Made by a program: the position numbers and the translations under genes. Below are positions 1 to 64,000 of a DNA stretch of 64,000 bases, in pieces. The DNA comes from Kiritimatiellia bacterium. Its GTDB lineage: Bacteria > Verrucomicrobiota > Kiritimatiellia > RFP12 > UBA1067. Numbering within the stretch: position 1 is the first letter of the stretch; each line of letters begins with the position of its first letter. The notes beneath the pieces are model-generated. The model was not told the DNA's origin and did no database searches. It worked only from the letters and a program-made list of their open reading frames with translations. The DNA lies in NCBI GenBank assembly GCA_045598585.1, contig JAZLMG010000027.1, positions 4,380-68,379 of the forward strand, written 5' to 3'.

Positions 1-68
1 TTGAGGACTTAAATGCTGAAGAGCTCGAAGCGAAAGATCCGGTACTTAAGGAGCTTCTAACCTAAGGG

Positions 69-1319
69 ATGATAGCGGGAATTATAACGCTCTTCATCCT
101 CTCCGCCTTTTTTTCGAGCGCGGAAACGGTGCTTTTTTCTTTGACCGGCGCGGAAAGATCGCGCATCAAGGCGCGCAATCCCAAAGCCGAATCGTTGATA
201 CGACTTTGCCTGACCGATAAGGCGGTACTCTTTTCCACTTTGCTTGTCGGTAATACCTTTGTCAACTTCGCGCTCGCGACGCTCGGCTATCGACTTTTCG
301 CGAAGTGGATTCCGGTCGCGCCCTATCTCGCCGTTCCTGTGATGACGATCATGCTCCTCGTCTTCGGAGAGATTACGCCGAAGCGACTGGCGCTTAAGTA
401 TACCGAAGAGCTCGCCCCCGTATATGCGGCGATTCTGATTTTCTGGCGATACCTGCTAACGCCGTTCAATGCCGTTCTTCGCTATACCTCCAAGGCCTTC
501 GCTCCCGCGCTCGAAAGAGAACGTCGCGCGCTCTCGGATGAAGAGCTCGTCTCTGTGCTCGAATCTGCCGCGGAGAATGGGGACGTAAGTCGTAAGGACG
601 CGGAAATGGTCGAAGGCGTGCTGCGGCTTTCGGAGCTGTCGGCGAATGACGAGATGACTCCGCGCGTCGATATTCAAGGTTATGACCTCGACTTAAGTGA
701 AGAGGAGAGAACCGAGAAGCTAAAGTATATCCGCTATCGTTATCTCCCCGCGTTCAAGCGCACACCTGATGCTATCGAAGGCGTTTACGATAAGCTTACG
801 GGAAAAATCGAAGACGCGCTATTCGTTCCCGAAACGGTGACGCTCGACGACCTTCTTGTTACCTTCGCGAAAAGCTCGAAGCCGCTCGCGGTCGTCCTTG
901 ATGAATATGGCGGGACGGCGGGCATCATCACCCCGAACGACATTCTCGAGCTTATCGTCGGCCCCGGAGTCTTCCGCAATCCCGACGCGGAGCCGCAAAT
1001 CATCAAGAAGGGGAATAACGTCTGGGAAATCGATGCGCGAGTATCCTTGGACGAGGTTAACCGCGAACTCGATCTCGAACTCGAAGCTGAAGATGCCGAC
1101 CGTATCTCCGGTTGGGTGCAGTTCCATGCCGAACGCATTCCTCATATCGGTCAGGAGATCGAAGCTGACGGTTGCCGCGCTACGGTTCTCAAACGTCGTC
1201 ATCGCCGCGTTACCTTAATCCGGCTCGAAGTCCTCGCCCATCCGGATGCGCTTGATGATGAGGAAATCATGGCCGATACTGACGAGGCGATCGAACGCAC
1301 GCAGGAGGACAACGAATGA
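69..1319 (+). CDS. CNNM/CorC-HlyC family transporter (DUF21 TM domain + CBS pair + CorC_HlyC domain)
   Basis: 416-aa ORF starting at ATG 69. It has an N-terminal multi-TM DUF21-like region, a central CBS-like segment and a C-terminal transporter-associated domain (family-level recognition). Confidence 0.8.
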   Translation: MIAGIITLFILSAFFSSAETVLFSLTGAERSRIKARNPKAESLIRLCLTDKAVLFSTLLVGNTFVNFALATLGYRLFAKWIPVAPYLAVPVMTIMLLVFGEITPKRLALKYTEELAPVYAAILIFWRYLLTPFNAVLRYTSKAFAPALERERRALSDEELVSVLESAAENGDVSRKDAEMVEGVLRLSELSANDEMTPRVDIQGYDLDLSEEERTEKLKYIRYRYLPAFKRTPDAIEGVYDKLTGKIEDALFVPETVTLDDLLVTFAKSSKPLAVVLDEYGGTAGIITPNDILELIVGPGVFRNPDAEPQIIKKGNNVWEIDARVSLDEVNRELDLELEAEDADRISGWVQFHAERIPHIGQEIEADGCRATVLKRRHRRVTLIRLEVLAHPDALDDEEIMADTDEAIERTQEDNE

Positions 1320-1960
1320 TTACAATCATATTCCTCTTAGTCGCAATCGTGCTCACGCTTCTGGGCGCGGCGTTTTGTGCGGGCGCGGAAACGGCTTTTC
1401 TCTCGGTAAGCCGCGAGCGAGTTCTCCACCTCGCGCGAGAAGGAGGTAAAAAGGCTCGCAAGATTGATGCAGCGCTAAGCGATATGGCGAAGACCACGAC
1501 AACGCTCTTGATCGGCAATAACCTCGCCTCCGTCGGCTATTCGTCGGCGACTGCGGCACTTTCGACGATTCTTGTAGGGGATAATATCGCAGGGAGGGCG
1601 ATAGCGGGTTTTATCGCCGCGTTCATCGTTTTGTACGTTTCCGAGTTCATGCCGAAACTCCTTTGCTCCGCAAGGCCTCTGAATCGCTCGCTCATGATGG
1701 CAGAGTCGTACGCGATTCTCGAAAAGGTGCTTTCGCCTTTTGCCGCGCTCGCAATGAAGTTCACCAATCTCTTCATCCCGAAGAAAGAAAAGAAGTACAA
1801 ACTTACGACGGCTGATTTGGTGCGTATCCTTCAAGATCGCAAGGATGGAGTTTATCTTTCCGATTTCGAATCGGCGCTTATCTCTCGAATCCTTGTTTTG
1901 AGGGTCAAGGGTAAGCCGATAACGGTCGACGCAATACTCTCGGTGCTTAAGAATGAGTGA
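1316..1960 (+). CDS. DUF21/CNNM transmembrane-domain protein (short paralog lacking the CorC domain)
   Basis: 214-aa ORF with an ATGA overlap onto the upstream stop. The N-terminus (GAETAFLSVSRERV) parallels the upstream gene (SSAETVLFSLTGAERS). Confidence 0.65.
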   Translation: MITIIFLLVAIVLTLLGAAFCAGAETAFLSVSRERVLHLAREGGKKARKIDAALSDMAKTTTTLLIGNNLASVGYSSATAALSTILVGDNIAGRAIAGFIAAFIVLYVSEFMPKLLCSARPLNRSLMMAESYAILEKVLSPFAALAMKFTNLFIPKKEKKYKLTTADLVRILQDRKDGVYLSDFESALISRILVLRVKGKPITVDAILSVLKNE

Positions 1961-2828
1961 GTGGTCTTACTATGCGCTCGCGAGCGCGGGAATGCTCGCG
2001 GCGTACGATCTCGCCAAGAAGGCGAGCGTGAAGGGGAATTCGGTATTGGGTGTTCTCCTCGGTTCGACCACGTGTGGGTCGTTAGCGTTTCTCATCGTTC
2101 TTCTCGCGACCGGAAGGTTTAGCGAAGCTGTCACGGGCATCGATACGAAGGTCGTGACGCTGGGGCTTCTTAAGTCTTGTATCGTCGCCTCGTCGTGGGT
2201 CTTTACCTTTTGTGCGCTTAAGTCTCTCCCTATCACCACCGCGACCCCGATTCGCTCGTCTTCTCCCGCGCTCGTGTTTCTCGCGGCACTTTTCATATAT
2301 GGGGAAGTCCCGAGTGTAATCCAGGCGATCGGGCTTATATTAGTATTTTTCGGGTACTTCGTCTTTTCGTGGGCCGGCAAACATGAAGGCATTGATTTCT
2401 TTAAGAATCGAGCGATTTGGTGCGCAATAATGGGAACTATACTTGCCGCGTGCTCGTCATTGTGGGATAAATTCGTCTTCCAAGTCGAGGCCTCTCCCAT
2501 TGCGCCTACCCAGCTCGTTTATCAACTTGGCCTGGTTCTCGTATACGCGATTCTTATTACCATAAAGCCGCTGCGAGGAACTACGCCTTTTGTCTTTCGA
2601 GCGACGATTCCTCTAGTCGGAGCTTTTCTCGCGCTCTCGGATTATTTGATGTTCAATGCGTTATCGTACGATGGCGTCCCGATCTCGGTCGCTTCGCTTG
2701 TCAGGCGCTTCTCGATAGTTCTTACGTTCGCTTTCGGGGCGATTATCTTTAAAGAAAAGAACCTTAAACGCAAGGCCTTTGCGCTTATATTTGTCTTATG
2801 TGGCATTGCGCTTTTGGTCGTTAAATGA
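1953..2828 (+). CDS. EamA/DMT-family permease
   Basis: 291-aa polytopic membrane ORF (about 10 TM segments, two-halves architecture) that overlaps the upstream gene. Confidence 0.7.
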   Translation: MSEWSYYALASAGMLAAYDLAKKASVKGNSVLGVLLGSTTCGSLAFLIVLLATGRFSEAVTGIDTKVVTLGLLKSCIVASSWVFTFCALKSLPITTATPIRSSSPALVFLAALFIYGEVPSVIQAIGLILVFFGYFVFSWAGKHEGIDFFKNRAIWCAIMGTILAACSSLWDKFVFQVEASPIAPTQLVYQLGLVLVYAILITIKPLRGTTPFVFRATIPLVGAFLALSDYLMFNALSYDGVPISVASLVRRFSIVLTFAFGAIIFKEKNLKRKAFALIFVLCGIALLVVK

Positions 2829-2862
2829 TATAATATTACAAAATATAATGGAGAAAACTGCC

Positions 2863-3549
2863 ATGAAGAAAGCTCTTATGATGTTCGCGGCCATCGTCGC
2901 GACTATGTTCGTGTATGCTCAAGAGGAAGAAGCGCCTGCCGCTCCCGCGATGTCGGAAGCTGCTCAGGAAGTCGCTCGCCTTACCGCAGAACTCAAGACC
3001 GTGAAGGCCGATATCTCCGCCGCGAAGAAAGATCTTCAGCAGCAGAAAAGTGCCTCATCCAAGGTGCGCAATTCGATTAGAAGCAAAGGGGCTCATTTGA
3101 TTGGCACGGTCGATCAGCGTAACCTTCTTGATCGTCGTCGTCCTACCAAAGAAGAAAAGCGCCTTTATCCGACCGGTGATATCATGATCGTCAAGGCGAA
3201 GTGCGTCTGCTCCCATTACCCCGAGGGTACGGATCAGGAACATACCGACAGCGTCGGCGGTTTCGGTGGCGGTTTCGGTAATTCGATGATGAACGGACGT
3301 TCCAATTCAAACATGAATCGCAAGCCGAAAGCCTGCTCGCAGTATCAGGCCTGGAGAAAGGCGATGGACGAAGTCGACAAGACGACGAAGATGATTGCGC
3401 AGCTGGAGCCGCTTCTCGCCGAAGAAGATAAGACCACAGAAAAGATGGCTGAATTGGAAGCGAAGAAGAAAGAGCTCGAAGCGGAGCTTAAGGCCGCCAA
3501 GAAAGCGAAAGCCGCAGAAGCTGCCGCGGCTACGGGAGATAACCAGTAA
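2863..3549 (+). CDS. secreted coiled-coil hypothetical protein
   Basis: ATG 2863 is preceded by GGAG. It has a signal-peptide-like N-terminus (MKKALMMFAAIVATMFVYAQ) and K/E/A-rich coiled-coil ends. The track start at 2779 lies inside the EamA gene. Confidence 0.5.
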   Translation: MKKALMMFAAIVATMFVYAQEEEAPAAPAMSEAAQEVARLTAELKTVKADISAAKKDLQQQKSASSKVRNSIRSKGAHLIGTVDQRNLLDRRRPTKEEKRLYPTGDIMIVKAKCVCSHYPEGTDQEHTDSVGGFGGGFGNSMMNGRSNSNMNRKPKACSQYQAWRKAMDEVDKTTKMIAQLEPLLAEEDKTTEKMAELEAKKKELEAELKAAKKAKAAEAAAATGDNQ

Positions 3550-4854
3550 ATGAAAGAAATCGGTGTAGGTATATTGGGCTTCGGCACAGTCGGTGCCGGC
3601 GTTGCGGACGGACTTCTCCGCAATCGCGAGACGTTTGCCCAGCGCCTTGGCGTAGATGTTGTTCTCAAGAAGATAGCTGATCTCGATATCGTTAAAGATC
3701 GTGGCGTCAAGATTCCCGAGGGAGTTCTGACGACAGATGCGGCGTCCGTTATTGCCGACCCTTCGATTCAGATTATCGTCGAACTTATCGGCGGCACGGG
3801 TATCGCGAAGAAGTTCATTCTTGACGCAATCTCTGCCGGGAAGTCGGTCGTTACCGCCAATAAGAAACTCTTGGCCGAATATGGCGCGGAAATCTTCGGC
3901 GCGGCGACGAAGGCGGGCGTTGATATCTACTTCGGCGCGGCGGTAGGCGGTGGTATTCCGATTATCCGATCGTTGCGCGAAGGCCTCGCCGGCAATGAAA
4001 TCGAGTCCATCAAGGGTATTTTGAACGGCACTTGCAACTACATCTTAACGCGTATGGCGCGTGAAGGCGCGCAGTTCGATGAAGTCCTGAAGGATGCTCA
4101 GCGTCTTGGCTTTGCGGAGGCGGATCCGACGCTCGATATTGATGGTTGGGATACGGCGCATAAGGCCTCAATTCTCGCCTCGCTCGCTTACGGCTTTTTC
4201 GTCTCGCCGCATGACTTCGAGGTCAAGGGTATTCGCAATCTCTCTTCGGTCGATGTCACCTACGCGAAAGAACTTGGGTTTTCGATCAAGCTGCTCGCGC
4301 ATATCGGCAGGAAGGGTGATGAGGTCGCTATCTCGGTTGGACCTACATTGATTCCGGAAAATCATCTTTTAGCAGCGGTCAATGATGTCTTCAATGCTGT
4401 CCTCGTTCATGGTGATCTCTCGGACGATTTGATGTTCTACGGTAAGGGCGCCGGACGCGCCCCGACCGCTTCGACCGTTCTTGGCGATATCGGTGACATC
4501 GCGCGTAATATCTCGAACGGCGGCGCTCGCTACAAGAGCGCGATCTCGACGGCGAACGAGGGACTCCTCGCGCTTAAGGTCGCCTCGAACGATACTTCGA
4601 GCTACTATGTTCGTCTCATGGTCGAGGATCGCTGCGGCTGCTTAGGTAAGCTCACGACGATCTTCGGTGAACACGGCGTTTCGATTCTTCAGGCGACGAG
4701 CCATAAGCAGCTCAAGGGCCATGAAGTCGAAGGCGCGATTCCCGTCGTCATTCGTACTCACAAGGCGACTTCGGGCGCGGTTGATCGCGCACTTGAAGAG
4801 ATTGAAGGCGCCGGCATCATCCGCGGCAAAGCCGTAAAGATGCGCATGATATAA
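3550..4854 (+). CDS. hom: homoserine dehydrogenase
   Basis: 434 aa with an N-terminal GFGTVG Rossmann motif and a C-terminal ACT-like region. It sits next to aspartate kinase. Confidence 0.9.
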   Translation: MKEIGVGILGFGTVGAGVADGLLRNRETFAQRLGVDVVLKKIADLDIVKDRGVKIPEGVLTTDAASVIADPSIQIIVELIGGTGIAKKFILDAISAGKSVVTANKKLLAEYGAEIFGAATKAGVDIYFGAAVGGGIPIIRSLREGLAGNEIESIKGILNGTCNYILTRMAREGAQFDEVLKDAQRLGFAEADPTLDIDGWDTAHKASILASLAYGFFVSPHDFEVKGIRNLSSVDVTYAKELGFSIKLLAHIGRKGDEVAISVGPTLIPENHLLAAVNDVFNAVLVHGDLSDDLMFYGKGAGRAPTASTVLGDIGDIARNISNGGARYKSAISTANEGLLALKVASNDTSSYYVRLMVEDRCGCLGKLTTIFGEHGVSILQATSHKQLKGHEVEGAIPVVIRTHKATSGAVDRALEEIEGAGIIRGKAVKMRMI

Positions 4855-4866
4855 GGAGAAGCTTTA

Positions 4867-6231
4867 ATGAAGGTATGTAAATTCGGTGGTAGCTCGCTCG
4901 CGGATGCTGCGCAGATCAACAAGGTGATCGACATAGTTCTCGCCGATCCCTCGCGTCGTATCGTCGTCGTTTCCGCGCCCGGTAAGCGTAATTCTGGAGA
5001 TACCAAGGTCACGGATCTTTTAATCGCGCTCGCCAAGGTCGCGCTCGCCGGCGGAAACACCGACCGCGAATATGGCGCCGTCGTTGAGCGTTACGCTTCG
5101 ATCGCTCAGGATCTTCGTCTCGGCGACCAAATCGTCAAGGAAATCGAAGACGACCTCAAGGGACGCCTCGCCGATAAGCCGAATCTCACGGAAGGGGAGT
5201 TCATGGATCTCATGAAGGCGGCGGGCGAAGACAACAACGCGAAGATTATCGCCGCGGCCTTTACCGCTCGTGGTCGCAAGGCGCGTTACGCAAGTCCGCG
5301 CGATACCGGCATGGTTCTTATGGGCCAGCACGGTGACGCCCAGCTCGATCCCGAGAGCTACAAGACCTTGACCCGCGCGTTCTCGAACTTCGAAGGCATT
5401 GTCATTTACCCCGGTTTCTTCGGCTATACGAAAGAGGGGAAGGTCGCGACGTTCCCGCGCGGCGGCTCTGACATTACGGGCTCGATTCTTGCGGCGGCCG
5501 TTTGCGCCGATGTTTACGAGAACTTCACGGATGTCGACTCGGTCTATCCCGCCGACCCTCGTCTCGTTCCCGAAGTCAAGGACGGCGAAGGCATCAAGAC
5601 GATGACTTATCGTGAAATGCGCGAACTCGCCTACGCGGGCTTCGGCGTTTTCAATGATGACGCGGTTATTCCCGCCGTCAAGGCGCGCATCCCGATCAAT
5701 ATCCGCAATACGAACCATCCTTCCGCTCCCGGTACGATGATTCAGCAGACGCGCCGCGCCATCCCGGGAACGATCGTCGGCGTCGCCTCGGAAAGCGGCT
5801 TCGTGAATATCATCATCGACAAGTACCTCATGAACCGCGAAATCGGTTTCGGTCGCAAGGTGCTTACCATTCTCGAAGAGGAAGGTATCGGCTATGAGCA
5901 CATGCCCACCGGTATCGACTCTCTCTGCGTCATGGTCAAGGACAAGTTCATGCCCAAGGAAGTCGAAAAGCGCGTCGTTCAGCGTATTCGCCGCGAACTT
6001 AACCCCGATTCCGTGACGGTCGTCCACGATCTCGACGTTCTTATGATGGTCGGCGAAGGGACGCGCTACGCCGTCGGTATGCTCGCTAAAGTCTCAAGCG
6101 CGCTCGCCGAGGCCGGCGTCAGCGTCATGATGTTCAGCCAGGGCGCGAGCGAAGTAAGCTCGATGGCGGCCGTAAGAACGCAAGATCGCGAGAAGGCGGT
6201 GCGTGCCATCTACAAGGCGTTTTTTGGCTGA
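4867..6231 (+). CDS. lysC: aspartate kinase
   Basis: 454 aa with the KFGGSSL amino-acid-kinase N-terminus and C-terminal ACT-type region. Confidence 0.9.
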   Translation: MKVCKFGGSSLADAAQINKVIDIVLADPSRRIVVVSAPGKRNSGDTKVTDLLIALAKVALAGGNTDREYGAVVERYASIAQDLRLGDQIVKEIEDDLKGRLADKPNLTEGEFMDLMKAAGEDNNAKIIAAAFTARGRKARYASPRDTGMVLMGQHGDAQLDPESYKTLTRAFSNFEGIVIYPGFFGYTKEGKVATFPRGGSDITGSILAAAVCADVYENFTDVDSVYPADPRLVPEVKDGEGIKTMTYREMRELAYAGFGVFNDDAVIPAVKARIPINIRNTNHPSAPGTMIQQTRRAIPGTIVGVASESGFVNIIIDKYLMNREIGFGRKVLTILEEEGIGYEHMPTGIDSLCVMVKDKFMPKEVEKRVVQRIRRELNPDSVTVVHDLDVLMMVGEGTRYAVGMLAKVSSALAEAGVSVMMFSQGASEVSSMAAVRTQDREKAVRAIYKAFFG

Positions 6232-6246
6232 AATCGCAATAAGCTA

Positions 6247-6275
6247 TTGACTTTCGCGCGGAAATAACATAAAAT
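6247..6275 (+). promoter_or_regulatory. sigma70-type promoter of the mre operon
   Basis: TTGACT, 17-nt spacer, TAAAAT. The -10 ends 10 nt before the mreB ATG. Confidence 0.6.
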
Positions 6276-6285
6276 ATTAAATACT

Positions 6286-7320
6286 ATGTTAGGAAAATTT
6301 TTGCAGCTCTTCTCGACTGACATCGGTATCGACCTCGGTACCGCCAACTCCCTCGTTTATGCCAAGAATCGCGGCATCGTGATGCGCGAACCTTCGGTCG
6401 TCGCCATTCAGGCCGGCTCGAAGCGCGTCCTCGCCGTTGGCGAAGAGGCGAAGCGCATGCTCGGTCGTACTCCCGGTAACATCGTCGCGATCCGTCCGAT
6501 GAAGTCGGGCGTCATTGCCGACTTCGACATTACTGAGGCGATGCTTGCGTACTTCATCAACAAGGTTTGCCCCAAGCGCTTCTATTCGCGCTATACCAAG
6601 CCGCGCATGGTCGTCGCGGTTCCTTCGGGCATTACCGAAGTCGAAAAGCGCGCGGTTGAAGACGCCGCACATGCCGCCGGCGCAGGCGACGTGTTTTTAA
6701 TCGAAGAGCCGATGGCTGCCGCTATCGGTGTCGGACTTCCCGTTTCCGAGCCTGCGGGCTCCATGATCGTCGACATCGGCGGTGGTACGTGCGAAGTCGC
6801 CATCATCTCCCTCGCAGGTATCGTTCATAGCTACTCTGCCCGTCAGGCGGGTGGTGACGCGATGGACGAAGCGATCATGAGCTATATCAAGCGCGTCTAT
6901 AACCTCATGATCGGTGAACGCACGGCCGAAGAGATCAAGATTCAGATCGGCTCCGCTTACCCCATCGGCGAAGAGATGAAGATGGAGATCAAAGGCCGCG
7001 ACATCGTCGCGGGGTTGCCCAAAACTTTAACCATTACCTCCGAAGAAATCCGCGACGCCCTCAAGGATACGGTCGCTTTAATCGTCGATGCCGTGAGATC
7101 CACGCTCGATAGATGCGAACCGGAACTTGCGGCCGACCTCGTGGATCGAGGCCTAGTACTGTCGGGCGGCAGCGCCCAGCTTCGAGGCCTCGATAAGCTC
7201 CTCGCCGCGCAGACGGGACTTCCCGTTACCGTTGCGGACGATCCGCTTTCGGCGGTTGCCGAGGGAACGGGCGTCGTCATGAACGAGCTCGACTTCCTCG
7301 CGAAGAATAAGAAATCGTGA
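6286..7320 (+). CDS. mreB: rod shape-determining protein MreB
   Basis: 344 aa with the actin-fold motifs DLGTANS and DIGGGT. Confidence 0.95.
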
Positions 7321-8108
7321 GACAAAATAGTACCGGCACGGTAGTTACGATCGCGATTGCCGCGCTCGTGGCCGTCCTTTGTGTCGGTTCGAAAACGATT
7401 TCGGTTGAAGCCGCATATCCCGTAGAGCGCATGAAGCAGAGCTTCGCGCGCAAGGTGATGACGCGGGTGAAGGGCTTTTTCAATGCTGCGGAAGCGAAAG
7501 CCGAGAACGTTCGGCTCAAGCGCGAGATCGCGTCGCTAGCGCTCATGGCCGGCGATGTCGAACGTCTCGAGATGGAGAACGCGCGTCTTCGCCGAGCACT
7601 CGAATATACTTCCAAAGCTCCTGAAAAGTGGTTAGCCGCCGGCGTTCTCTCCGAAAACGGAGGAGCGGCTGGGGCGAAAAAGACCATTCGTGTCGATAAG
7701 GGCTCGATTGCGGGGGTTAAGGAGAACGCGGTAGTTGTCGTCCCGGAAGGGCTGGTCGGACTCGTCACTCATGTTACTCCTCACACGGCGGAAGTAACGC
7801 TTATCACCGATCCATCCGTTAAGGTCGCTTGTGAAGTTGAAAATCAAGGAGACCTCCGTTCTCGCGGCATTATTGCGGGCGGAAATGACGACGCGATCAT
7901 TTTGAAGCATTTGTCGAACGGGGGAGAAGCGCTCCCTCGCTCTAGGGTTTTAACATCCGGTCTTGGCGGTATCTTCCCGCGGGGGATCGAGGTAGGCACT
8001 TTATTGGACGTCCGAAGGGACGCTAAGGGTCTCGCAAGCGAGGGAGAAGTGCTACCGAATGTCGAATATTCGAATTTGGAGGACGTCTTCATTCGCCGTG
8101 AGAAGTGA
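7317..8108 (+). CDS. mreC: rod shape-determining protein MreC
   Basis: 263 aa with an N-terminal TM segment, coiled coil and beta-rich C-terminus. It lies between mreB and mreD. Confidence 0.85.
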
Positions 8109-8553
8109 TTTCGCCAAACTCGTATTTTCGCTTCTTGTCCTCGTTTTCGGCGCGGCCTTAGAGGAGCTTCTTCCTAACTTTTGGGGAGTCGGCATTCCGA
8201 TTCTCTTAATTGCCGCTCAATACGAATCGCGACGCAGTTCGGCACTGCTCGCCATGTTCTTCGCTATCGCGGCAGGTGGAGTCGAGGATGCGATTTCCAA
8301 TCTCCCGATGATGGCATCGGCCAGCTACTTCCTCTTGGTCGCGATTCTTACTCGTTGGGCGGGGCTTCCGAGAGGGCTGCTCGTGTTAACCTATCCCGGA
8401 TATCAGATTTGGCTTCGTATTTGGGTTGGAGACGCTTTCGGCAACATCTTCAATCGTATTCTTTTTTCCGTGCCGGTCGGTATACTCTCCGGTTTCGCGG
8501 TAGTGTTTCTTCTCGCATATCTCGAAGGAAAGGCGGCCGTGGATGAAGAATAA
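8059..8553 (+). CDS. mreD: rod shape-determining protein MreD
   Basis: Small polytopic membrane ORF in the mreBCD position. An alternative GTG start at 8098 gives a shorter overlap with mreC. Confidence 0.65.
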   Translation: MSNIRIWRTSSFAVRSDFAKLVFSLLVLVFGAALEELLPNFWGVGIPILLIAAQYESRRSSALLAMFFAIAAGGVEDAISNLPMMASASYFLLVAILTRWAGLPRGLLVLTYPGYQIWLRIWVGDAFGNIFNRILFSVPVGILSGFAVVFLLAYLEGKAAVDEE

Positions 8554-10309
8554 CGCGGTATTCGTCAGCAACCTTTCGTGTTTTGCGACGGCGGGACTAT
8601 TCTTGTTCGGGCTGTTGATTCTTGCCGTGAACTTAAAGGAAGTTCAAGTTGAAGACGCCGCGTCTTACAATCTCGAGTTCGATCGGCAGGCGATTCGCCG
8701 CGTCGAGACGGCCGGCCTACGCGGGCGAATCATCGATCGTCATGGTCGTGACTTAGCCGCGAATCGCAAGAGTCTCTCGCTCGCGCTAAATGCCGAGGCG
8801 TTTCAAAAAAACACGTGGAAGAAGACGGCGGATGCGATCGAAGAAGCGATTCAAAAAGTCGCGGATTGCATCGGGACGCCTTCGCCTCTTGACCGAAAAA
8901 CCATCGAGCGGCATGTCAATCAGTCGCTCGCAATGCCGCTCCCCGTATGGCGCGATATTAACGATGTGGAACTCGCGCGTTTCGCCGAACATGACCGCGA
9001 CTTCGAGGGTTTCGAGATTATAGAAACGGATGAAAGATATTATCCTTATGGTTCGTTGGCTTCGCATATGATCGGGTACGTCGGGCGTGATCGCGGCGAA
9101 TCGGAAGCGGGCGATAGAAAGTTCAACTTCCATGAACTTGAACTGCGTGGGCGAAGTGGCCTTGAAATCTATTACGACAGCTATTTGCGCGGCGTCTCCG
9201 GCGAGAAACATGTACGTGTCGATGCGCGAGGCTATAAGGTCAGTGAGCGCATAGTTATCGAATCCAAGGCCGGCCCGGACCTCAAGACGACGATCGATAT
9301 CGATATCCAGAAGGAGGTTGAGCGACAACTCCGTGGTCAAGCGGGAGCTTGCGTTGTGATGGATCCTCGTGACGGCTCCATTCTCGCGATGGCGAGCGCG
9401 CCTTCGTACGATCCGAACGCGTTCGTCCCGGCGTTAAGCAAGTCGCTTTATGATAGATACTCGAATCACCCGCAAAAGCCGCTCTTGAATCGTGCTTCAG
9501 GCGGCGCCTACGCGCCCGGCTCGACCTTTAAGCCGATTACGGCGCTCGCGGGGCTTACCGTCGGCTATCCCCAGATGAGGACATACGAATGCACGGGGGC
9601 ATTCAAACTCGGCGGGCTTACGCTTCATTGCGCTCGGCGTTGGGGACACGGGTCGATGGATATGCGCCATGCGCTTAAAGAAAGCTGCAATCCTTACTTC
9701 TGCCACCTCGGTTACGATATCGGGACGAACGCGCTTATCACCGCCGCGAAGACGATGGGCCTCGGCGCGAAAACCGGCATCGACTTCGGCATCGATGTCA
9801 CCGGCGTTGTTCCGGATGCCGAGTGGAAAGAGGTTCATTATCATGAGAAGTGGTTCCCGGGTGATTTGACTCAGATGTCGATCGGTCAAGGAATGCTCCT
9901 CGTTTCGCCGCTCCAAATGGCACGCGTTGCGGGCGCGATCGGTACGGGATACCTCGTCACACCCAAGATCAAGGCGGACTTGCCGATCAAGAAGCAACCT
10001 CTCCCTTATAAGCAGTGGCAGCTTAAGGTCGTTCGTGACGGAATGGAAATGGTGGTTAATGGCGGCTCGGGAAAGAAAGCGAAACTCGACGCCGTCAAGG
10101 TCGCGGGTAAGACGGGTACGGCGGAAATCGGTCGCGGCGAAACGAGAAGAAAGAACACATGGTTCATCGCTTATGCACCCGCGGAAGATCCGGTTGTCGC
10201 CGTGGCGATGATAATCGAGAATGGCGATTCCGGTGGCGGTACGACCGCTCCGAGGGTAAAGGCGGTATTGGAAAACATATTCGGAAGCGTGGATATCGAT
10301 GAAGAGTAA
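8543..10309 (+). CDS. mrdA: penicillin-binding protein 2 (elongasome transpeptidase)
   Basis: 588 aa with the STFKP (SxxK), SCN (SxN) and KTGTA motifs. It sits next to rodA. Confidence 0.9.
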   Translation: MKNNAVFVSNLSCFATAGLFLFGLLILAVNLKEVQVEDAASYNLEFDRQAIRRVETAGLRGRIIDRHGRDLAANRKSLSLALNAEAFQKNTWKKTADAIEEAIQKVADCIGTPSPLDRKTIERHVNQSLAMPLPVWRDINDVELARFAEHDRDFEGFEIIETDERYYPYGSLASHMIGYVGRDRGESEAGDRKFNFHELELRGRSGLEIYYDSYLRGVSGEKHVRVDARGYKVSERIVIESKAGPDLKTTIDIDIQKEVERQLRGQAGACVVMDPRDGSILAMASAPSYDPNAFVPALSKSLYDRYSNHPQKPLLNRASGGAYAPGSTFKPITALAGLTVGYPQMRTYECTGAFKLGGLTLHCARRWGHGSMDMRHALKESCNPYFCHLGYDIGTNALITAAKTMGLGAKTGIDFGIDVTGVVPDAEWKEVHYHEKWFPGDLTQMSIGQGMLLVSPLQMARVAGAIGTGYLVTPKIKADLPIKKQPLPYKQWQLKVVRDGMEMVVNGGSGKKAKLDAVKVAGKTGTAEIGRGETRRKNTWFIAYAPAEDPVVAVAMIIENGDSGGGTTAPRVKAVLENIFGSVDIDEE

Positions 10310-11453
10310 GCTTAAAAATTTCAGCTTCCTGATGTTTGCCGCGATGATTGCGCTCATCGCGATCGGCACGATTGCCATTTATTCGGCGGGTAATGCGCGT
10401 ACCGAATATATCTTCCACGGCATGTGGATCAATAATCTCGTGACGGCTGTCTTCGGGCTCGTATTGTATTTCCTGATCGCCTTTACCGATTATCGCAAAA
10501 TTCTCGATTTCGTTTCTGCTCCCGGGTACGCGGTTGCGATTGTGCTTCTTATCGCGGTGTTGATATTCGGAACAGAAGTCTATGGCGGCAAGCGCTGGCT
10601 CTTGTTCTTCCAACCAAGTGAAATCTCGAAACTCTTCATTATCATGTTTCTCGCTTGGGTCTTGGGCGGGAATTTCTTTGAAGAGCGCGGCTTTAAGGTG
10701 TTTCTCCTATCGCTTGTGATTATCGGGGTGCCGTCGGTGCTGATTCTGAAAGAACCGGATCTTGGAACGACCTTGACTTTGATTCCCGCGACTTTCCTTA
10801 TGATGCTCGTAGCGAAGGTTTGGCGCAAGGGTATGATCGTTATGTTCGCTACGGGAGCAATCGCGGCTCTCTCCATACTCGGCGCGGTCTATGAAGCGGA
10901 GAAGCCCGGCTGCACCGAGGAGCGTCACGCGAAGATCATGAAGTACGTTCCTTTGAAGCCTCATCAGGTAAAGCGGGTGAAGGTCTTCCTCTTCCCGGAC
11001 GAGGACACTCTCGGTGCGGGCTACAATTTACGTCAGGCGAAGTGCTCGATCGGTTCGGGTGGCTTCAGCGGTAAAGGCATCGGTAAGGGCGAGGTAAATC
11101 ACCTCAAATTCTTGCCGCCGTCGATTTCGATGAATGACTTCATCTTCTGCGTCTATGCGGAGGAGACGGGTTATGTCGGATCTTTAGTGCTCCTATGCGC
11201 GTTCGGAATGCTGCTCATCCCAAGCGCGTGGGTAGCGTTCTGCAGTAAAAACGATTCGGGGCGGCTTTTGGTGCTTGGCATCTCGACTCTGATATTCGCG
11301 CATGTCTATATCAACATCGCGATGTCGATCGGACTGGTGCCGATTACCGGACTTCCGCTGCCGTTCATCTCGTCGGGAAGAACCTTCCTCCTGACGGTCA
11401 TGCTCGGACTCGGGCTTATACAAAGTGTCTCTATGCACAGAGAGGAAAGATAA
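10299..11453 (+). CDS. rodA: peptidoglycan glycosyltransferase RodA (FtsW/RodA/SpoVE family)
   Basis: 384-aa polytopic SEDS-family sequence immediately after mrdA. Confidence 0.9.
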   Translation: MKSKLKNFSFLMFAAMIALIAIGTIAIYSAGNARTEYIFHGMWINNLVTAVFGLVLYFLIAFTDYRKILDFVSAPGYAVAIVLLIAVLIFGTEVYGGKRWLLFFQPSEISKLFIIMFLAWVLGGNFFEERGFKVFLLSLVIIGVPSVLILKEPDLGTTLTLIPATFLMMLVAKVWRKGMIVMFATGAIAALSILGAVYEAEKPGCTEERHAKIMKYVPLKPHQVKRVKVFLFPDEDTLGAGYNLRQAKCSIGSGGFSGKGIGKGEVNHLKFLPPSISMNDFIFCVYAEETGYVGSLVLLCAFGMLLIPSAWVAFCSKNDSGRLLVLGISTLIFAHVYINIAMSIGLVPITGLPLPFISSGRTFLLTVMLGLGLIQSVSMHREER

Positions 11454-11457
11454 CGAA

Positions 11458-13047
11458 ATGAATCTTAATCCGCTTAGTTGGTTCAAGCGCTCGAAACTGA
11501 AGCGCGAAATCATCGTGAACGTCGAGAAGTTGGAAACTCGCGTCGCGGTAATGGAAAACGGACGCATCGAGGAATACATGGTCGAGCATCCCGAAGAGGA
11601 GCGCCTCGTCGGCAGCGTCTTCAAAGGACGTATCCAGAATCTGGAGAACGATCTTCAGGCCGCTTTCGTGGATATCGGGCTTAAGAAGAACGCCTTCCTT
11701 CACTATTGGGATATGACGCCGGATATCGACGCGCTTATCGATGACGATGATCCCGAGAAGTCACAGAAGAAGGGCGGCCGAAAAGCGAATCGCCTGAGCG
11801 ACGAAGAAATCGCCAAGCGCTTCCCTCCGGGATCGGAAATCATCGTTCAGGTCACCAAGGGACCGATCTCGACGAAGGGCCCGCGTGTTACAGCGAATCT
11901 CTCGATCCCCGGTCGCTATCTCGTCATGATGCCCGGCACTCGCGTCCGCGGCGTTTCCAAGAAGATCGCCGACGCGGCGGAGCGTAAGCGTCTCAAGAAG
12001 ATCCTCGATAAGCTCCCCTTGCCCGATAATGTCGGCCTCGTAGTTCGCACTGTCGGCGCGGGTGCGTCAGCTCGCGCTTTCGCTCGTGACCTTCGCAACC
12101 TCGTCTCCGTTTGGAACGAAATGCAGGGAAATATCAAGAATCTTCGCACGCCTTGTTGCATTTTCCAGGAGCCCGATCTTTGCGAACGCGTCGTTCGCGA
12201 TTGGCTTACCGAAGACGTGGACGCGATCATTATCGACGACGAGAAGAGCTATAATGCGATGCGAGAAGTCACAGGTCGTATTTCGCGTCGCGCGAAGGCG
12301 AAGATCCGCCGCTTCGACGGGACGAGCTGCATCTTCGAGCACTATGGTCTCGAGCGTCAGCTTCATGAAGCGTTCTCGCGTCAAGTTCCGCTAAAGTCCG
12401 GCGGTTATCTCGTTATTGACGAGACCGAAGCGTTGATTGCGGTCGACGTCAACACGGGGCATTACAAGGGGAACGGTAGCCAGGAAGATGCGATTCTTGA
12501 AGTAAACCTCGAGGCGGTCGAAGAAGTCGCGCGTCAACTTCGTCTCCGTAACATCGGAGGCCTCGTTGTGCTCGACCTTATCGACATGAAAAGTCGCAAA
12601 CATCAGAACCAAGTTTACAAAGCTCTCAAAGCCGCGCTACGCCGCGATCGGGCGCGCACGAACGTTTTGCAGATTTCCGAGCTCGGACTTCTTGAGATGT
12701 CGCGACAGCGTCAAGATCAGTCGATTCTCTCGCAACTTACCTCGAAATGCCCCTACTGTCAGGGACATGGCGTCGTCAAGTCGCCGATGGCGATTTCGAT
12801 CGAAGTTCAGCGCCATTTGATCTCTTTACTCAAGAAAGCCGAGGTCGAAAAGAAGCCCTTCGAGCCGAAGATTATCGTCGCGCCTCAAGTCATGCAGCGT
12901 CTCAGAACCGAAGACGCGCAAATTTTGGGCGAACTTCAGAAGCAATTTTCGACGCGTCTTACCTTCGTTTCGGAACTTCATCGTCATCCGGAAGCGTTTT
13001 CTATACTAGACACAGCCACGTCACAAGTGTTATACTCTCAAGTATGA
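11458..13047 (+). CDS. rng: ribonuclease E/G family protein (RNase G-like)
   Basis: ATG 11458 follows GAGGAAAG. It has an S1 domain followed by the RNase E/G catalytic core (VIDETEALIAVDVNTG). Confidence 0.85.
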   Translation: MNLNPLSWFKRSKLKREIIVNVEKLETRVAVMENGRIEEYMVEHPEEERLVGSVFKGRIQNLENDLQAAFVDIGLKKNAFLHYWDMTPDIDALIDDDDPEKSQKKGGRKANRLSDEEIAKRFPPGSEIIVQVTKGPISTKGPRVTANLSIPGRYLVMMPGTRVRGVSKKIADAAERKRLKKILDKLPLPDNVGLVVRTVGAGASARAFARDLRNLVSVWNEMQGNIKNLRTPCCIFQEPDLCERVVRDWLTEDVDAIIIDDEKSYNAMREVTGRISRRAKAKIRRFDGTSCIFEHYGLERQLHEAFSRQVPLKSGGYLVIDETEALIAVDVNTGHYKGNGSQEDAILEVNLEAVEEVARQLRLRNIGGLVVLDLIDMKSRKHQNQVYKALKAALRRDRARTNVLQISELGLLEMSRQRQDQSILSQLTSKCPYCQGHGVVKSPMAISIEVQRHLISLLKKAEVEKKPFEPKIIVAPQVMQRLRTEDAQILGELQKQFSTRLTFVSELHRHPEAFSILDTATSQVLYSQV

Positions 13048-15278
13048 AGTATTTACGATACCCCATGACGCTTCTCTTAAGCGCCCTCACGGCTGTTGCC
13101 GCAGAGGACCCTATCGGTTACGTCGAACCGGCGAAACCGATGGGGCTTTCCGCCGATAAAATCCAAGTGGATAATGTCACGAAGACAACTGTCGTCAGCG
13201 GCAATGTTGCAGCCAAGTACGAGGCCTTCTCGATTCGCGGTGATAAACTCGCTCGCGATCAAGAAGGTACGATGACGGCGGAAGACGCGACGGTAACGAC
13301 TTGTACGAACGAAGTCGGCCATACTCACTGGGATGCGACGGGAAACGTCGTTTATCGCCAACAGGAGTATGTGATTCTACGCAACTCGTGGGTTCACTGG
13401 CATCAAATCCCGATCTTTTGGTTCCCGTATATATACTATCCGCTCGATACGAATTACGGACTACGAGTTATGCCGGGATATTCGAGTAGACATGGCGCAT
13501 ACCTGCAAGCGAGATATGTATATTCGCTCTATGGTAGCCCGTCCAAGAATCCCGATTCCCTCTGGCTTGCTGCCTCTACGCGAGTTGACTGGTGGCAAAA
13601 GAATGGTTTAGGTTACGGGCAGAGTCTTCGTTGGGGCCTTGGTGAATTCGGGAAAGGTCGTTTTAAGGGCTATTATATCAACGATAATGATTATGACTAT
13701 CTTTTCAAGGAGAAGCATGGCGGGTCGTCGAATCGCGCGTGGGAAAGCCCTGTTTATCGTGATCGATTCTACTTCGATTTGGAGCATAAGTGGCAAATTA
13801 CCGAGCGAGATGTATTTCGTCTTCGTGGCGAAAAGATTTCCGACTCTTTATTTCGCAATGACTTCTTCAGAAATTCGTTCTTTAGTTTGAAGAATGATTT
13901 CATTGGTTATGGTGGCAATGCGGTGCAATGGGAACATAATGAGTCAACAGTTGGCTTGGGTCTGGAGGTGAGTGGACCGCTTGATGACTTCTATACGATG
14001 ACCGGGCGTCTTCCCGAGGTGTATTTCGATGTTGCCCCTCAACCGATTTTTGACTTACCGTTTAATTATGAGTCTCAGACCAAGGCTGCCTATATGTATC
14101 GTCAAGAAGCCAAATACAATGGCAGCCGGGCTAATCCGCTATCGAATAATCCCGGTATTTGGGCGAACTATGAGACGGCTCGAGTCGATACATATCATAG
14201 GGTGACGATGCCTTTTAGGATTATGAACGATACGCTTTCGGTCGTACCTCGCGTCGGATATCATGGTACGTTTTGGGATAAAACCGGCTATATGCAGAAT
14301 CAGGATTCGTGGTATGCAGGAAACGTCAAGGCCAAAAATGGATCGAGCGCGATTCGTTCAATCGGCGAAGCGGGTGTTACCTTCTCGGCGCGTGGCACCG
14401 GTTATGTGAACGACAATTGGGCGCATATGATGGAGCCGTATTTTGATGTTCTCGCACAGAAGGCGAAGTACTCGGGGTTAAAAAAAGGCAATCGTCCCTA
14501 TGTTTTTGACACGGTTGACGCTTCGGTTATGTGGGAAGATCAGTTTGCGGGGCGCGGTCGTAATCTCCCTTACACGTATTATGGGCTCACTCCCGGTTTT
14601 AGAAACGCATGGAGTAAGCTTAATGAGCGTGGTGATTTACGGCAGATTGTCGATGTAGATTTTTATGTCGCGATGCAGTTCAACAAATCTTCTCGTACCG
14701 GTAGTAGGTGGCATGAACTTGCGGAAGTCGGCGATCCCAATTATGGTGCAGACGGCATCATGCTAGTCCCGGGTTACCGCGTTCGATATCGCCCCTCCAG
14801 CGACATATCGCTTATTTCTCGCGCTGAGTACGATAGCGAAAACGAGAAACTTGCGCTTTTTGACTTAGCATTCAATCAGAAGATATCCGAGAACTTCGAT
14901 TGGCATGTCAGATATGCGATTCGTGATTTTCGTTGGTGGGATTTCTCCTCCTCGCCATTCCATCCAAAATACGAAAAGAGCGATGTCATGAATCGCGCAT
15001 TGGTTCATAATGTTGATGTCGGGTTCTTTCATCATCCCATTGATTGGCTTCAGTATAGCCCGTTTTTGGTCTGGGATGCACGAGAGGGTTGCATTGATCG
15101 CGGTGGCGCGTGGATTGATTATTTGACCGACTGTATCGGCTATCGATTCCAGTTCGTTCATAGAGGTAAGATGCATCGTGTCGATGGCCATACCTATCCG
15201 GAAGACTGGGACTTTTCGGTTATGGTTTATTTGCGTGCATTCGGTTCGGGGACAGACGCCATTTTCAATAAATACTGA
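13044..15278 (+). CDS. lptD: LPS-assembly protein LptD (OstA family)
   Basis: ATG 13044 overlaps the rng stop (ATGA). It has a signal peptide (MKYLRYPMTLLLSALTAVAA), an N-terminal OstA-like region and a large aromatic-rich beta-barrel part. The track start at 12747 lies inside rng. Confidence 0.75.
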   Translation: MKYLRYPMTLLLSALTAVAAEDPIGYVEPAKPMGLSADKIQVDNVTKTTVVSGNVAAKYEAFSIRGDKLARDQEGTMTAEDATVTTCTNEVGHTHWDATGNVVYRQQEYVILRNSWVHWHQIPIFWFPYIYYPLDTNYGLRVMPGYSSRHGAYLQARYVYSLYGSPSKNPDSLWLAASTRVDWWQKNGLGYGQSLRWGLGEFGKGRFKGYYINDNDYDYLFKEKHGGSSNRAWESPVYRDRFYFDLEHKWQITERDVFRLRGEKISDSLFRNDFFRNSFFSLKNDFIGYGGNAVQWEHNESTVGLGLEVSGPLDDFYTMTGRLPEVYFDVAPQPIFDLPFNYESQTKAAYMYRQEAKYNGSRANPLSNNPGIWANYETARVDTYHRVTMPFRIMNDTLSVVPRVGYHGTFWDKTGYMQNQDSWYAGNVKAKNGSSAIRSIGEAGVTFSARGTGYVNDNWAHMMEPYFDVLAQKAKYSGLKKGNRPYVFDTVDASVMWEDQFAGRGRNLPYTYYGLTPGFRNAWSKLNERGDLRQIVDVDFYVAMQFNKSSRTGSRWHELAEVGDPNYGADGIMLVPGYRVRYRPSSDISLISRAEYDSENEKLALFDLAFNQKISENFDWHVRYAIRDFRWWDFSSSPFHPKYEKSDVMNRALVHNVDVGFFHHPIDWLQYSPFLVWDAREGCIDRGGAWIDYLTDCIGYRFQFVHRGKMHRVDGHTYPEDWDFSVMVYLRAFGSGTDAIFNKY

Positions 15279-16447
15279 TGCGAAAAGCCAGACAGCGAGG
15301 TATTGAGCGGCTCGAGAATTCTCTCGTTAAGCTGATTCAAGAGAAGGGTGCCGACCAAGTTGAGGACGGCGGTCTTCGGTTCTTGCTTGCGCTTTTAAAA
15401 GCGTTCAGCTTCCTGTACGGTGCGATTGTCAAACTTCGCTATTTATTCTATGCTTTGGGGGTTATAAAGCGATTCCCGCTCGGGGTGCAGGTCATTGCCA
15501 TCGGTAACGTAACTGCGGGTGGAACGGGTAAAACGCCTGTCACGGAGATATTCGCTCGAACTTTGCAACAACAAGGCCGCAAAGTGGCGATTCTTTCGCG
15601 TGGCTATCGCCGTAAAGAAGCACCTTTCTGGCAACGCATCTTTTCGCAGGTAATCGAGCCGCCGCTTGTAGTCTCCGACGGACGTCGCGTTCTTCTCGAT
15701 TCCGCGACCGGCGGCGATGAGCCGTATATGCTCGCTTCAAATCTTCCAGGGGTGGCTGTGGTCGTTGATCGTAATCGTGTAAAGGCGGGACGTTACGCTG
15801 TCAAGCGATTGGGATGCGATACGATTATTCTTGATGATGGCTTTCAGTATCAAAAGCTTAAACATTCGATCGAGGTCGTTCTCGTAGATTCGACGAATCC
15901 TTTCGGCAACGGCAACTTGCTCCCTCGAGGCATCCTGCGCGAGCCGGCGAAGCATTTGAAGCGAGCCGACATTATCTTCTTGACTAAATGCCGTGGTGAT
16001 GTGACCGAGGTTAAAGAAGAGGTCCGAAAATACAATAAGCACGCGCAGATTGTCGAGTGTAATCATGCGCCGAAGCTTTTGAAGGACGTGTGGACGAGAG
16101 AGGAGTATCCGCTTTCGTGGCTGTCGGGAAAGACTTGTTGCACGATTTCCGGCATCGCCAATCCTCGCGGATTCGAGAACTCGCTTCGACACATGGGCTC
16201 GAAGGTCATATGGTGCGATCACTATGCCGATCACCACCGATATGATTCCTCCGAGATTCTCTATGCGCTTAATCGTTCGGCTGATATGGGCGCGGACGCG
16301 CTTATCACGACTGAGAAAGATGCGGTAAAATTCCCTCGCTTCGAAACGACGCCTATTAAGTGCCTTTATCTTCGTATCGCGATTGAGATTCTTGCCGGCG
16401 GCGAGAGCTTCAACGATATCATTAACCGCATCTGCTTTAAGAAGTGA
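15278..16447 (+). CDS. lpxK: tetraacyldisaccharide 4'-kinase
   Basis: 389 aa with the P-loop [12 protein letters not shown]. Confidence 0.85.
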
Positions 16448-17991
16448 AAATTCCGAAGGTTTTAGCGAACATCATCACAGTTGGCGCTTTCACTTCGCTT
16501 TCGCGTGTCCTTGGGCTCGTTCGCGAAATGCTCCAGTCCCGACTTATCGGCGCGGGTGTTGAGCAGTCCGCGTTCACACTCGCTTTCGCGCTTCCCAATA
16601 TGGCGCGTAAGCTCTTTGGTGAAGGTGCCTTGACCGCGGCGTTTGTGCCGGTCTTCAAAGGCGAAGTGGAGCGCGGCGATATTGAAAACGCGAAGCGTTT
16701 AGCGAACGCGGTCGTCACGATGGTGATGATGATTCTCGGCGCGGTCGTTGTTCTCGCGTGCCTCGGTATGAGCGCGTATCTCAATTTTGCCGGCATGCTT
16801 TCTGAACGCGCGGATCTTACGATTCGGCTTGTGAGAATCCTTTTCCCCTACATGATCTTCATTTGCGGCGCGGCGTTCGGTATGGGTGTTCTTAATGCGC
16901 TCGGGAAATTCAAGGCCGCCTCGTTCATGCCGAGCTTACTCAATATTATCTGGATTGCCGCGCTTGGGTTCTTATGTTTCTTCCCTTCGTTCACCCTTGC
17001 TGTTCGCGTGAAGTTCGTCGCGTGGGCGATTCTGCTTGGTGGTTTAAGTCAGATGGTGTTCTTGTTCTATTGCATGGCGAAGCGCGGCTTTGCGCCGAGA
17101 CTTGTATTCAAGGATTTCAAAAACGAAAAGGTGCGTCTCGTTTGGCGCAATACGCTTATCGCGGCGGTTGGTGCGGGAGCGGTGCAAATCAATTACATGC
17201 TTGACCAGGTTCTTGCGCAGTACGCGGCTCCTTGGGCGGCGAGCGTTATCGGCTATGCCGAACGTTTGATGGATTTGCCGCTCGGCGTAATCGGGGTCGC
17301 GTTCGGGACAGTCCTCCTCCCGACCTTTGCGGGACTCTTCGCGAAGAACGATTTGGAAGGAGCTCGCAAGGCGCTTTCCTCCTCGTTCGTGAACTTGATG
17401 TTCGTGATGCTTCCTGCGGCGGCAGGTCTCGCGGTACTCTCGATGGAGGTCACTTCGGTAATTTACGAAGGCGGCGCGTTTGATGGCGCGGCGACGATTC
17501 GAGTTGCGCGAGCTCTCGCTGTCTATTCGCTCGGGCTTGGCTTCTTCGGTTATCAAAAGAGCATCGTTCCTTGGTTCCAAGCCCAGAATGATATGAAGAC
17601 TCCGCTTAGAGTTTCGGTCATCGCCGTGTTCGTGAATGCGACCTTGAATATTCTCGCGGTTCTCCTCTTGCCTGTCGAATGGCGCCACGTCGGCCTCGCG
17701 ACATCGACGGTGGTGTGTGCGGCATTTTCCGCTATTTTGCTTACTGTTCTCGCAAGGCGCAAGAATGGCGCGCTTGGGCTTAAGTCGGCGAGCGGCAAGG
17801 TCGTTAAGATTCTTTTCGCCTCGCTCCTGATGGCGCTAACGATATATTTCTTGCGTTCTTTTGTCGCCGAGAGTTCTGCGCTTATTAAGCTTTTGACGCT
17901 TATTCCTGCGGGTGCGGCAGTTTATGCTTTACTCGCGGCGGTTATGATGCGTGAGGAAATTCGTCATTTCCTCTTGCGTAAATCGCTATAA
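16444..17991 (+). CDS. murJ: lipid II flippase MurJ (MviN)
   Basis: 515-aa polytopic protein with a GTG start overlapping the lpxK stop and a MurJ-like N-terminus (SRVLGLVREMLQSRLIGAG). Confidence 0.88.
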   Translation: MKIPKVLANIITVGAFTSLSRVLGLVREMLQSRLIGAGVEQSAFTLAFALPNMARKLFGEGALTAAFVPVFKGEVERGDIENAKRLANAVVTMVMMILGAVVVLACLGMSAYLNFAGMLSERADLTIRLVRILFPYMIFICGAAFGMGVLNALGKFKAASFMPSLLNIIWIAALGFLCFFPSFTLAVRVKFVAWAILLGGLSQMVFLFYCMAKRGFAPRLVFKDFKNEKVRLVWRNTLIAAVGAGAVQINYMLDQVLAQYAAPWAASVIGYAERLMDLPLGVIGVAFGTVLLPTFAGLFAKNDLEGARKALSSSFVNLMFVMLPAAAGLAVLSMEVTSVIYEGGAFDGAATIRVARALAVYSLGLGFFGYQKSIVPWFQAQNDMKTPLRVSVIAVFVNATLNILAVLLLPVEWRHVGLATSTVVCAAFSAILLTVLARRKNGALGLKSASGKVVKILFASLLMALTIYFLRSFVAESSALIKLLTLIPAGAAVYALLAAVMMREEIRHFLLRKSL

Positions 17992-18002
17992 AATAGTATA
18001 AT
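17974..18002 (+). promoter_or_regulatory. promoter of the TPR/ExbBD cluster
   Basis: TTGCGT, 17-nt spacer, TATAAT. The -10 ends 9 nt before ATG 18012, so the leader is very short or absent. Confidence 0.55.
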
Positions 18003-18011
18003 TATCTCATC

Positions 18012-21000
18012 ATGAGACATCAGTTAGCTACCATTTTCGGATGCGCGGCCTTGGCTTGCGCATCACAAGCCGTTTTCGCGGAGGAGCCCGCGAAGTCGGA
18101 AGCGGAGGTCGTCGAAGTCGATCCCGCGATGCTTGAAGAAATCAAATTCGTGAAAGCTCTCGTCGACGGGGGCTATTCCGATTTGGCCGAAAGCGTTATC
18201 GCCGCGACCAAGAAGAAGTGGCCGGAATCCGAGGCGGAACTTTTCGCTGTGGAAATTCGCGGACTTCTCTTGCTCGCGAAGTTCGACGAAGCCGAGAAGA
18301 AGATCGCCGCGCTTCCCGATCGCAAGAGCTCGAAATATTGGGCCGCGCGTGTCGAGCTCGGTAGCTTCTACTTCCTCAAAGGCCGCAAGGAAGAGGGCAA
18401 GAAGGTCTACGACGAGTTCTTCGCCCTTTATAAAGACAAGACTCCTCCGAAAGATTTGATGGGCACCTACATCAACGCCGCCTTCATGTGGGGTCAGCTT
18501 CTAGTTAAGGATCGCCGCTTCGCCGAAGCGATTGATGTCTATGCGATCTTGCTCGGCCAGAAGCTCGACAAGATTCAGCGCGGCGGTGTACTCTGCGAAG
18601 CGAGCGATATCAGTCTTCGTCTCGCCGGCGATATTGAAGATGCGAACAAGCGTAAGCCGATCCTCGACCGCGCCGAACCTTGGATCAAGGAGCTCCAGGA
18701 TGACCCCGATCAGCCGATTTATTTCGGTCGTTCGATTAATATGCTCGCGCACCTCACGATGCTTCGCGGCGATAATGATCGCGCCCAAGGCATCATTGAA
18801 GACTTCTTCCCCCAGCTTTTCGAACTTCATCAGGCTATCAAGGCCTCGGATCCTGACGGACGCAACGGTTCGCTGCGCCTTTCGCCGATTCCTCAATGTC
18901 GTTATCTTCTCGCTCGAATCCAGTGGATTCAGGCGATGGACGAGTTCAATAAGGGCTCGAAAAAGGACGATGAAATCGTTAAATCGCTTTTGTTCGGCAC
19001 TATCGACAAGAAGAGCGGCAAGCGTAATGGCCGCGGCGCTTATAACCACGCGCTCAATGTCTTCCTTCGCTACCCCGAGTCTTCCTGGTCGCCTGCGGCC
19101 GGCGAACTTGCGAACGAAATCAAGACTTTTGCGAAAGAAAAGTACGGCGCTAATGTCGTTGACAATATAACGCCCGATATGATCGCGAAGATTCGCGCCA
19201 ACCAGTTCAAGGGTGCCGCCAACAAGCAGCTCGAAGGCGAATATCTCGAAGCTATTGACGGATTTGTTGAAGTTCTTGGCCGTTATCCCGAGGAAATGGA
19301 GTCGATCCCCGCTATCGAAGCGGTTGCGACTTGCTACCTCGATTTGATGGTTAAGGCGATGATCGACAAGCAGAAGCCCCTCGAGGACGAATATCGTCTT
19401 TGTGCGAGCGCGGTCGAGGGCTATCTTATCGAGCGCTTCTGCGAGAGTGACGACAAGAAGCTCATGACGCTTGCGGGCGACGCGGTTCTGCGTCTCGCCA
19501 ATAAGGAAAAGGAGCGCCAGCAGCTCAATAACGAGCTTAAGCTCAAGCGTGCCTTCGCCGAGAACTTCCTCGCCCACCCGAATGCCGCGGGCGTCGCCGC
19601 CGGAGCCGCGAGCGAGCTCATGAAGAGCAATCGGTTTACGGAAGCGATCGAAATCTGGAACATTGTTGCGGAAAAGTATGAGTCCTCGCAGTTCTATTCT
19701 GCCGCGTACGCTCAGATTTCTCAGTGCTATCAGAAGCTTGAGAACCGTGAAGAAGCGCTCAAGGCGCTCCAGAAATATGTGGAAGTCGAAAAGAACGGTC
19801 TTTTGCAAGCTCAGGCTCAGATGCAGCTCGCTCAGATGTTCAAGGACGACGGTATCGACATGCTGAAGAAGGCCGAGGAGAAGGTCGGCACGGAGGAAGG
19901 CGCGAAGATGCTTACTCAGGCGAGCGCCAACATCATCCGCGGCATCAAGCAGTTTACGGAACTCTCCACGAAGGCCGAGGGTATGATCAACACGGTTTCG
20001 ACCCCGACCGGCGAAAAGGAGAAGTATTCCGAACTTCGTGAAGCGGGCATGTTCCTTATCGGCGATTCCTGGAGCCGCATGGTCCTCCCCGCCGACAAGC
20101 TCGCCAATTTCCGCCAGCGTGCCGCCGACAGCTTCGAAGCTTACGTTAAGGCCTATCCGAAGGGTAAGTACACGAAGGCCGCTTATGTGAAGCTCGGCAC
20201 GGTCTATACCGCGCTCCAGAAGAGCGAAGAAGCGAAGGGCGCCTTGGAGCGCCTAGGCAAGGACTTCCCCGATTCCGACGAAGCGAAGAACGCAAAGCCG
20301 CGTTTAGCCAAGAGCTTGGTCGAGATGGGTATGGCGAAGGAAGGCGCGGCGATTTACGCCGAAATGCTTAAGACCGACGGCGCTTATACCTCGCCTCAGT
20401 TCGTCCAGGCCGGTGAAGCGCTTATCGATGCGAAGGCGTGGGATCTCGCGAATCAGGCCTTCGATAAGGCGATTGCGAAGGCGACTCCGGAGCAGACTTC
20501 GAGCGTCGCCAAGGCGAAAATCGGCAAGGCGAAGAGCTTGTATCGCCAGAAGGCCTATGTTGAAGCGCGTGATTCCTTGGATACCTTCCTCGCCGATTCG
20601 AAGATGTCCAAACTCGCGATCGCCGAAGAGGCATATCTCCTTATCATCGAAGTCGCCTCCGAACAGGGTCGAACCGAAAAGAACGATGAGCTTCGTGCGA
20701 AGGACTTCGGCGCGGCCATCGGCGCGGTTAAGAAGATGCGTGTTTATTGGGCGAAGAAGGAACAGTGGGAACTCGACTCCTTGGATCTTATGTCCGCCGA
20801 TGTCCAAGTTCGTCGTATGAAAGCCGAAGAGGCGATGGATCTTAAGGAACAGGCAATGGAAACCTGCGAAAAGGCGGCTGCCTCCTTGCAGAGCTTCTTG
20901 CAGGCGCGTCGCATCACCAAGGATCGTCCTTTCGAATCGCTTTCCGAGGGCGATAAGCAGAATCTCGAACGTTGCTACTCGACGATGATTCCGCTCTTTT

Positions 21001-21161
21001 CGAAGCTTGGCGCGAATCAGGCCGACCGCGTGCTTAAGTTCGGTCAGGAATATCTCGATTTGTTCCCGAACGGCAAAGCCCGTACGGAAGTAGGTAATTG
21101 CATGAATCAGGCCAAGGCCTTGTCCGCGGCCCCGGCAGCTCAGAATGAGGAGGAAAAGTAA
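18012..21161 (+). CDS. large secreted TPR-repeat protein
   Basis: 1049 aa with a signal peptide (…CASQAVFA|EE) and helical-repeat (TPR-like) composition throughout. Confidence 0.6.
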   Translation: MRHQLATIFGCAALACASQAVFAEEPAKSEAEVVEVDPAMLEEIKFVKALVDGGYSDLAESVIAATKKKWPESEAELFAVEIRGLLLLAKFDEAEKKIAALPDRKSSKYWAARVELGSFYFLKGRKEEGKKVYDEFFALYKDKTPPKDLMGTYINAAFMWGQLLVKDRRFAEAIDVYAILLGQKLDKIQRGGVLCEASDISLRLAGDIEDANKRKPILDRAEPWIKELQDDPDQPIYFGRSINMLAHLTMLRGDNDRAQGIIEDFFPQLFELHQAIKASDPDGRNGSLRLSPIPQCRYLLARIQWIQAMDEFNKGSKKDDEIVKSLLFGTIDKKSGKRNGRGAYNHALNVFLRYPESSWSPAAGELANEIKTFAKEKYGANVVDNITPDMIAKIRANQFKGAANKQLEGEYLEAIDGFVEVLGRYPEEMESIPAIEAVATCYLDLMVKAMIDKQKPLEDEYRLCASAVEGYLIERFCESDDKKLMTLAGDAVLRLANKEKERQQLNNELKLKRAFAENFLAHPNAAGVAAGAASELMKSNRFTEAIEIWNIVAEKYESSQFYSAAYAQISQCYQKLENREEALKALQKYVEVEKNGLLQAQAQMQLAQMFKDDGIDMLKKAEEKVGTEEGAKMLTQASANIIRGIKQFTELSTKAEGMINTVSTPTGEKEKYSELREAGMFLIGDSWSRMVLPADKLANFRQRAADSFEAYVKAYPKGKYTKAAYVKLGTVYTALQKSEEAKGALERLGKDFPDSDEAKNAKPRLAKSLVEMGMAKEGAAIYAEMLKTDGAYTSPQFVQAGEALIDAKAWDLANQAFDKAIAKATPEQTSSVAKAKIGKAKSLYRQKAYVEARDSLDTFLADSKMSKLAIAEEAYLLIIEVASEQGRTEKNDELRAKDFGAAIGAVKKMRVYWAKKEQWELDSLDLMSADVQVRRMKAEEAMDLKEQAMETCEKAAASLQSFLQARRITKDRPFESLSEGDKQNLERCYSTMIPLFSKLGANQADRVLKFGQEYLDLFPNGKARTEVGNCMNQAKALSAAPAAQNEEEK

Positions 21162-21932
21162 ATGAATATGAAGCTTATCGGTGCGGTGGCGTTAGCCATG
21201 TCCACCATGTCGGTTTTCGCTGCGGCTCAGGGTACTATTATCCGTGAGAATGGCGAACCCGTTGTCGGTACGATTAACTTTAATAAGCGTGCGGGCGTTT
21301 ATGAGGTCCAGAAGGGCAAGGTTTCCCAAGAAGTCAAGCTCGAGGAAGTCGCCAAGCTCGATATTCCGAAGCCTGATGGTCTTGAGAAATTGATTCAGCA
21401 GGTTGAAAAAGGCCAGGGAACTGCCGCAATTGCCGGTTTGCAGAAGATTGTCGCCGATTACAAGATGCTCGTTTGGGATAAGCCCGCGGCGCGTTATCTT
21501 GTCGAAGCGATGCTCGCTTCCGGAAACGCGAAGGGCGCTTACGATGAGGCCCAGAAGGTTATCGCTGACGATAAGACGGCCGCTTATAAGGGTGCGCTCG
21601 CTCCCGCTTATTGGCAGTCCTTGTTGAAGCTCAAGAAGATGACCGATCTCGAAAAGTGCCTTAAGGACGCGGTAGCGAAGGGCGACCGCGCCGCCAGCGC
21701 TGCCGCGCTCGTCGTTCGTGGCGACATTATCGTCGACAAGGGCGCAGGTTCCGCCGATAGCTATAAGCAGGCGTTGACCGACAGCTACCTCCGCGTAGCT
21801 TTGATGTATTCCGACGAAGCGAGCCGCTCCGCTCGTATCGACGCGATGAACCGCGCCGCTACCTGCTTCGAAAAGCTTGGCCAGGCTTCGCGCGCCGAGA
21901 CGATGCGCGAAAAAGCGAAGTCGCTCCAGTAA
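21162..21932 (+). CDS. secreted TPR-like hypothetical protein
   Basis: 256 aa with a signal peptide (MSTMSVFAAAQG). The start abuts the upstream stop. Confidence 0.45.
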   Translation: MNMKLIGAVALAMSTMSVFAAAQGTIIRENGEPVVGTINFNKRAGVYEVQKGKVSQEVKLEEVAKLDIPKPDGLEKLIQQVEKGQGTAAIAGLQKIVADYKMLVWDKPAARYLVEAMLASGNAKGAYDEAQKVIADDKTAAYKGALAPAYWQSLLKLKKMTDLEKCLKDAVAKGDRAASAAALVVRGDIIVDKGAGSADSYKQALTDSYLRVALMYSDEASRSARIDAMNRAATCFEKLGQASRAETMREKAKSLQ

Positions 21933-21984
21933 CCGATAACCCTTTTACTTAAAACTCTCAAAACATACTCAAGGAAAACTAAAA

Positions 21985-22878
21985 ATGAACAAGATCAAGA
22001 AATCGTTGATGGCTATGATGATCCTCATCGGTACCTGCGTCGCCCCGGTTGCCGCGCTTCAGTCGATGGGTCAGGAACTTACCGATGCTAATGGCAATGC
22101 CATCTCGCAGGATGCCGCGGGTGGTTCGAAGCCGTCGGGTGGCTTCGCCGAAATCGTTTTCGGTACACCCGGTAACCGCAACTATGTCGGTACGCTCCTT
22201 TGGTTCACGCTTTTCGGTGACTTCGCGGCCTTCATCTACTTCGCGCTTGACTCTTCCGTCCTCATCAAGCCCGATAAGCTCATGCCCAAGAAGCTCATCG
22301 ATCAGGTTCAGCGTGCGATGGCCGAAGGCGATATCGGCGCGGCGATCACTTCCTGCGAAAATACGCCCTCTTGTATGTCGAATATTCTCGTCTCCGCGTT
22401 CCAGCACGTCGAGGAAGGTTTCGATGTGATTCAGGAAGCCGTCAATGGCGCGTCGGATCTCGAGCAAGAAAAGCTCCAGCAGCGCATCAACTGGGTGTCG
22501 GTCTGCGGTAACCTCGGCCCGTCGCTCGGCCTTCTCGGTACGGTTCAGGGTATGATCTTGACGTTCGAAGCGCTCTCTTCGGGTGGTGCCGGTGACGCTT
22601 CCGCGCTCGCTAACTCGATCGGTCAGGCGCTTTGGACGACTGCGGGCGGCCTTATCGTTTCGATTCCCGCCATCACGACGTTCTATGTGCTCCGTAACAA
22701 GGCCAACCGTATGATTCTCCAAATGACGGCGATGACGATGGAGCTCCTCAACGGTCTTCGTAATGTCCAGGTCGCGGGCGGTGAAGAAGCTCCAGCGGAA
22801 GAAGTCGCGGCCGAAGAGTACGCTGAAGAAGGCGTAGAAGAAGTCGCCGAAATGGAAGAAGTCCCTGAAATGGCCTAA
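21985..22878 (+). CDS. exbB: MotA/TolQ/ExbB proton-channel family protein
   Basis: 297 aa with the conserved GLLGTVQGMI segment. An acidic tail and two exbD genes follow. Confidence 0.85.
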   Translation: MNKIKKSLMAMMILIGTCVAPVAALQSMGQELTDANGNAISQDAAGGSKPSGGFAEIVFGTPGNRNYVGTLLWFTLFGDFAAFIYFALDSSVLIKPDKLMPKKLIDQVQRAMAEGDIGAAITSCENTPSCMSNILVSAFQHVEEGFDVIQEAVNGASDLEQEKLQQRINWVSVCGNLGPSLGLLGTVQGMILTFEALSSGGAGDASALANSIGQALWTTAGGLIVSIPAITTFYVLRNKANRMILQMTAMTMELLNGLRNVQVAGGEEAPAEEVAAEEYAEEGVEEVAEMEEVPEMA

Positions 22879-22897
22879 GGAGAAGGGGCCGAAATAA

Positions 22898-23395
22898 ATG
22901 GCTCGTAAGTCTCAAGAGAATCCGCAGCTCGATATGACGCCGATGATCGACGTCGTATTCGAGCTCATCATCTTCTTCGTCGTTACCTTAACGGAAGCGC
23001 AGAAGAAAGATGAGACGATTGAGCTCGAGGATGGTCAGCATGGTATCATTTTGACCCCCGAAGAGTTACCTCCCTCGCACATGCAGATCGATATCGGTAT
23101 CGATCCTAAGACGAAACGCGCCCGCGTTTCGATGGGCGACAGGGATATCACGATGGACGAGATCACTCGCCGCGTGAAAGAACGCAAGGCCAGATATGGT
23201 GAATTTCCGATCATGATTCGCGCCGACTGGGCGGTACAGCATGGTGCCGTCGCTCGAGTGATGAATGCTTGCACTTCGGCCGGCGTTTGGAAGATTTCCT
23301 TCATGGCTATCGGAGAGGACAAGACGTCGAAGCCCGGTCAGCCAGGACGTGAGCGTCTATTCGGTGCGACCGGCGGTCGACAAGGAGGTAAGTGA
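22898..23395 (+). CDS. exbD: ExbD/TolR biopolymer transport protein (paralog 1)
   Basis: 165 aa with the N-terminal LDMTPMIDVVFELIIFFVV motif. Confidence 0.85.
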   Translation: MARKSQENPQLDMTPMIDVVFELIIFFVVTLTEAQKKDETIELEDGQHGIILTPEELPPSHMQIDIGIDPKTKRARVSMGDRDITMDEITRRVKERKARYGEFPIMIRADWAVQHGAVARVMNACTSAGVWKISFMAIGEDKTSKPGQPGRERLFGATGGRQGGK

Positions 23396-23396
23396 G

Positions 23397-23810
23397 ATGG
23401 CTCGTAAATCTCAAGAGAATCCACAGCTTGATATGACGCCGATGATTGACGTTGTCTTCGAACTCATCATCTTCTTCGTCGTCACGATCAAGCAGGAAGA
23501 TATGTTCTCGAAGATGAACGTGAACCGTCCGTCTCCTGCTCCTTCGAGTGCATCCTCCGATTCTTCCGATGACATCACGGTCACAATTGAGATTCTCAAT
23601 GGTGGTGGAATCGGCGGCAGGATTTTCTACAACAAGACCCCGGTAGACGTGAAACAGCTCGATGTGAACCTTCGTGAAATCGCGCGCACTTCGAAAAAGA
23701 CGCCGATTATCGTGAAAGCGCATGAGCTCTCGCCTCACAAGGGTCTCGTAGATGTCCTCGATGCTTGTTATAAGAACGAGCTTTTCAGCGTCAGTGTCTT
23801 CACGATGTAA
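23397..23810 (+). CDS. exbD: ExbD/TolR biopolymer transport protein (paralog 2)
   Basis: ATG 23397 follows AAGGAGG. The first 30 aa are identical to paralog 1. The track start at 23265 overlaps paralog 1. Confidence 0.85.
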   Translation: MARKSQENPQLDMTPMIDVVFELIIFFVVTIKQEDMFSKMNVNRPSPAPSSASSDSSDDITVTIEILNGGGIGGRIFYNKTPVDVKQLDVNLREIARTSKKTPIIVKAHELSPHKGLVDVLDACYKNELFSVSVFTM

Positions 23811-23822
23811 GGAGGTAAAGTA

Positions 23823-25169
23823 ATGAGCGAAGAACTTACAGACCTCGACGAACTTGCGAAGAACTACGAAGAAAAGGGCTTCTTTACCCGCGTGGTCGAA
23901 ATGATCAAGGGCTTCAGCGCGCCGAAGAACTCGCGCGAGTACAAGCTCGCACTTGTTGAACTTCAGCGCCTACAGGCGCCCTTGGTCGCAATCGTGGCTC
24001 CCGTTTTGGGCATCATTATCCTGATTGTCGTCACGGCCGTTTCCGGCAGTTCAAAGGAAGTCATCAAAGTTGAAATCGCTCGTGCTCAGGAAGATCTTGA
24101 AGATCTCCAGCAGGACGAGCCCGAGCCCGAGGATATCGATCAGACTCAAGATGTCGATGTTCAGGTCGATATCGACGTCCCGTCGCCTCAGATGGATACG
24201 CCCGCTCCGCCGAGCCCCGATCCGGGTGGTGCGCCCGACACGGTCGCTACCGCTCCGAGCCCCGTCTCGATGGCCGTTCCGGGAGTGTCGAAGATGCGCG
24301 GTCTCGAAGGCGAAGGTAACTTCGGCGCGGCCGTTACCGGTAAGAAGCAGGATATCGAAGGCTGTCTCGTCGGCTACCTTATCGATACGAAGCGTGATGC
24401 TTCCGGTAAAGAAAAGACCCAGAACATGAAGGGCCAGGACGCGAAGCTCTACTTCGATGCCTTGCGCGAAGTCGTTAAGAGCGGTTTTGCCAAGACCGAA
24501 CTTAATAAGCACTTCCAGGTTCCGAAGCGCCTCGCGGTGACGAAGATGTTCATCCCCGAACAGCCGGCCAAGAACGGTCCCGCAGCGTTCGGCGCCGACA
24601 AGGACTTCAAGGAAGGCGCTTGGTTCGCGTACTATACGGGTACACTTAAGCCGAAAAAATCCGGTAAATATCGCTTTATCGGTTACTTCGACGAAGTGAT
24701 GGTCGTTCGAATCAACAAGAAGATTGTTCTTGAGTGTTCGTATGGTTTTGGTCCTCAGCAGAAAGCCAACGCTTGCCCCAATCATGCGATGACTGGGTGG
24801 AAGGCGAAGGATTCGTCGATGGATAAGAAGATCGTTTCTCCCCAGAACAACTCGTATATGGTTTTCGGCGACTGGGTCGATATGAAGTCCGGTCAGGAAT
24901 ACACGATGGATCTCGTCGTCGGCGAAGGTCCGGGTGGCGCTTGCGGTGGACTTCTCCTTATCGAAGAAGAGGGCGCGAAGTACGAGATGGTAAATGGTCG
25001 TAAGAAATATCCGATCTTCGCTTCTCGTCCCTTGGCGACCAAGGATAAGGACAACATGAAGACCTACAAGTGGCCGTTCAGCGTCGATTCGCCGGTTATG
25101 AACGGGCGCGGCACTTCGGCTTTCGCGGCGATGTTCAAGGAAGACATCACCGTCGATGTCGATATCTAA
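23823..25169 (+). CDS. membrane-anchored protein in the TonB position: TM anchor, acidic/Pro-rich linker, PA14-like C-terminal domain
   Basis: 448 aa. One TM segment (PLVAIVAPVLGIIILIVVTAV) is followed by a D/E/P-rich linker (PSPQMDTPAPPSPDPGGAP). The C-terminus carries a PA14-like motif (WFAYYTGTLKPKKSGKYRFIGYFDEVMVVRINKKIV). I see no TonB C-terminal domain motif. Confidence 0.5.
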   Translation: MSEELTDLDELAKNYEEKGFFTRVVEMIKGFSAPKNSREYKLALVELQRLQAPLVAIVAPVLGIIILIVVTAVSGSSKEVIKVEIARAQEDLEDLQQDEPEPEDIDQTQDVDVQVDIDVPSPQMDTPAPPSPDPGGAPDTVATAPSPVSMAVPGVSKMRGLEGEGNFGAAVTGKKQDIEGCLVGYLIDTKRDASGKEKTQNMKGQDAKLYFDALREVVKSGFAKTELNKHFQVPKRLAVTKMFIPEQPAKNGPAAFGADKDFKEGAWFAYYTGTLKPKKSGKYRFIGYFDEVMVVRINKKIVLECSYGFGPQQKANACPNHAMTGWKAKDSSMDKKIVSPQNNSYMVFGDWVDMKSGQEYTMDLVVGEGPGGACGGLLLIEEEGAKYEMVNGRKKYPIFASRPLATKDKDNMKTYKWPFSVDSPVMNGRGTSAFAAMFKEDITVDVDI

Positions 25170-25176
25170 GGTAAAT

Positions 25177-25848
25177 ATGTTATTAGGTACATTGTTTGCC
25201 CTCATATTGGCGGCTTCCCCTGTGGAGGCCGCCGATATTGATATGGCTCGCAAAGAGGGTCTCCTCATGACCGGGGGCGCGGCGATTTCGGAACTCGCCA
25301 AGCGTTGTGACTTGATTGATGACGAATATATCGGCTCCTCGACCGGCAAAGAAGCGCGCCTCAAAATTATGCAGTGCCTTAGAGGCCGAATCGCCGGAAT
25401 TACTTATTATCATGTCGCTAGCGAGAACATGAAATCGGTCGGGTCTAGCGCTTTCGGGTCCGAATATACCGGCTCGATGACGGGCCCGAAACTCTTCCCT
25501 CCGGGCGGGGAGTACAAGGCGAAAGTGCCGCGGAACTTCGACGCGGGGGTTAAAAAGCTCGCTTTGGCGATGAAGGCGAAAGATACCGAGGCCGGACTTC
25601 AGGTCGCGTCTTTATATTTTATGGACGCGCTCCACTCGAAGGGGCTTAGTGACGCTAAGATGTTCCAGCTTTTCAAAACTGCCGCGAAAGACGATAATCA
25701 CGAAGATGCGAAGCTGATGTGCGCCGTGTGCTATTATTACGGTATCGGGGTAAGTCCTAATCGCGCAGCCGCCAAAAAGCTTATCCGTGATTGGCGCACT
25801 GTCAACCCGAAAGTCGGCGCTCTCGACGGCTGGTTCAAGACCCGCTAA
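25177..25848 (+). CDS. Sel1-like repeat protein (secreted)
   Basis: Signal peptide MLLGTLFALILAASPVEA and a Sel1-type motif (CYYYGIGVSPNRAAAKKLI). Confidence 0.6.
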   Translation: MLLGTLFALILAASPVEAADIDMARKEGLLMTGGAAISELAKRCDLIDDEYIGSSTGKEARLKIMQCLRGRIAGITYYHVASENMKSVGSSAFGSEYTGSMTGPKLFPPGGEYKAKVPRNFDAGVKKLALAMKAKDTEAGLQVASLYFMDALHSKGLSDAKMFQLFKTAAKDDNHEDAKLMCAVCYYYGIGVSPNRAAAKKLIRDWRTVNPKVGALDGWFKTR

Positions 25849-25866
25849 CCCACCTCAATAAGAAAA

Positions 25867-25937
25867 ATCTACTTTAGGGGTAGATATTAAGCGGAGAATA
25901 TGGTATACTATCCATCGTTATCTACTAAATCGGTAGA
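25867..25937 (+). promoter_or_regulatory. two ATCTAC-N7-GTAGA inverted repeats bracketing the metY -10 (TGGTATACT, 25901-25909)
   Basis: ATCTACtttagggGTAGAT at 25867-25885 and ATCTACtaaatcgGTAGA at 25920-25937. Confidence 0.55.
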
Positions 25938-25960
25938 GATTAACGAGAGGAAGAAAGACG

Positions 25961-27229
25961 ATGGGTAAGTTACATGCTGAAACGCTCGCTCTTCACGCGG
26001 GCTGGAACGGGGATCCTGCGACGCAGGCTTGTGCGGTTCCCGTTTATCGTACGACGGCGTTCAACTTTAAGAACGCTCAACATGGCGCGGATCTTTTCGC
26101 TTTGAAAAGAGCGGGCAATATCTATGCTCGCTTGATGAACCCGACTGAGGATGTCCTCGAGAAGCGTCTTGCCGCGCTCGAAGGGGGTATCGGCGCGTTG
26201 ACGCTCGCTTCCGGAACCGCGGCGATTTACTTTACGGTTACGAATATCGCGGAAACGGGCTCGGAGTTCATCTCGGCTGACAATGTCTACGGCGGCACTT
26301 TCGTTCAATTCAACACTATACTCCCCCAATCGAACAACATCCATGTTCGTTGGACGCATCTCAATGATTTTGCCGCGGTAGAAGCGGCGATCAACGAGAA
26401 GACTCGCTTCATTTACGTCGAGACTATCGGTAACCCCGGCCTCGGAGTCGCCGATCTCGAGAAGTATGCTGAAATCGCCCATAAACACGGCCTTCCGCTC
26501 GTAGTCGACGCGACTTTCTCGACTCCGATCTTGGAGCATCCGATCGAGTGGGGTGCCGATGTCGTCATTCACTCGCTTTCGAAGTGGATCGGTGGACATG
26601 GCGCGGGTATCGGCGGCGTCGTAATTGACGCGGGTAAGTTCAACTGGGATAATCCTCGCTTACCGCTTTTCACGGAGCCCGACACCGGCTATCATGGAAT
26701 CAAGTGGGGCTCGGCCATCGGCGCGGCCTCCTTCATCACGCGACTTCGCACGGTCGGTCTTCGTAATCAGGGCCCGACCTTGTCCCCTGACGCGAACTGG
26801 ATCTTTCTCCAGGGCGTCGAGTCGCTTCCCTTGCGTATCGCGCGTCATAGCGAGAATGCGCTTAAGGTCGCCGAGTTCTTGAAGAATCACCCGAAAGTCG
26901 CTTGGGTCAACTACCCGACTTTGACCGATCCGGAACTTACGAAAAAGTATCTCCCGAACGGCGCGGGCGGCATGGTCGTCTTCGGCGTTAAGGGTGGCGT
27001 CAAGGAAGGCATCAAGTTCGCCGATGGACTTAAGCTCTTCACTCAGCTTGCGAATGTCGGTGACGCGAGAAGTCTCGTCATCCATCCCGCCTCGGCGACG
27101 CACTCTCAGCTTACCGAGGAAGAGATGAAGTCGACGGGACTTAAGCCTGAGCTTATCCGCCTTTCGATCGGCATTGAACATATTGACGACATCCTCGCCG
27201 ATCTCGCTCAATCGCTTGAGGCGATTTGA
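25961..27229 (+). CDS. metY: O-acetylhomoserine sulfhydrylase (PLP-dependent)
   Basis: 422 aa in the Cys/Met-metabolism PLP family (HSLSKWIGGHG lysine motif). Confidence 0.9.
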   Translation: MGKLHAETLALHAGWNGDPATQACAVPVYRTTAFNFKNAQHGADLFALKRAGNIYARLMNPTEDVLEKRLAALEGGIGALTLASGTAAIYFTVTNIAETGSEFISADNVYGGTFVQFNTILPQSNNIHVRWTHLNDFAAVEAAINEKTRFIYVETIGNPGLGVADLEKYAEIAHKHGLPLVVDATFSTPILEHPIEWGADVVIHSLSKWIGGHGAGIGGVVIDAGKFNWDNPRLPLFTEPDTGYHGIKWGSAIGAASFITRLRTVGLRNQGPTLSPDANWIFLQGVESLPLRIARHSENALKVAEFLKNHPKVAWVNYPTLTDPELTKKYLPNGAGGMVVFGVKGGVKEGIKFADGLKLFTQLANVGDARSLVIHPASATHSQLTEEEMKSTGLKPELIRLSIGIEHIDDILADLAQSLEAI

Positions 27230-27244
27230 GGTATATGATATAAT
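27216..27244 (+). promoter_or_regulatory. extended -10 promoter of the Rrf2-cysK unit
   Basis: TTGAGG, 17-nt spacer, TGATATAAT. ATG 27252 is 7 nt after the -10, so the transcript is probably leaderless. Confidence 0.6.
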
Positions 27245-27251
27245 ATAAGGT

Positions 27252-27653
27252 ATGAAGCTGACGGCAAAAGCTAGATATGCGCTAAGGATTCTCCTCGATA
27301 TCGCCCAAAACGCGACCGAGGAGAAACCTCGCACCCTAAAGGAAATCTCCGAAGAGCAAGGCATCGGCGAAAAGTTCGTTTCGCGCCTCGTCCTTAATTT
27401 GCGTGATGCGGGGATGATAACTGCCGCGCGCGGACGAGTCGGCGGATATCGTCTCGCAAAGGATCCGAAGGATATTACGCTTCTTGAAATCATCGAAGTC
27501 GCTCAAGGGCCGATTTGCGTCGTCGAGTGTCTCGGCGAGAAAGCTTGCGAAAGAGCGCTTACGTGCGCGCCGAAAATCGTTTGGTCCGAGGTGAATGAGG
27601 CAATTCGATCTTCGCTTAAGACCGTCACTTTAAAGAAAGTACTCTCGAAATGA
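27252..27653 (+). CDS. Rrf2-family transcriptional regulator (CymR/IscR-like, Cys-containing)
   Basis: 133 aa with an N-terminal Rrf2 wHTH (MKLTAKARYALRILLDIA) and a C-x-x-C…C cluster (CVVECLGEKACERALTC). Confidence 0.85.
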   Translation: MKLTAKARYALRILLDIAQNATEEKPRTLKEISEEQGIGEKFVSRLVLNLRDAGMITAARGRVGGYRLAKDPKDITLLEIIEVAQGPICVVECLGEKACERALTCAPKIVWSEVNEAIRSSLKTVTLKKVLSK

Positions 27654-28567
27654 AACTTACGAATATTTTGGAATCGATCGGTAAGACACCCCTGGTCGAA
27701 CTCTCGAAGAAGACGAATGAGGGCGAGGGCAAGGTGCTCGTCAAAGTCGAGTTCTTCAATCCCGGTGGCAGCGTTAAGGATCGCGCGGCGCTTTCGATGG
27801 TCGAGGCCGCTGAAAAGGACGGAACCTTGAAGCCCGGCGCGACGATTATCGAGCCCTCGAGCGGCAATACGGGAGTCGGTCTCGCGCTCGTTTCGGCGGT
27901 GCGCGGCTATAAGATGATTCTCGTTATGCCCGAAACGATGTCGATCGAGCGCAGGAAACTTGCTGCGGCTTATGGCGCGGAAATCGTCCTTACGCCCGGC
28001 CCCTTGGGGATGAAGGGCTCGGTCGATAAGGCCATTGAGCTTCGTGATTCGATCCCCGGTGCCGTCATCCTCCAGCAGTTCGAAAATCCCGCGAATCCTG
28101 CGGCGCACATTGCTTCGACCGGGCCGGAGATTTGGGAAGATACTTGCGGGAAGGTTGATGCGTTTGTAGCGGGCGTCGGTACGGGAGGTACGGTTACGGG
28201 TGTCGGCAAGTTCCTTAAGTCGAAGAATCCCGAAGTAAAGGTCTTTGCGGTCGAGCCCGATACGAGTCCTTTGCTCTCGAAGGGTGTTGCGGGTCCTCAC
28301 AAGCTCCAAGGTATTGGCGCGAACTTCGTTCCGGGCGCTCTCGATACGAGCGTCTACGACGAGGTGATTACGGTTGATGCCGAGAATGCCGGGAAGACCG
28401 CTCGCTCCCTCGCCTCTCAAGAAGGTATGTTAGTTGGCATTTCTTCGGGCGCGGCAGTTTACGCGGCACTTGAGCTCGCGAAGCGTCCCGAATGGGCCGG
28501 AAAGACCATCGTCGCTCTTATGCCCGATACGGGAGAGCGCTATCTTTCGACTTGGCTCTTCGACTAA
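27650..28567 (+). CDS. cysK: cysteine synthase A (O-acetylserine sulfhydrylase)
   Basis: 305 aa with NPGGSVKDR and SSGNTG motifs. ATGA overlap with the Rrf2 gene. Confidence 0.92.
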   Translation: MKLTNILESIGKTPLVELSKKTNEGEGKVLVKVEFFNPGGSVKDRAALSMVEAAEKDGTLKPGATIIEPSSGNTGVGLALVSAVRGYKMILVMPETMSIERRKLAAAYGAEIVLTPGPLGMKGSVDKAIELRDSIPGAVILQQFENPANPAAHIASTGPEIWEDTCGKVDAFVAGVGTGGTVTGVGKFLKSKNPEVKVFAVEPDTSPLLSKGVAGPHKLQGIGANFVPGALDTSVYDEVITVDAENAGKTARSLASQEGMLVGISSGAAVYAALELAKRPEWAGKTIVALMPDTGERYLSTWLFD

Positions 28568-28588
28568 TCGCGGCAAATATGGTATAAT
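28560..28588 (+). promoter_or_regulatory. extended -10 promoter of bioB-mnmA-thi4
   Basis: TCGACT, 17-nt spacer, TGGTATAAT. ATG 28597 is 8 nt after the -10. Confidence 0.55.
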
Positions 28589-28596
28589 ATACGCTA

Positions 28597-29553
28597 ATGC
28601 TCAAGGCCATAGTCGAAAGAATCAAGGCGGGAGGCGAAATCTCCAAAGCCGAAGCCGTGGAGCTCCTCAAAAACGGGAGCTCTTCGGCGCTCTATGATGC
28701 CGCGCATGAAATCACCGAGTTTTTCAAAGCCGATCATTTCGACTTCTGTGCAATCATCAATGCGAGAAGCGGGAAGTGCTCGGAGAATTGCAAGTGGTGC
28801 GCTCAGTCGGCCCACTACTCGACGGGCTGCGAAGTCTATCCGTTCGTAGGAGCGGAAAAGTGCGTCGAAGAAGCGAAGAAGGCCGAAGCGAATAAGGTAG
28901 GACGTATCGCCATTGTGACCTCGGGGAGGGGACAGACCGAAGGCCAAATCGACGAGATTTGTGAAGCGCTTAAGGCGATGAAGAAGGAGACGAAGATGTC
29001 GCTTTGCGCGAGCTTGGGACTCGTTACCAAGGCGCAACTCGAAAAACTTAAAGCGGCGGGGCTTACGCGTATTCACTGCAATATGGAGTCTTCGCCGAAT
29101 CACTTCAAGACGCTTTGCACGACTCACACGACCGAGGAAAAGCTCGCGACGATTAAAGCCGCGCGAGAAGTCGGTCTCGAGGTTTGTTCGGGCGGCATTA
29201 TCGGAATGGGCGAGAGCGATGAAGAGCTTGTCGAGTTCGGCTTCCTTCTAAAAGAAATCGGTCCCGATTCGATTCCCGTCAATATTCTTCATCCGATTAA
29301 AGGGACTCCGCTTGGGGACTGTCCCCGCTTGAGCTTAAAGCGCATTCTCGACTCGATTGCGATTCTTCGCCTAATCAATCCGAAGACGTATTTACGTTTC
29401 GCGGGCGGAAGACGCGACCTTACCGATGAAGAAGCGGCGAAGTGCGTTTATGTCGGGATCAATTCGGGTATTCAAGGTCCGCTACTTACGACGCCCGGCT
29501 CCGACTATGCCGATGATCGTCAGCTTGCGAAGAATGCGGGGTACGAGGTATGA
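28597..29553 (+). CDS. bioB: biotin synthase (radical SAM)
   Basis: 318 aa with CSENCKWCAQS (CxxxCxxC). HCNMESS and CSGGIIGMGE match BioB of anaerobes. Confidence 0.85.
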   Translation: MLKAIVERIKAGGEISKAEAVELLKNGSSSALYDAAHEITEFFKADHFDFCAIINARSGKCSENCKWCAQSAHYSTGCEVYPFVGAEKCVEEAKKAEANKVGRIAIVTSGRGQTEGQIDEICEALKAMKKETKMSLCASLGLVTKAQLEKLKAAGLTRIHCNMESSPNHFKTLCTTHTTEEKLATIKAAREVGLEVCSGGIIGMGESDEELVEFGFLLKEIGPDSIPVNILHPIKGTPLGDCPRLSLKRILDSIAILRLINPKTYLRFAGGRRDLTDEEAAKCVYVGINSGIQGPLLTTPGSDYADDRQLAKNAGYEV

Positions 29554-30608
29554 GAGTTGCGATAGGACTTTCGGGCGGAGTCGACTCCTCGGTTGCCGCG
29601 CTCCTTTTAAAGGAAGCGGGTCATGAGGTCGTCGGCATCACGATGAAGCTTTGGCGCGAGGGCTATTACAAGGGAGGAGAGCGCGAATCTTGCTTCAGCG
29701 CGAAAGAGCCCGAAAATATTGCCCGCATTGAAGAACTCGCGAAGACTTTGGGAATCGAATATCAAGCTTTCGACTGCTTCGAAGCGTACAACAAGGAAGT
29801 CATCGGCTACTTCCGCGACACTTATCTCGAAGGGCGAACTCCGAACCCTTGCGTTCGTTGCAACGAACTCGTCAAGTTCGGACTTTTGCTGCGCCTCGCT
29901 ACGGATGCGGGCCTTAAGTTCGACAAATTCGCGACGGGGCATTACGCGCGAATCGAGGAAGTGGGCGGGAGATATTGCGTCGCGAGGGGAGCTGACGAAT
30001 CGAAAGATCAGAGCTATTTCCTTTGTCGTTTATCGCAGGAGCAGCTTTCGAAGACGCTCTTCCCGCTCGGGGGTTTAACCAAGAAGGAAATCCGCCGAAT
30101 TGCCGCGGAAAAGGGACTTATTACCGCAGAGCGACCCGACTCGCAGGATTTCTATTCGGGCGACAAGGCGGAGCTGATTGGAGAACCCGATAGACCCGGC
30201 AATATCGTCGATGTGCGCGGCAAAGTCCTCGGCAAGCACAATGGTTTTTGGCACTACACGGTCGGACAACGCAAGGGCCTCGGCATCGGAGGCGGAACGC
30301 CTTACTATGTCGTCGACCTTAACGCTTGCAAGAACGAGGTCATCATCGGCTTCGAAGAAGAGGCGGTCAAGACCTCGCTTGAAATGACGGATGTCGTCTA
30401 CGGCGCGTTGGATCCCACGATGAACGATGGCGAGAAGGAAATCGAGTGCTTCGTCAAGGTTCGCTCCGCAGGAGTGCCGCGTGGCCCCGCCTATCTTAAA
30501 GGAACTGCCGCGACTTTCCCGAACGGAATTCGTGGCGTCGCGCCCGGTCAATCGGCGGTCTTCTACGATAAGGAAGGGCGAATCCTCGTCTCGGGCATCA
30601 TCAAATGA
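29550..30608 (+). CDS. mnmA: tRNA 2-thiouridine(34) synthase
   Basis: 352 aa with the PP-loop [14 protein letters not shown] overlap with bioB. Confidence 0.9.
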
Positions 30609-30628
30609 CTTTAAAGGAGAATACTAAA

Positions 30629-31408
30629 ATGCAGGTAATGGAAGAAACGATTTCGGGCGCGATTGTGCGCAGCTATTTCAAGAAACTCGAAAGCAATTTG
30701 GCGGTTGATGTCGCCATTGTCGGTGCGGGTCCTTCGGGTCTCGTTGCCGCGCGTGATTTGGCTTTGAAGGGCTACAAGGTCGCGATGTTCGAATCGAAGC
30801 TCGCGCCGGGCGGCGGAACTTGGGGCGGCGGCATGCTCTTCAACGAAGTCGTCGTTCAGAATGACGCGGCGGAAATCCTCCATGAGTTCGGCATCACGAC
30901 CGTTCCTGTCGATAACCAGTATCACACCGTCGACTCGGTCGAAATGGCCTCGGGTCTTATCTTCGGCGCGAAGAAGGCGGGCGTTACGATCTTCAACACG
31001 GTTAAAGTCGAAGATATCGTCATTCACAACGGCACCGTCTGCGGCGTCGTCATCAACTGGAATCCGGTCGCGCGTCTCGAGATGCATGTTGATCCGATTG
31101 TCGTCACTTGCCGCGCGCTTATCGACGGCACGGGTCATCCGAGCGAAATCATCAACAAGGCCGTCAACAAGGCGGGCGTCAAGATCGATTCTCCTACGGG
31201 CGGCATCCTCGGCGAAAAGCCGATGTGGATGGAAGACGGGGAGCGTACGACGGTCGAGAACACGAAGCGCCTCTACCCCGGGCTTTACGCCTCGGGTATG
31301 GCGGCGAACAATGTCCAAGGCGGCTTCCGTATGGGCCCGATCTTCGGCGGAATGTTCAAGTCGGGTCGTAAGATCGCCTCGATTATCGACGCTGATTTGA
31401 AGGCCTAA
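30629..31408 (+). CDS. thi4: Thi4-type thiazole synthase (sulfide-dependent ADP-thiazole synthase family)
   Basis: ATG 30629 lies 8 nt after AAGGAG. FAD/NAD motif [11 protein letters not shown]. Confidence 0.85.
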
Positions 31409-31423
31409 GTCGCTTAGTTGGGC

Positions 31424-31942
31424 ATGAAGATAGCGTTTATCAGTGATGTGCATGGTGTGCCGTCGACTTTGGAGGCGGCGCTAAGAAAAGCGGACGAGCT
31501 AGGCGCGGAGAAGATCGCGCTTTTGGGCGATCTTCTCTATCATGGCCCTCGAAACGGCGTACCTAACTTCTACGATCCCGTCAAAGTCGCCGAGCTTCTT
31601 AATGAACGCGCCTCTCAGATTATCGCGGTCCGCGGCAACTGTGACGCGGAAGTCGACCAAATGATGCTCAAATTCCCGATTATGGCCGATTATCAAATCC
31701 TCGAGGCGGGGAAAGAGACGTTCTTTTTGACCCATGGGCACCTCTTTAACGAGTGGAAGCTTCCCCCGATAGGAATCGGCACGGTTATGGTCAACGGCCA
31801 CACGCATATCGCTGAAAAGAAGACGCTTCCTTGTGGACTTAAGCTTTTTAATCCCGGCTCTGTGTCGCTTCCGAAGGGCGGAACGCCGCGCAGTTTCGGC
31901 TTTTACAACGGCTCCGACTACTCAATCGTCCCTCTATCGTAA
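31424..31942 (+). CDS. YfcE/MJ0936-family metallophosphoesterase
   Basis: MKIAFISDVHG, GDLLYHGPRN, RGNCD and THGH motifs. Confidence 0.8.
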   Translation: MKIAFISDVHGVPSTLEAALRKADELGAEKIALLGDLLYHGPRNGVPNFYDPVKVAELLNERASQIIAVRGNCDAEVDQMMLKFPIMADYQILEAGKETFFLTHGHLFNEWKLPPIGIGTVMVNGHTHIAEKKTLPCGLKLFNPGSVSLPKGGTPRSFGFYNGSDYSIVPLS

Positions 31943-32025
31943 AGCCCTACCCCTCCTCGGGAGGTGGGTGCCTACCACCCGAGCGGTCCGATTATAGGGA
32001 ATTATACATAACTATAAGCATGTTC

Positions 32026-32054
32026 TTGCAAAAAGCCCTATAGTATGTTATAAT
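32026..32054 (+). promoter_or_regulatory. extended -10 promoter of the AAA+ ATPase gene
   Basis: TTGCAA, 17-nt spacer, TGTTATAAT. The gene has its own SD (AAGGAGG) before ATG 32085. Confidence 0.55.
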
Positions 32055-32084
32055 ATGCTATAGTTTTAATGTCAAGGAGGCGCA

Positions 32085-33254
32085 ATGGATAGACTCAATA
32101 ACCCGTTTACCCCCGGCGCCGGCGCATTACCGCCGGAGCTTGCAGGCCGTTCTCAAATAATAGAGGATGGGCGCGTTCTCGCAGGTCGCATTCTTAAATC
32201 ACGTTATGAGAAAAGTTTGTTGCTGATTGGGCTGCGTGGTGTCGGCAAGACCGTACTTCTTCGTCATTTAGCGGAAACGGCGCGTAAAGATGGTGTTGTT
32301 CCTGTTGTGGTTGAAGTTAGAAGTGCAAAGACTGACATTGAAGAGTTGTCTTTGAGGTTAAAAGAGTCGCTTTCGACAATCGACTTCGCTTCTAAAGTCA
32401 AGGCCAAGGTTAACTATGCGTTCTCTGTTCTGAGTAACTTCGTCAGGGCTTTCGCTATAAATATAGGGGATTTTGGTGTTACTGTCGAACTCGCGCAAGG
32501 GGTTGCATCGTCCGGCAAGATGGAACTTGACCTATCTGAAGTTCTAATAGCTTGCGCACGGGCGGCAAAGGACGCGGAAACCGCCATAGGGCTTTATATT
32601 GATGAGTTGCAAAATCTTGATATTGAGGCAATGAGAGGTATAATTGTGGCACTCCATCGCTCGGCTCAAGAGTCTTTGCCGCTTTACATGGTCGGCTCCG
32701 GATTGCCATCTATTCGCGGGTTGATAGGAAAGAGTAAGACCTATGCAGAAAGAATGTTTAACTACGCGGATGTTGGTGCGTTAAATGAGAGTGATGTCGA
32801 TGCGGCGATAACTATCCCGATGAATGCTAACGGTCTTGACATCGAGCTCTCGGCAATTAAAGAAATCTTTCGCGCAACGCAAGGGTATCCATATTTCTTG
32901 CAAGAGTATGGATATCAAGTGTGGCTTGCGGCAAACGGCGAGTCGATTACCGCCAAAGAGATTCTAAGTATTGGGGAAGCGGTTGAACGCAGATTAGACG
33001 CGAACTTCTTTGATGTGCGATTTGATCGGGTTTCGAACATTGAAAAGTCCATGCTTAGATTCATGGCTGATTTCCCGAGTGAGGCCTCGGTGTCTGTGTC
33101 GGAGTTGGCGGAGCGAATGGGCAGAACGTTGAGTTCATTATCGCCAATACGTTCGTCTTTAATTAAAAAGGGGATGATATATTCGCCCAAGCATGGCTGT
33201 GTTGCATACACGGTGCCGATGTTTGGTGAATATATGAAGCGAGTAATGCCCTAA
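32085..33254 (+). CDS. AAA+/STAND-like ATPase with C-terminal winged-helix (Arch_ATPase/DUF234-like)
   Basis: 389 aa with N-terminal NPFTPGAG…GR, Walker A GLRGVGKT, Walker B LYIDELQ, GYPYFLQ, and a C-terminal wHTH-like SVSELAERMGRTLSSLSPIRSSLIKKGMIY. Confidence 0.65.
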   Translation: MDRLNNPFTPGAGALPPELAGRSQIIEDGRVLAGRILKSRYEKSLLLIGLRGVGKTVLLRHLAETARKDGVVPVVVEVRSAKTDIEELSLRLKESLSTIDFASKVKAKVNYAFSVLSNFVRAFAINIGDFGVTVELAQGVASSGKMELDLSEVLIACARAAKDAETAIGLYIDELQNLDIEAMRGIIVALHRSAQESLPLYMVGSGLPSIRGLIGKSKTYAERMFNYADVGALNESDVDAAITIPMNANGLDIELSAIKEIFRATQGYPYFLQEYGYQVWLAANGESITAKEILSIGEAVERRLDANFFDVRFDRVSNIEKSMLRFMADFPSEASVSVSELAERMGRTLSSLSPIRSSLIKKGMIYSPKHGCVAYTVPMFGEYMKRVMP

Positions 33255-33300
33255 AGTTAAAGCCGCAGTGAAAACTGTGCTGCTGCCACACTGAAAATCC

Positions 33301-33329
33301 TTGCAAAAGGAGCGGGGATTTGCTATAAT
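33301..33329 (+). promoter_or_regulatory. strong orphan promoter (TTGCAA-17-TGcTATAAT)
   Basis: Near-consensus -35 and extended -10 with no start codon downstream before the terminator at 33407-33442. Confidence 0.55.
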
Positions 33330-33335
33330 GTGACG

Positions 33336-33442
33336 ACTTCGGCCAATCTCTTCAAGCTCGAGCTCAAGCTCAAGTAAGAGATAATTAGGTTTAGGCCTAT
33401 ACAATACGCGGCGGTTCTTTAAGGATCGCCGCGCATTATTTT
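33336..33442 (+). ncRNA. candidate ~105-nt small RNA (promoter-to-terminator unit without an ORF)
   Basis: The predicted TSS is about 33336. There is no ATG, GTG or TTG in the interval. It ends in a 7-bp all-GC hairpin (CGCGGCG…CGCCGCG) followed by CATTATTTT. Confidence 0.35.
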
Positions 33443-33489
33443 AGATGATAGGGGTCAGCGGTTTTTGTCCTTAGGGCTTTCCGATTGTC

Positions 33490-33633
33490 TTCAATATTGA
33501 AAACAACTTTCTTCAATATTGAAAACAACCTTTTCCAACATTGAAAACGACTTCCTTCAATATTGAAAATAAACGTCTTCAATATTGAAGAAAAGACGAT
33601 TCAATATTGAAGATAACCCTTTTCAATATTGAA
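33490..33633. repeat. 7 x 22-bp tandem repeat, each unit carrying the 12-bp palindrome TTCAATATTGAA
   Basis: Palindromes start at 33490, 33512, 33534 (degenerate: TCCAACATTGAA), 33556, 33578, 33600 and 33622, giving an exact 22-bp phase. Confidence 0.92.
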
Positions 33634-33733
33634 GATAAACGTAAGGGTAGGGTGCGGAAAACGTGTCGATTCCCAAGGTAAATGTATGCATCGCAATAGA
33701 TAAAAAACACTTGCATTGTCGAGCTGCCGCGTG

Positions 33734-33762
33734 TTGTATTTTGGAGGGATTTGTGGTATAAT
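33734..33762 (+). promoter_or_regulatory. extended -10 promoter of the GH89 gene
   Basis: TTGTAT, 17-nt spacer, TGGTATAAT. ATG 33769 is 6 nt after the -10, so the transcript is probably leaderless. Confidence 0.55.
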
Positions 33763-33768
33763 ATTCGT

Positions 33769-36336
33769 ATGAAAAACTTGATATTATTAGGTGCTGTTGT
33801 AGTAGGTGCGGTTACTTCGTTTGCGGCGCCCAAGGCCGATGAGAGTACGAAGGCTGCGTATGATGTTATCCGTCGTTTTGCGGGCGAAGTCGATCCGAAG
33901 GTCGAGCTGAAGCTCGATGGGGTTAGGGGAATGGGGAACGGGGACTGGTTTAACACCGAGGTGAAGGGCGAGAAGCTCGTCGTTACCGGTAATAGTCCCA
34001 TCGCTCTTACCCGCGGCTTTTATACGGCTACGAAAGCTCAAAAGCGCGGCATGAACAGCTGGGCGGGAAACCGTTTCGCCGCCGAGCCCTGGAAGAAAGA
34101 AGCGGAAGTTACCGGCTCGACTCCGTTCGAATACCGTTACTACTTTAACGTCGTAACTTACGGCTATACGATGCCCTATTGGACTTGGGAGCGCTGGAGT
34201 AAGGAAATCGACTACATGGCGCTTCACGGCATCAATTCGCCGATCACGCTCGTCGCGCAGGAAGCGATTATGGCGCGTGTTTTCAAGAAACTCGGCCTTA
34301 CCGACGATGAGATTCAGAGCTATTTTGTCGGCCCCGCCCATCTTCCTTGGATGCGCATGGGCAATATCTCCGGTCTCGACTCTCCCATGCCGCTCGAGTG
34401 GCACACGGACCAGATCGCGCTCCAGAAGAAGATTCTCAAGAAAATGCGCGCTCTTAAGATGAAGCCGATTACGCCCGGCTTCGCGGGATTCGTTCCGCCT
34501 GCCCTGAAGCGCATCTATCCCGACTTGGAGCTCGTCGAAACGAAGTGGTGTGGCGGCAGATTTCATAACTGGATGGTCATGCCCAATCACCCCGTCTTCG
34601 AGAAGATCGGCACGATGTTCATCGAGGAATATCAGAAGGAATTCGGCAAGAATGATCTGATACTCGTCGACTCCTTTAATGAGATGGAGACTCCTTTCCC
34701 TCCGAAGGGCTCGGCGGAGCGCTACAATCTCATGAACGAGTATGGCGAGAAGGTCTACCGCTCGCTTCACAACGCGAACCCCGACGCGATTTGGGTAATG
34801 CAGGGTTGGATGTTCGGCTACCAGCGTCATGTCTGGGATCAAGACACTCTCGCGGCACTCGTGAAGAAAGTCCCGGACGACAAGATGATCCTCCTCGATG
34901 AAGCCGTCGACTATAATAAGCATTGGTGGCACAATCAGGTCAATTGGGATTTCCACAAGGGCTTTTACAATAAGCTCTGGATCTACTCCGTGATTCCGAA
35001 TATGGGCGGAAAGTGCGGCCTTACGGGCGTCCTCGATTTCTATGCGAATGGTCACTTGGAAGCCCTTAATTCGCCGAACAAGGGTCGTCTCGTGGGCCAC
35101 GGCATGGCTCCCGAGGGCATCGAAAACAATCAGGTCGTCTACGAAATCATGGCCGATGCCGCGTGGCGCACGGAAAGAGCCGATATTCGTCAGCTTCTCC
35201 GCGATTATTCGACCGCGCGTTACGGAAAGTACGATCCCGCCCTCGATACATTCTGGGATGGAATGCTCAAATCTTGCTACGGTAGCTTCTGCGACCACCC
35301 GCAGTTCACTTGGCAGCTCGCCCCCGGGCGTGACGGCAAGGGCTCGATCAAGACGAATGCCGATTATTATCGCGGCATCGAGGCCCTCGCTTCGGTCGCG
35401 TATAAATTCAAGAATTCGCCGCTTTTTGAGGCCGATATGATTGAGATGGCCGTCGCTTATTGCGCGGGTCGAGTCGAAGAGTTGATTATCGAGAGCGAGC
35501 GGGCGATGCGCGAAGGCGAGGACGAGGTAAGCGACACTTGCGAACTCTGGATCGAGCGCCTTCTTATGGCGATGGACCGCCTCCTCGAGTCTCATCCTCA
35601 CTTCTCGCTCGAGCGTTGGATTAAATTCGCCCGCGCGCATGGCGGAAAGAACGAAAAGCTCGCCGATTACTACGAAAAGAATGCGCGCCGCATCGTCACG
35701 ATCTGGGGCCCGCCCGTCGATGACTATGCGTGCAAGGTCTGGTCGGGACTTATTCGTGACTACTATGTCCAGCGTCGTAAGATTTATATCGCCAACAAGC
35801 GCGGCGCTTCTAACGTCAACCGTTCCGAGTGGGAGCGCGAGTGGGTCGAGAAGAAGACGGGTGTAAGCGCCGTTAAGCCCTATCGAGACCCCATTGTCGC
35901 TTCGATTGCAATGGTCCAGGATTCGGCCAAGATTGTGAAGTCGCTCGTCGGAGACGTCAACGCCGCGAAAGTCTCGAACGTTAAGGCGGTCGGCGGCTGG
36001 GATCCGAAGTCGGTTTCGCTCAATACTTGGAAGGATATCGTGATTCCTTGCTCGACTCAGGACATCCGTTCGGGTCGCGCGATTCGCCTTCGCTATATTC
36101 GCGGCAGTGAACGCCTCGAGATTAAGCGTATCGCCATCGAAATGGACGGCAAGATTGTCGCCAAGTCGGAGAAGTTCGGCTTCACCGGCACGAAGCAGGA
36201 AAATAACGTCCTTCTTTACGATATCGGTTCCGAAGTTACCGGCAACAACAGCTGCAACATCGTCCTTACCGTTCGCACGCAGAACTCGAAGGACTCGACC
36301 GGTGCGGTTGAGATCTTGCTGAAAAAGAAGAAATAG
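33769..36336 (+). CDS. alpha-N-acetylglucosaminidase (GH89, NAGLU-like) with a C-terminal beta-sandwich extension
   Basis: Signal peptide MKNLILLGAVVVGAVTSFAAP. NAGLU-like blocks (YYFNVVTYGYTMPYWTWERW, GPAHLPWMRMGN, VDSFNEM, PNMGGK) are followed by about 130 extra C-terminal aa. Confidence 0.85.
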   Translation: MKNLILLGAVVVGAVTSFAAPKADESTKAAYDVIRRFAGEVDPKVELKLDGVRGMGNGDWFNTEVKGEKLVVTGNSPIALTRGFYTATKAQKRGMNSWAGNRFAAEPWKKEAEVTGSTPFEYRYYFNVVTYGYTMPYWTWERWSKEIDYMALHGINSPITLVAQEAIMARVFKKLGLTDDEIQSYFVGPAHLPWMRMGNISGLDSPMPLEWHTDQIALQKKILKKMRALKMKPITPGFAGFVPPALKRIYPDLELVETKWCGGRFHNWMVMPNHPVFEKIGTMFIEEYQKEFGKNDLILVDSFNEMETPFPPKGSAERYNLMNEYGEKVYRSLHNANPDAIWVMQGWMFGYQRHVWDQDTLAALVKKVPDDKMILLDEAVDYNKHWWHNQVNWDFHKGFYNKLWIYSVIPNMGGKCGLTGVLDFYANGHLEALNSPNKGRLVGHGMAPEGIENNQVVYEIMADAAWRTERADIRQLLRDYSTARYGKYDPALDTFWDGMLKSCYGSFCDHPQFTWQLAPGRDGKGSIKTNADYYRGIEALASVAYKFKNSPLFEADMIEMAVAYCAGRVEELIIESERAMREGEDEVSDTCELWIERLLMAMDRLLESHPHFSLERWIKFARAHGGKNEKLADYYEKNARRIVTIWGPPVDDYACKVWSGLIRDYYVQRRKIYIANKRGASNVNRSEWEREWVEKKTGVSAVKPYRDPIVASIAMVQDSAKIVKSLVGDVNAAKVSNVKAVGGWDPKSVSLNTWKDIVIPCSTQDIRSGRAIRLRYIRGSERLEIKRIAIEMDGKIVAKSEKFGFTGTKQENNVLLYDIGSEVTGNNSCNIVLTVRTQNSKDSTGAVEILLKKKK

Positions 36337-36599
36337 GTGAAGAAGTGAGGTAGCCATTTTCGGCTTCCTTATCGACACGAATAGCCTCCAGCGTGTACGG
36401 AATATCCACGAATAGGAGTGGAATTGTCTTGTAGTTCATTCGTGTGTATTCGAGAGGCTTGGTCAGCATTCGTGTGGATTAAAGAGGACTGCGCAAGCAG
36501 TTCAAGTCCGCTTTAATTTATTCGTGCTCCGGCGCGGTAGCGCCTACTCCGAAGGCCTTAACTAAAACACCGCCACTATTGACAGGGGAGGTGGAAAAG

Positions 36600-36655
36600 T
36601 CTATCAGTGAAAACGTCAAAAGTCTATCAGTGAAAACAGGAAATATCTATCAGTG
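36600..36655 (+). promoter_or_regulatory. 3 direct repeats of TCTATCAGTG at 23-bp spacing abutting the -35 of the DUF4143 ATPase promoter
   Basis: Copies at 36600-36609, 36623-36632 and 36646-36655. The first two are embedded in identical 20-mers (AAAAGTCTATCAGTGAAAAC). Confidence 0.7.
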
Positions 36656-36684
36656 TTGATTATATCTGAGAAATATGATATAAT
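36656..36684 (+). promoter_or_regulatory. extended -10 promoter of the AAA_14/DUF4143 gene
   Basis: TTGATT, 17-nt spacer, TGATATAAT. Confidence 0.55.
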
Positions 36685-36706
36685 ATTTGCATATTTTGGA
36701 GGGTAT

Positions 36707-37975
36707 ATGAAACGTAGAGGTTATCGCGACAGATTGATTGATAAAAATGTGGAGCTTTATCTTTCCACATTCGGTGCAGTGTGCTTGGAGGGCCCGAAGT
36801 GGTGTGGAAAGACATGGACAAGTCTTGCTCATGTCAAAAGTGCATATATGATAGCAGATCCATCTGACAACTTTGCGAACCGTCAATTAGCTAAGTTAGA
36901 TGTTAACAAGGCCTTAGAAGGTGAAACTCCACATCTAATTGATGAATGGCAAGAGATTCCTGCGGTTTGGGATGCAGTAAGATTTCGTGTTGATGAGGAA
37001 GCAAAGACCGGGCAATTTATCTTAACAGGATCGTCAACTCCGCAGAACAAAGGCGTCATCCATTCAGGGACGGGTCGAATTGCGCGGCTTCCAATGCATC
37101 CAATGTCGTTATACGAGAGTGGTGATTCAACAGGATCAGTATCATTGGCTGCAGTTTGCCGCGGTGAATCGATTGGTGTCGAGGCAATGGAATGTCCCAG
37201 TGTTGAACGATTGACCTCGCTTGTTGTAAGAGGAGGGTGGCCAGCTGCGCTTGGGAAATCCGATGAACAGGCAATGTTGATTCCTCGAGAATATATCGAA
37301 AACGTAATAAATATCGATATTCATAAATTGGATAATATAGAGCGGGATTCGGTAAAGGTTCGTAAATGCCTTAGATCGCTGGCACGTAATGAGTCGACTT
37401 CCGCAACAACAGCAACTATTCGGAATGATATTGCTGAAGTCGATGATTCTACGCTTAGCATCAATACTGTCGTCAATTATCTCGATGCCTTCAAGAGACT
37501 GTTCTTGACGCATGATACGGAGCCTTTTTCCACTTTCCTTCGCTCCCCTACGCGGATTAAGCAGCAAGCGAAGCGCCGCTTCTGCGATCCTTCAATAGCT
37601 GCCGCGTTACTCGGAGCGACGCCGGCGATGCTAATGCGAGACTTAAGGACATTTGGATTGTTGTTTGAATCTTTGGCTGTAAGAGATCTTGAAATCTATG
37701 GTGAATCTCTCGGCGCGAAAATTTATCATTATCAAGATTATGATAGCGATGAGTTTGATGCTGTTTTGCAGTTCCCGGATGCTTCCTGGTGTGCGTTTGA
37801 AGTGAAGTACAATCCTGAAGATATTGAGGAAGCTGCTAAGAACCTTATCGAAACCTCTAAAAAGTTTGTGCACAATCCTCCACGAGCGCTTTGTGTTATT
37901 GTCGGCAAACATGGCATCGCTCACCGTAGGGATGATGGAGTTTATGTACTTCCTTTAATGATGCTTCGTCCATAA
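36707..37975 (+). CDS. AAA_14-type ATPase with DUF4143 C-terminal domain
   Basis: ATG 36707 follows GGAGGG. Walker A GPKWCGKT, Walker B LIDEWQ, and C-terminal DUF4143-like FESLAVRDL…YHYQD…DAVL. Confidence 0.8.
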   Translation: MKRRGYRDRLIDKNVELYLSTFGAVCLEGPKWCGKTWTSLAHVKSAYMIADPSDNFANRQLAKLDVNKALEGETPHLIDEWQEIPAVWDAVRFRVDEEAKTGQFILTGSSTPQNKGVIHSGTGRIARLPMHPMSLYESGDSTGSVSLAAVCRGESIGVEAMECPSVERLTSLVVRGGWPAALGKSDEQAMLIPREYIENVINIDIHKLDNIERDSVKVRKCLRSLARNESTSATTATIRNDIAEVDDSTLSINTVVNYLDAFKRLFLTHDTEPFSTFLRSPTRIKQQAKRRFCDPSIAAALLGATPAMLMRDLRTFGLLFESLAVRDLEIYGESLGAKIYHYQDYDSDEFDAVLQFPDASWCAFEVKYNPEDIEEAAKNLIETSKKFVHNPPRALCVIVGKHGIAHRRDDGVYVLPLMMLRP

Positions 37976-38181
37976 TAACAACATCTCAAGAAGTCGCTCG
38001 CGAGGGGATGGAAGTGCTCGCAAGGCGAGGCGCTTCGCCGGATGAGAACACAAAAATTTCGCCGCGCGGCAGGGTGATGATATGATTCCTAACCAAGCGG
38101 CGAGCCATATTTTATAAGGGTCATAGCGCGTTTTTGCCGCGCTATAAACGCGCCGCGAGCTATAAGTTGCTAAAAATAGCG

Positions 38182-38210
38182 CTTTACGGGACAAAAAAAA
38201 ACGATATAAT
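38182..38210 (+). promoter_or_regulatory. putative promoter of the giant gene
   Basis: CTTTAC, 17-nt A-rich spacer, TATAAT (38205-38210). The -35 is weak. Confidence 0.4.
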
Positions 38211-38232
38211 GTAAAATGTAAAAGCACGGGAA

Positions 38233-38312
38233 CTGTGCTGAAGGCGGCAGCTTGGTCAGGGGTTTCTAACATCATTCCTCCCCGAAGCTGGGCTGCTCGC
38301 CTTCAGCACAGC
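38233..38312 (+). promoter_or_regulatory. long imperfect stem-loop in the ~130-nt 5' UTR of the giant gene
   Basis: CTGTGCTGAAGGCG (38233-) pairs with CGCCTTCAGCACAG (-38312), GCAGC with GCTGC, and GGGG with CCCC. TTTCTAACA occurs in the apical loop and again at 38328-38336 just before the SD. Confidence 0.5.
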
Positions 38313-38348
38313 TGCCGTATCGTACGATTTCTAACAAAGGAAAATAAG

Positions 38349-41300
38349 ATGATGAAAAAGATCATGAAAACTATGTTGTCTTTTGCCGCGCTGATGCTGT
38401 GCGGCGGAGCGTGGGCGGCGGCAATCTATAAGCCGATTGCGGTTTGGGATGGTAACTTTGCGGATTTGACAAAGGGCGGCGTTACGCTTGCCAATGTCGG
38501 TGAATCTGCTAATCCTATTGTCACAAGCAATGGAGAGTCGTATATTAAAATTGCCGATGATGCAACAAAAGGTGTGTTCCTTAACTGGGATGATCTTTAT
38601 AATGTAACGTTGGCCAACGGCGGTTTTAGCGGAAGAGAGGTGACGGTCATCGTAGCATATTCGGATATGCCGACTCCGGGGACAAATGCGAAAGACGCAA
38701 TTTTCACTTTGACGAGTCAGGCAACGACAACGAGCAATGCAAGCTCTGACTGGCTTGGTGTTATGGCGAACACGTCCGGTCAGACGTCGGCTATGGTCGG
38801 ATCTAATTCGACTTGGACGCACACTTCTGAGAATCCGAAAGGCGTGTTTGACTTTGCGAATAACGAGCAAGGTATTCGTTATCTCGCGTTCTCGTATAAA
38901 TCTTCAAGTACCGAGGTGCTTCCGACGGGTTGCCAGCTTTTCCAGAGAGCCGATGACGGTACTTGGACGAAGGTTTATGGATCGTGGGGACTTAAGACGT
39001 CCACTGCGGATATTAGAGGCTGCAGTATCGGTGGCCCTCGTAATGTGACTTATGCGGGCGCACTTCAAGGACTTAAGATTCATAAGATAGCGGTCTTTAA
39101 TGAAATTCTTACGGATGCAAATCTCGCAGGATATCGTTTCCCGAGTGATGTTAACGTCCTGACGCACAACAAGGCATTGACTAGCGACTATGTTGCAACC
39201 GGTTGGTATGTTTCGTCTGTCGATGAACTTACCGCCTACAACTATACGGGCGTAATGGCCGGTGGTTATGTCACGGATGGAACTCCCGCATACGGATATT
39301 TCCCGACGAAGCACAGTGATGGCACGGTTACGGTCGAAATGCATGGCGTTGACAACGAAGCAAAGGGCGTGCTCGTCGAAATGAAGGTCGAGGACGGTGA
39401 GGTCAAAATTAAAGGTATCAAGGCGGCGTATTGGAGTGCTAAGAATCAAATCGGCAATCGTTTGTGGCAGGCGGCGAATAATTCGCAGATTACAACCGGG
39501 AATGGAACATTTGCGTCGGGTGCAACAGGCAATGGTTATGGCATTTTGTCTTTGACGGCGACTCCGAGCTATCATGTTTTAAACGCTTCATATAAGAATT
39601 TCAATCAGGCGGGCTATGGAAGTACGTATACATACAAATTTAATTTGCGCGCTACCCCGAGCTATGCTGATGGAACAAAGGTTCTCGTAAAGCGTGTTGG
39701 TATTGCATGCGAAGGTGCGAACGACGATCTTCCCGCAAAGGTTCGCATTAACGGAATCGCGAGCACTTCGCGTATTGGGCCTGAATATGAATCGACCTTT
39801 GGCTCTGCGTCAAGTACTATTGTCTATTATAATTTTGATAATGGAGTTGAGCTGACTGTTGGCACGGATGCAGATGAATTTGTATATTTGAATGCTGATG
39901 ATACTGTATCGACTTCTATTCGACATCGTCTCGTTGAAAAGATCGCTCGCAGTTATTCCAATCTCTCGGTTATTACCATTTACAATAATGGTACTGAAGT
40001 TACGAACTATTCGCCGATTTGTGATGTTGTTGCCGAGCGAATAGCGATTAATCCGGATAATGATGCGACGTTTACGGGTACACTTTCGCATTCTACATGG
40101 TCGGTGATTGGTAAGGTTGCAGAAGGTGACACGATTAATGATGTCGCGCTCAAATACGGAATTACTGCGCAGCTTGGCGGTTCGAGCATTAACAGAGGAA
40201 CGCCTCTTGATGCCGTTGACTGCTACTCGCAGGTTCACACAGATGGTGTTCTCACCGTCGAAATGCATGTTCAGGATGGTGATAACAAGAAGAATGTGCT
40301 TGTTGGCTTCAAGGTCGAAGGTGGTCTCTTAATGGCCAAGTGGCTTAAGGGCTCTTATAAGGGAACAACAGTAAATGATCGCCAAACAACCTACGCAGAA
40401 GGTGGGACGATCTCAGTTATTTCGGGTTTTACCTCGTATGATAACTACGAGGTTACAAAGCTCGTGGTGACGAAGGCCGATCTCCTCAACACGAGCGCGA
40501 CGAAGCCTTCTGTAATCGCCACGAGCAATAACGCGCTCCGTCTTCATCTCGATGCCTCATCGCTCGCCAACTTCACGCTCTCAAATGGTGAGGTGACGCA
40601 GTGGAACGACCTCTCCGGCAAGAACTATAATGCAACGCCGGCATCGGCAAAGGTCGGTAATGCGGATGTGACCCGAAATGGTTATATCGAAGTTGTTAAT
40701 GGCGTCCCCGCGTTCCAGATGGGACCGACCGGGAGCGGCGTCGATCTCGCCTTCAATCGATTCACCGGCATCAAGACTGTGTTTTGGGTGATGGACATCA
40801 AACAGGAACAAGCTGCGTTCTTCCTCGGAGATGTCGGTTATCAGCAATATGACTTCCATCGTGGCGCTAATGGTGTTTATGCCTCTCAGAACAAGCCGTT
40901 CAAGAATGCGACATGCGTGCGCTGCGATGGTGTACAGGTAAATCCCGCCTCTGATGTCGCGCCGACCGGTTTGCATGTCTATTCCGCACAGTTGGCCACG
41001 GCTGCTAATGCGAATCGTCTTTCACAGGACCGCTCCGAGAACGGATGCAATGGCGGTCGTGCGATTTCAGAACTTTTGATTTTCAATACCGAACTCACGA
41101 ATGATCAGGTTGCGGAAGTCAATAAGTATTTGATGAAGAAGTGGACCGGATATAAAGAACGCACGGCCACGATCTCTGCTGATACGAATTGGTCGGAAAT
41201 TGAGTGGTCCGGTGATGAAGATACGGATAACATTGTTATTGCCTTTGAAGATAATGCCAAGCTGACGTTTGATTCGTCGGTGCAGTGCAACTCGATGACG

Positions 41301-44300
41301 ATTTCCGGCAATGGTCAGATTGCCGCCGATGAGTCGCTCTTTACGGATGGCTGCTATATCAAGGCGCTTGTCGAGGCGCAGAGCGCTCTCACGATTGCGG
41401 ATACCATTACGTTCGATCAGACAATGAAGTCTGGTTTTGTTGGAGCGCTTTACAAGACAGCAACAACGATTGAGCTTCGTGCGCAGAATAAGGAAGTTAT
41501 CTCCATTAACCTTGCCGGCGGTAAGAACACGGCGGAGACTTCCGAAGCCGCGAACTTGGTGACGGACGCCAATACCTATTATGGTCTCGCGCCGGTTCCG
41601 GGTGATAAGTGGAATAATATTTCCGGTCGTTGGCAGACGGGAAACAAGACCGTTACGCTTAATTCGGCTACCGCGTATGATGGCATGACGACGGCTCAGC
41701 GCGATACGATGAGCTTGAGTGCGACGGCGCAAAATACTTGGAATGCTGATAGTATTGCAAATCCGTTCCTTCGCGGCTATCTTGACGATAGCGGCGGCGT
41801 TGAAGTCTCGGTTACGGGTATCCCTTATTCGAAATACGATGTCATTGTTTATGTAACATCGGATGATGCACGTTATAGACTTGCGCCGATTACCGTGAAC
41901 AAAGTCAAGTATACCTATATGAACGGGGAAGCCGTCGTTGATACCGGTACGACGGATTGGGGCGTTGGACTTCAGGCGACGCCGGCTTTCGGCAAGAATG
42001 CGATGATTATTCGCAACCAGAGCCTGCAGACCTTGTCAATCAAGGCCGAGCGTCATACGAATGCGGGTCGTGGTACGCTTTGCGCGATACAGGTTATCAA
42101 CATGGGCGGCGAGGTGCTGACCCAGCGCACCTATGCTTCGACGATTACGACAGAAATGACCGCAGCGAATCTCTCGGAGCTTCAGTGCACCGGCTCGGGT
42201 TCGACGATTGTTGGCGGTGAGCTCACTCAGGTTACGCTGACGCTTGAAGGCGAAGCGACTGATCCCGAATTCGTTTTGACGATGGACGATCCGACGATCA
42301 AGACGGAATTCATCAAGATTATCGGCTCGCGTCCGATTAAGATTGCCTCTTCCGCGGCGATGGAAGGTGTTGTTTTGGATCTTTCCGAAACGTCGGGCAA
42401 TGTGACGCTTGCTCAGTCGGCTAAGAAGGTGACGGTTGGCGAACACGCGCGCCTTGTTCTTGCCGATGGTGTCTCGGTTGAGGCGCTCACGAATAACGGT
42501 GGTACGATTCGCTTCGAATCTGACCTTTCGTCCGGTACGACGCCGAACAATGGCGCGGGTACTTACGAATATAAGAATGCGAAGATTACCGGCTTCGTCA
42601 ATGGCAGCGCGAAAATCCATGTACTTGATGGTGATACGCTTAACGTGACGGCGCGTACGGCTCCTTCGCTCGAAATTGAGAATGGCGCGACGGTGACGAT
42701 CGGTGAAGCCGTTGGCAGCTTGTGGTATGGCGATGGTACGACCTTTGTTCAGAAGGGTGGCACGGTCTCATTGCCAATTAACGGTACGGGAACCTCCGGC
42801 ACAGGTAATGGCCTCTTGCTCGGCTATCAGAATGGCGGCATCACTCAGATGTCGGTTTCGGGCGGCTCGTTCACGATTGCGAATTCGTCTCTCAACTTCT
42901 ATCTCTGCTCGTCGATGACGGTTTCGGGTACCGGACACGTCAAAGCGAAGGGTGTTTATAAGAGCGGTAATGCCGCGACAGTCACGGTTTCCGATAACGG
43001 TATCTTCGAAATCGGTTCGCTCGGTTGGTCTGATATTTCTCTTAATATGAACGGCGGCACGTTTAAGGCGTTCGAGACGGCGACGATGTCAGCGGCGATG
43101 ACGATCCGTGATGCGACGACGATAGATGTCCCCGATGGCGTCACGCTTACGATTACGGGCGCGATTTCGGGTAGCTCGAACATCACGAAGACGGGTGCGG
43201 GCACGCTCATCATCACCGACTCGCTAGAAGGTTATACGGGTACGATTACGGCAACGGCCGGCCGCATCTCGGCGTGTGACTACTCGAAGGTCGCGACTTC
43301 CGATGTGGGTAAAATTCTCGTCGTGGAGTCGATTCCCGAATATGCCTCGGGCCACTTCACGGTTCCGACGGAGCTTGCGACGGTTGACTTCGATGTTCTT
43401 CGTCCGACAGGTACGATTGTGACCAAGGCGGAAGTTCTCGCCGATAAGACGGCGAAGATCTCGGGCGTTGCAACGAGCTTCGACGTGACCTATACCAATA
43501 CGATTAACTTTGCGTACAAGGCGAATTCTTCATGGTCCTCGGCTACGGATGCCAATGCAAAATCGTACAATAACACGCTCAATGACAAGTCCACGGGTCT
43601 TGAAATTCATAATCAGCCGCATATTGAGAATATTGCGTCAACGTTTTATGATGCAACCGATCAATTGTCGTTTGCGATTGTCGGTACTATGCCGGCGGGT
43701 CAGGATACGATTTTTGCGCACTTTGGACATTCTCAATCCGGTAAGTCCGGCCTTATGATCATTACCGGATCTAAGGAAGATGAGGTCGTCGTAGCGTTCA
43801 ACCATGGAAATCAAGTTACGCCGATTGCGAAGATGGTAGTTCCGAATTCGGCGACCAAACGTCATGCGTATGTCATCACCAAGGATGACAATCGCGATGC
43901 CGATACGACGACCTTTACGATTTATCTCGATGGAATAAAGTGGAAGACCCATGTTGAAACACCGAGATTTATGATTAGCGGCAATATTCAAATCGGTGGT
44001 GATGTTTGGGGCCTAATTCGAAATACCCCAAGTATCACAAATCCTGCGAATAACTATACGATTGCTACTTCTCAAAATGATGGTATCGTAAACTGTGTTC
44101 GTGGATATAACCGAATTATCTCCGCAGCGGAAATTGCTCAGTATTCCGATGAGAGCGAATTTCCTTATGTTTCGCCGAATGGAACATATACTCGTAATCC
44201 TACCGAGAATGGTAGCTGGGTTAGCGAGGGTGCGTGGACGAGCGGAGATGAGACGGTTGAGAAGCCCTCGGTTAAGGGTAATGTCGTCGTGACCGGTACG

Positions 44301-47300
44301 CACGCTGAAAACGCCGAAGCGACCGAGAAGACGATTACGGTTAATCTCACCGATGAAGTTCAGTACGAAAAGCTCACGCTCTCGGGTGATCCGATGCGCT
44401 TCGTCAACGGCGGCAACGATGCAAAGCCCGTTAAGTCGGTCTGCACGGTTGTCGGCACGACGGTTACGCTTTCGCAGAATGCGATCGACCTCAAGGCCGG
44501 CCCGACGATCATTCTCGATACGGGCAAGCTCGTCTTCGACTTCTCTTCGCTTACCGAGCAGATCGTCGCTGCCAACCCGATCGATCAGCAGGTTACAGGC
44601 GATATCGAAGAAGATGAGAACATCGGCACTGAAAGCGCGAAGATTGTCGTCGTTGGCCCGGAGAATCCCGGCCGTCTCGACATTCGTTTGAGCTACGTCA
44701 ACAACTGCTATCATGTCGTTGCGGCATTGAAGCCGGTCTATCTCAACAGCGATAATACGTTGCAGCTTGCTGACGGAACGACGGTCTCTTCGCTCTACGA
44801 GAACGAGAAGGTTTATGTCTCCTCGGTTGGCTTTGATCAAACGACCCGCTGGCGCGTCAACCTGAATAATAACACGCTCAGCGGACATACGGTCGTCATC
44901 GACTATCCGAATGGTGGTTCGAATCCGGGTATCAGCGTCCAAAGCGATATCTTGGATAATCTCAACATTGAGATTGCGGACGGTTCGATTATGTACATGC
45001 AGTCGGGCTATAAGGCGACCAATGCGACGATTACCGGCAAGGGCACCTTTAAGCTCACACAGCCGTTGACGGTTGACGGCGCCTTGATGATCTCCGCGGC
45101 AACTGTTACCGTCGAAGAATCGGGTAAGTTCAAGTTGAATACCAACGGCTCGGTTACCGTTCCTTCTGAACTTGGCGAGGGTCTTATTGAAAGCAATGTT
45201 TCGGGCATGCAGGTCAAGAAGGTGACCAACGAAGGCGAGACGACGACCTACACTTACTCGCTCTTCACGCCGGCGGCTTCTATCACGATTGACGGTGAGA
45301 CGACGTATTATTATCCGACTCTTGCCGATGCGATTTCCGATGCCTCGGCGGATGGTCTTACGGTGACGCTTGAGGGTGATGTGACGCTGGACGCCGCAGT
45401 AACGGTTCCGGTTGGGGTTACCCTCGATATCGGTTCGCATACGATCAGCGGTAGTCAGGTTAATGTCTATGGCGCTATCGCCGGTAATGGTACGATCGGC
45501 ACTTTGGTGATGGTTCGTAATTCGACGATCATTATGCCCGAGGAGGGCGTGCTCAAGGTGAGCTACATCGGTAAGTTCGATATAAAGCTCAATATCGCCA
45601 ATGCTGCGACCTCGCCGCTTACCTATCTCGAAGTTGCGAACATCTATGTTGATGGCACGAAGGCGTATGCGCCGTCATTCATCTCCTTCGTCGATGATGG
45701 AGTCGAATCCGTTGGCGTGGTCGGTCTTGACCAGCGCGAATCGGATGAGGTCTATCTCCTCCAGGCGGCAATCGCCGTCGCCGGCGTTTCGGTTTCGGTA
45801 GGGGGAGTTGACTATACCTATGGTTACATGACTGTCAATGAGGCAGTAGAGGCGGCAGTTGAGCAGGGTGGCTCCTATGCCAATGTCGAGGTCTACGACG
45901 AGGACGCGGAACTTCCTGAGGGCTTCATGGTCGTCTCGGGTCATTTGGCTCCGATTGTCGCCAAGATCGGCACGACTCCGTATCCAACGCTCCCCGGCGC
46001 GATTGCTGCGGCAGAAGAGACCGCTTCGGCGCAGACGCCTGTGACGGTGACGCTCGCGCGCAACGTGACGCTTCAGGATGCTTTGAATATTCCCGCCAAT
46101 GTGACGGTTGATGTGAACGGCTTCACGTTCACGGGCTCGGTTCAGGGTGCGGGTAAGATCAAGTTCGCCGGCTTCGCGCCGATTAAGGATGCGACGACGC
46201 TCAAGACCTCGCTTCAGGATTCCGAACATTGGACGGGTACGCTTTTGATTACTCAGCCGACTTCGGGCCAGATTGGTGCGAGTGATAACACTGTCGATAC
46301 GGCGGCCAATGGCTATCGTACGCTTCTTAATAACTACGGCAACATCAATTCGAAGATTGAGTTCGTTGATTGCACGGGTGATGGTGATATCAACTATATC
46401 GGACTTTCGCACAATGGCGATTCTGATCCTGTTGTTATCAAGCCCGAAATTGTCATTACCGGTAATGTGAAACTAAATAACGGATATTCGCATAGCAACA
46501 GCTATCCGAATTACTACACCGTTATTCGTAAGCTTTCCGGTACGGGTGCAATCAGTGCAACGCACTCCTCGCAGCTCTATTACATCGTTGACGGCAGCGA
46601 GTTCGCGGGCTCCATCTCGACGACAACGAAGAAGTTCATCTTCGGTGAGCGTGAGTCGACGGATGGTGTTCCGGCAGATGGCATTATCGCCGTTAAAATC
46701 GGTAAGTCCGTAACGATCGCGTCTGATAAGACTTGGTCTGCGACATCGATCGTTGTTAACGGTACGCTTACGAAGTCGAATGGTGCGACTTTGACCGGTA
46801 GCAATAATAACAATGGTAAGGTTGCCGGCTCCGGCGAAATCATCGTCGTCGGTTCGACCACGGCCGCCGGTATCAGCGGACATGGTATTCGCGGGCTTAC
46901 CGAAACGAATTGGACGGGTACGCTTACCATTAAGGATTGGAATGGTGCTGCTAATGCCGGTTCGGCAGATTTCGGCAATCTCGGCAATGCCAATTCGACT
47001 GTTCGCTTCGATGGCTATAACGGTTATCTCTATACGGGAACCTATAACCAGATTAAGGCGTATGACATTGCCGCGGGCGGCTTGACCTTGATTGGTCAGT
47101 ACTCGAACGGTAATCCGATCTTCCAGGGCAACTTGACCGGATCGGGTCCGATTACGGTGAATATGACGGGTGGACGTTTGATTAAGTTCGTCGGCGATCA
47201 CTCCGCATATACGGGAACGATTACTGTTGCGAATACTGCGTGCGTTGCGTTGGTTGATTCGGCTGACGCGCCTGTCCAGTACGAAGCCGGCAAGGTCATC

Positions 47301-47840
47301 TACGGTTCCGGATCCTCTCAGAAGATTCCTGAGATTCCTGAAGATGCGACTGTGACGATTGCACCCGGATCAAACGCGACGGTGACGTTCCCCGAAGAAG
47401 CGACTGCCGAGGAGAAGGCGGCAATTGCTGACCAGATCGTCGTCAAGTACGGCGAGACTGTTCTCAATCCTGCCGAATGCACGAAGTATGTCGAAGTCAC
47501 GATCAATCAGGAATCCGGTAAGGTCGAGCTGACGACGACGGAGGCCGCCAAGCCGGCTGCGACGGAGATCGCGATGTCGACGCCGACGGAAGGCGAAGGT
47601 GAGGAAGCGACTGACAAGGTTCAGTTCACGATCACCAACCCGATCCCGGGTCTCTTCTACGAAATCGTCTCCGGCGATAGCTTCGATGAGCACGGTGCTC
47701 TCGTTGTTGACGAAGACGCTGAGAAGGGTACCTCTCAAGCGACGACTTCGGCCGAAGCGAAGACGGTCTCGATCCCGATGACCTTCACCGGCGATAAGAA
47801 GGTGAAGTACTACAAGGTCAGCGTCAAGGCAACGAAGTAA
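38349..47840 (+). CDS. giant secreted surface protein (3,163 aa): LamG/ConA-like lectin domains + PATR-like/beta-helix repeats + small conserved C-terminal tail
   Basis: ATG 38349 follows AAGGAAAATAAG, with signal peptide MMKKIMKTMLSFAALMLCGGAWA|AA. LamG-like segments lie at about 38420-39140, 40525-41150 (LHLDASSL…WNDLSGKN…LIFN) and 43594-44150. PATR-like motifs are TKTGAGTLIITDSLEGYTGTITATAGRI (~43180-43270) and LTGSGPITVNMTGGRLIKFVGDHSAYTGTITVAN (~47130-47235). An internal duplication covers ~39315-39435 and ~40240-40360 (DGTVTVEMHGVD / DGVLTVEMHVQD). I recognise no beta-barrel, LPXTG or PEP-CTERM. Confidence 0.85.
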   Translation: MMKKIMKTMLSFAALMLCGGAWAAAIYKPIAVWDGNFADLTKGGVTLANVGESANPIVTSNGESYIKIADDATKGVFLNWDDLYNVTLANGGFSGREVTVIVAYSDMPTPGTNAKDAIFTLTSQATTTSNASSDWLGVMANTSGQTSAMVGSNSTWTHTSENPKGVFDFANNEQGIRYLAFSYKSSSTEVLPTGCQLFQRADDGTWTKVYGSWGLKTSTADIRGCSIGGPRNVTYAGALQGLKIHKIAVFNEILTDANLAGYRFPSDVNVLTHNKALTSDYVATGWYVSSVDELTAYNYTGVMAGGYVTDGTPAYGYFPTKHSDGTVTVEMHGVDNEAKGVLVEMKVEDGEVKIKGIKAAYWSAKNQIGNRLWQAANNSQITTGNGTFASGATGNGYGILSLTATPSYHVLNASYKNFNQAGYGSTYTYKFNLRATPSYADGTKVLVKRVGIACEGANDDLPAKVRINGIASTSRIGPEYESTFGSASSTIVYYNFDNGVELTVGTDADEFVYLNADDTVSTSIRHRLVEKIARSYSNLSVITIYNNGTEVTNYSPICDVVAERIAINPDNDATFTGTLSHSTWSVIGKVAEGDTINDVALKYGITAQLGGSSINRGTPLDAVDCYSQVHTDGVLTVEMHVQDGDNKKNVLVGFKVEGGLLMAKWLKGSYKGTTVNDRQTTYAEGGTISVISGFTSYDNYEVTKLVVTKADLLNTSATKPSVIATSNNALRLHLDASSLANFTLSNGEVTQWNDLSGKNYNATPASAKVGNADVTRNGYIEVVNGVPAFQMGPTGSGVDLAFNRFTGIKTVFWVMDIKQEQAAFFLGDVGYQQYDFHRGANGVYASQNKPFKNATCVRCDGVQVNPASDVAPTGLHVYSAQLATAANANRLSQDRSENGCNGGRAISELLIFNTELTNDQVAEVNKYLMKKWTGYKERTATISADTNWSEIEWSGDEDTDNIVIAFEDNAKLTFDSSVQCNSMTISGNGQIAADESLFTDGCYIKALVEAQSALTIADTITFDQTMKSGFVGALYKTATTIELRAQNKEVISINLAGGKNTAETSEAANLVTDANTYYGLAPVPGDKWNNISGRWQTGNKTVTLNSATAYDGMTTAQRDTMSLSATAQNTWNADSIANPFLRGYLDDSGGVEVSVTGIPYSKYDVIVYVTSDDARYRLAPITVNKVKYTYMNGEAVVDTGTTDWGVGLQATPAFGKNAMIIRNQSLQTLSIKAERHTNAGRGTLCAIQVINMGGEVLTQRTYASTITTEMTAANLSELQCTGSGSTIVGGELTQVTLTLEGEATDPEFVLTMDDPTIKTEFIKIIGSRPIKIASSAAMEGVVLDLSETSGNVTLAQSAKKVTVGEHARLVLADGVSVEALTNNGGTIRFESDLSSGTTPNNGAGTYEYKNAKITGFVNGSAKIHVLDGDTLNVTARTAPSLEIENGATVTIGEAVGSLWYGDGTTFVQKGGTVSLPINGTGTSGTGNGLLLGYQNGGITQMSVSGGSFTIANSSLNFYLCSSMTVSGTGHVKAKGVYKSGNAATVTVSDNGIFEIGSLGWSDISLNMNGGTFKAFETATMSAAMTIRDATTIDVPDGVTLTITGAISGSSNITKTGAGTLIITDSLEGYTGTITATAGRISACDYSKVATSDVGKILVVESIPEYASGHFTVPTELATVDFDVLRPTGTIVTKAEVLADKTAKISGVATSFDVTYTNTINFAYKANSSWSSATDANAKSYNNTLNDKSTGLEIHNQPHIENIASTFYDATDQLSFAIVGTMPAGQDTIFAHFGHSQSGKSGLMIITGSKEDEVVVAFNHGNQVTPIAKMVVPNSATKRHAYVITKDDNRDADTTTFTIYLDGIKWKTHVETPRFMISGNIQIGGDVWGLIRNTPSITNPANNYTIATSQNDGIVNCVRGYNRIISAAEIAQYSDESEFPYVSPNGTYTRNPTENGSWVSEGAWTSGDETVEKPSVKGNVVVTGTHAENAEATEKTITVNLTDEVQYEKLTLSGDPMRFVNGGNDAKPVKSVCTVVGTTVTLSQNAIDLKAGPTIILDTGKLVFDFSSLTEQIVAANPIDQQVTGDIEEDENIGTESAKIVVVGPENPGRLDIRLSYVNNCYHVVAALKPVYLNSDNTLQLADGTTVSSLYENEKVYVSSVGFDQTTRWRVNLNNNTLSGHTVVIDYPNGGSNPGISVQSDILDNLNIEIADGSIMYMQSGYKATNATITGKGTFKLTQPLTVDGALMISAATVTVEESGKFKLNTNGSVTVPSELGEGLIESNVSGMQVKKVTNEGETTTYTYSLFTPAASITIDGETTYYYPTLADAISDASADGLTVTLEGDVTLDAAVTVPVGVTLDIGSHTISGSQVNVYGAIAGNGTIGTLVMVRNSTIIMPEEGVLKVSYIGKFDIKLNIANAATSPLTYLEVANIYVDGTKAYAPSFISFVDDGVESVGVVGLDQRESDEVYLLQAAIAVAGVSVSVGGVDYTYGYMTVNEAVEAAVEQGGSYANVEVYDEDAELPEGFMVVSGHLAPIVAKIGTTPYPTLPGAIAAAEETASAQTPVTVTLARNVTLQDALNIPANVTVDVNGFTFTGSVQGAGKIKFAGFAPIKDATTLKTSLQDSEHWTGTLLITQPTSGQIGASDNTVDTAANGYRTLLNNYGNINSKIEFVDCTGDGDINYIGLSHNGDSDPVVIKPEIVITGNVKLNNGYSHSNSYPNYYTVIRKLSGTGAISATHSSQLYYIVDGSEFAGSISTTTKKFIFGERESTDGVPADGIIAVKIGKSVTIASDKTWSATSIVVNGTLTKSNGATLTGSNNNNGKVAGSGEIIVVGSTTAAGISGHGIRGLTETNWTGTLTIKDWNGAANAGSADFGNLGNANSTVRFDGYNGYLYTGTYNQIKAYDIAAGGLTLIGQYSNGNPIFQGNLTGSGPITVNMTGGRLIKFVGDHSAYTGTITVANTACVALVDSADAPVQYEAGKVIYGSGSSQKIPEIPEDATVTIAPGSNATVTFPEEATAEEKAAIADQIVVKYGETVLNPAECTKYVEVTINQESGKVELTTTEAAKPAATEIAMSTPTEGEGEEATDKVQFTITNPIPGLFYEIVSGDSFDEHGALVVDEDAEKGTSQATTSAEAKTVSIPMTFTGDKKVKYYKVSVKATK

Positions 47841-47883
47841 GCGAACTATTCTATCAGATATATTAGTTCGATTTACCAACAGC

Positions 47884-47915
47884 AAACGGCTTCGAAAGGA
47901 GCCGTTTGTTATTTT
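47884..47915 (+). terminator. rho-independent terminator of the giant gene
   Basis: AAACGGCT-tcgaaagg-AGCCGTTT followed by GTTATTTT. Confidence 0.8.
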
Positions 47916-47922
47916 AAGGGGC

Positions 47923-47952
47923 TTGATTTGAGAGAGAGGATTTTGATATAAT
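47923..47952 (+). promoter_or_regulatory. cassette promoter 1 (GGGGCTTGAT…TGATATAAT)
   Basis: TTGATT, 18-nt spacer, TGATATAAT. ATG 47961 is 8 nt after the -10. Confidence 0.6.
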
Positions 47953-47960
47953 AGCGTAGC

Positions 47961-48893
47961 ATGAATCCTTTAAGAAATAGCAATATTAACTACTGCCAAG
48001 GGTGGTTCTTCGTTACTATCCAAGTGGCGATGAACAAATCGGTTTTTGGTGTTGTTTCCGATAAGAGATTAATTCTTAATGAGTTAGGAAATGCGGTTAA
48101 AGAGAATCTAAGCCGACTTGGAAATATATTCCCGGAATTATATGTTGATACCTTTGTAATTATGCCGAACCATCTTCACGCTATTTTCAAGATAGATAGT
48201 AAAAGCGAGTCGCGGCATCTGTCGTATTTTATAGGACGATTCAAGTCTTTCACAGCGAATTTGTATCATAGAATGGTAAGAGAAGGTGTTTGTATTGATA
48301 TTGGGGCTTCGCTTTGGCAGACTAATTATTACGATAATTTGATAACCGAACATAAGGAGCTGGAAGCCATCAGAGAATATATAAGGAGAAATCCCGAGAG
48401 ATGGGAGGATGACCGTTTTGGCCCGGTTACGACATATTCAAAGGGAAACCTGAAGCTGTTAAATGAGTCTTTGGTGGCATTTGTCGCGTCAGATACTAAA
48501 GATAATTGGCAAGAGGATGTGCCGCATTTAAGAGAGGTGAGAGAGGTTTCAGGACGGAGCCCTATTTCAAAAGAAGCTCCCTTAATATCCACTTTCTCTA
48601 GTTTTGAGGAAAAAGGAGCTTTGTTAAAAAGAATAAATGATAGGTTGCCTTTTATATGGGTAGATCCGGCAGGAATTAAGCCGAATCTTCGTCCTGATAT
48701 TGAATCGGCGATTCTTGAAGGATGGGGATTGGTGATTTCTCCGGTTGAAAGCGGGACGGGACTCAATAAACAACGGGCGATCTGGTGTAATAGATGGATT
48801 ATTAAGGTAGCTAAACGAATTTATGTTGGAACGATAAAGAAGGGTGGTACTCTTGATACATTGTTGACGCACGGAGGCGTCAACCTACGATAA
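47961..48893 (+). CDS. HUH Y1 transposase (IS200-like/REP-associated RAYT, COG1943-type) fused to a DprA-like (SLOG-fold) C-terminal domain
   Basis: 310 aa. The N-terminal ~160 aa carry the HUH motif (MPNHLHAIF), LWQTNYYDNLI and the catalytic-Tyr motif (EYIRRNPERW). The C-terminal ~150 aa resemble DprA at motif level: GNLKLLNESLVAFVAS (compare GNxxLL…vaIVGSR) and GLVISPVESGTGLNKQRAIWCNRWIIKVAKRIYVGTIKKGGTLDT (compare liSE.p.g…F..RNRiI.gls…vvEa..kSGsl.T). Confidence 0.6.
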   Translation: MNPLRNSNINYCQGWFFVTIQVAMNKSVFGVVSDKRLILNELGNAVKENLSRLGNIFPELYVDTFVIMPNHLHAIFKIDSKSESRHLSYFIGRFKSFTANLYHRMVREGVCIDIGASLWQTNYYDNLITEHKELEAIREYIRRNPERWEDDRFGPVTTYSKGNLKLLNESLVAFVASDTKDNWQEDVPHLREVREVSGRSPISKEAPLISTFSSFEEKGALLKRINDRLPFIWVDPAGIKPNLRPDIESAILEGWGLVISPVESGTGLNKQRAIWCNRWIIKVAKRIYVGTIKKGGTLDTLLTHGGVNLR

Positions 48894-48940
48894 CATATCG
48901 TGGTGCTCGGCCTCTGTGCCGAATTATGTAATCTTCCGCG

Positions 48941-48995
48941 CGAGGGTGTGAATAGAGGCGAGGAGTGATCTTCGCCTCTTTCTTCGTCTTTCCCG
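48941..48995 (+). repeat. 55-nt hairpin element, copy A (full length)
   Basis: CGAGGGTGTGAATAGAGGCGAGGAGTGATCTTCGCCTCTTTCTTCGTCTTTCCCG, inserted after TCCGCG. The flanks match the empty site at 52227-52263. Confidence 0.85.
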
Positions 48996-49015
48996 GCACT
49001 TTGGCGGAATGGGGC

Positions 49016-49045
49016 TTGATTTTCCCAAGGGGAATATGATATAAT
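49016..49045 (+). promoter_or_regulatory. cassette promoter 2
   Basis: GGGGCTTGATT, 18-nt spacer, TGATATAAT. Confidence 0.6.
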
Positions 49046-49147
49046 ATAAGCGATCTCCCGAAAGGTGGGATCATCTGGATGCGGAGGAAAGTCTTCGCGT
49101 TGGTGACGGGAAGTAATTCTCGTCGCCTTCTCATTTTAGCGGCAGGC

Positions 49148-49837
49148 ATGGCAGAGAAAATATTGAGTATATTTGTGGATGAATCGGGGCGCTTTCAGTA
49201 TCCCGATTCCGATTCTCGTTTCTACATTTTGGGTCTTGTATTACACGATCAATCTGACGCAATAGATAAATACGTTGCAGATCTTGAGCGGTCTGAAGAT
49301 GAGGTTGGACTTGAAGGGCATTGTTTTCATGCCGGACCTCTTATCCGCAAGGAGAAGGGGTATGAAATCATGAGTCGTAAATGGCGTGGAAGGATATTCT
49401 CTCGCATGATGGCATTTGCTCAGAAGGTTCCTTTTCGCTATCATTGTCTGAGCGTTGATAAGAAACTTATTGATGATGTTGGCCAGATTGTTGAACGCTT
49501 AGATCGACAACTGGTTGAGTTCATTTCATTGCATCGAATCGACTTGTTCAATATCGAGACTATCAAGATATACTACGATTGTGGTCAGTCTCCGGTTACA
49601 AATCTTCTTCATAAGACATTCGTTGAAGAACTCGGGAAACGGGTGGAGTTTGCGCAAGGAGTACAACCGTCAAGCTATCGGCTTTTCCAGTTGGCAGATC
49701 TCGTATGTACAGTTCATCTAATCGAGCGGCGTCTGGAAGAAGGGGATAGGATGACGATGTCAGAGGTTCGGTTCTTTGGCGGTCCTCGCGACTTCAAACG
49801 AAATGTTTTGAAAAAGCTCAAGGCCAAGGAAGTTTAA
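49148..49837 (+). CDS. DUF3800-family protein
   Basis: N-terminal ILSIFVDESG and C-terminal YRLFQLADLVC are DUF3800 hallmarks. An alternative upstream ATG at 49079 is conserved in the truncated copy. Confidence 0.7.
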   Translation: MAEKILSIFVDESGRFQYPDSDSRFYILGLVLHDQSDAIDKYVADLERSEDEVGLEGHCFHAGPLIRKEKGYEIMSRKWRGRIFSRMMAFAQKVPFRYHCLSVDKKLIDDVGQIVERLDRQLVEFISLHRIDLFNIETIKIYYDCGQSPVTNLLHKTFVEELGKRVEFAQGVQPSSYRLFQLADLVCTVHLIERRLEEGDRMTMSEVRFFGGPRDFKRNVLKKLKAKEV

Positions 49838-49889
49838 TCGAAGTAATCCTGTAAATCCTGTAAATCCTGTCTAAAACAGGACAAGCTAA

Positions 49890-49931
49890 AGAGGCGAGGC
49901 GTGAGTCTCGCCTCTTTCTTCGTCTCCCGCG
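49890..49931 (+). repeat. hairpin element, copy B (hairpin + 3' part; different 5' flank)
   Basis: AGAGGCGAG-gcgtgagt-CTCGCCTCT TTCTTCGTCTCCCGCG, preceded by the TCCTGT-ctaaa-ACAGGA hairpin (49865-49881) and AAATCCTGT tandem 9-mers. Confidence 0.8.
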
Positions 49932-49951
49932 GCGCATTGGCGGGAGGGGGC

Positions 49952-49981
49952 TTGACGAGGTTATCATAATTATGATATAAT
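49952..49981 (+). promoter_or_regulatory. cassette promoter 3
   Basis: GGGGCTTGACG, 18-nt spacer, TGATATAAT. The SD AAGGAGA precedes ATG 50006. Confidence 0.6.
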
Positions 49982-50005
49982 TCTTATCGGTTTAAGGAGA
50001 AGATT

Positions 50006-50302
50006 ATGCCGCCTATGATTAAAGACTCGGATATTCGTCCGATTTCCGACTTGCGCAATAAGTTCGCCGAAATTGCGGATTATGTGCAAGATGGTAATGC
50101 CGTTATCTTTACGCGTAATGGCTATGGTTGCATGGTGACGATCAGTTACGATTCGTTCAAGCGTCTAGGAGATCCTGTGCTTGCTGAATTGCGAGAGGCG
50201 GATCGAAAGTGCGAGCAGGACCCTCGTCATTATACGAAAGAAGAGTCTTTAGCCATTTTGAAGGAGCGCGCTAATGCTCGGCGAAACCGCGTACAGGCTT
50301 GA
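50006..50302 (+). CDS. Phd/YefM-family type II antitoxin
   Basis: 98 aa. IRPISDLRNKFAEIADYV…VIFTRNGYGCMVTISYDSFKRL is typical of Phd/YefM. Confidence 0.8.
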   Translation: MPPMIKDSDIRPISDLRNKFAEIADYVQDGNAVIFTRNGYGCMVTISYDSFKRLGDPVLAELREADRKCEQDPRHYTKEESLAILKERANARRNRVQA

Positions 50303-50621
50303 TATTCGTCCGACATTTATCGACGAGCTTGATCGCGCGGTAGAGTATATCGAGCGCAAATTCAAAAATCCTATTGCGGCAGACAATCTTATTAACGATG
50401 TCTACGCGGCGATAGACGAACGACTTTTTGCGCCGGAATCATACGAACCTTGCTATCGTCCACCGGATGTAACCAAGCCGTATTATCGTATTGATGTGCG
50501 AAACTATTCGATATATTACGTGGTGATTGGTTCGGTAATGGAAGTCCGGTGGTTCAGATATTCAAAGAGCGTTCAGCCTCTTTCCGGATATCCGATCTAT
50601 GAGTCCGGAAGTGTCTGGTAA
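50274..50621 (+). CDS. RelE/ParE-family type II toxin
   Basis: 115 aa overlapping the antitoxin, with a ParE-like core (YRLDIRPTFIDELDRAVEYI…YYRIDVRNYSIYYVVIGSVMEVRWFRY). An atypical C-terminal tail runs into the relic at 50605-50667. Confidence 0.72.
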   Translation: MLGETAYRLDIRPTFIDELDRAVEYIERKFKNPIAADNLINDVYAAIDERLFAPESYEPCYRPPDVTKPYYRIDVRNYSIYYVVIGSVMEVRWFRYSKSVQPLSGYPIYESGSVW

Positions 50622-50667
50622 CGCGAAGGTTAAGTACTTCCGCGTCCGCGTCAAGGCGACCAAGTAA
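50605..50667 (+). pseudogene. relic of a giant-protein 3' end (…PEVSGNAKVKYFRVRVKATK*)
   Basis: Aligns with the giant C-terminus TFTGDKKVKYYKVSVKATK* at both protein and DNA level (GTCAAGGCGACCAAGTAA vs GTCAAGGCAACGAAGTAA). It is out of frame with the parE end. Confidence 0.65.
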
Positions 50668-50709
50668 TCTTGGAAATCCTGTCAATCCTGTCTAAAACAG
50701 GCAAGTTAA

Positions 50710-50752
50710 AGAGGCGAGGAGTGATCTTCGCCTCTTTCTTCGTCTTCCCGCG
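50710..50752 (+). repeat. hairpin element, copy C (hairpin + 3' part)
   Basis: AGAGGCGAGGAGTGATCTTCGCCTCT TTCTTCGTCTTCCCGCG, preceded by the CCTGT-ctaaa-ACAGG hairpin (50687-50701). Confidence 0.8.
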
Positions 50753-50772
50753 GCGCATTGGCGGGAGGGGGC

Positions 50773-50802
50773 TTGATTTTCCCAAGGGTAATATGATATA
50801 AT
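50773..50802 (+). promoter_or_regulatory. cassette promoter 4 (near-duplicate of promoter 2)
   Basis: GGGGCTTGATTTTCCCAAGGGTAATATGATATAAT vs GGGGCTTGATTTTCCCAAGGGGAATATGATATAAT at 49011-49045. Confidence 0.6.
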
Positions 50803-50859
50803 ATAGGCGATCTTTCGAATGAAGGATCATCTGGATGCGGGGAAAGTGCTCCGCCTTAA

Positions 50860-51069
50860 GTGACGGGTTCGCCTGTCACTTTCGCATTTAATAGAATGAC
50901 GAGAAGGTCGCTTAGTGTATTTGCAGATTTAATCTGTACAATTCGCTTTATAGAGGAAGAACTTAACGTTGGCGATGGGATGACATCTTCCGAAGATAAG
51001 TTCTTTGGCGGTCCGAAGGCATTCCGTCATAATGTATTGCGTTATGTTAAGTCCAAGGAAATTCGTTAA
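50860..51069 (+). pseudogene. truncated DUF3800 paralog (promoter, leader and last ~50 codons only)
   Basis: LSVFADLICTIRFIEEELNVGDGMTSSEDKFFGGPKAFRHNVLRYVKSKE aligns with YRLFQLADLVCTVHLIERRLEEGDRMTMSEVRFFGGPRDFKRNVLKKLKAKE of the intact copy. The N-terminal DESG part is absent. Confidence 0.75.
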
Positions 51070-51080
51070 GGGCTTTGTTT

Positions 51081-51167
51081 TCAGCTAAGGCGGACTCGAT
51101 CCCGAAGACCTTCGGCGAAGGTAAGAAGGTCAAGTTCTTCAAGGTCAGCGTCAAGGCGACCCGATGA
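51081..51167 (+). pseudogene. relic of a giant-protein 3' end (SAKADSIPKTFGEGKKVKFFKVSVKATR*)
   Basis: Aligns with SAEAKTVSIPMTFTGDKKVKYYKVSVKATK* (47748-47840), with strong DNA identity (TCGATCCCGAaGACCTTC…AAGAAGGT…AAGGTCAGCGTCAAGGC). Confidence 0.75.
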
Positions 51168-51238
51168 TGCGAGCATCCCCGTGGCAGGCGAAGTAATCCG
51201 CGGCAGAAATGCCCAAGATGTAACAAGAACAACAACAG

Positions 51239-51268
51239 ACGGCTTCGCAAGGAGCCGTTTGTTATTTT
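51239..51268 (+). terminator. second copy of the giant-gene terminator
   Basis: ACGGCTtcgcaaggAGCCGTTTGTTATTTT vs ACGGCTtcgaaaggAGCCGTTTGTTATTTT at 47886-47915. Confidence 0.75.
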
Positions 51269-51338
51269 CCATGTTTGTGCTTGGCACATCTGTGGAGAAT
51301 GAAAATCGTATCTTCCGCTATACTTTGGCGTAAGGGGC

Positions 51339-51368
51339 TTGACAAAGGTGTATCCTAAATGATACAAT
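51339..51368 (+). promoter_or_regulatory. cassette promoter 5
   Basis: GGGGCTTGACA, 18-nt spacer, TGATACAAT. ATG 51375 is 6 nt after the -10, so the transcript is probably leaderless. Confidence 0.6.
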
Positions 51369-51374
51369 ATTGAC

Positions 51375-51662
51375 ATGACAATTCGAGAGACAGAGCTATA
51401 TAAGAAGTGGTTTGCAAAGTTGAAAGATACGGTAGCTAAGGCGCGTATCTTGGTGCGACTTCGTAGAATGGCGCTTGGTAATTTCGGTGAGTATAAGGAT
51501 TTGGGTGATAATGTTTCGGAGTTGAAGTTTCATTTCGGTCCTGGATATCGGATTTACTACACAGAGAGAGATGGCGAGATTGTAATATTATTGGCGGGAG
51601 GCGACAAGTCTTCGCAGACTAAAGATATTGCTAAGGCAAAGGAGCTTGCCGCAAACTTGTAA
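51375..51662 (+). CDS. addiction-module killer protein (HigB-like, RelE/ParE superfamily)
   Basis: 95 aa. GNFGEYKDLGDNVSELKFHFGPGYRIYYTERDGEIVILLAGGDKSSQTKDIAKAK is the canonical killer-protein signature. Confidence 0.85.
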   Translation: MTIRETELYKKWFAKLKDTVAKARILVRLRRMALGNFGEYKDLGDNVSELKFHFGPGYRIYYTERDGEIVILLAGGDKSSQTKDIAKAKELAANL

Positions 51663-51672
51663 GGAGGGTGTT

Positions 51673-51957
51673 ATGAAAACTAAGACTACAATTTGGAAGA
51701 TTGAGAATCACCTTAAGACGAAAGAAGAGCGTGAGGCTTATCTTAACGCGGCGTTTGAGGATGGTGATGCGTCTGTTATTGCTGCGGCGCTCGGTGATAT
51801 TGCTCGAGTTGAAGGTATGAGTAAGGTTGCGAAGAAGTCCGGGCTTGGACGGGAAAGCCTTTACAAAGCTTTGTCGGCTGAAGGCAATCCTGCTCTTGGG
51901 ACGATTATTAAAGTTCTTAAAGCGTTTGATTTTAATCTTCGAGCGGCATGCTTTTAA
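51673..51957 (+). CDS. addiction-module antidote protein (HigA-like HTH)
   Basis: ATG 51673 follows AAGGAGGG. YLNAAFEDGD…GMSKVAKKSGLGRESLYKALSAEGNPALGTIIKVLKA. Confidence 0.85.
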   Translation: MKTKTTIWKIENHLKTKEEREAYLNAAFEDGDASVIAAALGDIARVEGMSKVAKKSGLGRESLYKALSAEGNPALGTIIKVLKAFDFNLRAACF

Positions 51958-51977
51958 CATAGCAAAGCTTCTCCGCG

Positions 51978-52033
51978 CGAGGGGGTAAATTGAGGCGAGG
52001 TGTGAGTCTCTCCTCTTTCTTCGTCTTTCCGCG
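51978..52033 (+). repeat. hairpin element, copy D (full length, degenerate stem)
   Basis: CGAGGGGGTAAATTGAGGCGAGGTGTGAGTCTCTCCTCTTTCTTCGTCTTTCCGCG, flanked by TCCGCG on the left. Confidence 0.8.
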
Positions 52034-52073
52034 GCGATTTTGGTTTGTTTATGCAGTTATTGTTTCGGAATAA

Positions 52074-52113
52074 TTCAGTATTGTTTCAGTACGGATTCAG
52101 TAACGATTCAGTA
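52074..52113. repeat. 4 x 11-bp tandem repeat (TTCAGTA core)
   Basis: TTCAGTA at 52074, 52085, 52096 and 52107, with an exact 11-bp period. Confidence 0.75.
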
Positions 52114-52258
52114 CTGTTGCGGTTTGTTTTTAAAAAGAGGGGACAGTCCCCAATTCGTGGACATTCGAAAGGCGATGCAAGCATTCGTGTTCCCATTCGT
52201 GCCTCGCGCCGGTAGGCGCCAACATCTAATCTTCCGCGGCACTTTGGCGGAATGGGGC

Positions 52259-52288
52259 TTGACAGGATGATATCATATATGATACAAT
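52259..52288 (+). promoter_or_regulatory. cassette promoter 6
   Basis: GGGGCTTGACA, 18-nt spacer, TGATACAAT. ATG 52296 is 7 nt after the -10. Confidence 0.6.
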
Positions 52289-52295
52289 ACATGCC

Positions 52296-52634
52296 ATGAA
52301 TTACGTGACTAAGAAGTATGAACGAGAGAATGGGGCAATTCCCTTCGACGAATGGATCTCGTCGCTTTCGCCGGTATTTCGTGCTCGAGTCTATGCTTAT
52401 CTCACGAGAGTTGAGCTTGGCAATTGGGGTAATGTCAAGTCAATCGAGGGCGAGGATTCGAAAGATCTATTTGAGTTGCGTATGTTCTTTGGCCCCGGAT
52501 ATCGCGCTTATTTCGGCAAAGATGGTGACAAATTGATATTGCTACTTTGCGGAGGCGACAAGAAGACGCAAAAGCGTGACATCAAAGAGGCGAAGATGTT
52601 GTGGAATGAATATCGAAAGAGGAAAGGAGAATGA
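52296..52634 (+). CDS. addiction-module killer protein (HigB-like), paralog 2
   Basis: 112 aa. GNWGNVKSIEGEDSKDLFELRMFFGPGYRAYFGKDGDKLILLLCGGDKKTQKRDIKEAK. Confidence 0.85.
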   Translation: MNYVTKKYERENGAIPFDEWISSLSPVFRARVYAYLTRVELGNWGNVKSIEGEDSKDLFELRMFFGPGYRAYFGKDGDKLILLLCGGDKKTQKRDIKEAKMLWNEYRKRKGE

Positions 52635-52635
52635 T

Positions 52636-52953
52636 ATGGCTTTGACGGTTGATTATCGTGAAGGAGTGTTAAAAGACATCCGGGAAAATCCTGAGGTGGC
52701 ACGCGAGTATTATCGCGAAGCGGTTAAGGCAACGATTAACGGAGAGACGGATGTCGCAAATTCGATGTTTCGCGACCTTGTAAATGCAGGTATCGGCTTT
52801 CAGCGACTTGCGGCCGAAACGGGAATCAGTGCGCCGAATCTTCATCGCGCACTATCTCCACGCGGCAATCCTACTATGAAGACATTTAGTAAGATAGCAG
52901 CTGCGGTCAGTTTGTATTTGGGTTTCCCCACCCCGATGGGAATATTCGGTTAA
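52636..52953 (+). CDS. addiction-module antidote protein (HTH), paralog 2
   Basis: ATG 52636 lies 2 nt after the toxin stop. FQRLAAETGISAPNLHRALSPRGNPTMKTFSKIAAA. Confidence 0.8.
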   Translation: MALTVDYREGVLKDIRENPEVAREYYREAVKATINGETDVANSMFRDLVNAGIGFQRLAAETGISAPNLHRALSPRGNPTMKTFSKIAAAVSLYLGFPTPMGIFG

Positions 52954-52980
52954 ACCAAGAACAAACATCCACCATCCGCG

Positions 52981-53035
52981 CGAGGGGGTAAATAGAGGCG
53001 AGGCGTGAGTCTCGCCTCTTTCTTCGTCTCCCGCG
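52981..53035 (+). repeat. 55-nt hairpin element, copy F (full length, best consensus)
   Basis: CGAGGGGGTAAATAGAGGCGAGGCGTGAGTCTCGCCTCTTTCTTCGTCTCCCGCG, flanked by TCCGCG on the left. It has a 9-bp stem and an 8-nt loop. Confidence 0.85.
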
Positions 53036-53037
53036 GT

Positions 53038-53066
53038 TTGACAAAGCTACTCGTTTTTAGTATACT
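53038..53066 (+). promoter_or_regulatory. promoter of the glycoside-hydrolase-like gene
   Basis: TTGACA, 17-nt spacer, TATACT. ATG 53073 is 6 nt after the -10. Confidence 0.55.
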
Positions 53067-53072
53067 ATTAGA

Positions 53073-55013
53073 ATGCTGATTATGAAATATGCATTGATGT
53101 TCGTGTCGATTGCTTTCGCGGCGCTTTTTGTTGACGCAGTGGAGGTTCCGTCTGCACGTATCATCACAGCAGTAGGCGATATTGTCCTTCCCAGTAGCGG
53201 ACCTGCGAAGGCGGTAGTCAGGAAGGCCGATCCGAAAGCGGCGCGACTTTCCGAGCGTAGCGCGGCGAAAACGAAAGTCTTCAACCCGGTTAGACTTGGG
53301 AATCTGGCTGCGCGGCGAACCGAGATTGCAGGAAAGAATTATACGCGTTTTTTGATTGAACTCTCCAACAAGGGGACCGTCCCCATTAAAGTCGATGAAT
53401 TCGAACTTCTAAAGGATTATACTCCGGGAGGTGCGGGAGAGCGAGTCGGTTTCACGGACGGAGCGGTTGCGAAGTTTCCGGAGGTGAAGACTTTTATCGG
53501 CGTCGAGAATCCGCTTGCGAAAGTGACGGTCGAGAATGGTAAAGTTACGGCGATACTTGAGCGCGGTTTCGAAATTCAGCCGGGCGAAAAGTGGGCGGTT
53601 TCGTACGTTATCGGCAAATATCGCGAAGGGCAATTTCGCCGCGATTTCCACTACTACCTTAATTCGGAGCGTGCCCATCCTTATCGCGTTCTTCCGCACT
53701 ACAATTCGTGGTACGATATCAATATCGGTCGCAATGAGACGCCGGACTGGAAAAAGCGCATGGACGAAGCGGAGTCGCTCGGCGTGATGGTCGCTTTCCG
53801 TGAAGCGCTCTCGAAGCGCGGCGTTTTCATCAACTCTTATCTTTGGGATGATGGCTGGGATGATTGGGACTCGTTCTGGGATTTCCATCCCGGCTTCCCG
53901 AACGGCTTTAAGAAACATGCCGAAGAGGCCCATCGCAATAAAGGCGCGTCGATAGGCTGCTGGATGAGCCCTTGCGGTGGGTATGGTCGTGCCTTTGGAG
54001 GACGACTTAAATATGCGAAGGACCATGGCTATATCAGGCCGTCGGACAATCTCCTTCGTCTCTCGATACCGACTTGCTACGCGGCGTTTCGTGATCGTGT
54101 CATCAAGATGATCAAAGATTACGACATGAATCTCTTCAAGTTCGATCGCATGGGCTGTGGGCACGACTGCGAGGGCGCGGGGAAAGAGCATGCGCCTGAT
54201 ATCGATGGCGTCGTGCGGCTTATCGGCGAAATGCGCGAAGCGAAGCAGGATGTTTTCGTGAATGCGACGGTCGGAACTTGGGCGAGCCCGTTTTGGGTGA
54301 TGTATGCGGACTCGATTTGGCGAGGCGGAGCTGACTTCGGGATGGCGGGAGTCGGCACGGCGCGGCAGAAATGGCTTACCTATCGCGACAATGTGATTCA
54401 TGATCGTTTTGTCATGCGTAGCCCTTTGTTCCCGCTCAATTCGATGATGATGCATGGTATTATCGTCAATCGAGGAGGACCGCCGACAGTGATGGATGTT
54501 TCGAATAGTCCTACCTCGACCAGAGACTTTGCTGACGAAGTTTGGATGGGAGTTGCTTGCGGGACAGGACTTCAGGAATATTATATTACGCCGAAGCTTA
54601 TGCACGAAGAGTGGTGGGATATTTTGGCGAATGGCGTAAAATGGCTTAAAAAGAATGAGGCCGTCTTGAGAGACGTCCATTGGGTCGGAGGCGATCCTTG
54701 TTTTGGGCGACCTGCCGCAGAAGGCGCGAATCCTCCCGGCGAAGTCTATGGCTACGCGAGCTGGCTTGGCCGCGAGAAGGCCGCGAAGGGCATCGTGATT
54801 CTCCGTAATCCCTCGGATCAGCCCCAGACTTTCACGGCGCGACTCAATAAGATCTTTGAACTCCGCAATTTGCCGCGTGAAAAGGCGAAGGTCCTCAATA
54901 TGCGGGTCACATATTCTCATGATGCGAAAGTCCCGCAACCTAAAACTGCCGCGGAAGAGTTTACGATATCCTTCGGGCCTTTCGGCATCGCGTTAATCGA
55001 GTATAAACTTTAA
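53073..55013 (+). CDS. secreted glycoside-hydrolase-like protein (alpha-galactosidase/melibiase-like TIM barrel, clan GH-D-like)
   Basis: 646 aa with a signal peptide (…MKYALMFVSIAFAALFVDA). LWDDGWDDW and LFKFDRMG resemble the GH27/GH36 DDGW and KxD motifs. This is a family-level guess only. Confidence 0.45.
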   Translation: MLIMKYALMFVSIAFAALFVDAVEVPSARIITAVGDIVLPSSGPAKAVVRKADPKAARLSERSAAKTKVFNPVRLGNLAARRTEIAGKNYTRFLIELSNKGTVPIKVDEFELLKDYTPGGAGERVGFTDGAVAKFPEVKTFIGVENPLAKVTVENGKVTAILERGFEIQPGEKWAVSYVIGKYREGQFRRDFHYYLNSERAHPYRVLPHYNSWYDINIGRNETPDWKKRMDEAESLGVMVAFREALSKRGVFINSYLWDDGWDDWDSFWDFHPGFPNGFKKHAEEAHRNKGASIGCWMSPCGGYGRAFGGRLKYAKDHGYIRPSDNLLRLSIPTCYAAFRDRVIKMIKDYDMNLFKFDRMGCGHDCEGAGKEHAPDIDGVVRLIGEMREAKQDVFVNATVGTWASPFWVMYADSIWRGGADFGMAGVGTARQKWLTYRDNVIHDRFVMRSPLFPLNSMMMHGIIVNRGGPPTVMDVSNSPTSTRDFADEVWMGVACGTGLQEYYITPKLMHEEWWDILANGVKWLKKNEAVLRDVHWVGGDPCFGRPAAEGANPPGEVYGYASWLGREKAAKGIVILRNPSDQPQTFTARLNKIFELRNLPREKAKVLNMRVTYSHDAKVPQPKTAAEEFTISFGPFGIALIEYKL

Positions 55014-55017
55014 GGGG

Positions 55018-55683
55018 ATGGGTATGAATTCGGTAAATAAAATGATCAAAGGCGCGATTTTCGATCAAGACGGGCTTTTGTTCGACACCGAGAAAGTCTA
55101 TCAGCGCGCTTGGATCGAAGCGGGACGGCGTCAGGGCGTCATAATCGACCCCGCCGTTCCGCGGCGCTTTTCAGGGATGGGACGAAAGCTCATAAAAGAG
55201 ATAATTGCCGCTGAATATCCGACTCTTAATTGGGAAGAATATTCGACAACCGCTATCGAACTTGCGTGGAACGAGCAGTTATCGTCCGTTCCGCCCAAGA
55301 AGACGGGGCTTCTCGAGATGCTGGAGTTTTGCCGCGAGAAGGGGATAAAGACCGCCGTCGCATCTTCCTCGCGCATTCACATAGTTCGTCATAATCTTAC
55401 CTCTGCGGGAGTAATCGACTATTTCGACGCGATAACTACCGGAGAGGAGGTTGTAAACTCGAAGCCCGCTCCTGACATCTTCCTCCTCGCTGCGTCCAAA
55501 ATCGGCATCGAGCCGAAGGATTGTGCCGTTTTCGAGGATGCTTTTAGCGGAATCCGCGGCGCTTTTGCGGCAGGTATGAAGCCCGTCCTTATTCCCGATC
55601 AGGCCGAACCTACGGACGAGATCCTTCAAATCGCAACGGTATATCCGGATTTGCGTGCCGCCATAGATGCTTGCAGAAGCTAA
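55018..55683 (+). CDS. HAD-superfamily hydrolase (beta-phosphoglucomutase-like subfamily IA)
   Basis: FDQDGLLFDTE (DxDG motif I), SSS motif II, and a C-terminal FEDAFSGIRGAFAAGM. Confidence 0.85.
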   Translation: MGMNSVNKMIKGAIFDQDGLLFDTEKVYQRAWIEAGRRQGVIIDPAVPRRFSGMGRKLIKEIIAAEYPTLNWEEYSTTAIELAWNEQLSSVPPKKTGLLEMLEFCREKGIKTAVASSSRIHIVRHNLTSAGVIDYFDAITTGEEVVNSKPAPDIFLLAASKIGIEPKDCAVFEDAFSGIRGAFAAGMKPVLIPDQAEPTDEILQIATVYPDLRAAIDACRS

Positions 55684-55700
55684 GAGTATTATGATATAAT
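55671..55700 (+). promoter_or_regulatory. extended -10 promoter of lolE-lolD-RR
   Basis: TTGCAG, 18-nt spacer, TGATATAAT. Confidence 0.5.
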
Positions 55701-55716
55701 AGTCGCAAACGTACTT

Positions 55717-56931
55717 ATGAAGTTCGCCTTATTCCTTGCCCTTAAATACTTGAAGCCCAAGCGCTCGGTAGCGTCGGTCATTACCGTCGTGTCGATTCTG
55801 GGCGTGATGCTGGGAGTGGCGGTTGTCATCATCGTTCGAAGTGTGATGACGGGTTTCGGCGACATTTGGGAAGAAAAGATTCTCGACTTCAAGCCCCACA
55901 TCTCCATTGTCGCGCGTCAAGGCAACGTCGTTCATAACGAATACGCTTTAGCGGAGAAGCTCCGCAAAGTCCCGGGCGTCACGGCGGTCACTCCGGAAAT
56001 CGATACGCGCGTTATGCTTTCTTATCGCGGCAGAGTTTTGGCGCCTGTTATAATCGGCGTCGAGAGAGAAGACTTCGCGGCTGCCTATAAGGTCGGCAGC
56101 CCGGTTGCGGGTTCGTTCGACCTCGAGGGCGATTCGATTGTGCTCGGACGTGAGGCGGCGAGGCAGTTAGGTGTCTGGGTCGGAGACGAGGTAACCGTCT
56201 ATTCGCCGAAGACGCTCGTCGCGAAAGATGAAGTCTACCTCCCGATAAAGTGGAAGGTCGTCGGTATTTTTGCCTGTGGGCAGCATGAATACGACTCGGG
56301 ATATGTCGTTGCGTCCTTAAATAATGTCAGAGACTTGATGGGGATGGAGAAGGGTGTCTTCGCGGTTCATGTGAAGACCGACTGCCCGACCGATTACGAG
56401 AAGTTCAAGAAGATTCGTGACGCTATCCCTGTTCAGTATCGCCAAATCACCTGGCAGGAAGCGGATCGCCAAATTTTCAATGCTCTCGCGGTCGAAAAGA
56501 ATATGACGGCACTTCTCCTTTCGCTTATCTCGCTAGTTGCGGTCTTTTGCGTAATGAACACGCTCCTCGTTTTGACCGTCCAAAAGACGCCGGAGATCGG
56601 GCTACTTAAAGCGCTCGGGTTCAAAAAGCGCGAGGTCATGTCGGTTTTCCTCGTCCATGGGATGATTCAATGTACGCTTGGTATTCTCCTTGGGCTCGCG
56701 GTCTCGTGGGCGGTCTTGACGAATCTCCAAAATATCGTCGAGTTTCTCGCGCGCTTGGGGCTCGAAGTCTTTCCTGCGTCGGTTTATGGGCTTGACGCGA
56801 TTCCTCATCGCATTATCGTCTCCGATATCTTCTGGGTGGTCGGCTCGGTGGTCGTCTTCGGGCTCCTCGCCTCGCTAATCCCCTCGATGCTCGCGGCAAA
56901 CAAAGATCCTGTAAAGGCGCTGAACGAATGA
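55717..56931 (+). CDS. lolE: lipoprotein-releasing ABC transporter permease (LolC/E, FtsX-like)
   Basis: 404 aa with a MacB-like periplasmic domain between TM1 and TM2 and a C-terminal FtsX domain. Confidence 0.82.
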   Translation: MKFALFLALKYLKPKRSVASVITVVSILGVMLGVAVVIIVRSVMTGFGDIWEEKILDFKPHISIVARQGNVVHNEYALAEKLRKVPGVTAVTPEIDTRVMLSYRGRVLAPVIIGVEREDFAAAYKVGSPVAGSFDLEGDSIVLGREAARQLGVWVGDEVTVYSPKTLVAKDEVYLPIKWKVVGIFACGQHEYDSGYVVASLNNVRDLMGMEKGVFAVHVKTDCPTDYEKFKKIRDAIPVQYRQITWQEADRQIFNALAVEKNMTALLLSLISLVAVFCVMNTLLVLTVQKTPEIGLLKALGFKKREVMSVFLVHGMIQCTLGILLGLAVSWAVLTNLQNIVEFLARLGLEVFPASVYGLDAIPHRIIVSDIFWVVGSVVVFGLLASLIPSMLAANKDPVKALNE

Positions 56932-57557
56932 CGGTGCTCGAAGCTAAGAATGTAACCAAAACTTTCCGCCTTCCGGGACTAAAGCCGATTGAAGTCTTGA
57001 AGGGAGCGTCTTTGAAGGTCGAAGCGGGCGAGAAAGTCGCGATTATCGGGCGCTCGGGTGCGGGTAAGTCGACTCTCCTTAATATATTAGGGGGGCTCGA
57101 GGCGGCGACATCGGGTGAAATCGTAAGGCCCGAAACCATCGGCTTCGTTTTTCAGAGCTACCACCTTATGCCCGAGCTTACGGTCCTCGAGAATGTCATT
57201 CTCCCGACCATGGCGAATAAGGCGAAAGTGCCGCGCTCCCTTGCGCTCAAGCGAGCAAAAGAACTTTTAGGAAGAGTGGGGCTATTAGATCGTCTAGATC
57301 ACCTCCCTGCGGAACTTTCGGGCGGAGAGCGCCAAAGAGTCGCCCTCGCGCGCGCTCTTATTTTAGAGCCGGAGCTTGTTCTCGCCGATGAGCCGACGGG
57401 CAACCTCGATGCGATGACGGGGAAAGAGATTCTCACCATCTTCGAAGAACTTTCAAAAGGCATGAAGACCGCACTCGTCATCGTCACGCACTCGCCCGAC
57501 TGTGCGGCGATTTGCGATAGAGTTCTCACGATTGAAGAGGGAAAGATCAAATGTTGA
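56928..57557 (+). CDS. lolD: lipoprotein-releasing ABC transporter ATP-binding protein
   Basis: Walker A GRSGAGKST, signature LSGGERQR, Walker B LVLADEP. ATGA overlap with lolE. Confidence 0.88.
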   Translation: MTVLEAKNVTKTFRLPGLKPIEVLKGASLKVEAGEKVAIIGRSGAGKSTLLNILGGLEAATSGEIVRPETIGFVFQSYHLMPELTVLENVILPTMANKAKVPRSLALKRAKELLGRVGLLDRLDHLPAELSGGERQRVALARALILEPELVLADEPTGNLDAMTGKEILTIFEELSKGMKTALVIVTHSPDCAAICDRVLTIEEGKIKC

Positions 57558-58195
57558 TCTTGATCGTCGACGATGAGAGAATGATGCGCGACGGGCTTAA
57601 GGCGATCTTAAGTTCGGCCGGTTACAAAACACGCATCGCGAGTGACGGTTATGCTGCGATTCGCTCGATTCGCGAAGTTAAGCCGGATTTGGTGCTTATG
57701 GATGTGATGATGCCGCGAATGGACGGAGTCGCCGCTTGTAAGGAGATTCGTAAAACTGACGAGTATCTCCCGATTCTCTTCCTCACCGCCTTTGACACGG
57801 ATCAGAACGAGCTTAGAGCTTTGAGAGTCGGAGCTGATGATTTCCTTTCGAAAGACGTCCCGGAAGAAGTGCTTCTAAGAAAAATCGAACGCGCTCTCAA
57901 GCGTAGCGGAGCGATGGGTTCGAATGTATTTGCACAAAGACTCGAGCTCGGGCAAGTGACGATAGATCTTTCTTCTTTCATCGTTCTCGAGAACGGCAAG
58001 AAGATCGCGGAGCTGACGAAAGCGGAAGCGCAGATATTGCAGAAACTCCTTGAAAAACGGGGGGATTGGCTTACCGCAGAAGATTTTGAGACAACCGATG
58101 TCAGGCGCCATATCCACAATTTACGCGGTAAAATGGGAGTCGCGGGAGAGATGCTTAGAAGCGAAAGAACTCGTGGGTATACACTCGTAAAATGA
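57551..58195 (+). CDS. OmpR/PhoB-family response regulator
   Basis: REC domain (ILIVDDE…DLVLMDVMMP) plus a C-terminal winged-helix. It overlaps the lolD stop, and no kinase is in the window. Confidence 0.88.
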   Translation: MLILIVDDERMMRDGLKAILSSAGYKTRIASDGYAAIRSIREVKPDLVLMDVMMPRMDGVAACKEIRKTDEYLPILFLTAFDTDQNELRALRVGADDFLSKDVPEEVLLRKIERALKRSGAMGSNVFAQRLELGQVTIDLSSFIVLENGKKIAELTKAEAQILQKLLEKRGDWLTAEDFETTDVRRHIHNLRGKMGVAGEMLRSERTRGYTLVK

Positions 58196-58213
58196 GTTCT
58201 TGAAAATACCCCC

Positions 58214-58243
58214 TTGCGCAACTAGGGGGAAATATGGTATAAT
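58214..58243 (+). promoter_or_regulatory. promoter of tRNA-Thr/tuf
   Basis: TTGCGC, 18-nt spacer, TGGTATAAT. Confidence 0.55.
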
Positions 58244-58268
58244 AGTGCAGTTTTCGTCTCGAAAGAAG

Positions 58269-58344
58269 GCCACTTTAGCTCAGTAGGTAGAGCACATCCT
58301 TGGTAAGGATGAGGTCGTCGGTTCGATTCCGATAGGTGGCTCCA
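58269..58344 (+). tRNA. tRNA-Thr (anticodon GGT)
   Basis: Hand-folded cloverleaf: acceptor GCCACTT/AGGTGGC, D arm GCTC…GAGC, anticodon arm CATCC-TTGGTAA-GGATG, T arm GTCGG-TTCGATT-CCGAT, encoded CCA. Length 76 nt. Confidence 0.9.
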
Positions 58345-58394
58345 TTTCCCAGATGACAACACAGAAGAAAAACAACTCACAGGAGTAATAAAAA

Positions 58395-59606
<1,212 letters not shown>

Positions 59607-59720
59607 TCACTGAAGTCTTCTGTGAGATGTCTGCCCGTCAGAACCGACCGAGTGGTCGGTCGGGGCGGCGGGCGGACTCAACTTAACAAAAGACACGACT
59701 GATTCAGAAAGAACAAAGCA

Positions 59721-59870
59721 ATGCGTGATCTCGCAATTTTAGCTTGTGGCGAATGCAAGCGCAGAAACTACACGACGACCCGTAACAAAAAGACGATGAC
59801 GGAGCGTCTTGAGAAGGTTAAATTCTGCCCCTTCTGCCGTAAGCGCACGGCCCACAAGGAAACGAAGTAA
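59721..59870 (+). CDS. rpmG: 50S ribosomal protein L33 (Zn-ribbon C4 form)
   Basis: 49-aa [52 protein letters not shown], too short for the ORF track. It sits between tuf and tRNA-Trp. Confidence 0.85.
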
Positions 59871-59885
59871 AAGTTTCCGCCCTTT

Positions 59886-59959
59886 AGGGTAGTAGCACAA
59901 TGGCAGTGCAGCGGTCTCCAAAACCGCCTATGGGGGTTCGATTCCCTCCTACCCTGCCA
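59886..59959 (+). tRNA. tRNA-Trp (anticodon CCA)
   Basis: Cloverleaf: acceptor AGGGTAG/CTACCCT, anticodon arm GCGGT-CTCCAAA-ACCGC, T arm GGGGG-TTCGATT-CCCTC, encoded CCA. Length 74 nt. Confidence 0.9.
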
Positions 59960-59981
59960 ACAAAATAGAGAAGAAGAGAAG

Positions 59982-60179
59982 ATGAACATTATCGATAAGA
60001 CGAAAGAATATCTCACCGGCGTTGCCGCGGAAGGTAAGCGTGTCAGCTGGCCCGGTAAGCGTGAGCTTTGGGAATCGACGATGGTCGTTATCTCCTTCAT
60101 TTTCATCCTCGCGGTCACGACGCTTGTTTGCGATAAGGTGATCGAAGGTTTCATTAAGCTTATTCACACGGGAGCCTAA
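59982..60179 (+). CDS. secE: preprotein translocase subunit SecE
   Basis: 65 aa with a single C-terminal TM segment, in the conserved position before nusG. Confidence 0.8.
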   Translation: MNIIDKTKEYLTGVAAEGKRVSWPGKRELWESTMVVISFIFILAVTTLVCDKVIEGFIKLIHTGA

Positions 60180-60183
60180 TATA

Positions 60184-60786
60184 ATGAATAAGCAATGGTT
60201 CGTTCTTCACACCCTTACGGGTCAGGAAAACAAGGCTCAGAAGTCCATCGAAGCTCGTGTTAAGCTCGAGCATATGGAAGAGTTCATCGGTAAGTGCGTC
60301 ATCCCGACCGAGAAGGTCACCGAGAAGAAGAACGGCAAGAAGCGCACGATTACCAAGAAGTTTTTCCCGGGTTACATCCTCGCGGAGCTCGCGCTCTATG
60401 ATGAAGAGAAGGGTGTTGACGCGAACGGGAAGAAGGCGATTTACGAGCGTACGTGGCAGTTCCTCCGCGAAACCCCCGGTGTTATCGGTTTCGTCGGCGG
60501 TGATCGTCCGATGCCGCTCAAGCAGTCCGAAGTTGACGCTATTCTCCTCGACAAGCCCGCGGGCCAGTCGGCAGAGCGTCCGAAAGTCACTTTCACCGTT
60601 GATGAAACGGTTAAGATCGTTGATGGCGCGTTCATGGGTTTGACGGGCCAGATCAGCATGGTTGATCCCGACAAGGGCAAGCTCAAGGTTGAAGTCAATA
60701 TCTTCAATCGTAAGGTCCAAGTCGACGCCGAATACTGGCAGGTTGAGAAGGTTGCTCTTGAAGAGACCCTCGAACCTGTCAAGTAA
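60184..60786 (+). CDS. nusG: transcription termination/antitermination factor NusG
   Basis: 200 aa with an NGN domain (WFVLHTLTGQENKA) and a C-terminal KOW (VKIVDGAFMGLTGQI). Confidence 0.92.
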   Translation: MNKQWFVLHTLTGQENKAQKSIEARVKLEHMEEFIGKCVIPTEKVTEKKNGKKRTITKKFFPGYILAELALYDEEKGVDANGKKAIYERTWQFLRETPGVIGFVGGDRPMPLKQSEVDAILLDKPAGQSAERPKVTFTVDETVKIVDGAFMGLTGQISMVDPDKGKLKVEVNIFNRKVQVDAEYWQVEKVALEETLEPVK

Positions 60787-60859
60787 GAGGTAGGTTTTGC
60801 GGTCCGTTTGACCGGGAAGGATCCCCGGGAGGAGCCGCACGAAAAAAAGGTAGAGGCAA

Positions 60860-61285
60860 ATGGCCAAGAAGGTTACTGGCGTGGTTAAGCTCCAGATCCC
60901 GGCCGGCGCGGCTAATCCCGCGCCTCCCGTGGGCCCCGCGCTCGGTTCTGCTGGTGTCAACATCATGCAGTTCTGCAAGGAGTTCAACGCTAAGACCGCG
61001 AAGGACTCGGGGCTTGTTATTCCCGTCATCATCACCGTCTATCAGGACCGCAGCTTCTCGTTGCAGTTCAAGTCGCCGCCCGCGTCGGTTCTTCTCAAGA
61101 AGGAAGCCGGTCTCGCCAAGGGTTCGGGCGTTCCCAACAAGAACAAGGTCGGTAAGGTCACGAAGGCTCAGCTCGCCAAGATCGTCGAGATGAAGAAGAA
61201 TGACCTCAACACCACTGACGTCGAAGCCGCGATGCGCATGATCGCCGGCACGGCCCGCAACATGGGAATCGAGGTGGTCGAATGA
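60860..61285 (+). CDS. rplK: 50S ribosomal protein L11
   Basis: 141 aa: [20 protein letters not shown]. Confidence 0.95.
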
Positions 61286-61974
61286 GTCACGGTAAGAAGT
61301 ATTTCAACGCCCTCAAGAAGGCGCCCAAGAAGACTGTTACGCTCGAAGAAGCCGTCAAGTTCGTCAAGGACAATGCCGGCGCGAAGTTCGACGAAACCGT
61401 CGATTGCTATTTCCACCTCGGCAAGGAACTCACCAAGGGTGATACCGCCGTTCGTGGCATCGTTAAGCTCCCTCACGGTAGCGGTAAGAACGTCAAGGTC
61501 GCCGTCTTCGCCGGTGGTGACGCTGCGGAAGCCGCTAAGGCCGCCGGTGCCGATTTCGTCGGTATGGCTGACCTCATCGAGAAGGTCACCAAGGAAGGTT
61601 GGTGCGATTTCGACGTCGCTATCGCTACGGTCGAAGCGATGAAGGAAGTTCGTAAGTGCGCTCGTATCCTCGGCCCGCGTGGTCTCATGCCGAACCCCAA
61701 GACGGGTACGGTTACCGACGACACCGCTACCGCCGTCAAGGAAGCCAAGGCCGGTAAGGTTGACTTCCGTATGGATCGTACGGGTAACCTCTCGGTTATC
61801 GCCGGTAAGCGTTCGTTCGATGCCGACAAGCTCATCGCCAACATCAAGGCTGTTGTCAGCGCCGTCAATGGTGCCAAGCCCGCTACCGTCAAGGGTGTCT
61901 TCATCAAGTCGATGTCGATCTCCTCGACCATGGGTGTCAGCGTTTCCGTTAACCCCGCGATTGACGCCGAGTAA
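61282..61974 (+). CDS. rplA: 50S ribosomal protein L1
   Basis: 230 aa with an ATGA overlap onto rplK. Confidence 0.95.
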
Positions 61975-61988
61975 GGAGGTAATCTAAA

Positions 61989-62513
61989 ATGAGAATTGAG
62001 AAAGTTGCCATTCTTAACGAAGTCGTCGCTCGCGTCAATGATTCCGACTACACTTTCATCGTTAACTACGGTGGTGTCACGGTCGCTCAGATCGCCAAGC
62101 TCCGCGCCGATCTCCGCGCGCTCGAAAGCCGCGTCTTGATCGTCAAGAACACCTACCTCGCCAAGGTTGCGAAGGAAAAGGGTTGGAGCGAAGACGTCAA
62201 CGCGATGCTCAACGGCCCGACCGCTATCGTTACCGGTAAGGGTGAGCCCACGGCTGTCGCCAAGGCGATTATGGAATTCGTGAAGGCCTCGGGCGGCAAG
62301 GCTGCCGTCAAGGGTGCTGATTACGATAACAAGATCGTCGACGCCGCGATGGTTGACGCGCTCTCGAAGGTTCCCGGCAAGAACGAACTCCGTGCGACGT
62401 TGCTCATGCTCCTCAAGGAGCCCGCGACTCGCCTCGCTCGCGTTCTCTCCGAGAAGGCCAAGAAGGAAGGCGCTCCCGCCGAGGCTCCTGCCGAAGCGCC
62501 CGCCGCCGAGTAA
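61989..62513 (+). CDS. rplJ: 50S ribosomal protein L10
   Basis: 174 aa, positioned between rplA and rplL. Confidence 0.92.
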   Translation: MRIEKVAILNEVVARVNDSDYTFIVNYGGVTVAQIAKLRADLRALESRVLIVKNTYLAKVAKEKGWSEDVNAMLNGPTAIVTGKGEPTAVAKAIMEFVKASGGKAAVKGADYDNKIVDAAMVDALSKVPGKNELRATLLMLLKEPATRLARVLSEKAKKEGAPAEAPAEAPAAE

Positions 62514-62570
62514 AAACAATTTCCTGCAGATGAAACACGCTGCAGGTTGAAGTAAAAAGGAAAAAAGAAA

Positions 62571-62936
62571 ATGACTAACGAAGAACTCATCCAGGAACTC
62601 TCGGGCAAGACTGTCCTCGAGATCAACGAACTCGTCAAGGCTCTTGAAGAAGCTTGGGGCGTCAGCGCTGCCGCTGCCGTTGCCGTCGCCGGTCCTGCTG
62701 CCGGTGCCGCTCCCGCTGAAGAAAAGACCGAATTCGACGTCATCCTCAAGTCGGCCGGTGCTAACAAGATCGCCGTCATTAAGGAAATCCGCGCGATTAC
62801 GGGTCTCGGCCTCAAGGACGCTAAGGACATGGTCGATGGCGCTCCCAAGAAGGTCAAGGAAGCTATCGCCAAGGACGAAGCTGAAAAGATCGCCGAACAG
62901 CTCAAGAAGGCCGGCGCTGAAGTCGAAGTCAAGTAA
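62571..62936 (+). CDS. rplL: 50S ribosomal protein L7/L12
   Basis: 121 aa with an Ala-rich hinge and a C-terminal KEAKDLVDGAPK-like motif ([17 protein letters not shown]). Confidence 0.95.
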
Positions 62937-62959
62937 TTCATTTACTTGTTTCGCTAAAG

Positions 62960-62990
62960 GAGCCGCGGTATTTTGCCGCGGCTCTTTTTT
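62960..62990 (+). terminator. rho-independent terminator after rplL
   Basis: GAGCCGCGG-tattttg-CCGCGGCTC followed by TTTTTT. Confidence 0.8.
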
Positions 62991-62995
62991 CTCCA

Positions 62996-63412
62996 ATGCA
63001 CGACGTATTTTTATCGTTAGGGACTAATCTCGGTAATCGCGCGGCGAATCTCGCCGAGGCGAAACGCCTCCTTGCCGATAAGTTGGGGACAGTCCCCAAG
63101 TTTGTCTCTTCGGGAGTTATCGAGACGGAGCCCGTCGATGTCCCTGAAGAATTCGCCGCGCTCAAGTTTCTTAATGAAATGATCCTTGTGAAGACCGAGA
63201 AAGGACCCTACGAAGTCTCGGAAATCGTTCACGGAATCGAAGACGAGATGGGGAGAGTCAGATCGGTCAAGAACGGACCCCGCGTAATCGATATCGATAT
63301 TATCGCTTATGACGATCTCGTCCTTGATGATCCCGTCTTGACGCTTCCTCATCCGCGCGCGATGGAGCGCGATTTTGTCCGCCTCCCGTGGCAAGCTCTA
63401 AAAGGTAAGTAA
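62996..63412 (+). CDS. folK: 2-amino-4-hydroxy-6-hydroxymethyldihydropteridine diphosphokinase (HPPK)
   Basis: 138 aa: LSLGTNLGNR…IDIDIIAYDD…LTLPHPRAMERDFV. Confidence 0.85.
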   Translation: MHDVFLSLGTNLGNRAANLAEAKRLLADKLGTVPKFVSSGVIETEPVDVPEEFAALKFLNEMILVKTEKGPYEVSEIVHGIEDEMGRVRSVKNGPRVIDIDIIAYDDLVLDDPVLTLPHPRAMERDFVRLPWQALKGK

Positions 63413-63413
63413 T

Positions 63414-64000
63414 ATGGAAAACTTCGGTCTTTATCTCGTTATCACCAACCCGACTGTCGGCTATGAGGAATGTGCACGTGCTGCAGTTAAAGCGGGGGTA
63501 AAGATAATTCAGCTTCGCATGAAACATGTCTCGCGCGAGGAGATTATCGAGGAAGCGCAGAAAATGAGGGCGGTAACGAAAGGTACCGATACTCTCTTTA
63601 TCGTTAACGATGATCCCGAAATCGCCGCGCTTGTGGAAGCGGACGGCGTTCATGTCGGACAAGGCGATATGAGTCCCAAGGAAGTTCGCGCGAAATACCC
63701 GACTCTAAAGATTGTCGGCCTTTCGACACATAATATTGACCAGGTCAAAGCTTCCTTGGGAGAGCCGATTGATTATATCGGAGTTGGGCCTGTTTACGCA
63801 ACTCCGACGAAGGATATTCCCGACCCAACTTTAGGCCCTGATACTGCTGCGGAAATGATTCGTCTTTCCAAAGTCCCGGCAGTCACTATCGGAGGGCTCG
63901 ACCTCGAAACCGTAAAGCCGGTAATCGCCAAAGGAGCCAAGAATTTCGCAATCGTTCGAGCCGTCTGCAAGTCGACCGATCCGTATTCCGAGATAGTAAA
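63414..64000 (+). CDS. thiE: thiamine-phosphate synthase (3' end beyond the window)
   Basis: Open frame from ATG 63414 to the window edge: LYLVITNP…IIQLRMK…GVHVGQGD…IGVGPVYATPTK…TIGG. Confidence 0.85.
   Translation, partial: MENFGLYLVITNPTVGYEECARAAVKAGVKIIQLRMKHVSREEIIEEAQKMRAVTKGTDTLFIVNDDPEIAALVEADGVHVGQGDMSPKEVRAKYPTLKIVGLSTHNIDQVKASLGEPIDYIGVGPVYATPTKDIPDPTLGPDTAAEMIRLSKVPAVTIGGLDLETVKPVIAKGAKNFAIVRAVCKSTDPYSEIV

Follow-up and report, generated by a model that had tools for sequence, protein, structure and literature searches.

Directly behind a giant surface-protein gene of a Kiritimatiellia bacterium lies a 5.2-kb island in which small self-contained units follow one another in a row on the + strand. 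The question raised by this locus is what reshuffles these units, and whether the HUH/Y1 nuclease encoded by the first of them has a part in it. An earlier interpretation (the sequence-only reading) had proposed that this enzyme captures the cassettes by way of the hairpins between them. The window, that is the whole stretch of DNA analysed here, comprises 64,000 nt (GCA_045598585.1, contig JAZLMG010000027.1, positions 4,380-68,379 of the forward strand); loci fetched for comparison carry L numbers.

A row of self-contained units

The gene order given by the sequence-only reading (HUH/Y1, DUF3800, phd-parE, a DUF3800 fragment, toxin/antidote pair 1 and pair 2) is borne out, as is the single orientation of the array. 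The units have common junction parts, and the five hairpins, four TTCCGC-N9-GCGGAA inverted repeats and six promoters that we counted are all on the + strand (Table 1). The GC content of the island is 42-47%, compared with 52-57% in the flanks.

Table 1. Positions of the features of the island and its surroundings in the window
Feature	Position	Strand	Description
Giant surface-protein gene	38235-47840	+	3201 aa
Giant-gene coding 3' end ('tail', ...KKVKYYKVSVKATK-stop)	47756-47840	+	Template of downstream relic copies
Ter0	47877-47915	+	Giant gene's classical intrinsic terminator; second copy 51230-51268
Promoter-like site of HUH gene	47918-47953	+	GGGGCTTGA-N18-TGATATAAT
HUH/Y1 gene	47961-48893	+	310-aa RAYT-like nuclease fused to DprA/ShosA-like C-terminal domain
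REP-like hairpin	48863-48892	-	Foot TATCGTAG, stem GTTGACGC, loop CTCCGT
REP-like hairpin	48896-48922	+	Foot TATCGTGG, stem TCGGC, loop CTCTGT; z -4.9
Junction 1	48935-49046	+	Hairpin copy 1 48935-48989; inverted repeat 48989-49009; promoter 49011-49046
DUF3800 gene	49079-49837 (ORF)	+	Likely start 49148; RNase HII-like fold
Junction 2	49838-49982	+	Relic GAAGTAA (7 nt) 49840-49846; AATCCTGT repeats and small hairpin 49847-49880; hairpin core copy 2 49890-49925; inverted repeat 49925-49945; promoter 49947-49982
phd, parE	50006-50302, 50274-50621	+	Toxin-antitoxin pair
Junction 3	50625-50803	+	43-nt surface-gene tail relic 50625-50667; then AATCCTGT repeats; hairpin core copy 3 50710-50745; inverted repeat 50746-50766; promoter 50768-50803
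DUF3800 C-terminal fragment	50860-51069	+	69 aa; second, diverged copy
Junction 4	51083-51369	+	85-nt tail relic 51083-51167; relic stop and 3' UTR 51189-51226; Ter0 copy 51230-51268; degenerate inverted repeat 51312-51333; promoter 51334-51369
Pair 1	51375-51957	+	HI1419-type RelE/ParE toxin 51375-51662; HI1420-type antidote, likely 51673-51957
Junction 5	51972-52289	+	Hairpin copy 4 51972-52026; half inverted repeat 52027-52040; 190-nt insert with four ATTCAGTA 52041-52231; inverted repeat 52232-52252; promoter 52254-52289
Pair 2	52296-52953	+	HI1419-type toxin 52296-52634; antidote, likely 52636-52953
Island right end	52975-53036	+	Hairpin copy 5 and half inverted repeat; z -5.0
Native promoter of 646-aa gene	53038-53066		TTGACA-N17-TATACT

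Several of the cassettes recur elsewhere. Homologs of phd-parE, with 84-88% nucleotide identity, are found in other contexts (L013-L022), and copies of pair 2 (86-91% identity) stand beside other neighbours in L011 and L022-L026. The toxin and antidote of pair 1 match TIGR02683 (125.9 bits) and TIGR02684 (105.3 bits), respectively. The C-terminal 48 aa of the DUF3800 fragment are 54% identical to the full copy; at the DNA level the coding parts are 62.5% identical, compared with 88-93% for the module upstream. As the full DUF3800 protein has an RNase HII-like fold, the HUH protein, taken by the sequence-only reading for the only DNA-processing enzyme present, is not the sole nuclease-like protein of the island.

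Junction modules, relics and strain differences

The core of a 55-nt hairpin element occurs five times (48955, 49891, 50711, 51992 and 52995), always on the + strand and always inside the island, where chance would give none; there are no copies in the rest of the 64 kb. The element lies on the coding strand only, straight after the 3' end of a unit, and a terminator scan flagged all five copies. It folds into a two-tier imperfect hairpin, the inner stem of which is 97% paired over seven copies, and the variation in the stem is mostly from G-C to G-U, so that pairing then holds on the + strand only. A T-rich run follows the stem, and in the window copies (TTTCTTCGTCT) this is weaker than in a textbook terminator; the copies of L024 and L025 have CCTTTTTATTT behind the stem, with a clean T tract in L024. 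From these features we infer that the hairpin would act at the transcript level, as an intrinsic terminator.

There are four good copies of the inverted repeat (48989, 49925, 50746 and 52232), against 0.08 expected by chance, and in four units it immediately precedes the -35 box. GGGGCTTGA has six exact + strand copies in the island, each 18 nt ahead of TGATAYAAT, and just one exact copy elsewhere in the 64 kb. Together, the inverted repeat and GGGGCTTGA form the upstream half of the next unit's promoter, and a promoter is present in front of every unit, as had been claimed for each cassette. The 18-nt spacers differ among the cassettes and have operator palindromes within them. Overall, the junction modules are 85-93% identical, compared with 51-63% for paralogous cargo, and comparison of the repeat families reveals a mosaic structure in junction 3, with parts matching junction 1 and parts matching junction 2.

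Between the cassettes there are also relics of the 3' ends of surface genes, at 50625-50667 in junction 3 and at 51083-51268 in junction 4. The longer of these, 51083-51268, includes the Ter0 copy and matches an intact tail, UTR and Ter0 at the end of another gene in L023. Homologous tails are found at the ends of other giant genes (L011, L012 and L023), and the Ter0 element also bounds cassettes in L022, L023 and L024.

The strain comparison proposed with the capture model shows that the array varies between related strains (L022, L023, L024-L026 and L011), where matching cassettes occur in another order and with other terminators. Pair 2 follows directly after parE in L022, which has Ter0-type junctions, occupies the slot of the window's pair 1 in L024-L026, and lies behind another giant gene and a tRNA in L011. 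In L013-L016, phd-parE stands behind a gene that ends FFKVVVEMP-stop and is equipped with a terminator of its own. Matching cassettes in L022, L023 and L013-L016 have another terminator in place of the 55-nt hairpin.

On balance, the locus is probably a toxin-antitoxin/defence island that was acquired horizontally, varies from strain to strain and occupies the 3' UTR of the giant gene, where homologous recombination between junction modules reshuffles it. Each module of the island has its promoter, its one or two genes and its terminator, and the junction parts would stem from surface-protein genes, namely from their 3' ends with coding tail, stop codon, UTR and terminator. The repeated junction modules have the length and similarity that ordinary RecA-dependent homologous recombination requires. 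Such recombination would keep the junctions alike and would also delete, insert or swap the cassettes between them, whilst tail relics could have been left between cassettes where paralogous surface genes crossed over in their conserved tails. The HUH-DprA-like gene would then be one more cassette, a REPtron-like unit. Although we infer that homologous recombination is the motor of the reshuffling, on its own it leaves unexplained the first arrival of the junction modules beside unrelated cargo, and why the shared part stops exactly at the -35 box.

Other origins of the junction likeness

A small non-autonomous mobile element (a MITE- or REP-like terminator) that inserted repeatedly might instead account for the likeness, comprising either the whole junction module or just the 50-nt hairpin within it. 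Full hairpin copies have TCCGCG at either edge, as might result from a target duplication or from terminal inverted repeats, and sites with and without the hairpin can be paired (51972-52040 and 52232-52252, and the upstream regions of L011 and L024); the high identity between copies would also fit. However, CCGCGG is a palindrome, so that direct and inverted repeats look the same at these edges, and copies 2 and 3 consist of the 3' part only. Given in addition that the element is confined to the island within the 64 kb and has no true matches in three public collections, we regard repeated insertion as rather unlikely.

It is also unlikely that the junctions are kept alike by function and not by recombination, whether through a common regulator at the inverted repeat by the extended -35 box or through a DUF3800-associated ncRNA that ends in the hairpin. 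The position of the inverted repeat is consistent with the former, as is a diverged form, GGCGG-N3-5-GGGG-N-TTGAC, ahead of matching cassettes in L011, L022 and L023. With regard to the latter, structured RNA motifs are known to accompany DUF3800 genes, and several of them end in terminators (PMC5737381). Nevertheless, the 88-93% identity extends over spacers and 5' UTR as well, the junctions are mosaic, and Rfam gave no match.

The HUH gene and its own hairpins

The 310-aa protein scores 35.7 bits against Pfam Y1_Tnp and 54.5 bits against NCBIfam REP_Tyr_transpos, the latter under the cutoff of 80. H71, H73, Y140 and N144 are invariant across 35 homologs, in agreement with the catalytic motif assigned to the protein earlier, and such conservation of the HUH, Tyr and Asn residues makes an active enzyme probable. 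A Foldseek search with the protein, whose AF2 model has a pLDDT of 88.5, returned TnpA/RAYT (E 1e-6), ShosA (E 9e-4) and DprA (E 4e-3). The DprA likeness claimed for the C-terminal half thus holds for the fold but not for the HMM, as the match to PF02481 is sub-threshold (E 0.15; range 0.07-0.15). The enzyme, a hairpin-cutting nuclease fused to a DprA-like domain, is a rare one.

Around the HUH stop codon are two REP-like hairpins that were absent from the sequence-only reading. They stand head-to-head, the minus-strand one overlapping the last codons and the stop codon, and fold jointly into one long hairpin. Hairpins of this kind stand at the 3' end of the window gene and of its close homologs (59-82% identity), in four independent loci (the window, L012, L001/L002 and L003). 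The conserved type combines a TATCGT[AG]G foot with a CTCNGT loop, and its stems covary; six of nine pairs are compensatory, with a score of 0.69 against 0.09-0.28 in slid controls. GT[AG]G-foot REPs flank tnpA in the small class 2 TnpA(REP) subclasses 2.7 and 2.8 (Quentin et al. 2018, PMC6006769). The window's HUH gene, RAYT-like and accompanied by two GT[AG]G-footed hairpins, is REPtron-like. Over 211 kb of fetched loci, REP-like hairpins were found only beside this HUH gene family, and none next to any toxin-antitoxin cassette; distant HUH homologs, which sit inside operons, have none. The HUH domain is likely to act on the GT[AG]G-footed hairpins of its own gene.

One way in which the enzyme might have shaped the island is homology-dependent insertion. 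The protein would nick its own REP-like hairpins, the DprA-like domain would load RecA onto the freed strand, and this strand would invade the conserved 3' tail or the terminator of a surface gene, duplicating the tail and building the array. The HUH gene lies directly behind a giant-gene tail/terminator or relic in four of seven contexts (the window, L012, L003 and L022). In L003 it is flanked by an 84-nt tail duplication, 94% identical, the left edge of which is a REP-like hairpin; this points to an enzyme-linked event for at least the L003 HUH gene. Tail relics flank other cassettes too, and the pairing of domains is a fitting one, with an ssDNA nuclease next to a part that resembles a RecA loader. 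Against this, the toxin-antitoxin cassettes and the distant homologs lack REP-like hairpins, and RecA loading by so diverged a domain is putative. Taken as a whole, such a route is unlikely.

Capture of cassettes as proposed by the sequence-only reading, with the HUH-DprA-like protein using folded single strands of the 55-nt hairpin in the manner of attC sites for excision and capture, is less likely still. The conserved active-site residues, the DprA-like domain, the two-tier imperfect folding of the element and the variable array would all suit it. In addition, the arrays of the window and of L022, the two with sufficient sequence for a judgement, each include a gene for HUH and C-terminal domain, which may be more than coincidence; the two genes belong to two subfamilies, only 25% identical. 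However, the hairpin conserved at the HUH family's own 3' end is a different one and bears no resemblance to the 55-nt element, which lacks a conserved GT[AG]G-type foot and has stem variation suited to pairing in the transcript. Moreover, HUH homologs occur without arrays, as single genes within other operons with no array adjoining (L001, L027-L029 and L030-L031) or, for distant homologs, alone in a type III CRISPR operon, a restriction-modification island and other operons, and there are cassettes without the 55-nt hairpin. The proposed link between enzyme, hairpin and cassette is thus not supported.

Finally, a decayed integron, with clustered attC sites but no integrase, is extremely improbable: small cassettes that all point one way, toxin-antitoxin cargo and boundary repeats of uniform sequence recall one, but each unit comes with a promoter of its own, a scan of 32 window ORFs (all IntI-sized ORFs included) brought up no recombinase domain, and no junction of the island has an attC R''/R' core pair, in line with the earlier distinction from integrons. 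At the right end of the island, hairpin copy 5 and its half inverted repeat are followed by the native promoter of the 646-aa gene.

Anatomy of the island and its junctions

Plus-strand units fill the island (window 47841-53072) behind the 3201-aa giant surface-protein gene, as listed in the table below. ORF and domain calls, together with repeat counts, confirmed the unit order and the shared junction parts described in the sequence-only reading; the observation itself stands, and the interpretation attached to it is partly supported. The type II toxin-antitoxin modules were recognised in adjacent small genes by the family models PhdYeFM and ParE, and by TIGR02683 and TIGR02684, which matched twice. 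The core of the 55-nt hairpin is present five times, always on the plus strand and only in the island, with none expected by chance in the 64-kb window, and the inverted repeat TTCCGCGGCNCNTTGGCGGRA has four copies against 0.08 expected by chance. There are six plus-strand copies of GGGGCTTGA in the island, every one 18 nt ahead of TGATAYAAT, and one copy elsewhere in the 64 kb. A strong promoter-like site (10-11 of 12 matches, extended -10) precedes every unit. The G+C content of the island is 42-47%, compared with 52-57% in its surroundings, and its flanks are housekeeping genes (HAD hydrolase, ABC transporter and response regulator, with tuf and rplA-rplJ downstream).

Coordinates of the island units, the REP-like hairpins and the homologs of the HUH-DprA-like gene in fetched loci (L numbers)
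Feature	Sequence	Coordinates	Strand	Remarks
HUH-DprA-like gene	window	47961-48893	+	310 aa
DUF3800	window	ORF 49079-49837	+	probable start 49148
phd	window	50006-50302	+	
parE	window	50274-50621	+	
69-aa ORF	window	50860-51069	+	C-terminal part of another, diverged DUF3800 (48 aa aligned at 54% identity)
Pair 1	window	51375-51957	+	HI1419/HI1420-type toxin/antidote
Pair 2	window	52296-52953	+	HI1419/HI1420-type toxin/antidote
REP-like hairpin	window	48863-48892	-	TATCGTAG; stem GTTGACGC; loop CTCCGT
REP-like hairpin	window	48896-48922	+	TATCGTGG; stem TCGGC; loop CTCTGT
Homolog	L001			third gene from the end of an unknown operon, upstream of rpsB-tsf
Homologs	L003, L012			directly 3' of giant surface-protein genes
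Homolog	L027 (also L028, L029)	10001-10927		50% identical; in type III-B CRISPR Cmr operon
Homolog	L030, L031	10001-10963		46% identical; in type I restriction-modification island

What the promoters share is limited to the -35 side and the consensus -10; each cassette has its own 18-nt spacer, palindromic in the way expected of an antitoxin operator. The junction modules are 85-93% identical, compared with 51-63% for the paralogous cargo that they flank. Paralogous cargo has diverged far more than the junctions have, and simple tandem duplication of entire cassettes was therefore rejected as the source of the repeats. Junction 3, counting along the island, is a mosaic of junctions 1 and 2. 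Relics of surface-protein genes also lie between units: 50625-50667 is a copy of the final 43 nt of one such gene, and 51083-51268 is a copy of a surface-gene tail and stop, the UTR and the giant gene's own intrinsic terminator (Ter0), matching the intact tail, UTR and terminator of another gene in L023. Judged by these sequence matches, the junction parts derive from surface-gene 3' ends.

Displaced 3' ends, known as 'orphan' modules, occur behind rhs and cdiA genes. As in those cases, pieces of the giant gene's 3' end have accumulated behind it, a pattern consistent with recurrent recombination within a conserved part of that gene. In contrast to the orphans, however, the relics in the island comprise just 7-85 nt of the extreme tail and carry no toxin tips, and between them lie type II toxin-antitoxin pairs of the ordinary sort together with other defence-island genes.

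A 190-nt insert (52041-52231) interrupts one inverted-repeat copy. It carries ATTCAGTA four times at ∼11-nt spacing and a terminator-like hairpin on the minus strand (52139-52151), and octamers of the TTCCCCAA type are found with equal spacing at the equivalent position in L026. Low-GC genes upstream of the giant gene (32085-33254 and 36653-37975) encode a STAND-like ATPase whose C-terminus is of the MarR type, and an AAA_14/DUF4143 ATPase with a match (E 9e-57) to the PADLOC candidate system PDC-S01; the variable, defence-type region therefore reaches past the reported island.

Cassette arrangements in relatives

Proteins at least 90% identical to those of the window come from Kiritimatiellia MAGs, and short metagenomic contigs are the basis of every comparison with relatives. 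In L022 (85-86% nucleotide identity), pair 2 comes immediately after phd-parE and is itself followed by a second HUH plus C-domain gene (1406-2416; 336 aa), which is just 25% identical to that of the window. The GTAA-UTR-Ter0-promoter segment in front of this gene is that of the window gene (85% nucleotide identity), and behind it lies a giant-gene tail relic (95% identical); the L022 junctions carry Ter0-type terminators and GTGGGCGGTGGAG, not the 55-nt hairpin. In L024-L026 (91%), pair 2 stands behind a tail relic, Ter0 and the inverted repeat with its promoter, the slot held by pair 1 in the window, and is followed by the 55-nt hairpin and flank that in the window follow pair 1. The same inverted repeat and promoter precede pair 2 in L011, from the relative GCA_024405265.1, behind another giant gene and a tRNA. 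Throughout L013-L021, phd-parE lies behind a gene whose product ends in FFKVVVEMP*; the terminator there is another one and the promoter has diverged, and in L017 a relic of that gene's tail is found 3' of parE.

Cassette order and neighbours therefore differ among relatives (L011, L013-L026), in line with the variation between strains that had been anticipated. These differing arrangements indicate that the cassettes are modular, that their order is variable and that each array has its own type of junction. In GCA_024405265.1, the right-flank gene has an ortholog whose neighbours on the upstream side are wholly different, and no clean empty site was obtained from that locus. A tRNA gene lies directly upstream of this ortholog (L010 9888-9970) and a tRNA directly 3' of the giant gene that precedes the pair-2 cassette (L011 9447-9520); the window has no tRNA at the matching places.

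On balance, we lean towards the view that the locus is a modular toxin-antitoxin/defence island in the giant gene's 3' UTR, which recombines via its repeated modules and in which the REPtron-like HUH-DprA-like gene would be one of the cassettes. Homologous recombination would be the motor, with the terminator-promoter modules and tail relics as both its product and its substrate. If recombination of the junction modules does build and reshuffle the island, an integron-like, strain-variable array could arise without a dedicated integrase, from ordinary repeated terminator-promoter modules, which would bear on how defence islands are assembled.

The 55-nt hairpin and the DUF3800 units

All five copies of the 55-nt hairpin lie on the coding strand, just past a unit, and a terminator scan flagged positions 48954, 49896, 50708 and 52994 at these hairpins. 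Folding gave z scores down to -5.0, and the inner stem is 97% paired in seven copies (five from the window and those of L024 and L026). Variation in the stem is mainly between G-C and G-U, so that pairing is kept on the plus strand only. The L024 copy has TTTTTATTT, and the copies of L024 and L025 have CCTTTTTATTT 3' of the stem; in the window copies the T run is interrupted. The G+C-rich stem, T-rich run, coding-strand position and placement at the 3' end of a unit are those of a Rho-independent terminator, and transcription would terminate at these hairpins. It is unlikely, in our estimation, that the hairpin is a MITE-like terminator element: the copies in the window are confined to the island, and a search with the pattern GAGGCGAG-N12-CCTCTTTCTTCGT over genome, metagenome and viral contig collections gave no true match in the three, and none at all in the viral contigs. 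Matches in Prevotella fell inside a coding region with no hairpin element and were taken as chance.

The junctions might instead be conserved through shared regulation or through a DUF3800-associated RNA. Diverse structured RNA motifs are known to accompany DUF3800 genes (PMC5737381); Rfam gave no credible family for any junction. We consider this explanation improbable. The modelled DUF3800 protein (49148-49837; pLDDT 91.4) has RNase HII as its closest structures, its invariant residues include D11 and E12, and it is predicted to be nuclease-like. DUF3800 was discounted as a hidden recombinase, as its model resembles RNase HII rather than a transposase.

Several smaller features adjoin the DUF3800 genes. 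Upstream of the terminator hairpin, UAA-rich stretches (49847-49880 and 50668-50701) contain three copies of AATCCTGTN with a period of 9, followed by a small hairpin, TCCTGTCTAAAACAGGA, and had no Rfam match. A terminator-like hairpin (49102-49127) is located in the DUF3800 5' leader, between the promoter and the probable start, and the leader is 79-88% conserved ahead of the DUF3800 fragment (50824-50857). DUF3800 homologs are very abundant on metagenomic contigs of about 1 kb.

The HUH-DprA-like protein and its hairpins

The N-terminal half of the 310-aa protein scored 35.7 bits against Pfam Y1_Tnp, for which the cutoff is 23. Its best NCBIfam match was the RAYT equivalog REP_Tyr_transpos (NF047646), with 54.5 bits, under the 80-bit cutoff. 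The HUH and tyrosine residues are conserved as the earlier reading supposed: none of H71, H73, Y140 and N144 varies among 35 full-length homologs (46-90% identity), and in an alignment with ISDra2 TnpA, Y140 falls in the catalytic-Tyr region of the latter. The HUH motif and a catalytic Tyr in a Y-x3-N helix are those of RAYT/TnpA(REP) proteins. In Foldseek searches with an AlphaFold model built from an alignment of homologs (pLDDT 88.5), the first half matched IS200/IS605 TnpA and the E. coli RAYT 4er8 (E about 1e-6), and the second half matched ShosA 8zva (E 9e-4, probability 1.00) and the DprA structures of H. pylori (HpDprA 5mll) and S. pneumoniae (SpDprA 3uqz) (probability 1.00, E 4e-3, 21-22% identity, 150 columns). 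PF02481, the sole family to appear for the window C-domain, remained sub-threshold (11.7 bits, E 0.15; E 0.073 for the homologous protein P0161; cutoff 29.6), and P0161 also weakly matched DUF4720 (E 0.072). Thus, profile searches upheld the Y1 part of the claimed fusion and not the DprA part, for which the call holds at the level of a DprA-type Rossmann fold. That fold and the defence-island setting are shared with DprA and ShosA/PsyrA (Shosta/PsyrTA); unlike ShosA/PsyrA, the window protein has sub-threshold sequence likeness, lacks a PRTase toxin partner and is fused to an HUH nuclease. PADLOC gave two marginal matches to the HUH protein and no others, that of PsyrA to the C-domain being weak (E 0.001), and none for neighbours of the homologs in L001, L003, L027 and L030.

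A RAYT, or TnpA(REP) class 2, gene together with its flanking REP hairpins is reportedly what constitutes a REPtron (Nunvar 2010; Ton-Hoang 2012; Messing 2012, PDB 4er8; Quentin 2018). The window gene resembles such a unit in its HUH and Tyr-x3-Asn motifs, its profile and fold matches, and its adjoining 5' GT[AG]G-footed hairpins, which form inverted pairs, with one copy of the gene per locus. It differs in the extra 160-aa DprA/ShosA-like C-terminal domain, in its score under the RAYT equivalog cutoff, in hairpins that overlap the stop codon and are not dispersed over the 64 kb, and in having more distant relatives without hairpins, within defence operons. The two window hairpins stand head-to-head around the stop codon, at the gene's 3' end with none on the 5' side, and jointly fold into one long hairpin (z -4.9). 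Equivalent 3'-end hairpins accompany the close homologs in L012 (82% identity), L001/L002 (67%) and L003 (59%), all sharing a TATCGT[AG]G foot, a variable stem and a CTCNGT loop. In nine units, 86% of cells pair and six of the nine pairs show compensatory changes, with a covariation score of 0.69 compared with 0.09-0.28 for slid controls and 0.21 for shuffles. In the 211 kb of fetched loci and the 64-kb window, these hairpins occur only beside genes of this family, with no dispersed copies elsewhere in the window or in the locus flanks. A GTAG-footed hairpin also lies within the 3' coding end of the L022 HUH gene. Palindromes with a 5' GT[AG]G foot flank the gene in small class 2 TnpA(REP) subclasses, and the REPtron arrangement is common to five class 2 subclasses (Quentin 2018, PMC6006769). 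By analogy, the REP-like hairpins, and not the 55-nt element, which has neither a REP-like foot nor a REP-like loop, are likely to be the substrates of the HUH enzyme.

The protein might act in recombination by nicking at the REP-like hairpins and loading RecA, a reading that we hold to be doubtful. Models based on the enzyme gain from the presence of an HUH plus C-domain gene in both sufficiently long arrays (window and L022), and from the REP-edged duplication around the gene in L003. There (L003 9848-9939 and 11035-11178) the HUH-DprA-like gene follows a 2417-aa gene and has on either side a copy of an 84-nt direct repeat of the giant-gene coding tail (94% identity); a REP-like hairpin forms the left edge of that repeat, and three tandem hairpin copies lie 3' of the HUH-DprA-like gene. 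No cassette array is found beside the homologs in L001, L003, L012, L027-L029 and L030/L031, and REP-like hairpins are absent from both distant homologs (L027-L029; L030/L031).

More speculatively, the fusion could be a new kind of single-strand recombination engine or, alternatively, a defence nuclease; we rate this proposal as a long shot. As an engine, it would nick at GT[AG]G-footed hairpins, bring RecA onto the displaced strand via the DprA-like domain, and insert itself, and perhaps neighbouring cassettes, by homology at conserved surface-gene 3' tails or terminators. This would explain the tail duplications around the L003 gene and between the window cassettes and, if true, would be an integrase-free way to build cassette arrays. 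A defence nuclease is suggested by the place of the fusion inside type III CRISPR and restriction-modification operons. The homolog in L027-L029 begins 15 nt past the last RAMP gene and has a 4-nt overlap with a CARF/Card1-type gene, with cas1-cas2 downstream, and that in L030/L031 is co-oriented and tightly spaced in the order HsdM, HsdS, HD, KAP NTPase, homolog, 257 aa, RhuM and HsdR.

The proposal that the HUH enzyme acts on the 55-nt hairpins was not borne out, since the enzyme family has its own, different 3'-end hairpins, and an attC-like use of the element by this enzyme is very improbable. IS200/IS605 and IS91/ISCR elements, of which ISCR captures neighbouring genes, would by analogy share HUH chemistry on single-stranded DNA and hairpin recognition; the window enzyme differs in being Y1 rather than Y2, without tnpB, without left and right element ends around the cassettes, and not multicopy. 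Chromosomal integron arrays and CALINs also have a single orientation, small cassettes, toxin-antitoxin cargo, boundary elements more alike than the cargo and strain-variable content. In contrast to these, the island lacks IntI and attC cores, its boundaries are terminator plus promoter, relics of the neighbouring gene's 3' end lie between its units, and each unit has its own promoter instead of being a mostly promoterless cassette under a common one. An integron or CALIN was rejected, and a decayed integron is hardly credible: no recombinase domain was found in 32 window ORFs, including all of IntI size, and no attC R''/R' core pair (RYYYAAC ... GTTRRRY) in any of seven junctions, with two such pairs over the whole island against 1.05 expected. 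ORF scan, core-pair search and promoter scan agree here with the sequence-only reading, which had noted no intI, no attC cores and one promoter per cassette. The locus is of known kinds in a new form: a defence/toxin-antitoxin island built like an integron array but lacking the machinery of one, together with a RAYT that carries a DprA-like domain.

The literature searched gave no description of a RAYT-DprA or HUH-SLOG fusion, and exact-sequence look-ups of the HUH protein and of P0149 returned no record. Among 1.84 billion representatives, the 160-aa C-domain was found in 86 clusters at 50% identity (E <= 1e-3), with the match at the C-terminus wherever the hit was full-length (about 300-430 aa), and four of six scanned hits also had a Y1_Tnp match. 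The fusion is rare and, as modelled, would join a single-stranded DNA hairpin nuclease to the likeness of a RecA loader. Because it recurs in defence settings (the toxin-antitoxin island here and, elsewhere, a type III-B CRISPR operon and a type I restriction-modification island), it is a candidate case of domesticated Y1 transposases taking on a new role. In one representative, P0197 (518 aa), the rare C-domain is joined to a Sua5/YciO/YrdC domain in place of HUH.

Follow-up and report, generated by a model that had tools for sequence, protein, structure and literature searches.

A Y1/HUH endonuclease domain fused to a derived DprA-fold domain in Kiritimatiellia: a probable new defence nuclease rather than a mobile gene

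The familiar HUH/Y1 enzymes are transposases, RAYTs and initiators of the replication or relaxase kind. DprA loads RecA during natural transformation and, as has emerged lately, also serves as the sensor in abortive infection in the form of ShosA and PsyrA. In a 64,000-nucleotide stretch of a Kiritimatiellia contig (here called the window), one gene joins these two kinds of protein, and members of its family carry the public annotation 'transposase' or 'RayT'. This raises the question of whether the gene serves its own mobility or has been put to another use. We report here that its product is a Y1/HUH endonuclease domain fused to a derived DprA-fold domain. Rather than being mobile, the gene probably encodes a defence nuclease not described before, and the 'transposase' and 'RayT' labels probably mislead for proteins of this type. 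Feature positions are collected in Table 1.

Table 1. Features of the fusion gene, its product and its immediate flanks (coordinates in the window)
Feature	Coordinates	Strand	Basis
HUH/DprA-like fusion ORF, 310 aa	47961..48893	+	homologues mostly full length; AF2 model
Y1/HUH domain, residues 1-145	47961..48395	+	PF01797, Foldseek, invariant catalytic residues
HUH motif NHLHAI (H71, H73), residues 70-75	48168..48185	+	
Catalytic Tyr helix EYIRRNP (Y140, N144), residues 139-145	48375..48395	+	
Connector WEDDRFGPVT, residues 148-157	48402..48431	+	near-invariant in 109-sequence alignment
Truncated DprA-fold domain, residues ~158-305	48432..48875	+	domain-only AF2 model, Foldseek, hhalign
GN..LL-type segment GNLKLLNESLVAFVAS, residues 162-177			
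Variable linker, residues 178-204	48492..48572	+	alignments, length statistics
SP/RN-type segment SPVESGTGLNKQRAIWCNRW, residues 260-279			
Segment KKGGTLDTLL, residues 293-302			
Promoter-like motif GGGGCTTGA-N17-TGATATAAT, extended -10	47918..47952	+	exact-match scan, sigma-70 scan
Repeat unit with terminator-like hairpin AGAGGCGAGGAGTGATCTTCGCCTCT + TTCTTCGTCT (48954-48989)	48935..48989	+	repeat family D1/D2, terminator scan

Two domains in a single reading frame

The ORF starts with ATG and continues as a single unbroken frame, and all of the motif strings quoted in the earlier note on this DNA are present in its translation. A search with the 310-aa protein found 235 homologues, most of them spanning 96-99% of its length. 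Because more than 100 full-length homologues of the fusion exist at 40-90% identity, an assembly artefact joining two ORFs is ruled out, and the gene is genuine. An AF2 model of the full protein reached a pLDDT of 90 and a pTM of 0.75. We found no paper describing an HUH plus DprA-like architecture in the literature searched, in agreement with the novelty that had been claimed for the fusion.

The N-terminal half had been proposed to be a Y1/HUH transposase-like domain, and Pfam, the best NCBIfam match and Foldseek all agree. Pfam PF01797 (Y1_Tnp) scores 35.7 bits over residues 41-143 (cut-off 23) and is matched by 109/109 family members. The HUH metal-binding motif, the Tyr of the C-terminal helix and the polar third ligand at Tyr+4 are all present, and H71, H73, Y140 and N144 are unchanged throughout an alignment of 109 homologues. 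The invariance of these catalytic residues at 40-90% identity indicates purifying selection on nuclease activity.

Of the known Y1 proteins, RAYT/TnpA-REP resembles the N-terminal half most closely. The best NCBIfam match of this half is REP_Tyr_transpos (NF047646), at 54.5 bits against a cut-off of 80 (51.6 and 55.4 bits for the proteins P0039 and P0216), and the IS200 model NF033573 scores 22.9 bits against a cut-off of 55. A Foldseek search with the full model matched 2xm3, 2a6m and 4er8 at E values of about 5e-7 to 1e-6; these are the TnpA proteins of IS608 and ISDra2 and, for 4er8, E. coli TnpA-REP. The lowest rmsd was that to 4er8, 3.2 Å over 149 columns. Through the connector, in which W148, D151, R152, F153, G154 and T157 are invariant among the 109 sequences, the Tyr-bearing helix leads directly into the first strand of the DprA-like domain.

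A truncated and derived DprA fold

The C-terminal half has the Rossmann-type fold of DprA. A domain-only AF2 model (pLDDT 92.7, pTM 0.88) was compared with the PDB by Foldseek, and ranks 1-14 were exclusively DprA or ShosA (TMq 0.47-0.61, probability 0.96-1.0), with later ranks falling to a probability of 0.06 or less. The top match was ShosA (8zva, E 1.2e-4), and 3uqz, which like 4ljk and 3maj is a DprA structure, gave a TMq of 0.61. The alignments to DprA extended over 137-175 columns, and in the search with the full model DprA was the first fold family besides the transposases. About 150 residues superpose on DprA and nothing else rises above Foldseek noise, which bears out the earlier assignment of this half as DprA-like; the accompanying motif-by-motif alignment to DprA was essentially right. 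The conserved blocks are GN..LL..VAFVAS, ISTF(T/S)SxEE, P(G/A)GI, SPVxSGTG(V/L)NKQRAIWCN and GGTL(E/D)TLL. The top 50 Foldseek matches of the domain-only model contained no CARF or ThsA entry, and the LOG-like 1rcu stood at rank 44 with a probability of 0.06. CARF and ThsA-SLOG identities for the domain, having no match above noise, were rejected.

At the level of sequence, the link to DprA is transitive only and passes through a family of stand-alone proteins of ~150-170 aa (e.g. P0243 and P0226), here called mini-DprA. These are the closest sequence relatives of the C-terminal domain and are, to our knowledge, themselves uncharacterised. By hhalign, the C-terminal profile matches the mini-DprA family with 99.9% probability (E 2e-31, 150 columns). 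Mini-DprA members in turn reach the gathering score of PF02481 (29.6 bits), and their profile finds pneumococcal DprA 3uqz in the PDB at E 7.7e-8. Direct comparisons gave less. The window protein has no match to PF02481 (212 positions) at E<=10, and 8 of the 109 family members match it weakly (best E 0.03). A PDB sequence search with the protein and with the full-length and C-terminal profiles returned no significant DprA (3uqz at E 2.1). The C-terminal profile was also not significantly similar by hhalign to a set of 14 enterobacterial DprA sequences (probability 0.7%), a comparison limited by the shallowness of that set (>=68% identity).

As judged from these alignments, the C-terminal domain is a truncated and derived DprA fold, not a true DprA. 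It covers positions ~30-170 of the 212 in PF02481, its relatives match ~30-172, and the part of the DprA fold beyond position ~172 (the last ~40 positions) is absent. The site of Rossmann helix alpha-1 is taken by a hypervariable linker of 0-80 residues in homologues, often made of low-complexity repeats; stand-alone mini-DprA proteins have no linker at this site. The 'GxD' pocket, which had been described as degenerate, is indeed so, with DprA 'SGlAkGiD' replaced by 'ISTFSSFEE' in the window protein.

Three arginines bind ssDNA in DprA-fold proteins, namely R52, R143 and R170 of HpDprA, corresponding to R139, R234 and R261 of ShosA (PMC12961424). When mapped by sequence alignment (from the family to mini-DprA to 4ljk) rather than by superposition, the equivalent positions in the 109 sequences appear to be E/D/Q at 178, an invariant Cys at 276 and T/S at 300. 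Since all three arginines are lost, ssDNA binding by the C-terminal domain is not to be assumed, and the earlier statement that both halves act on ssDNA may not hold for this one. The invariant Ser, Thr, Gly, Lys and Arg residues fall in loop motifs between predicted strands and helices, a placement deduced from the motifs and not from model geometry.

Mini-DprA proteins are also found fused to radical SAM and HAD domains. The PADLOC model for PsyrA matches mini-DprA (E 1e-14) and, more weakly, the window protein (E 1e-3), and mini-DprA also matches ShosA. One mini-DprA gene overlaps a GmrSD gene and another overlaps a gene for an Old-family nuclease. These matches and overlaps suggest that the DprA-like module is a recurrent accessory of defence. 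A trio of Y1_Tnp, Old and mini-DprA genes was considered as Rosetta-stone evidence for cooperation of the two domains and downgraded, as its Y1 protein is a canonical IS200 TnpA (57.2 bits). This TnpA has no specific similarity to the N-terminal half of the fusion and, beside the Old and mini-DprA pair, may only be mobilising cargo.

Genomic settings of the fusion gene

The gene occurs in Kiritimatiellia and related PVC MAGs, with 24 loci in 23 species-level genomes, one of which carries two. A comparison of 26 loci identified neither shared flanking hairpins nor IS-like ends, consistent with the earlier observation that the window gene has no such ends of its own. In phage and plasmid collections we found no full-length fusion, only distant matches to the N-terminal domain. 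At about one copy per genome, without flanking hairpins and without phage or plasmid copies, the HUH/DprA-like protein is very probably not the transposase of an element of its own. We accordingly give very little credence to the idea that the gene belongs to an IS200-like element, so far unrecognised, whose active transposase carries an extra domain. The intact Y1_Tnp active site, the varying position of the gene between genomes and the 'transposase'/'RayT' labels of the source annotation would fit such an element. However, subterminal hairpins are not conserved either, divergent members keep synteny in several clades, and the gene is tightly embedded in operons: at most loci a co-directional upstream gene lies 5-65 nt away, and many have only 5-15 nt on each side.

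In the window, the gene is the first of a series of promoter, gene and hairpin units, so that the earlier description of it as the head of a hairpin/cassette array holds. The promoter-like motif ends 9 nt upstream of the ATG and also precedes every later unit of this islet. The whole window contains six exact matches where 0.01 would be expected, and all six fall between 47918 and 52288; a sigma-70 scan gave 10/12 matches plus the TG extension. The repeat unit with its hairpin is present in five copies (0.49 expected), common to the fusion gene and the four units that follow. The neighbours in the islet are DUF3800, Phd/ParE and two HigB/HigA pairs. In tblastn searches over the 64-kb window with Cmr, Card1 and Cas1, only the fusion gene itself was matched.

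This arrangement invites an explanation in terms of RAYT-type housekeeping, in which the Y1 domain would recognise the local hairpin units (AGAGGCGAGG..CTCGCCTCT, conserved also in their flanks) and, by cutting them, build or reshuffle the islet. Units may also be inserted behind the terminators of giant surface-protein genes, and the task of the DprA-like domain would be to keep hold of the ssDNA intermediate or to bring in RecA. In favour of this are the closeness of the N-terminal half to RAYT/TnpA-REP, the single copy, and the position of the gene at the head of five hairpin-bounded units. The islet moreover contains orphan copies of the 3' ends of giant genes as well as of the terminator of the giant gene, and in four loci (the window, L002, L024 and L026) the fusion gene follows a giant gene with the same C-terminal motif. 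However, the other 25 loci lack shared or inverted hairpin flanks, the hairpins 5' and 3' of the window gene are unrelated to each other, the hairpin unit is confined to the islet within the 64 kb, and the NCBIfam RAYT score stays under its cut-off. A metagenome scan for the unit gave 0 matches with a strict pattern; a loose pattern gave 90 scattered matches, one site per contig in unrelated environments, which are partly palindromic (and thus counted on both strands) and probably generic terminators, so that the scan does not bear on REP-like dispersal. On balance, we consider the housekeeping explanation unlikely.

In relatives, the gene is a conserved neighbour of type III-B (Cmr) systems in several lineages. 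It directly follows the last RAMP gene of a complete Cmr set in L003, L008, L009, L012, L025 and L036. Immediately downstream in five of these (L003, L008, L009, L025 and L036) is Card1 (CARF-PD-D/ExK) or a Csx1-like CARF-HEPN gene; in L012, Card1 lies two genes further downstream. Cas1, Cas2 and/or arrays are found near the Cmr-linked loci, with a CRISPR array detected in L003, L008, L012 and L025. The truncated contig of L011 has the same downstream gene set, and CARF-HEPN genes adjoin the fusion gene in L022 and L027. The ORFs L009:11014 and L022:11212, considered as second Y1 ORFs, were rejected as such because both encode CARF-HEPN proteins. L012:14756, located between card1 and cas1, is a second HUH plus mini-DprA fusion with 22% identity. 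The Cmr-linked members form at least three branches with 52-59% identity between branches, all from one bacterial class and hence not fully independent, and the L003 branch is sister to the clade of the window. Other relatives, L034/L035 and probably L015, are part of a type I R-M island that also contains HD, KAP NTPase and RhuM genes. At about half of the loci the neighbours are not defence genes but genes for sialidase-like, ABC-F, SecDF, dynamin-like GTPase and giant surface proteins. No HUH/DprA-like protein is listed in the type III accessory-gene censuses that we searched.

The Cmr setting could be explained by a second-messenger-gated effector, whose DprA/SLOG-type domain would bind a cyclic oligoadenylate made by Cas10, or a related nucleotide, and activate the HUH nuclease. 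The gene does hold the position of an ancillary effector beside Card1 or Csx1, the loss of the ssDNA-binding arginines and the invariant residues in loops usual for Rossmann ligands would fit, and in ThsA the SLOG domain has been proven to sense nucleotides (PMC11204291). This explanation is nevertheless quite improbable in our view, as Foldseek points to the DprA clade only, many members including that of the window have no adjacent cyclase, and the loci already hold one or two CARF effectors.

Alternatively, the protein could help CRISPR adaptation: the DprA-like domain would capture ssDNA, whether incoming or replicative, from which the HUH domain would trim prespacers for Cas1-Cas2 of the type III-B locus. 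In L036, L012 and L011 the fusion gene lies just upstream of cas1-cas2, and the handling of incoming ssDNA is part of DprA biology (PMC12961424). Yet the gene is always on the cmr/card1 side, occurs in Cmr loci in which cas1 was not found within 10 kb of it (L003 and L009), and is also present without CRISPR, in the window and in the R-M island. We regard this role as highly unlikely, and we know of no precedent for an HUH/DprA-like adaptation helper.

Proposed function and comparison with known systems

The explanation that we tentatively prefer, at a probability a little short of even, is that the family is a domesticated, single-copy RAYT-like HUH nuclease combined with a truncated DprA-fold module, self-contained in defence islands. 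The DprA-like domain would be a recognition or regulatory module that binds ssDNA of foreign origin or some other ligand, be it a nucleic acid or a nucleotide. Its ligand surface would be family-specific and formed, at the crest of the Rossmann fold, by the invariant NKQR, WCN, S/T-rich and GG loops. Once bound, the ligand would bring the Tyr helix into position or set it free, and the HUH site would then nick ssDNA and form a 5'-phosphotyrosine link. In relatives, the module is built into type III-B Cmr operons beside Card1 or Csx1 effectors, or into type I R-M islands; the copy in the window is a solitary unit that has a promoter and a terminator of its own and opens the DUF3800 and toxin-antitoxin islet. 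The data presented here show the architecture and fold of the protein, the conservation of its catalytic residues, where the gene occurs and which genes surround it; a part in defence, the ligand and an allosteric coupling are what we infer from them. A bolder claim, possible but doubtful at present, is that the family is an unrecognised CRISPR-associated or defence effector, an HUH nuclease domesticated from a RAYT-like transposase, controlled by a derived DprA-fold sensor and repeatedly recruited to Cmr operons, R-M islands and toxin-antitoxin islands.

If true, this would add a new example of a transposase domesticated for defence, within the type III-B operons of several lineages, and a new type of CRISPR ancillary protein. 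Neither an HUH nuclease nor a DprA-fold domain would have been assigned to CRISPR-Cas immunity before, and the module could provide an ssDNA-directed arm of type III-B immunity. HUH domains form sequence-specific covalent links with ssDNA and are in use as protein-DNA tags; a ligand- or ssDNA-gated version would be useful as a tool.

By comparison to known HUH proteins, the fusion shares with RAYT/TnpA-REP the Y1/HUH fold, the Tyr with a polar residue at +4, the single copy and the lack of IS ends. It differs in scoring below the NF047646 cut-off, in having no inverted REP flanks and in usually lying within operons, and no described RAYT has its DprA-like C-terminal domain of ~165 residues. 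With IS200/IS605 TnpA (IS608, ISDra2) it has the same catalytic domain, passing the PF01797 gathering score, but it lacks subterminal hairpins, multi-copy spread and a tnpB partner.

Similarities to DprA/Smf comprise the Rossmann-type fold, the strand order and the motifs GN..LL, (V/I)A.V.S, SP/SE...RN/CN and GG/SG-(T/S)L. In contrast to DprA/Smf, the fusion has STF(T/S)SxEE in place of 'GxD' and no SAM or winged-helix domains. Mini-DprA proteins have the same truncation point as the C-terminal domain and likewise occur in defence-island contexts, but they keep helix alpha-1 and, mostly, the 'RN' arginine, pass PF02481 and have no Y1 domain.

As representatives of a DprA-fold protein employed in anti-phage defence, ShosA and PsyrA (the antitoxin/sensor components of ShosTA and PsyrTA) resemble the fusion in use; they act with separate toxin partners and are not fused to an HUH domain. 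ShosA is the DprA-like ssDNA sensor of an abortive-infection system, and in both proteins the DprA fold is full-length, with the arginine triad retained; both also dimerise and bind RecA (PMC12961424). Although no ThsA-SLOG or CARF structure matches the C-terminal domain above noise, the combination of a sensor with an effector enzyme follows the same logic in the fusion as in ThsA (SIR2-SLOG, Thoeris) and the type III CARF effectors, and in Cmr loci the fusion gene holds the same operon slot as the latter.

A Y1 transposase-like domain joined to a DprA fold

The earlier note had proposed that this gene joins a RAYT/IS200-like HUH Y1 domain to a DprA-like domain, and all of the motif strings it cited were found in the protein where it had placed them. 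The fusion is genuine and an assembly artifact is ruled out: a search of 5.8 billion proteins returned 235 homologues, mostly 40-90% identical and 305-440 aa long, most of which span 96-99% of the query. Database names for them are "transposase" or "RayT". Pfam places PF01797 (Y1_Tnp) on residues 41-143 with 35.7 bits (cut-off 23). The RAYT equivalog is the top NCBIfam model (54.5 bits, under its cut-off of 80), and the IS200 model scores only 22.9 bits. An AlphaFold model of the full-length protein (pLDDT 90, pTM 0.75) resembles the structures of IS608, ISDra2, and IS200 TnpA and of TnpA-REP (E 5e-7 to 8e-5), with DprA as the next fold family below the transposases (3uqz, E 2.6e-3, then 4ljl, 5mll, and 4ljk). 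Because the HUH residues H71 and H73, Y140, and N144 (Tyr+4) do not vary in 109 sequences, the Y1/HUH active site must be under purifying selection. Alignments A1 and A2 of the family contain two hypervariable insertion hot spots (table), which low-complexity tandem repeats (for example, PPQWVGDYEK, AGEARYK, and PTAVG) fill in homologues.

When residues 146-310 were modeled separately (pLDDT 92.7, pTM 0.88), PDB matches ranked 1-14 were all of the DprA family, and those beyond were noise with a probability of at most 0.06. The best match was ShosA (8zva, E 1.2e-4); S. pneumoniae DprA (TMq 0.61, 20% identity), H. pylori DprA, and R. palustris DprA were also among these 14. Above noise there was no CARF, ThsA-SLOG, or LOG domain; that the protein is a second-messenger-gated effector, by analogy with the SIR2-SLOG protein ThsA, seems to us improbable.

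As judged from profiles, the sequence link of this domain to DprA is transitive, via stand-alone relatives of about 150-170 aa (mini-DprA proteins), which the domain profile picks up among 1.84 billion representatives at E 1e-9 to 1e-15. In hhalign, the domain and mini-DprA match with 99.9% probability (E 2e-31, 150 columns). The mini-DprA proteins P0243 and P0226 exceed the PF02481 gathering score of 29.6 with 43.4 and 39.9 bits, and the mini-DprA profile matches pneumococcal (E 7.7e-8), enterobacterial (E 6.8e-5, 133 columns), and H. pylori DprA (E 6e-4). Direct comparison of the Y1-DprA C-terminal profile with the DprA profile gave no significance; PF02481 is weakly present in 8 of 109 members (best E 0.03), as their second commonest Pfam family. 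The by-eye alignment to DprA in the earlier note proved correct, with GN..LL..VAFVAS corresponding to GN..LL..IVGSR, SPV..NKQRAIWCNR to SE..F..RNR, and GGTLDT to SGSL.T.

Gene neighborhoods and distribution

The gene neighborhoods are the chief new result on the Y1-DprA family. Neighboring ORFs at loci in other genomes or metagenome contigs were clustered, alongside annotation by Pfam and PADLOC. A complete Cmr set (Csx1-like Cas_NE0113, Cas10 (mCpol), Cmr3, RAMP, Cmr5, RAMP, RAMP) directly precedes the Y1-DprA gene in L003, L036, L008, L009, L012, and L025. A Card1-type CARF-PD-D/ExK or Csx1-like CARF-HEPN gene directly follows it in L003, L008, L009, L025, and L036; in L012, Card1 is two genes further downstream. 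CARF-HEPN genes also adjoin Y1-DprA in L022 and L027. Cas1, Cas2, and/or a CRISPR array are close by at the Cmr-linked loci, with arrays detected in L003, L008, L012, L025, and L011 (the downstream portion of the gene set on a truncated contig) and cas1-cas2 in L036; that the protein is a spacer-acquisition helper we regard as very unlikely. On the family tree, Cmr-linked members are spread over at least three branches with 52-59% mutual identity and unlinked members in between, and the sister group of the window's clade is the L003 branch.

Cas10 is short (393-517 aa) in L003, L036, L008, and L009, where the Pfam listing shows Cmr2_N, mCpol, and palm2 domains but no match to an HD domain; in L012 and L025 it measures 823-868 aa. 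L012 also encodes a second HUH and mini-DprA fusion, 22% identical, between card1 and cas1.

A separate clade, L034/L035 and probably also L015, lies within a type I restriction-modification island whose genes include HD, KAP-NTPase, and RhuM. The L034/L035 island (196-15937), common to two independent metagenome assemblies, encodes three paralogues of HsdM together with YhcG, HsdS, a protein with an HD domain, and a KAP NTPase, followed by Y1-DprA, an unknown protein of 257 aa, RhuM, and HsdR. In the window, the gene has DUF3800, Phd/ParE, and two HigB/HigA pairs for neighbors, and no cas genes were found. The remaining loci have mixed neighbors (sialidase-like, ABC-F, SecDF, dynamin-like GTPase, or giant surface-protein genes).

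A scan with one genome per species yielded 24 loci, about one copy per genome. They all belong to MAGs of Kiritimatiellia, "Verrucomicrobia", or Lentisphaerae, the majority of gut and rumen origin. The 26 Y1-DprA loci compared have neither flanking hairpins nor IS ends in common, and in most a co-directional gene lies 5-65 nt upstream; phage and plasmid collections held no full-length copies. Copy number, the absence of shared ends, tight gene spacing, and absence from phages and plasmids argue against an active IS, which we consider highly implausible, and the same distribution and flank data argue against a classical RAYT/REP arrangement.

Architecture, fold, conservation, and neighborhoods are established computationally. 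We tentatively favor, at somewhat short of even chances, a domesticated RAYT-like HUH ssDNA endonuclease that would be controlled or targeted by its derived DprA-fold domain, in defense islands and, in part of the family, with its gene ancillary to type III-B CRISPR-Cas. We infer a defense role, ssDNA or a nucleotide as the ligand, and coupling to the Tyr helix. Searches of full texts, including the 2025 CRISPR-Cas classification and censuses of CRISPR-linked genes, turned up no HUH/IS200-like or DprA/SLOG accessory gene and no HUH and DprA-like fusion. Both domains are known; we rate the conserved architecture and context as new.

The islet behind the giant gene

In the window, the 5.1 kb between the giant gene and the next ordinary gene (47918-53029) form six consecutive units, carrying the Y1-DprA gene, DUF3800, Phd/ParE, a decayed unit, HigB/HigA, and a second HigB/HigA. 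This islet resembles a cassette array, yet each unit comes with a promoter and a terminator of its own. The decayed copy looks like a pseudogenized unit (50824-50857 matches 49068-49101 at 79% identity, and 51068-51083 matches 49314-49329 at 94%). The second orphan 3' end is accompanied by a 92% copy of the giant-gene terminator hairpin (47877-47915), and the orphan ends and this copy suggest that the 3' ends of giant genes were repeatedly sites of insertion or recombination. Such ends, like the layout of the window, speak for a RAYT-like enzyme that would act on local hairpin units and build the islet behind giant-gene terminators, but the other 25 Y1-DprA loci lend this no support and we think it unlikely. 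The giant ORFs directly upstream of Y1-DprA, from three branches, share a similar C-terminal motif before the stop codon (YYKVSVKATK, FFKVGVEMR, FYKVTVSEQ), which may be a sorting signal and may mark a favored insertion site.

Features of the Y1-DprA gene, the islet, and upstream giant ORFs (window coordinates unless a locus is named)
Feature	Position	Strand	Remarks
Y1-DprA ORF	47961-48893	+	single intact frame, 310 aa
Strong promoter-like motif, GGGGCTTGA-N17-TGATATAAT	47918-47952		upstream of Y1-DprA gene
Terminator-like hairpin	48954-48979		downstream of Y1-DprA gene
Hot spot 1	residues 79-86 (48195-48218)		just after HUH motif; 4-61 residues in family
Hot spot 2	residues 178-204 (48492-48572)		replaces first helix of DprA fold; 0-80 residues in family
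Promoter-like motif, GGGGCTTGA-N17-TGATAYAAT	47918, 49011, 49947, 50768, 51334, 52254		start of each islet unit
Hairpin unit, AGAGGCGAGG..CTCGCCTCT-TTCTTCGTCT	48954, 49890, 50710, 51991, 52994		end of 5 of 6 islet units
Orphan 3' ends of giant-gene paralogue (KVKYFRVRVKATK-stop, KVKFFKVSVKATR-stop)	50625-50667, 51083-51268		inside islet
Decayed copy of DUF3800 unit start	50824-51069		without intact ORF
Giant ORF directly 5' of Y1-DprA gene	38235-47840		3201 aa
Giant ORF directly 5' of Y1-DprA gene	L002:2700-9953		2417 aa
Giant ORF directly 5' of Y1-DprA gene	L024:5171-9862		1563 aa
Giant ORF directly 5' of Y1-DprA gene	L026		1243 aa

The mini-DprA module and the comparison with DprA

Outside the fusion, mini-DprA proteins are recognized by the PADLOC models for PsyrA (E 1e-14) and ShosA. 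In L028 (6277-8489), a GmrSD type IV restriction gene overlaps at its end, by 4 nt, with a gene for mini-DprA (162 aa, PF02481); other members of this defense island are an MmeI-type methyltransferase, DUF6615, a HEC-01A-like ATPase, and DUF4276. In L030-L032, another mini-DprA gene overlaps an Old-family ATPase-TOPRIM nuclease gene, and the two may be an undescribed two-gene system. IS200 TnpA (149 aa), the Old-family nuclease (525 aa), and mini-DprA (156 aa) form a recurrent, identically spaced trio in at least two distinct genomic backgrounds (L030:5859-8471, L031:1747-4359, L032), which may be IS200-borne defense cargo. This Y1 gene is a canonical IS200 TnpA without specific similarity to the N-terminal half of Y1-DprA, so we do not treat it as strong evidence for cooperation between the two domains. 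A profile search (P0261, P0253, P0225, P0155, P0177) further yielded mini-DprA domains fused to radical SAM or HAD hydrolase (partners by Pfam), the radical SAM fusion with a weak viperin-like PADLOC match. It also yielded a 518-aa protein with an additional N-terminal domain preceding the Y1 and DprA-like part and a 1196-aa protein in which profile positions 122-145 are matched seventeen times.

Within the Y1-DprA family, S177, S210, S214, E217, P236, G238, P261, N269, K270, R272, W275, C276, N277, G295, and G296 are invariant, as is the connector W148-x-x-D-R-F-G-x-x-T157, which joins the Tyr helix with the first strand of the DprA-like domain.

Rather than a DprA, the C-terminal domain is a derived version of the DprA fold. 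The ssDNA-contacting residues R52, R143, and R170 of HpDprA equal R139, R234, and R261 of ShosA (PMC12961424). Mapped through alignments of the C-terminal domain to mini-DprA and of mini-DprA to DprA, they correspond to Y1-DprA positions 178 (E/D/Q), 276 (invariant Cys), and 300 (T/S), and none of the 109 sequences has a basic residue at any of these. Unlike DprA, the domain ends at about position 172 of 212 of PF02481, a linker of 0-80 residues stands in for the first Rossmann helix in homologues, and the DprA pocket SGlAkGiD becomes ISTF(T/S)SxEE.

Follow-up and report, generated by a model that had tools for sequence, protein, structure and literature searches.

The stretch of DNA analysed here, called the window throughout, is 64 kb long and carries a gene for a 3201-aa protein, downstream of which lies a 5-kb array of small gene cassettes (Table 1). 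One and the same hairpin ends five cassettes, which carry a Y1/RAYT-like gene, a DUF3800 gene, a Phd/ParE pair and two HigB/HigA-like pairs, and a near-consensus promoter module is present in every cassette. The same giant-gene-to-array context is found in contigs L001 and L022.

Table 1. Features of the giant gene and of the array that follows it (positions in the window; T-module, the 55-nt element)
Feature	Position	Strand	Remarks
3201-aa giant gene	38235..47840	+	array starts at stop codon
Type-1 terminator of giant gene	47883..47915	+	AAACGGCTTCGAAAGGAGCCGTTTGTTATTTT; alternative boundary module
Promoter module, Y1 cassette	47918..47953	+	
Y1/RAYT-like gene, 310 aa	47961..48893	+	HUH motif; Y-I-x-x-N-P tyrosine motif
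Inverted, tagged hairpin pair belonging to the Y1 gene	48863..48922		conserved in L001-L007, L016-L018, L051
T-module copy A	48941..48995	+	full; hairpin 48954-48979
Promoter module, DUF3800 cassette	48996..49046	+	TTGATT-18-TGATATAAT
DUF3800 cassette gene	49148..49837	+	
T-module copy B	49890..49931	+	hairpin and tail only; 5' side unrelated sequence, TAAATCCTG repeats
Promoter module, Phd/ParE cassette	49932..49982	+	
Phd/YefM-ParE toxin-antitoxin pair	50006..50621	+	
Giant-gene 3'-end remnant, 43 nt	50625..50667	+	stop codon included
T-module copy C	50710..50752	+	hairpin and tail only; preceded by 43-nt remnant
Promoter module, internally deleted DUF3800 copy	50753..50803	+	
Giant-gene 3'-end remnant, 85 nt	51083..51167	+	
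Type-1 terminator, second copy	51234..51268	+	after giant-gene 3' remnant
Promoter module, HigB-1	51308..51369	+	degenerate 'empty' form, ATCTTCCGCTATACTTTGGCG...
HigB/HigA-like pair 1	51375..51957	+	Gp49 and HI1420-type antidote
T-module copy D	51978..52033	+	full, stem degraded; after HigA-1
'Empty site', HigB-2 promoter module	52227..52289	+	TAATCTTCCGCG joined to GCACTTTGGCGGAATGGGGCTTGACA-N18-TACAAT
HigB/HigA-like pair 2	52296..52953	+	
T-module copy E	52981..53035	+	full, best stem (-38 kcal/mol); after HigA-2

The core of the element, AGAGGCGAGGnGTGAnnCTCGCCTCT-TTCTTCGTCT, occurs five times on the plus strand (starts at 48954, 49890, 50710, 51991 and 52994) with 0-2 mismatches per copy, against 0 matches expected from 100 shuffles, which confirms the discrete hairpin in five same-strand copies described in the original prediction. 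A 5' part, CGAGGG(G/T)GT(A/G)AAT after TCCGCG, is found only in the three full copies and is missing from the copies at 49890 and 50710. Full copies always lie between CCGCG direct repeats. The stem proposed earlier is present and longer than was described, with 11 GC-rich base pairs closed by a GTGA tetraloop and followed by a T-rich tail; folding energies are -25 to -38 kcal/mol on the plus strand, the minus strand being less favourable by about 6 kcal/mol. Pairing in the inner stem amounts to 96% over 12 copies, and the stem substitutions convert one C-G pair to A-U and several G-C pairs to G-U, the latter forming on the plus strand only. All copies are placed 34-89 nt past a stop codon on the strand of the gene. 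The hairpin of copy A stands 61 nt past the Y1 stop with a promoter module next, a position also kept in strain contig L051, and copy E directly adjoins the ORF 53073 promoter. An alternative fold of the full element has two stems, an outer one (CCGCG.GAGG / CCUC.CGCGG) and the inner one with an internal loop between them, which is more than a simple terminator needs.

A covariance model built from the 12 copies was used to search the entire window with filtering disabled. Its plus-strand matches are exactly the five copies (E <= 5e-14), the only other matches at these sites are weaker reverse-strand echoes, and two different hairpins that resemble terminators match weakly (E 0.026 and 0.077); no further significant match was found in the 64 kb. 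The source genome was searched within this window and close relatives as short contigs of 1-6 kb. No copy outside the array was found in the related loci fetched, nor a related copy when public collections of genomes and metagenomes were scanned by pattern, and no Rfam family matches the hairpin. A possible sixth copy had been placed at 37996-38040; only two 9-10-nt words are in common there and the model misses the site even at E <= 10, so this copy is unconfirmed.

In the contigs of related strains, the same hairpin stands behind the same genes while the neighbours differ. With the window counted, the module follows HigA-1 in four of four contigs (orthologous to copy D in L019, L020 and L021) and HigA-2 in five of eight (orthologous to copy E in L024, L026, L027 and L028), the other three (L023, L025 and L029) having the type-1 terminator at the same position. 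The module is thus inherited with its upstream gene, and its neighbours on both sides vary among strains. Since the 5' part, the loop type and the tail reassort among copies, it behaves as a recombining module and not as a unit with fixed ends. Tails are T-rich throughout though varied among strains (TTTCTTCGTCT, TTTTTATTTGCC, ATTTTCATATAAT, TATCTTTATCTTT), and in L021 and L028 the loop is AGATAAT on a retained stem. The 43- and 85-nt remnants of the giant gene, together with AAGTAATC stop remnants, appear to mark repeated recombination at this place.

The 55-nt element is probably (at about 60%) a cassette-boundary intrinsic terminator that also serves as a homology tract in a recombination mosaic. 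Most likely, the hairpin is a shared terminator that ends shuffled toxin-antitoxin cassettes, not an element made to jump by an IS200-type enzyme, and its most probable role, on the coding strand, is intrinsic termination together with 3' stabilisation of the mRNA. In a plus-strand terminator scan all five copies are among the top terminator-like sites, in agreement with the earlier suggestion of a terminator-capable structure; termination itself is predicted, and recombination is the presumed mechanism of copying. The top matches of a promoter scan are the sequences right after the hairpin copies, with a TG extended -10.

The module would form the 3' boundary of small self-contained gene cassettes, and addiction- and defence-type cassettes may have accumulated as a strain-variable array at the stop codon of the 3201-aa gene in this gut Kiritimatiellia bacterium. 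A near-consensus extended -10 promoter module opens each cassette, which ends with this hairpin or with an unrelated second terminator hairpin. Because such short modules are common to unrelated cassettes, they could serve as tracts of homology. Recombination or gene conversion inside the modules and at the CCGCG-repeat edges would shuffle the cassettes, and the same process would swap hairpin variants and make the presence/absence ('filled/empty') states.

Like the element, intrinsic (rho-independent) terminators that are reused as intergenic hairpins consist of a GC-rich stem-loop and a T-rich tail, stand on the coding strand a short way past stop codons, pair in a strand-specific manner with G-U pairs and recur behind unrelated genes. 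The element differs from them in that homology between its copies extends over about 55-60 nt, flanks included, in that the copies are confined to one 5-kb array instead of being dispersed, and in that it is bracketed by CCGCG and has an interrupted T-tract (TTTCTTCGTCT). Because of this interruption the T-tract is weaker than in canonical terminators elsewhere in the window (62960-62995, for example), which counts against a terminator.

The element had been considered an insertion because the flanks of copy A, TAATCTTCCGCG (48929-48940) and GCACTTTGGCGGAATGGGGCTTGA (48996-49019), are contiguous at 52227-52262. The contiguity holds, and contig L028 carries the element precisely at the position of the window's empty site, upstream of the HigB-2 promoter. 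The flanks of the window pair (12 nt and 24 nt) are 100% identical, which indicates a recent event. Insertion is not required, since a CCGCG repeat borders the element at either end and a deletion accounts for the filled/empty pair equally well. Each flank of the 'empty site' is itself a repeated boundary module, one a stop-codon remnant and the other a promoter module, and the site's left junctions differ in L019 and L022-L027. Two clean filled/empty pairs with CCGCG bracketing are nevertheless the pattern expected of a target-duplicating insertion, against the terminator mosaic.

Filled and empty states, both in the window and between L028 and the window, could also be left by a REP- or MITE-like mobile element, small and non-autonomous, that is mobilised in trans by a transposase, either the neighbouring Y1/RAYT protein or one encoded in another part of the genome, inserting between TCCGCG and G with a target duplication of 5-11 nt. 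This explanation is unlikely. C(C/T)GCG precedes all full copies and ends most, the direct repeat flanking the L028 element is 11 nt long (ATC(C)TTCCGCG), the Y1 (IS200-like) gene, which the original prediction had missed, adjoins copy A at 48 nt upstream, and all copies are on the positive-GC-skew strand. However, the Y1 gene has its own inverted hairpin pair, TTATCGTAG-GTTGACGC-CTCCGT-GCGTCAAC on the minus strand and ATATCGTGG..TCGGC-CTCTGT-GCCGA on the plus strand. This family is distinct from the 55-nt element and conserved across Kiritimatiellia homologues; the tag (TCGT[AG]G) and the loop (CTCCGT) of the cognate hairpin are kept in the window and as far as distant genera, and the element has neither of them. 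The Y1 gene with its different, GTAG-tagged pair is therefore an ordinary REPtron. Moreover, terminal inverted repeats are absent, and copies B, C and that of L021 share the hairpin while one side is unrelated in each, so the element's ends are not fixed. The module is absent from the other 60 kb of the window and the other loci searched, L022 has the same type of array with no Y1 gene beside the giant gene, and every copy is co-oriented with transcription just past a stop codon. IS200/IS605-type insertion, one of the options originally proposed, is therefore not upheld.

REP and similar repeats are known to lie downstream of coding sequences, where they function as RNA elements (PMC3733652). 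As in REP/REPIN-RAYT systems, a short extragenic palindromic repeat that varies in presence among strains lies beside a Y1 HUH gene, but the element is not dispersed, has no GTAG tag at its stem and forms no inverted pair around the RAYT gene, whose true REP pair is the other sequence. Miniature elements derived from IS200/IS605 (PATEs) are likewise hairpin-based, with a possible specific left-flank target and a Y1 gene nearby; the element differs in having one hairpin and not distinct left-end and right-end hairpins, in its flanking direct repeats, and in ends unlike those around the Y1 gene.

Integron cassette arrays that lack an integrase are called CALINs. A structure-specific, attC-like site at which a recombinase excises and inserts cassettes at the giant-gene stop codon is quite improbable here, even though there is one hairpin-forming site per cassette, in uniform orientation and at 0.8-1.3 kb spacing (integron cassettes being about 1 kb), the toxin-antitoxin-rich cargo with its own promoters resembles that of chromosomal integrons, and cassette order depends on the strain. 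The two-stem fold, an identical HigBA-2 cassette with at least six different surroundings across the strains, and recurrent junctions between CCGCG and G would also suit such a site. On the other hand, the conserved AAC/GTT triplets of attC R boxes are missing, and Pfam scans of 56 ORFs across the 64 kb found no IntI or other integrase or recombinase gene besides Y1. A promoter module is present in every cassette, and a different, ordinary terminator ends some of them. Breakpoints vary, lying within the module, just behind the hairpin or in the promoter module, and the remnants of the upstream gene between cassettes are unequal in length (about 8, 43 and 85 nt), so that homologous or illegitimate recombination fits better than a precise site-specific crossover. 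A cis-regulatory RNA or protein-binding site (e.g. a processing signal or small RNA) in place of a terminator is very improbable. The plus-strand G-U pairing and the GNRA-type loop conserved in most copies speak for it; the AGATAAT loop swap with intact stem, the lack of an Rfam match, the sharing of the hairpin by unrelated cassettes and the T-rich tail as the other conserved property speak against it.

Large polymorphic-toxin genes such as Rhs and CdiA can be followed by strain-variable orphan-cassette arrays of displaced 3'-end fragments and small companion genes. The array described here is similar in that 3'-end fragments of a giant gene and small genes accrete downstream and vary among strains. 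It differs in that the remnants come from the conserved 3' extremity, stop codon included, and not from variable toxin domains, and in that the toxin-antitoxin and defence cassettes of the cargo are independent and each has a promoter of its own.

The repeated 55-nt hairpin element, here called the T-module, lies in a 5-kb array of gene cassettes whose starting point is the stop codon of the giant gene, a 3201-aa open reading frame with no Pfam match. A homologous promoter module (...GGCGGAATGGGGCTTGA-N18-TGATATAAT) stands in front of every cassette. In scans of the region, T-module hairpins were the best terminator-like sites and promoter modules the best promoter matches. The T-module hairpin is a lineage-specific repeated predicted terminator and, judged from sequence, behaves like the terminator part that closes promoter-to-terminator cassettes. 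This reading follows from its place on the coding strand just past stop codons, its stable stem, its T-rich drifting tail and its interchangeability with another terminator. Features and coordinates are collected in the table.

Table. Features of the cassette array and of related loci (window coordinates unless a locus is named)
Feature	Position	Strand	Sequence or remark
AAA_16/nSTAND6 ATPase gene	32085-33254		lower-GC stretch
AAA_14+DUF4143 ATPase gene	36653-37975		lower-GC stretch
Giant gene	38235-47840
Type-1 terminator	47883-47915; 51234-51268		AAACGGCTTCGAAAGGAGCCGTTTGTTATTTT; same kind of position as T-module, unrelated sequence
Cassette 1	47961-48893		310-aa Y1_Tnp protein (Pfam)
Y1 hairpin, inverted pair	48863-48922	minus	TTATCGTAG-GTTGACGC-CTCCGT-GCGTCAAC; overlaps last codons
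Y1 hairpin, inverted pair	48863-48922	plus	ATATCGTGG..TCGGC-CTCTGT-GCCGA
Copy A, left flank	48929-48940		TAATCTTCCGCG
T-module copy A, core + tail	starts 48954	plus	preceding stop 48893
Copy A, right flank	48996-49019		GCACTTTGGCGGAATGGGGCTTGA
DUF3800 leader hairpin	49102-49137		followed by TTCTCATTTT
Cassette 2	49148-49837		DUF3800
Stop-codon string	49841; 50662; 51191		AAGTAATC
Three 9-nt repeats	49845-49871; 50666-50692		TAAATCCTG or variants
T-module copy B, core + tail	starts 49890	plus	preceding stop 49837
Cassette 3	50006-50621		Phd/ParE
Giant-gene 3'-end remnants	50625-50667; 51083-51167		diverged, 43 + 85 nt
T-module copy C, core + tail	starts 50710	plus	preceding stop 50621
Cassette 4	50751-51070		DUF3800 copy with internal deletion
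Leader hairpin, deleted DUF3800 paralogue	50859-50891
Cassette 5	51375-51957		Gp49/HI1420-type HigB/HigA-like pair
T-module copy D, core + tail	starts 51991	plus	preceding stop 51957
Non-coding segment after copy D	52034-52226		four ATTCAGTA repeats, ~11-nt period
Empty site	52227-52262		copy A flanks contiguous
Cassette 6	52296-52953		Gp49/HI1420-type HigB/HigA-like pair
T-module copy E, core + tail	starts 52994	plus	preceding stop 52953
Segments equivalent to that after copy D	L021 780-830; L026 1735-1769; L027 860-930		GAGTTCAAGTT, GAATTCAAATT, TCCCCAA
tRNA gene upstream of ORF646 orthologue	L052 9890-9975
Linker repeats, Y1 homologues	L010 6236-6289		27 nt
Linker repeats, Y1 homologues	L012 6531-6620		45 nt
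Linker repeats, Y1 homologues	L013 6539-6733		39 nt
Linker repeats, Y1 homologues	L017 6644-6868		75 nt
Hairpin-separated cargo genes	L016 6943-9975; L018 2137-3810

Direct reading of the region gave five plus-strand copies of core and tail with 0-2 mismatches each, and 100 shuffles gave none. A repeat finder returned the same five, at intervals of 936, 820, 1281 and 1003 nt. Twelve T-module copies were used to build a covariance model, which, run over the whole 64 kb with filters off, matched these five (E <= 5e-14) and their reverse-strand echoes, with no further significant site in the 64 kb and none in the ~60 kb outside the array. The five copies of the original prediction are borne out by all three approaches; the extra copy that it had suspected at 37996-38040 was not recovered by the model even at E <= 10, and only two short words are common. 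The 5' part, following TCCGCG, is present in three copies (A, D and E), and the other two consist of hairpin and tail alone. The alignment of copies that had been proposed was made with 12 sequences, and in it the 5' part, the loop type and the tail reassort among copies.

The stem comprises 11 bp closed by a GTGA loop, and 66-67-nt segments fold at -25 to -38 kcal/mol, the plus strand being better by ~6 kcal/mol. Full copies can form an additional outer stem, CCGCG.GAGG with CCUC.CGCGG. Pairing in the inner stem reaches 96% across 12 distinct copies. At one pair both sides change, from C-G to A-U in three copies, and one copy has U-G there; three more pairs switch between G-C and G-U. As G-U pairing is possible on the plus strand only, these switches are consistent with the energetic advantage of that strand. 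The covariation score exceeded that of 499 of 500 shuffles, which for 12 related sequences is supportive and not decisive. An Rfam search of the window matched only two tRNAs and left the T-module without a match.

The T-module has the features of an intrinsic terminator: a GC-rich stem-loop on the transcribed strand, a U-rich tract right after the stem (copies pass a scan for at least 5 T in 8) and a position after a co-oriented stop codon, the hairpin beginning 34-89 nt past it. The tail is T-rich throughout the strains although its sequence varies, and the T-tract, being interrupted, is weaker than consensus. Stem, tail and position all fit the earlier suggestion that the element can serve as a terminator, a role that stays a predicted one.

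Short contigs of related strains were found through exact copies of HigB-1, HigB-2 and HigA-2 in Logan assemblies of sequencing runs (e.g. SRR28408113, SRR28794371, SRR28772461); exact-protein look-ups with Y1, Phd, ParE, DUF3800 and ORF646 gave no match. The T-module follows HigA-1 in all four contigs (window, L019, L020, L021) and HigA-2 in five of eight (window, L024, L026, L027, L028); in the remaining three (L023, L025, L029) a stop-codon remnant and the type-1 terminator, a second and unrelated hairpin, take that place. Strain L051 keeps copy A after the Y1 hairpin pair. In L019 the T-module is joined straight to the HigB-2 promoter module, where a ~200-nt segment intervenes in the window and L020. 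Contig L021 keeps the 5' part and stem, with the loop AGATAAT and an unrelated tail lacking CCGCG. Downstream of the giant gene, L022 has two unrelated genes ahead of the HigB-2 cassette; the stretch read there contains neither a Y1 gene nor a hairpin module. The exact T-module pattern had 0 matches in species-representative genomes and JGI metagenomes; 21 single matches to a relaxed pattern were unrelated high-GC sequence without a T-rich tail and were judged chance. Among species representatives the closest is L052, a Kiritimatiellia MAG obtained from horse faeces; its orthologue of ORF646 (ORF 53073) is 88% identical, with a tRNA gene upstream of it and a different leftward synteny. Because the array is not upstream of this orthologue, it is a recent, lineage-restricted feature.

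The original prediction had paired the filled site of copy A with an empty site, and the two flanks do adjoin each other there. Comparison with relatives, also proposed then, yielded a second pair: in L028 a T-module occupies exactly the position that is empty in the window, with a stop remnant (GCAAAGTAATCCTTCCGCG) on one side of it and the HigB-2 promoter module on the other. CCGCG on both sides of the T-module permits insertion-like gain or precise deletion, so a pair alone gives no direction; the filled and empty states are real, and the claim that the element is an insertion fits them no better than deletion does. A divergent 10-nt patch (GACGAGGCGC) at the empty position of contig L025 could be a deletion scar, but it has no clean derivation from a filled site, and this reading was set aside. 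Between the cassettes lie remnants of the giant-gene 3' end and a repeated stop-codon string, and the deleted DUF3800 copy has its promoter, leader and first codons joined to the last ~50 codons. Recombination among common boundary modules, a mechanism proposed from sequence comparison, best accounts for the multiplicity of T-modules and for their filled and empty states. The hotspot at the giant-gene end would have gained cassettes repeatedly, with common boundary modules recombining there.

An unlikely alternative is that the T-module is a mini-element mobilised in trans. It is kept in consideration because an insertion that duplicates its target would leave both the CCGCG bracketing and a filled/empty pair such as that between strains. 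Against this, the T-module has no fixed ends, no inverted terminal repeats, a single hairpin and no copy found outside the array, and its hairpin is unlike that of the neighbouring Y1 family. The IS200/IS605-type insertion originally envisaged is not supported, the T-module having a single central hairpin in place of distinct left and right subterminal hairpins. As to insertion 3' of a specific short target without target duplication, every full copy comes after TCCGCG, but CCGCG also ends the element and so looks like a direct repeat. A DDE-type MITE does not fit, since the ends (CGAGGG... / ...TTCTTC) are not inverted repeats and the length of the flanking repeat ranges from 5 to 11 nt.

Beside the Y1 gene lie hairpins of a separate family. 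REPs have been defined by a GTAG (or CGTC) tag at one palindrome end, beside a RAYT gene in a REPtron (PMC3733652). The Y1 protein, a Pfam Y1_Tnp member with homologues from Kiritimatiellia and related genomes, carries an HUH motif and the RAYT-type Y-I-x-x-N-P with its catalytic Tyr; a 24-sequence alignment shows MPNHLH and REYIRRNP without variation. GTAG-tagged hairpins lie beside the gene as an inverted pair that overlaps its stop codon. Their grammar, in which a TCGT[AG]G tag is joined to a GC-rich stem of variable sequence with the loop CTCCGT or CTTCGT, is repeated beside or inside Y1 genes at ten related loci (L001-L007, L016-L018) and in L051. Together, the neighbouring Y1 gene and its tagged hairpins form an ordinary REPtron, found here in an unusual phylum. 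The T-module lacks both this tag and this loop and is therefore not the Y1 cognate repeat; it has no GTAG, and it occurs once downstream of Y1 in direct orientation, not as flanking inverted repeats. In most copies CGTC is found 5 nt downstream of the stem; it is missing in L024 and both L028 copies. A CGTC-tagged REP made of the T-module tail and the CCCGC...GCGGG promoter-module hairpin fits copies B and C; elsewhere the tag and 3' arm are lost, and this candidate was rejected.

That the T-module is an attC-like recombination site is improbable. Each cassette has one 3' site in one orientation (five plus-strand T-modules), and cassette shuffling is strong, both as such a site would have it. 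The conserved columns of the 12-copy alignment, however, lack the R''/R' AAC...GTT triplets, and breakpoints and giant-gene remnants are not precise. A Pfam search of 56 ORFs across the 64 kb found no IntI tyrosine recombinase beside the array and no integrase or other recombinase besides the Y1 gene; the neighbours are housekeeping genes (MreB, MreC, PBP2, RodA, RNase E/G, EF-Tu, L11, L1). In layout and cargo the array is like a chromosomal integron; in sites and enzymes it is not. Its upstream-gene remnants recall the orphan-cassette arrays that lie behind large genes.

Slightly more doubtful still is an integron-like cassette system without an integron integrase, in which an HUH/Y1 enzyme acts on single-stranded boundary hairpins, perhaps the T-module plus the CCGC/GCGG hairpin at the promoter-module head. 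The neighbouring RAYT, or an enzyme like it, would cut out cassettes from promoter to terminator and insert them at the giant-gene stop codon. This idea is retained because of a parallel in two distant Kiritimatiellia genomes (L016, L018), where the Y1 gene's own same-strand tagged hairpins separate the cargo genes downstream, forming a hairpin-delimited gene array next to Y1. The spacing, together with the absence of further copies, rules out a CRISPR array or DNA uptake sequence.

If the terminator-end reading with recombination among boundary modules is right, the array would illustrate clearly, in a natural setting, how standardised promoter and terminator modules can enclose interchangeable toxin-antitoxin/defence cassettes, shuffled through short shared boundary sequences with no dedicated recombinase. 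It would help to explain how variable "addiction/defence" hotspots arise in poorly studied gut Kiritimatiellia, and would caution that filled/empty pairs with short direct repeats are no proof of transposition. The adjacent REPtron family, with tagged hairpins even in its own coding linker, offers a tractable RAYT-REP pair outside Proteobacteria.

Further observations concern the array and its neighbours. In related strains L001 and L022 the giant gene has other C-terminal alleles, followed by CCGCGGCA; the last 350 aa of the giant protein gave one weak match among dominating low-complexity candidates. The two AAA/STAND-like ATPase genes upstream suggest a variable island that spans the wider 32-53 kb region. 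Directly 3' of two stop remnants are three 9-nt repeats and then a small hairpin (CCTGTCTAAAACAGG); both recur in L024 and L026, there ahead of the other terminator type. The ~100-nt DUF3800 leader holds a terminator-like hairpin between promoter and start codon, similar to that of the deleted paralogue, and may be an attenuator or regulatory leader. Periodic repeats after copy D and other short ones in the equivalent segments look like putative protein-binding-site arrays.

A conserved C-terminal domain, some 100-130 aa long, is common to all Y1 homologues, and no Pfam or PDB sequence match covers it. Many carry tagged hairpins within the gene's own coding linker, and tandem hairpin-containing repeats in this variable linker, with periods of 27, 45, 39 and 75 nt, give repetitive peptide inserts. 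At two cargo junctions of L016 a tagged hairpin immediately precedes the ribosome-binding site.
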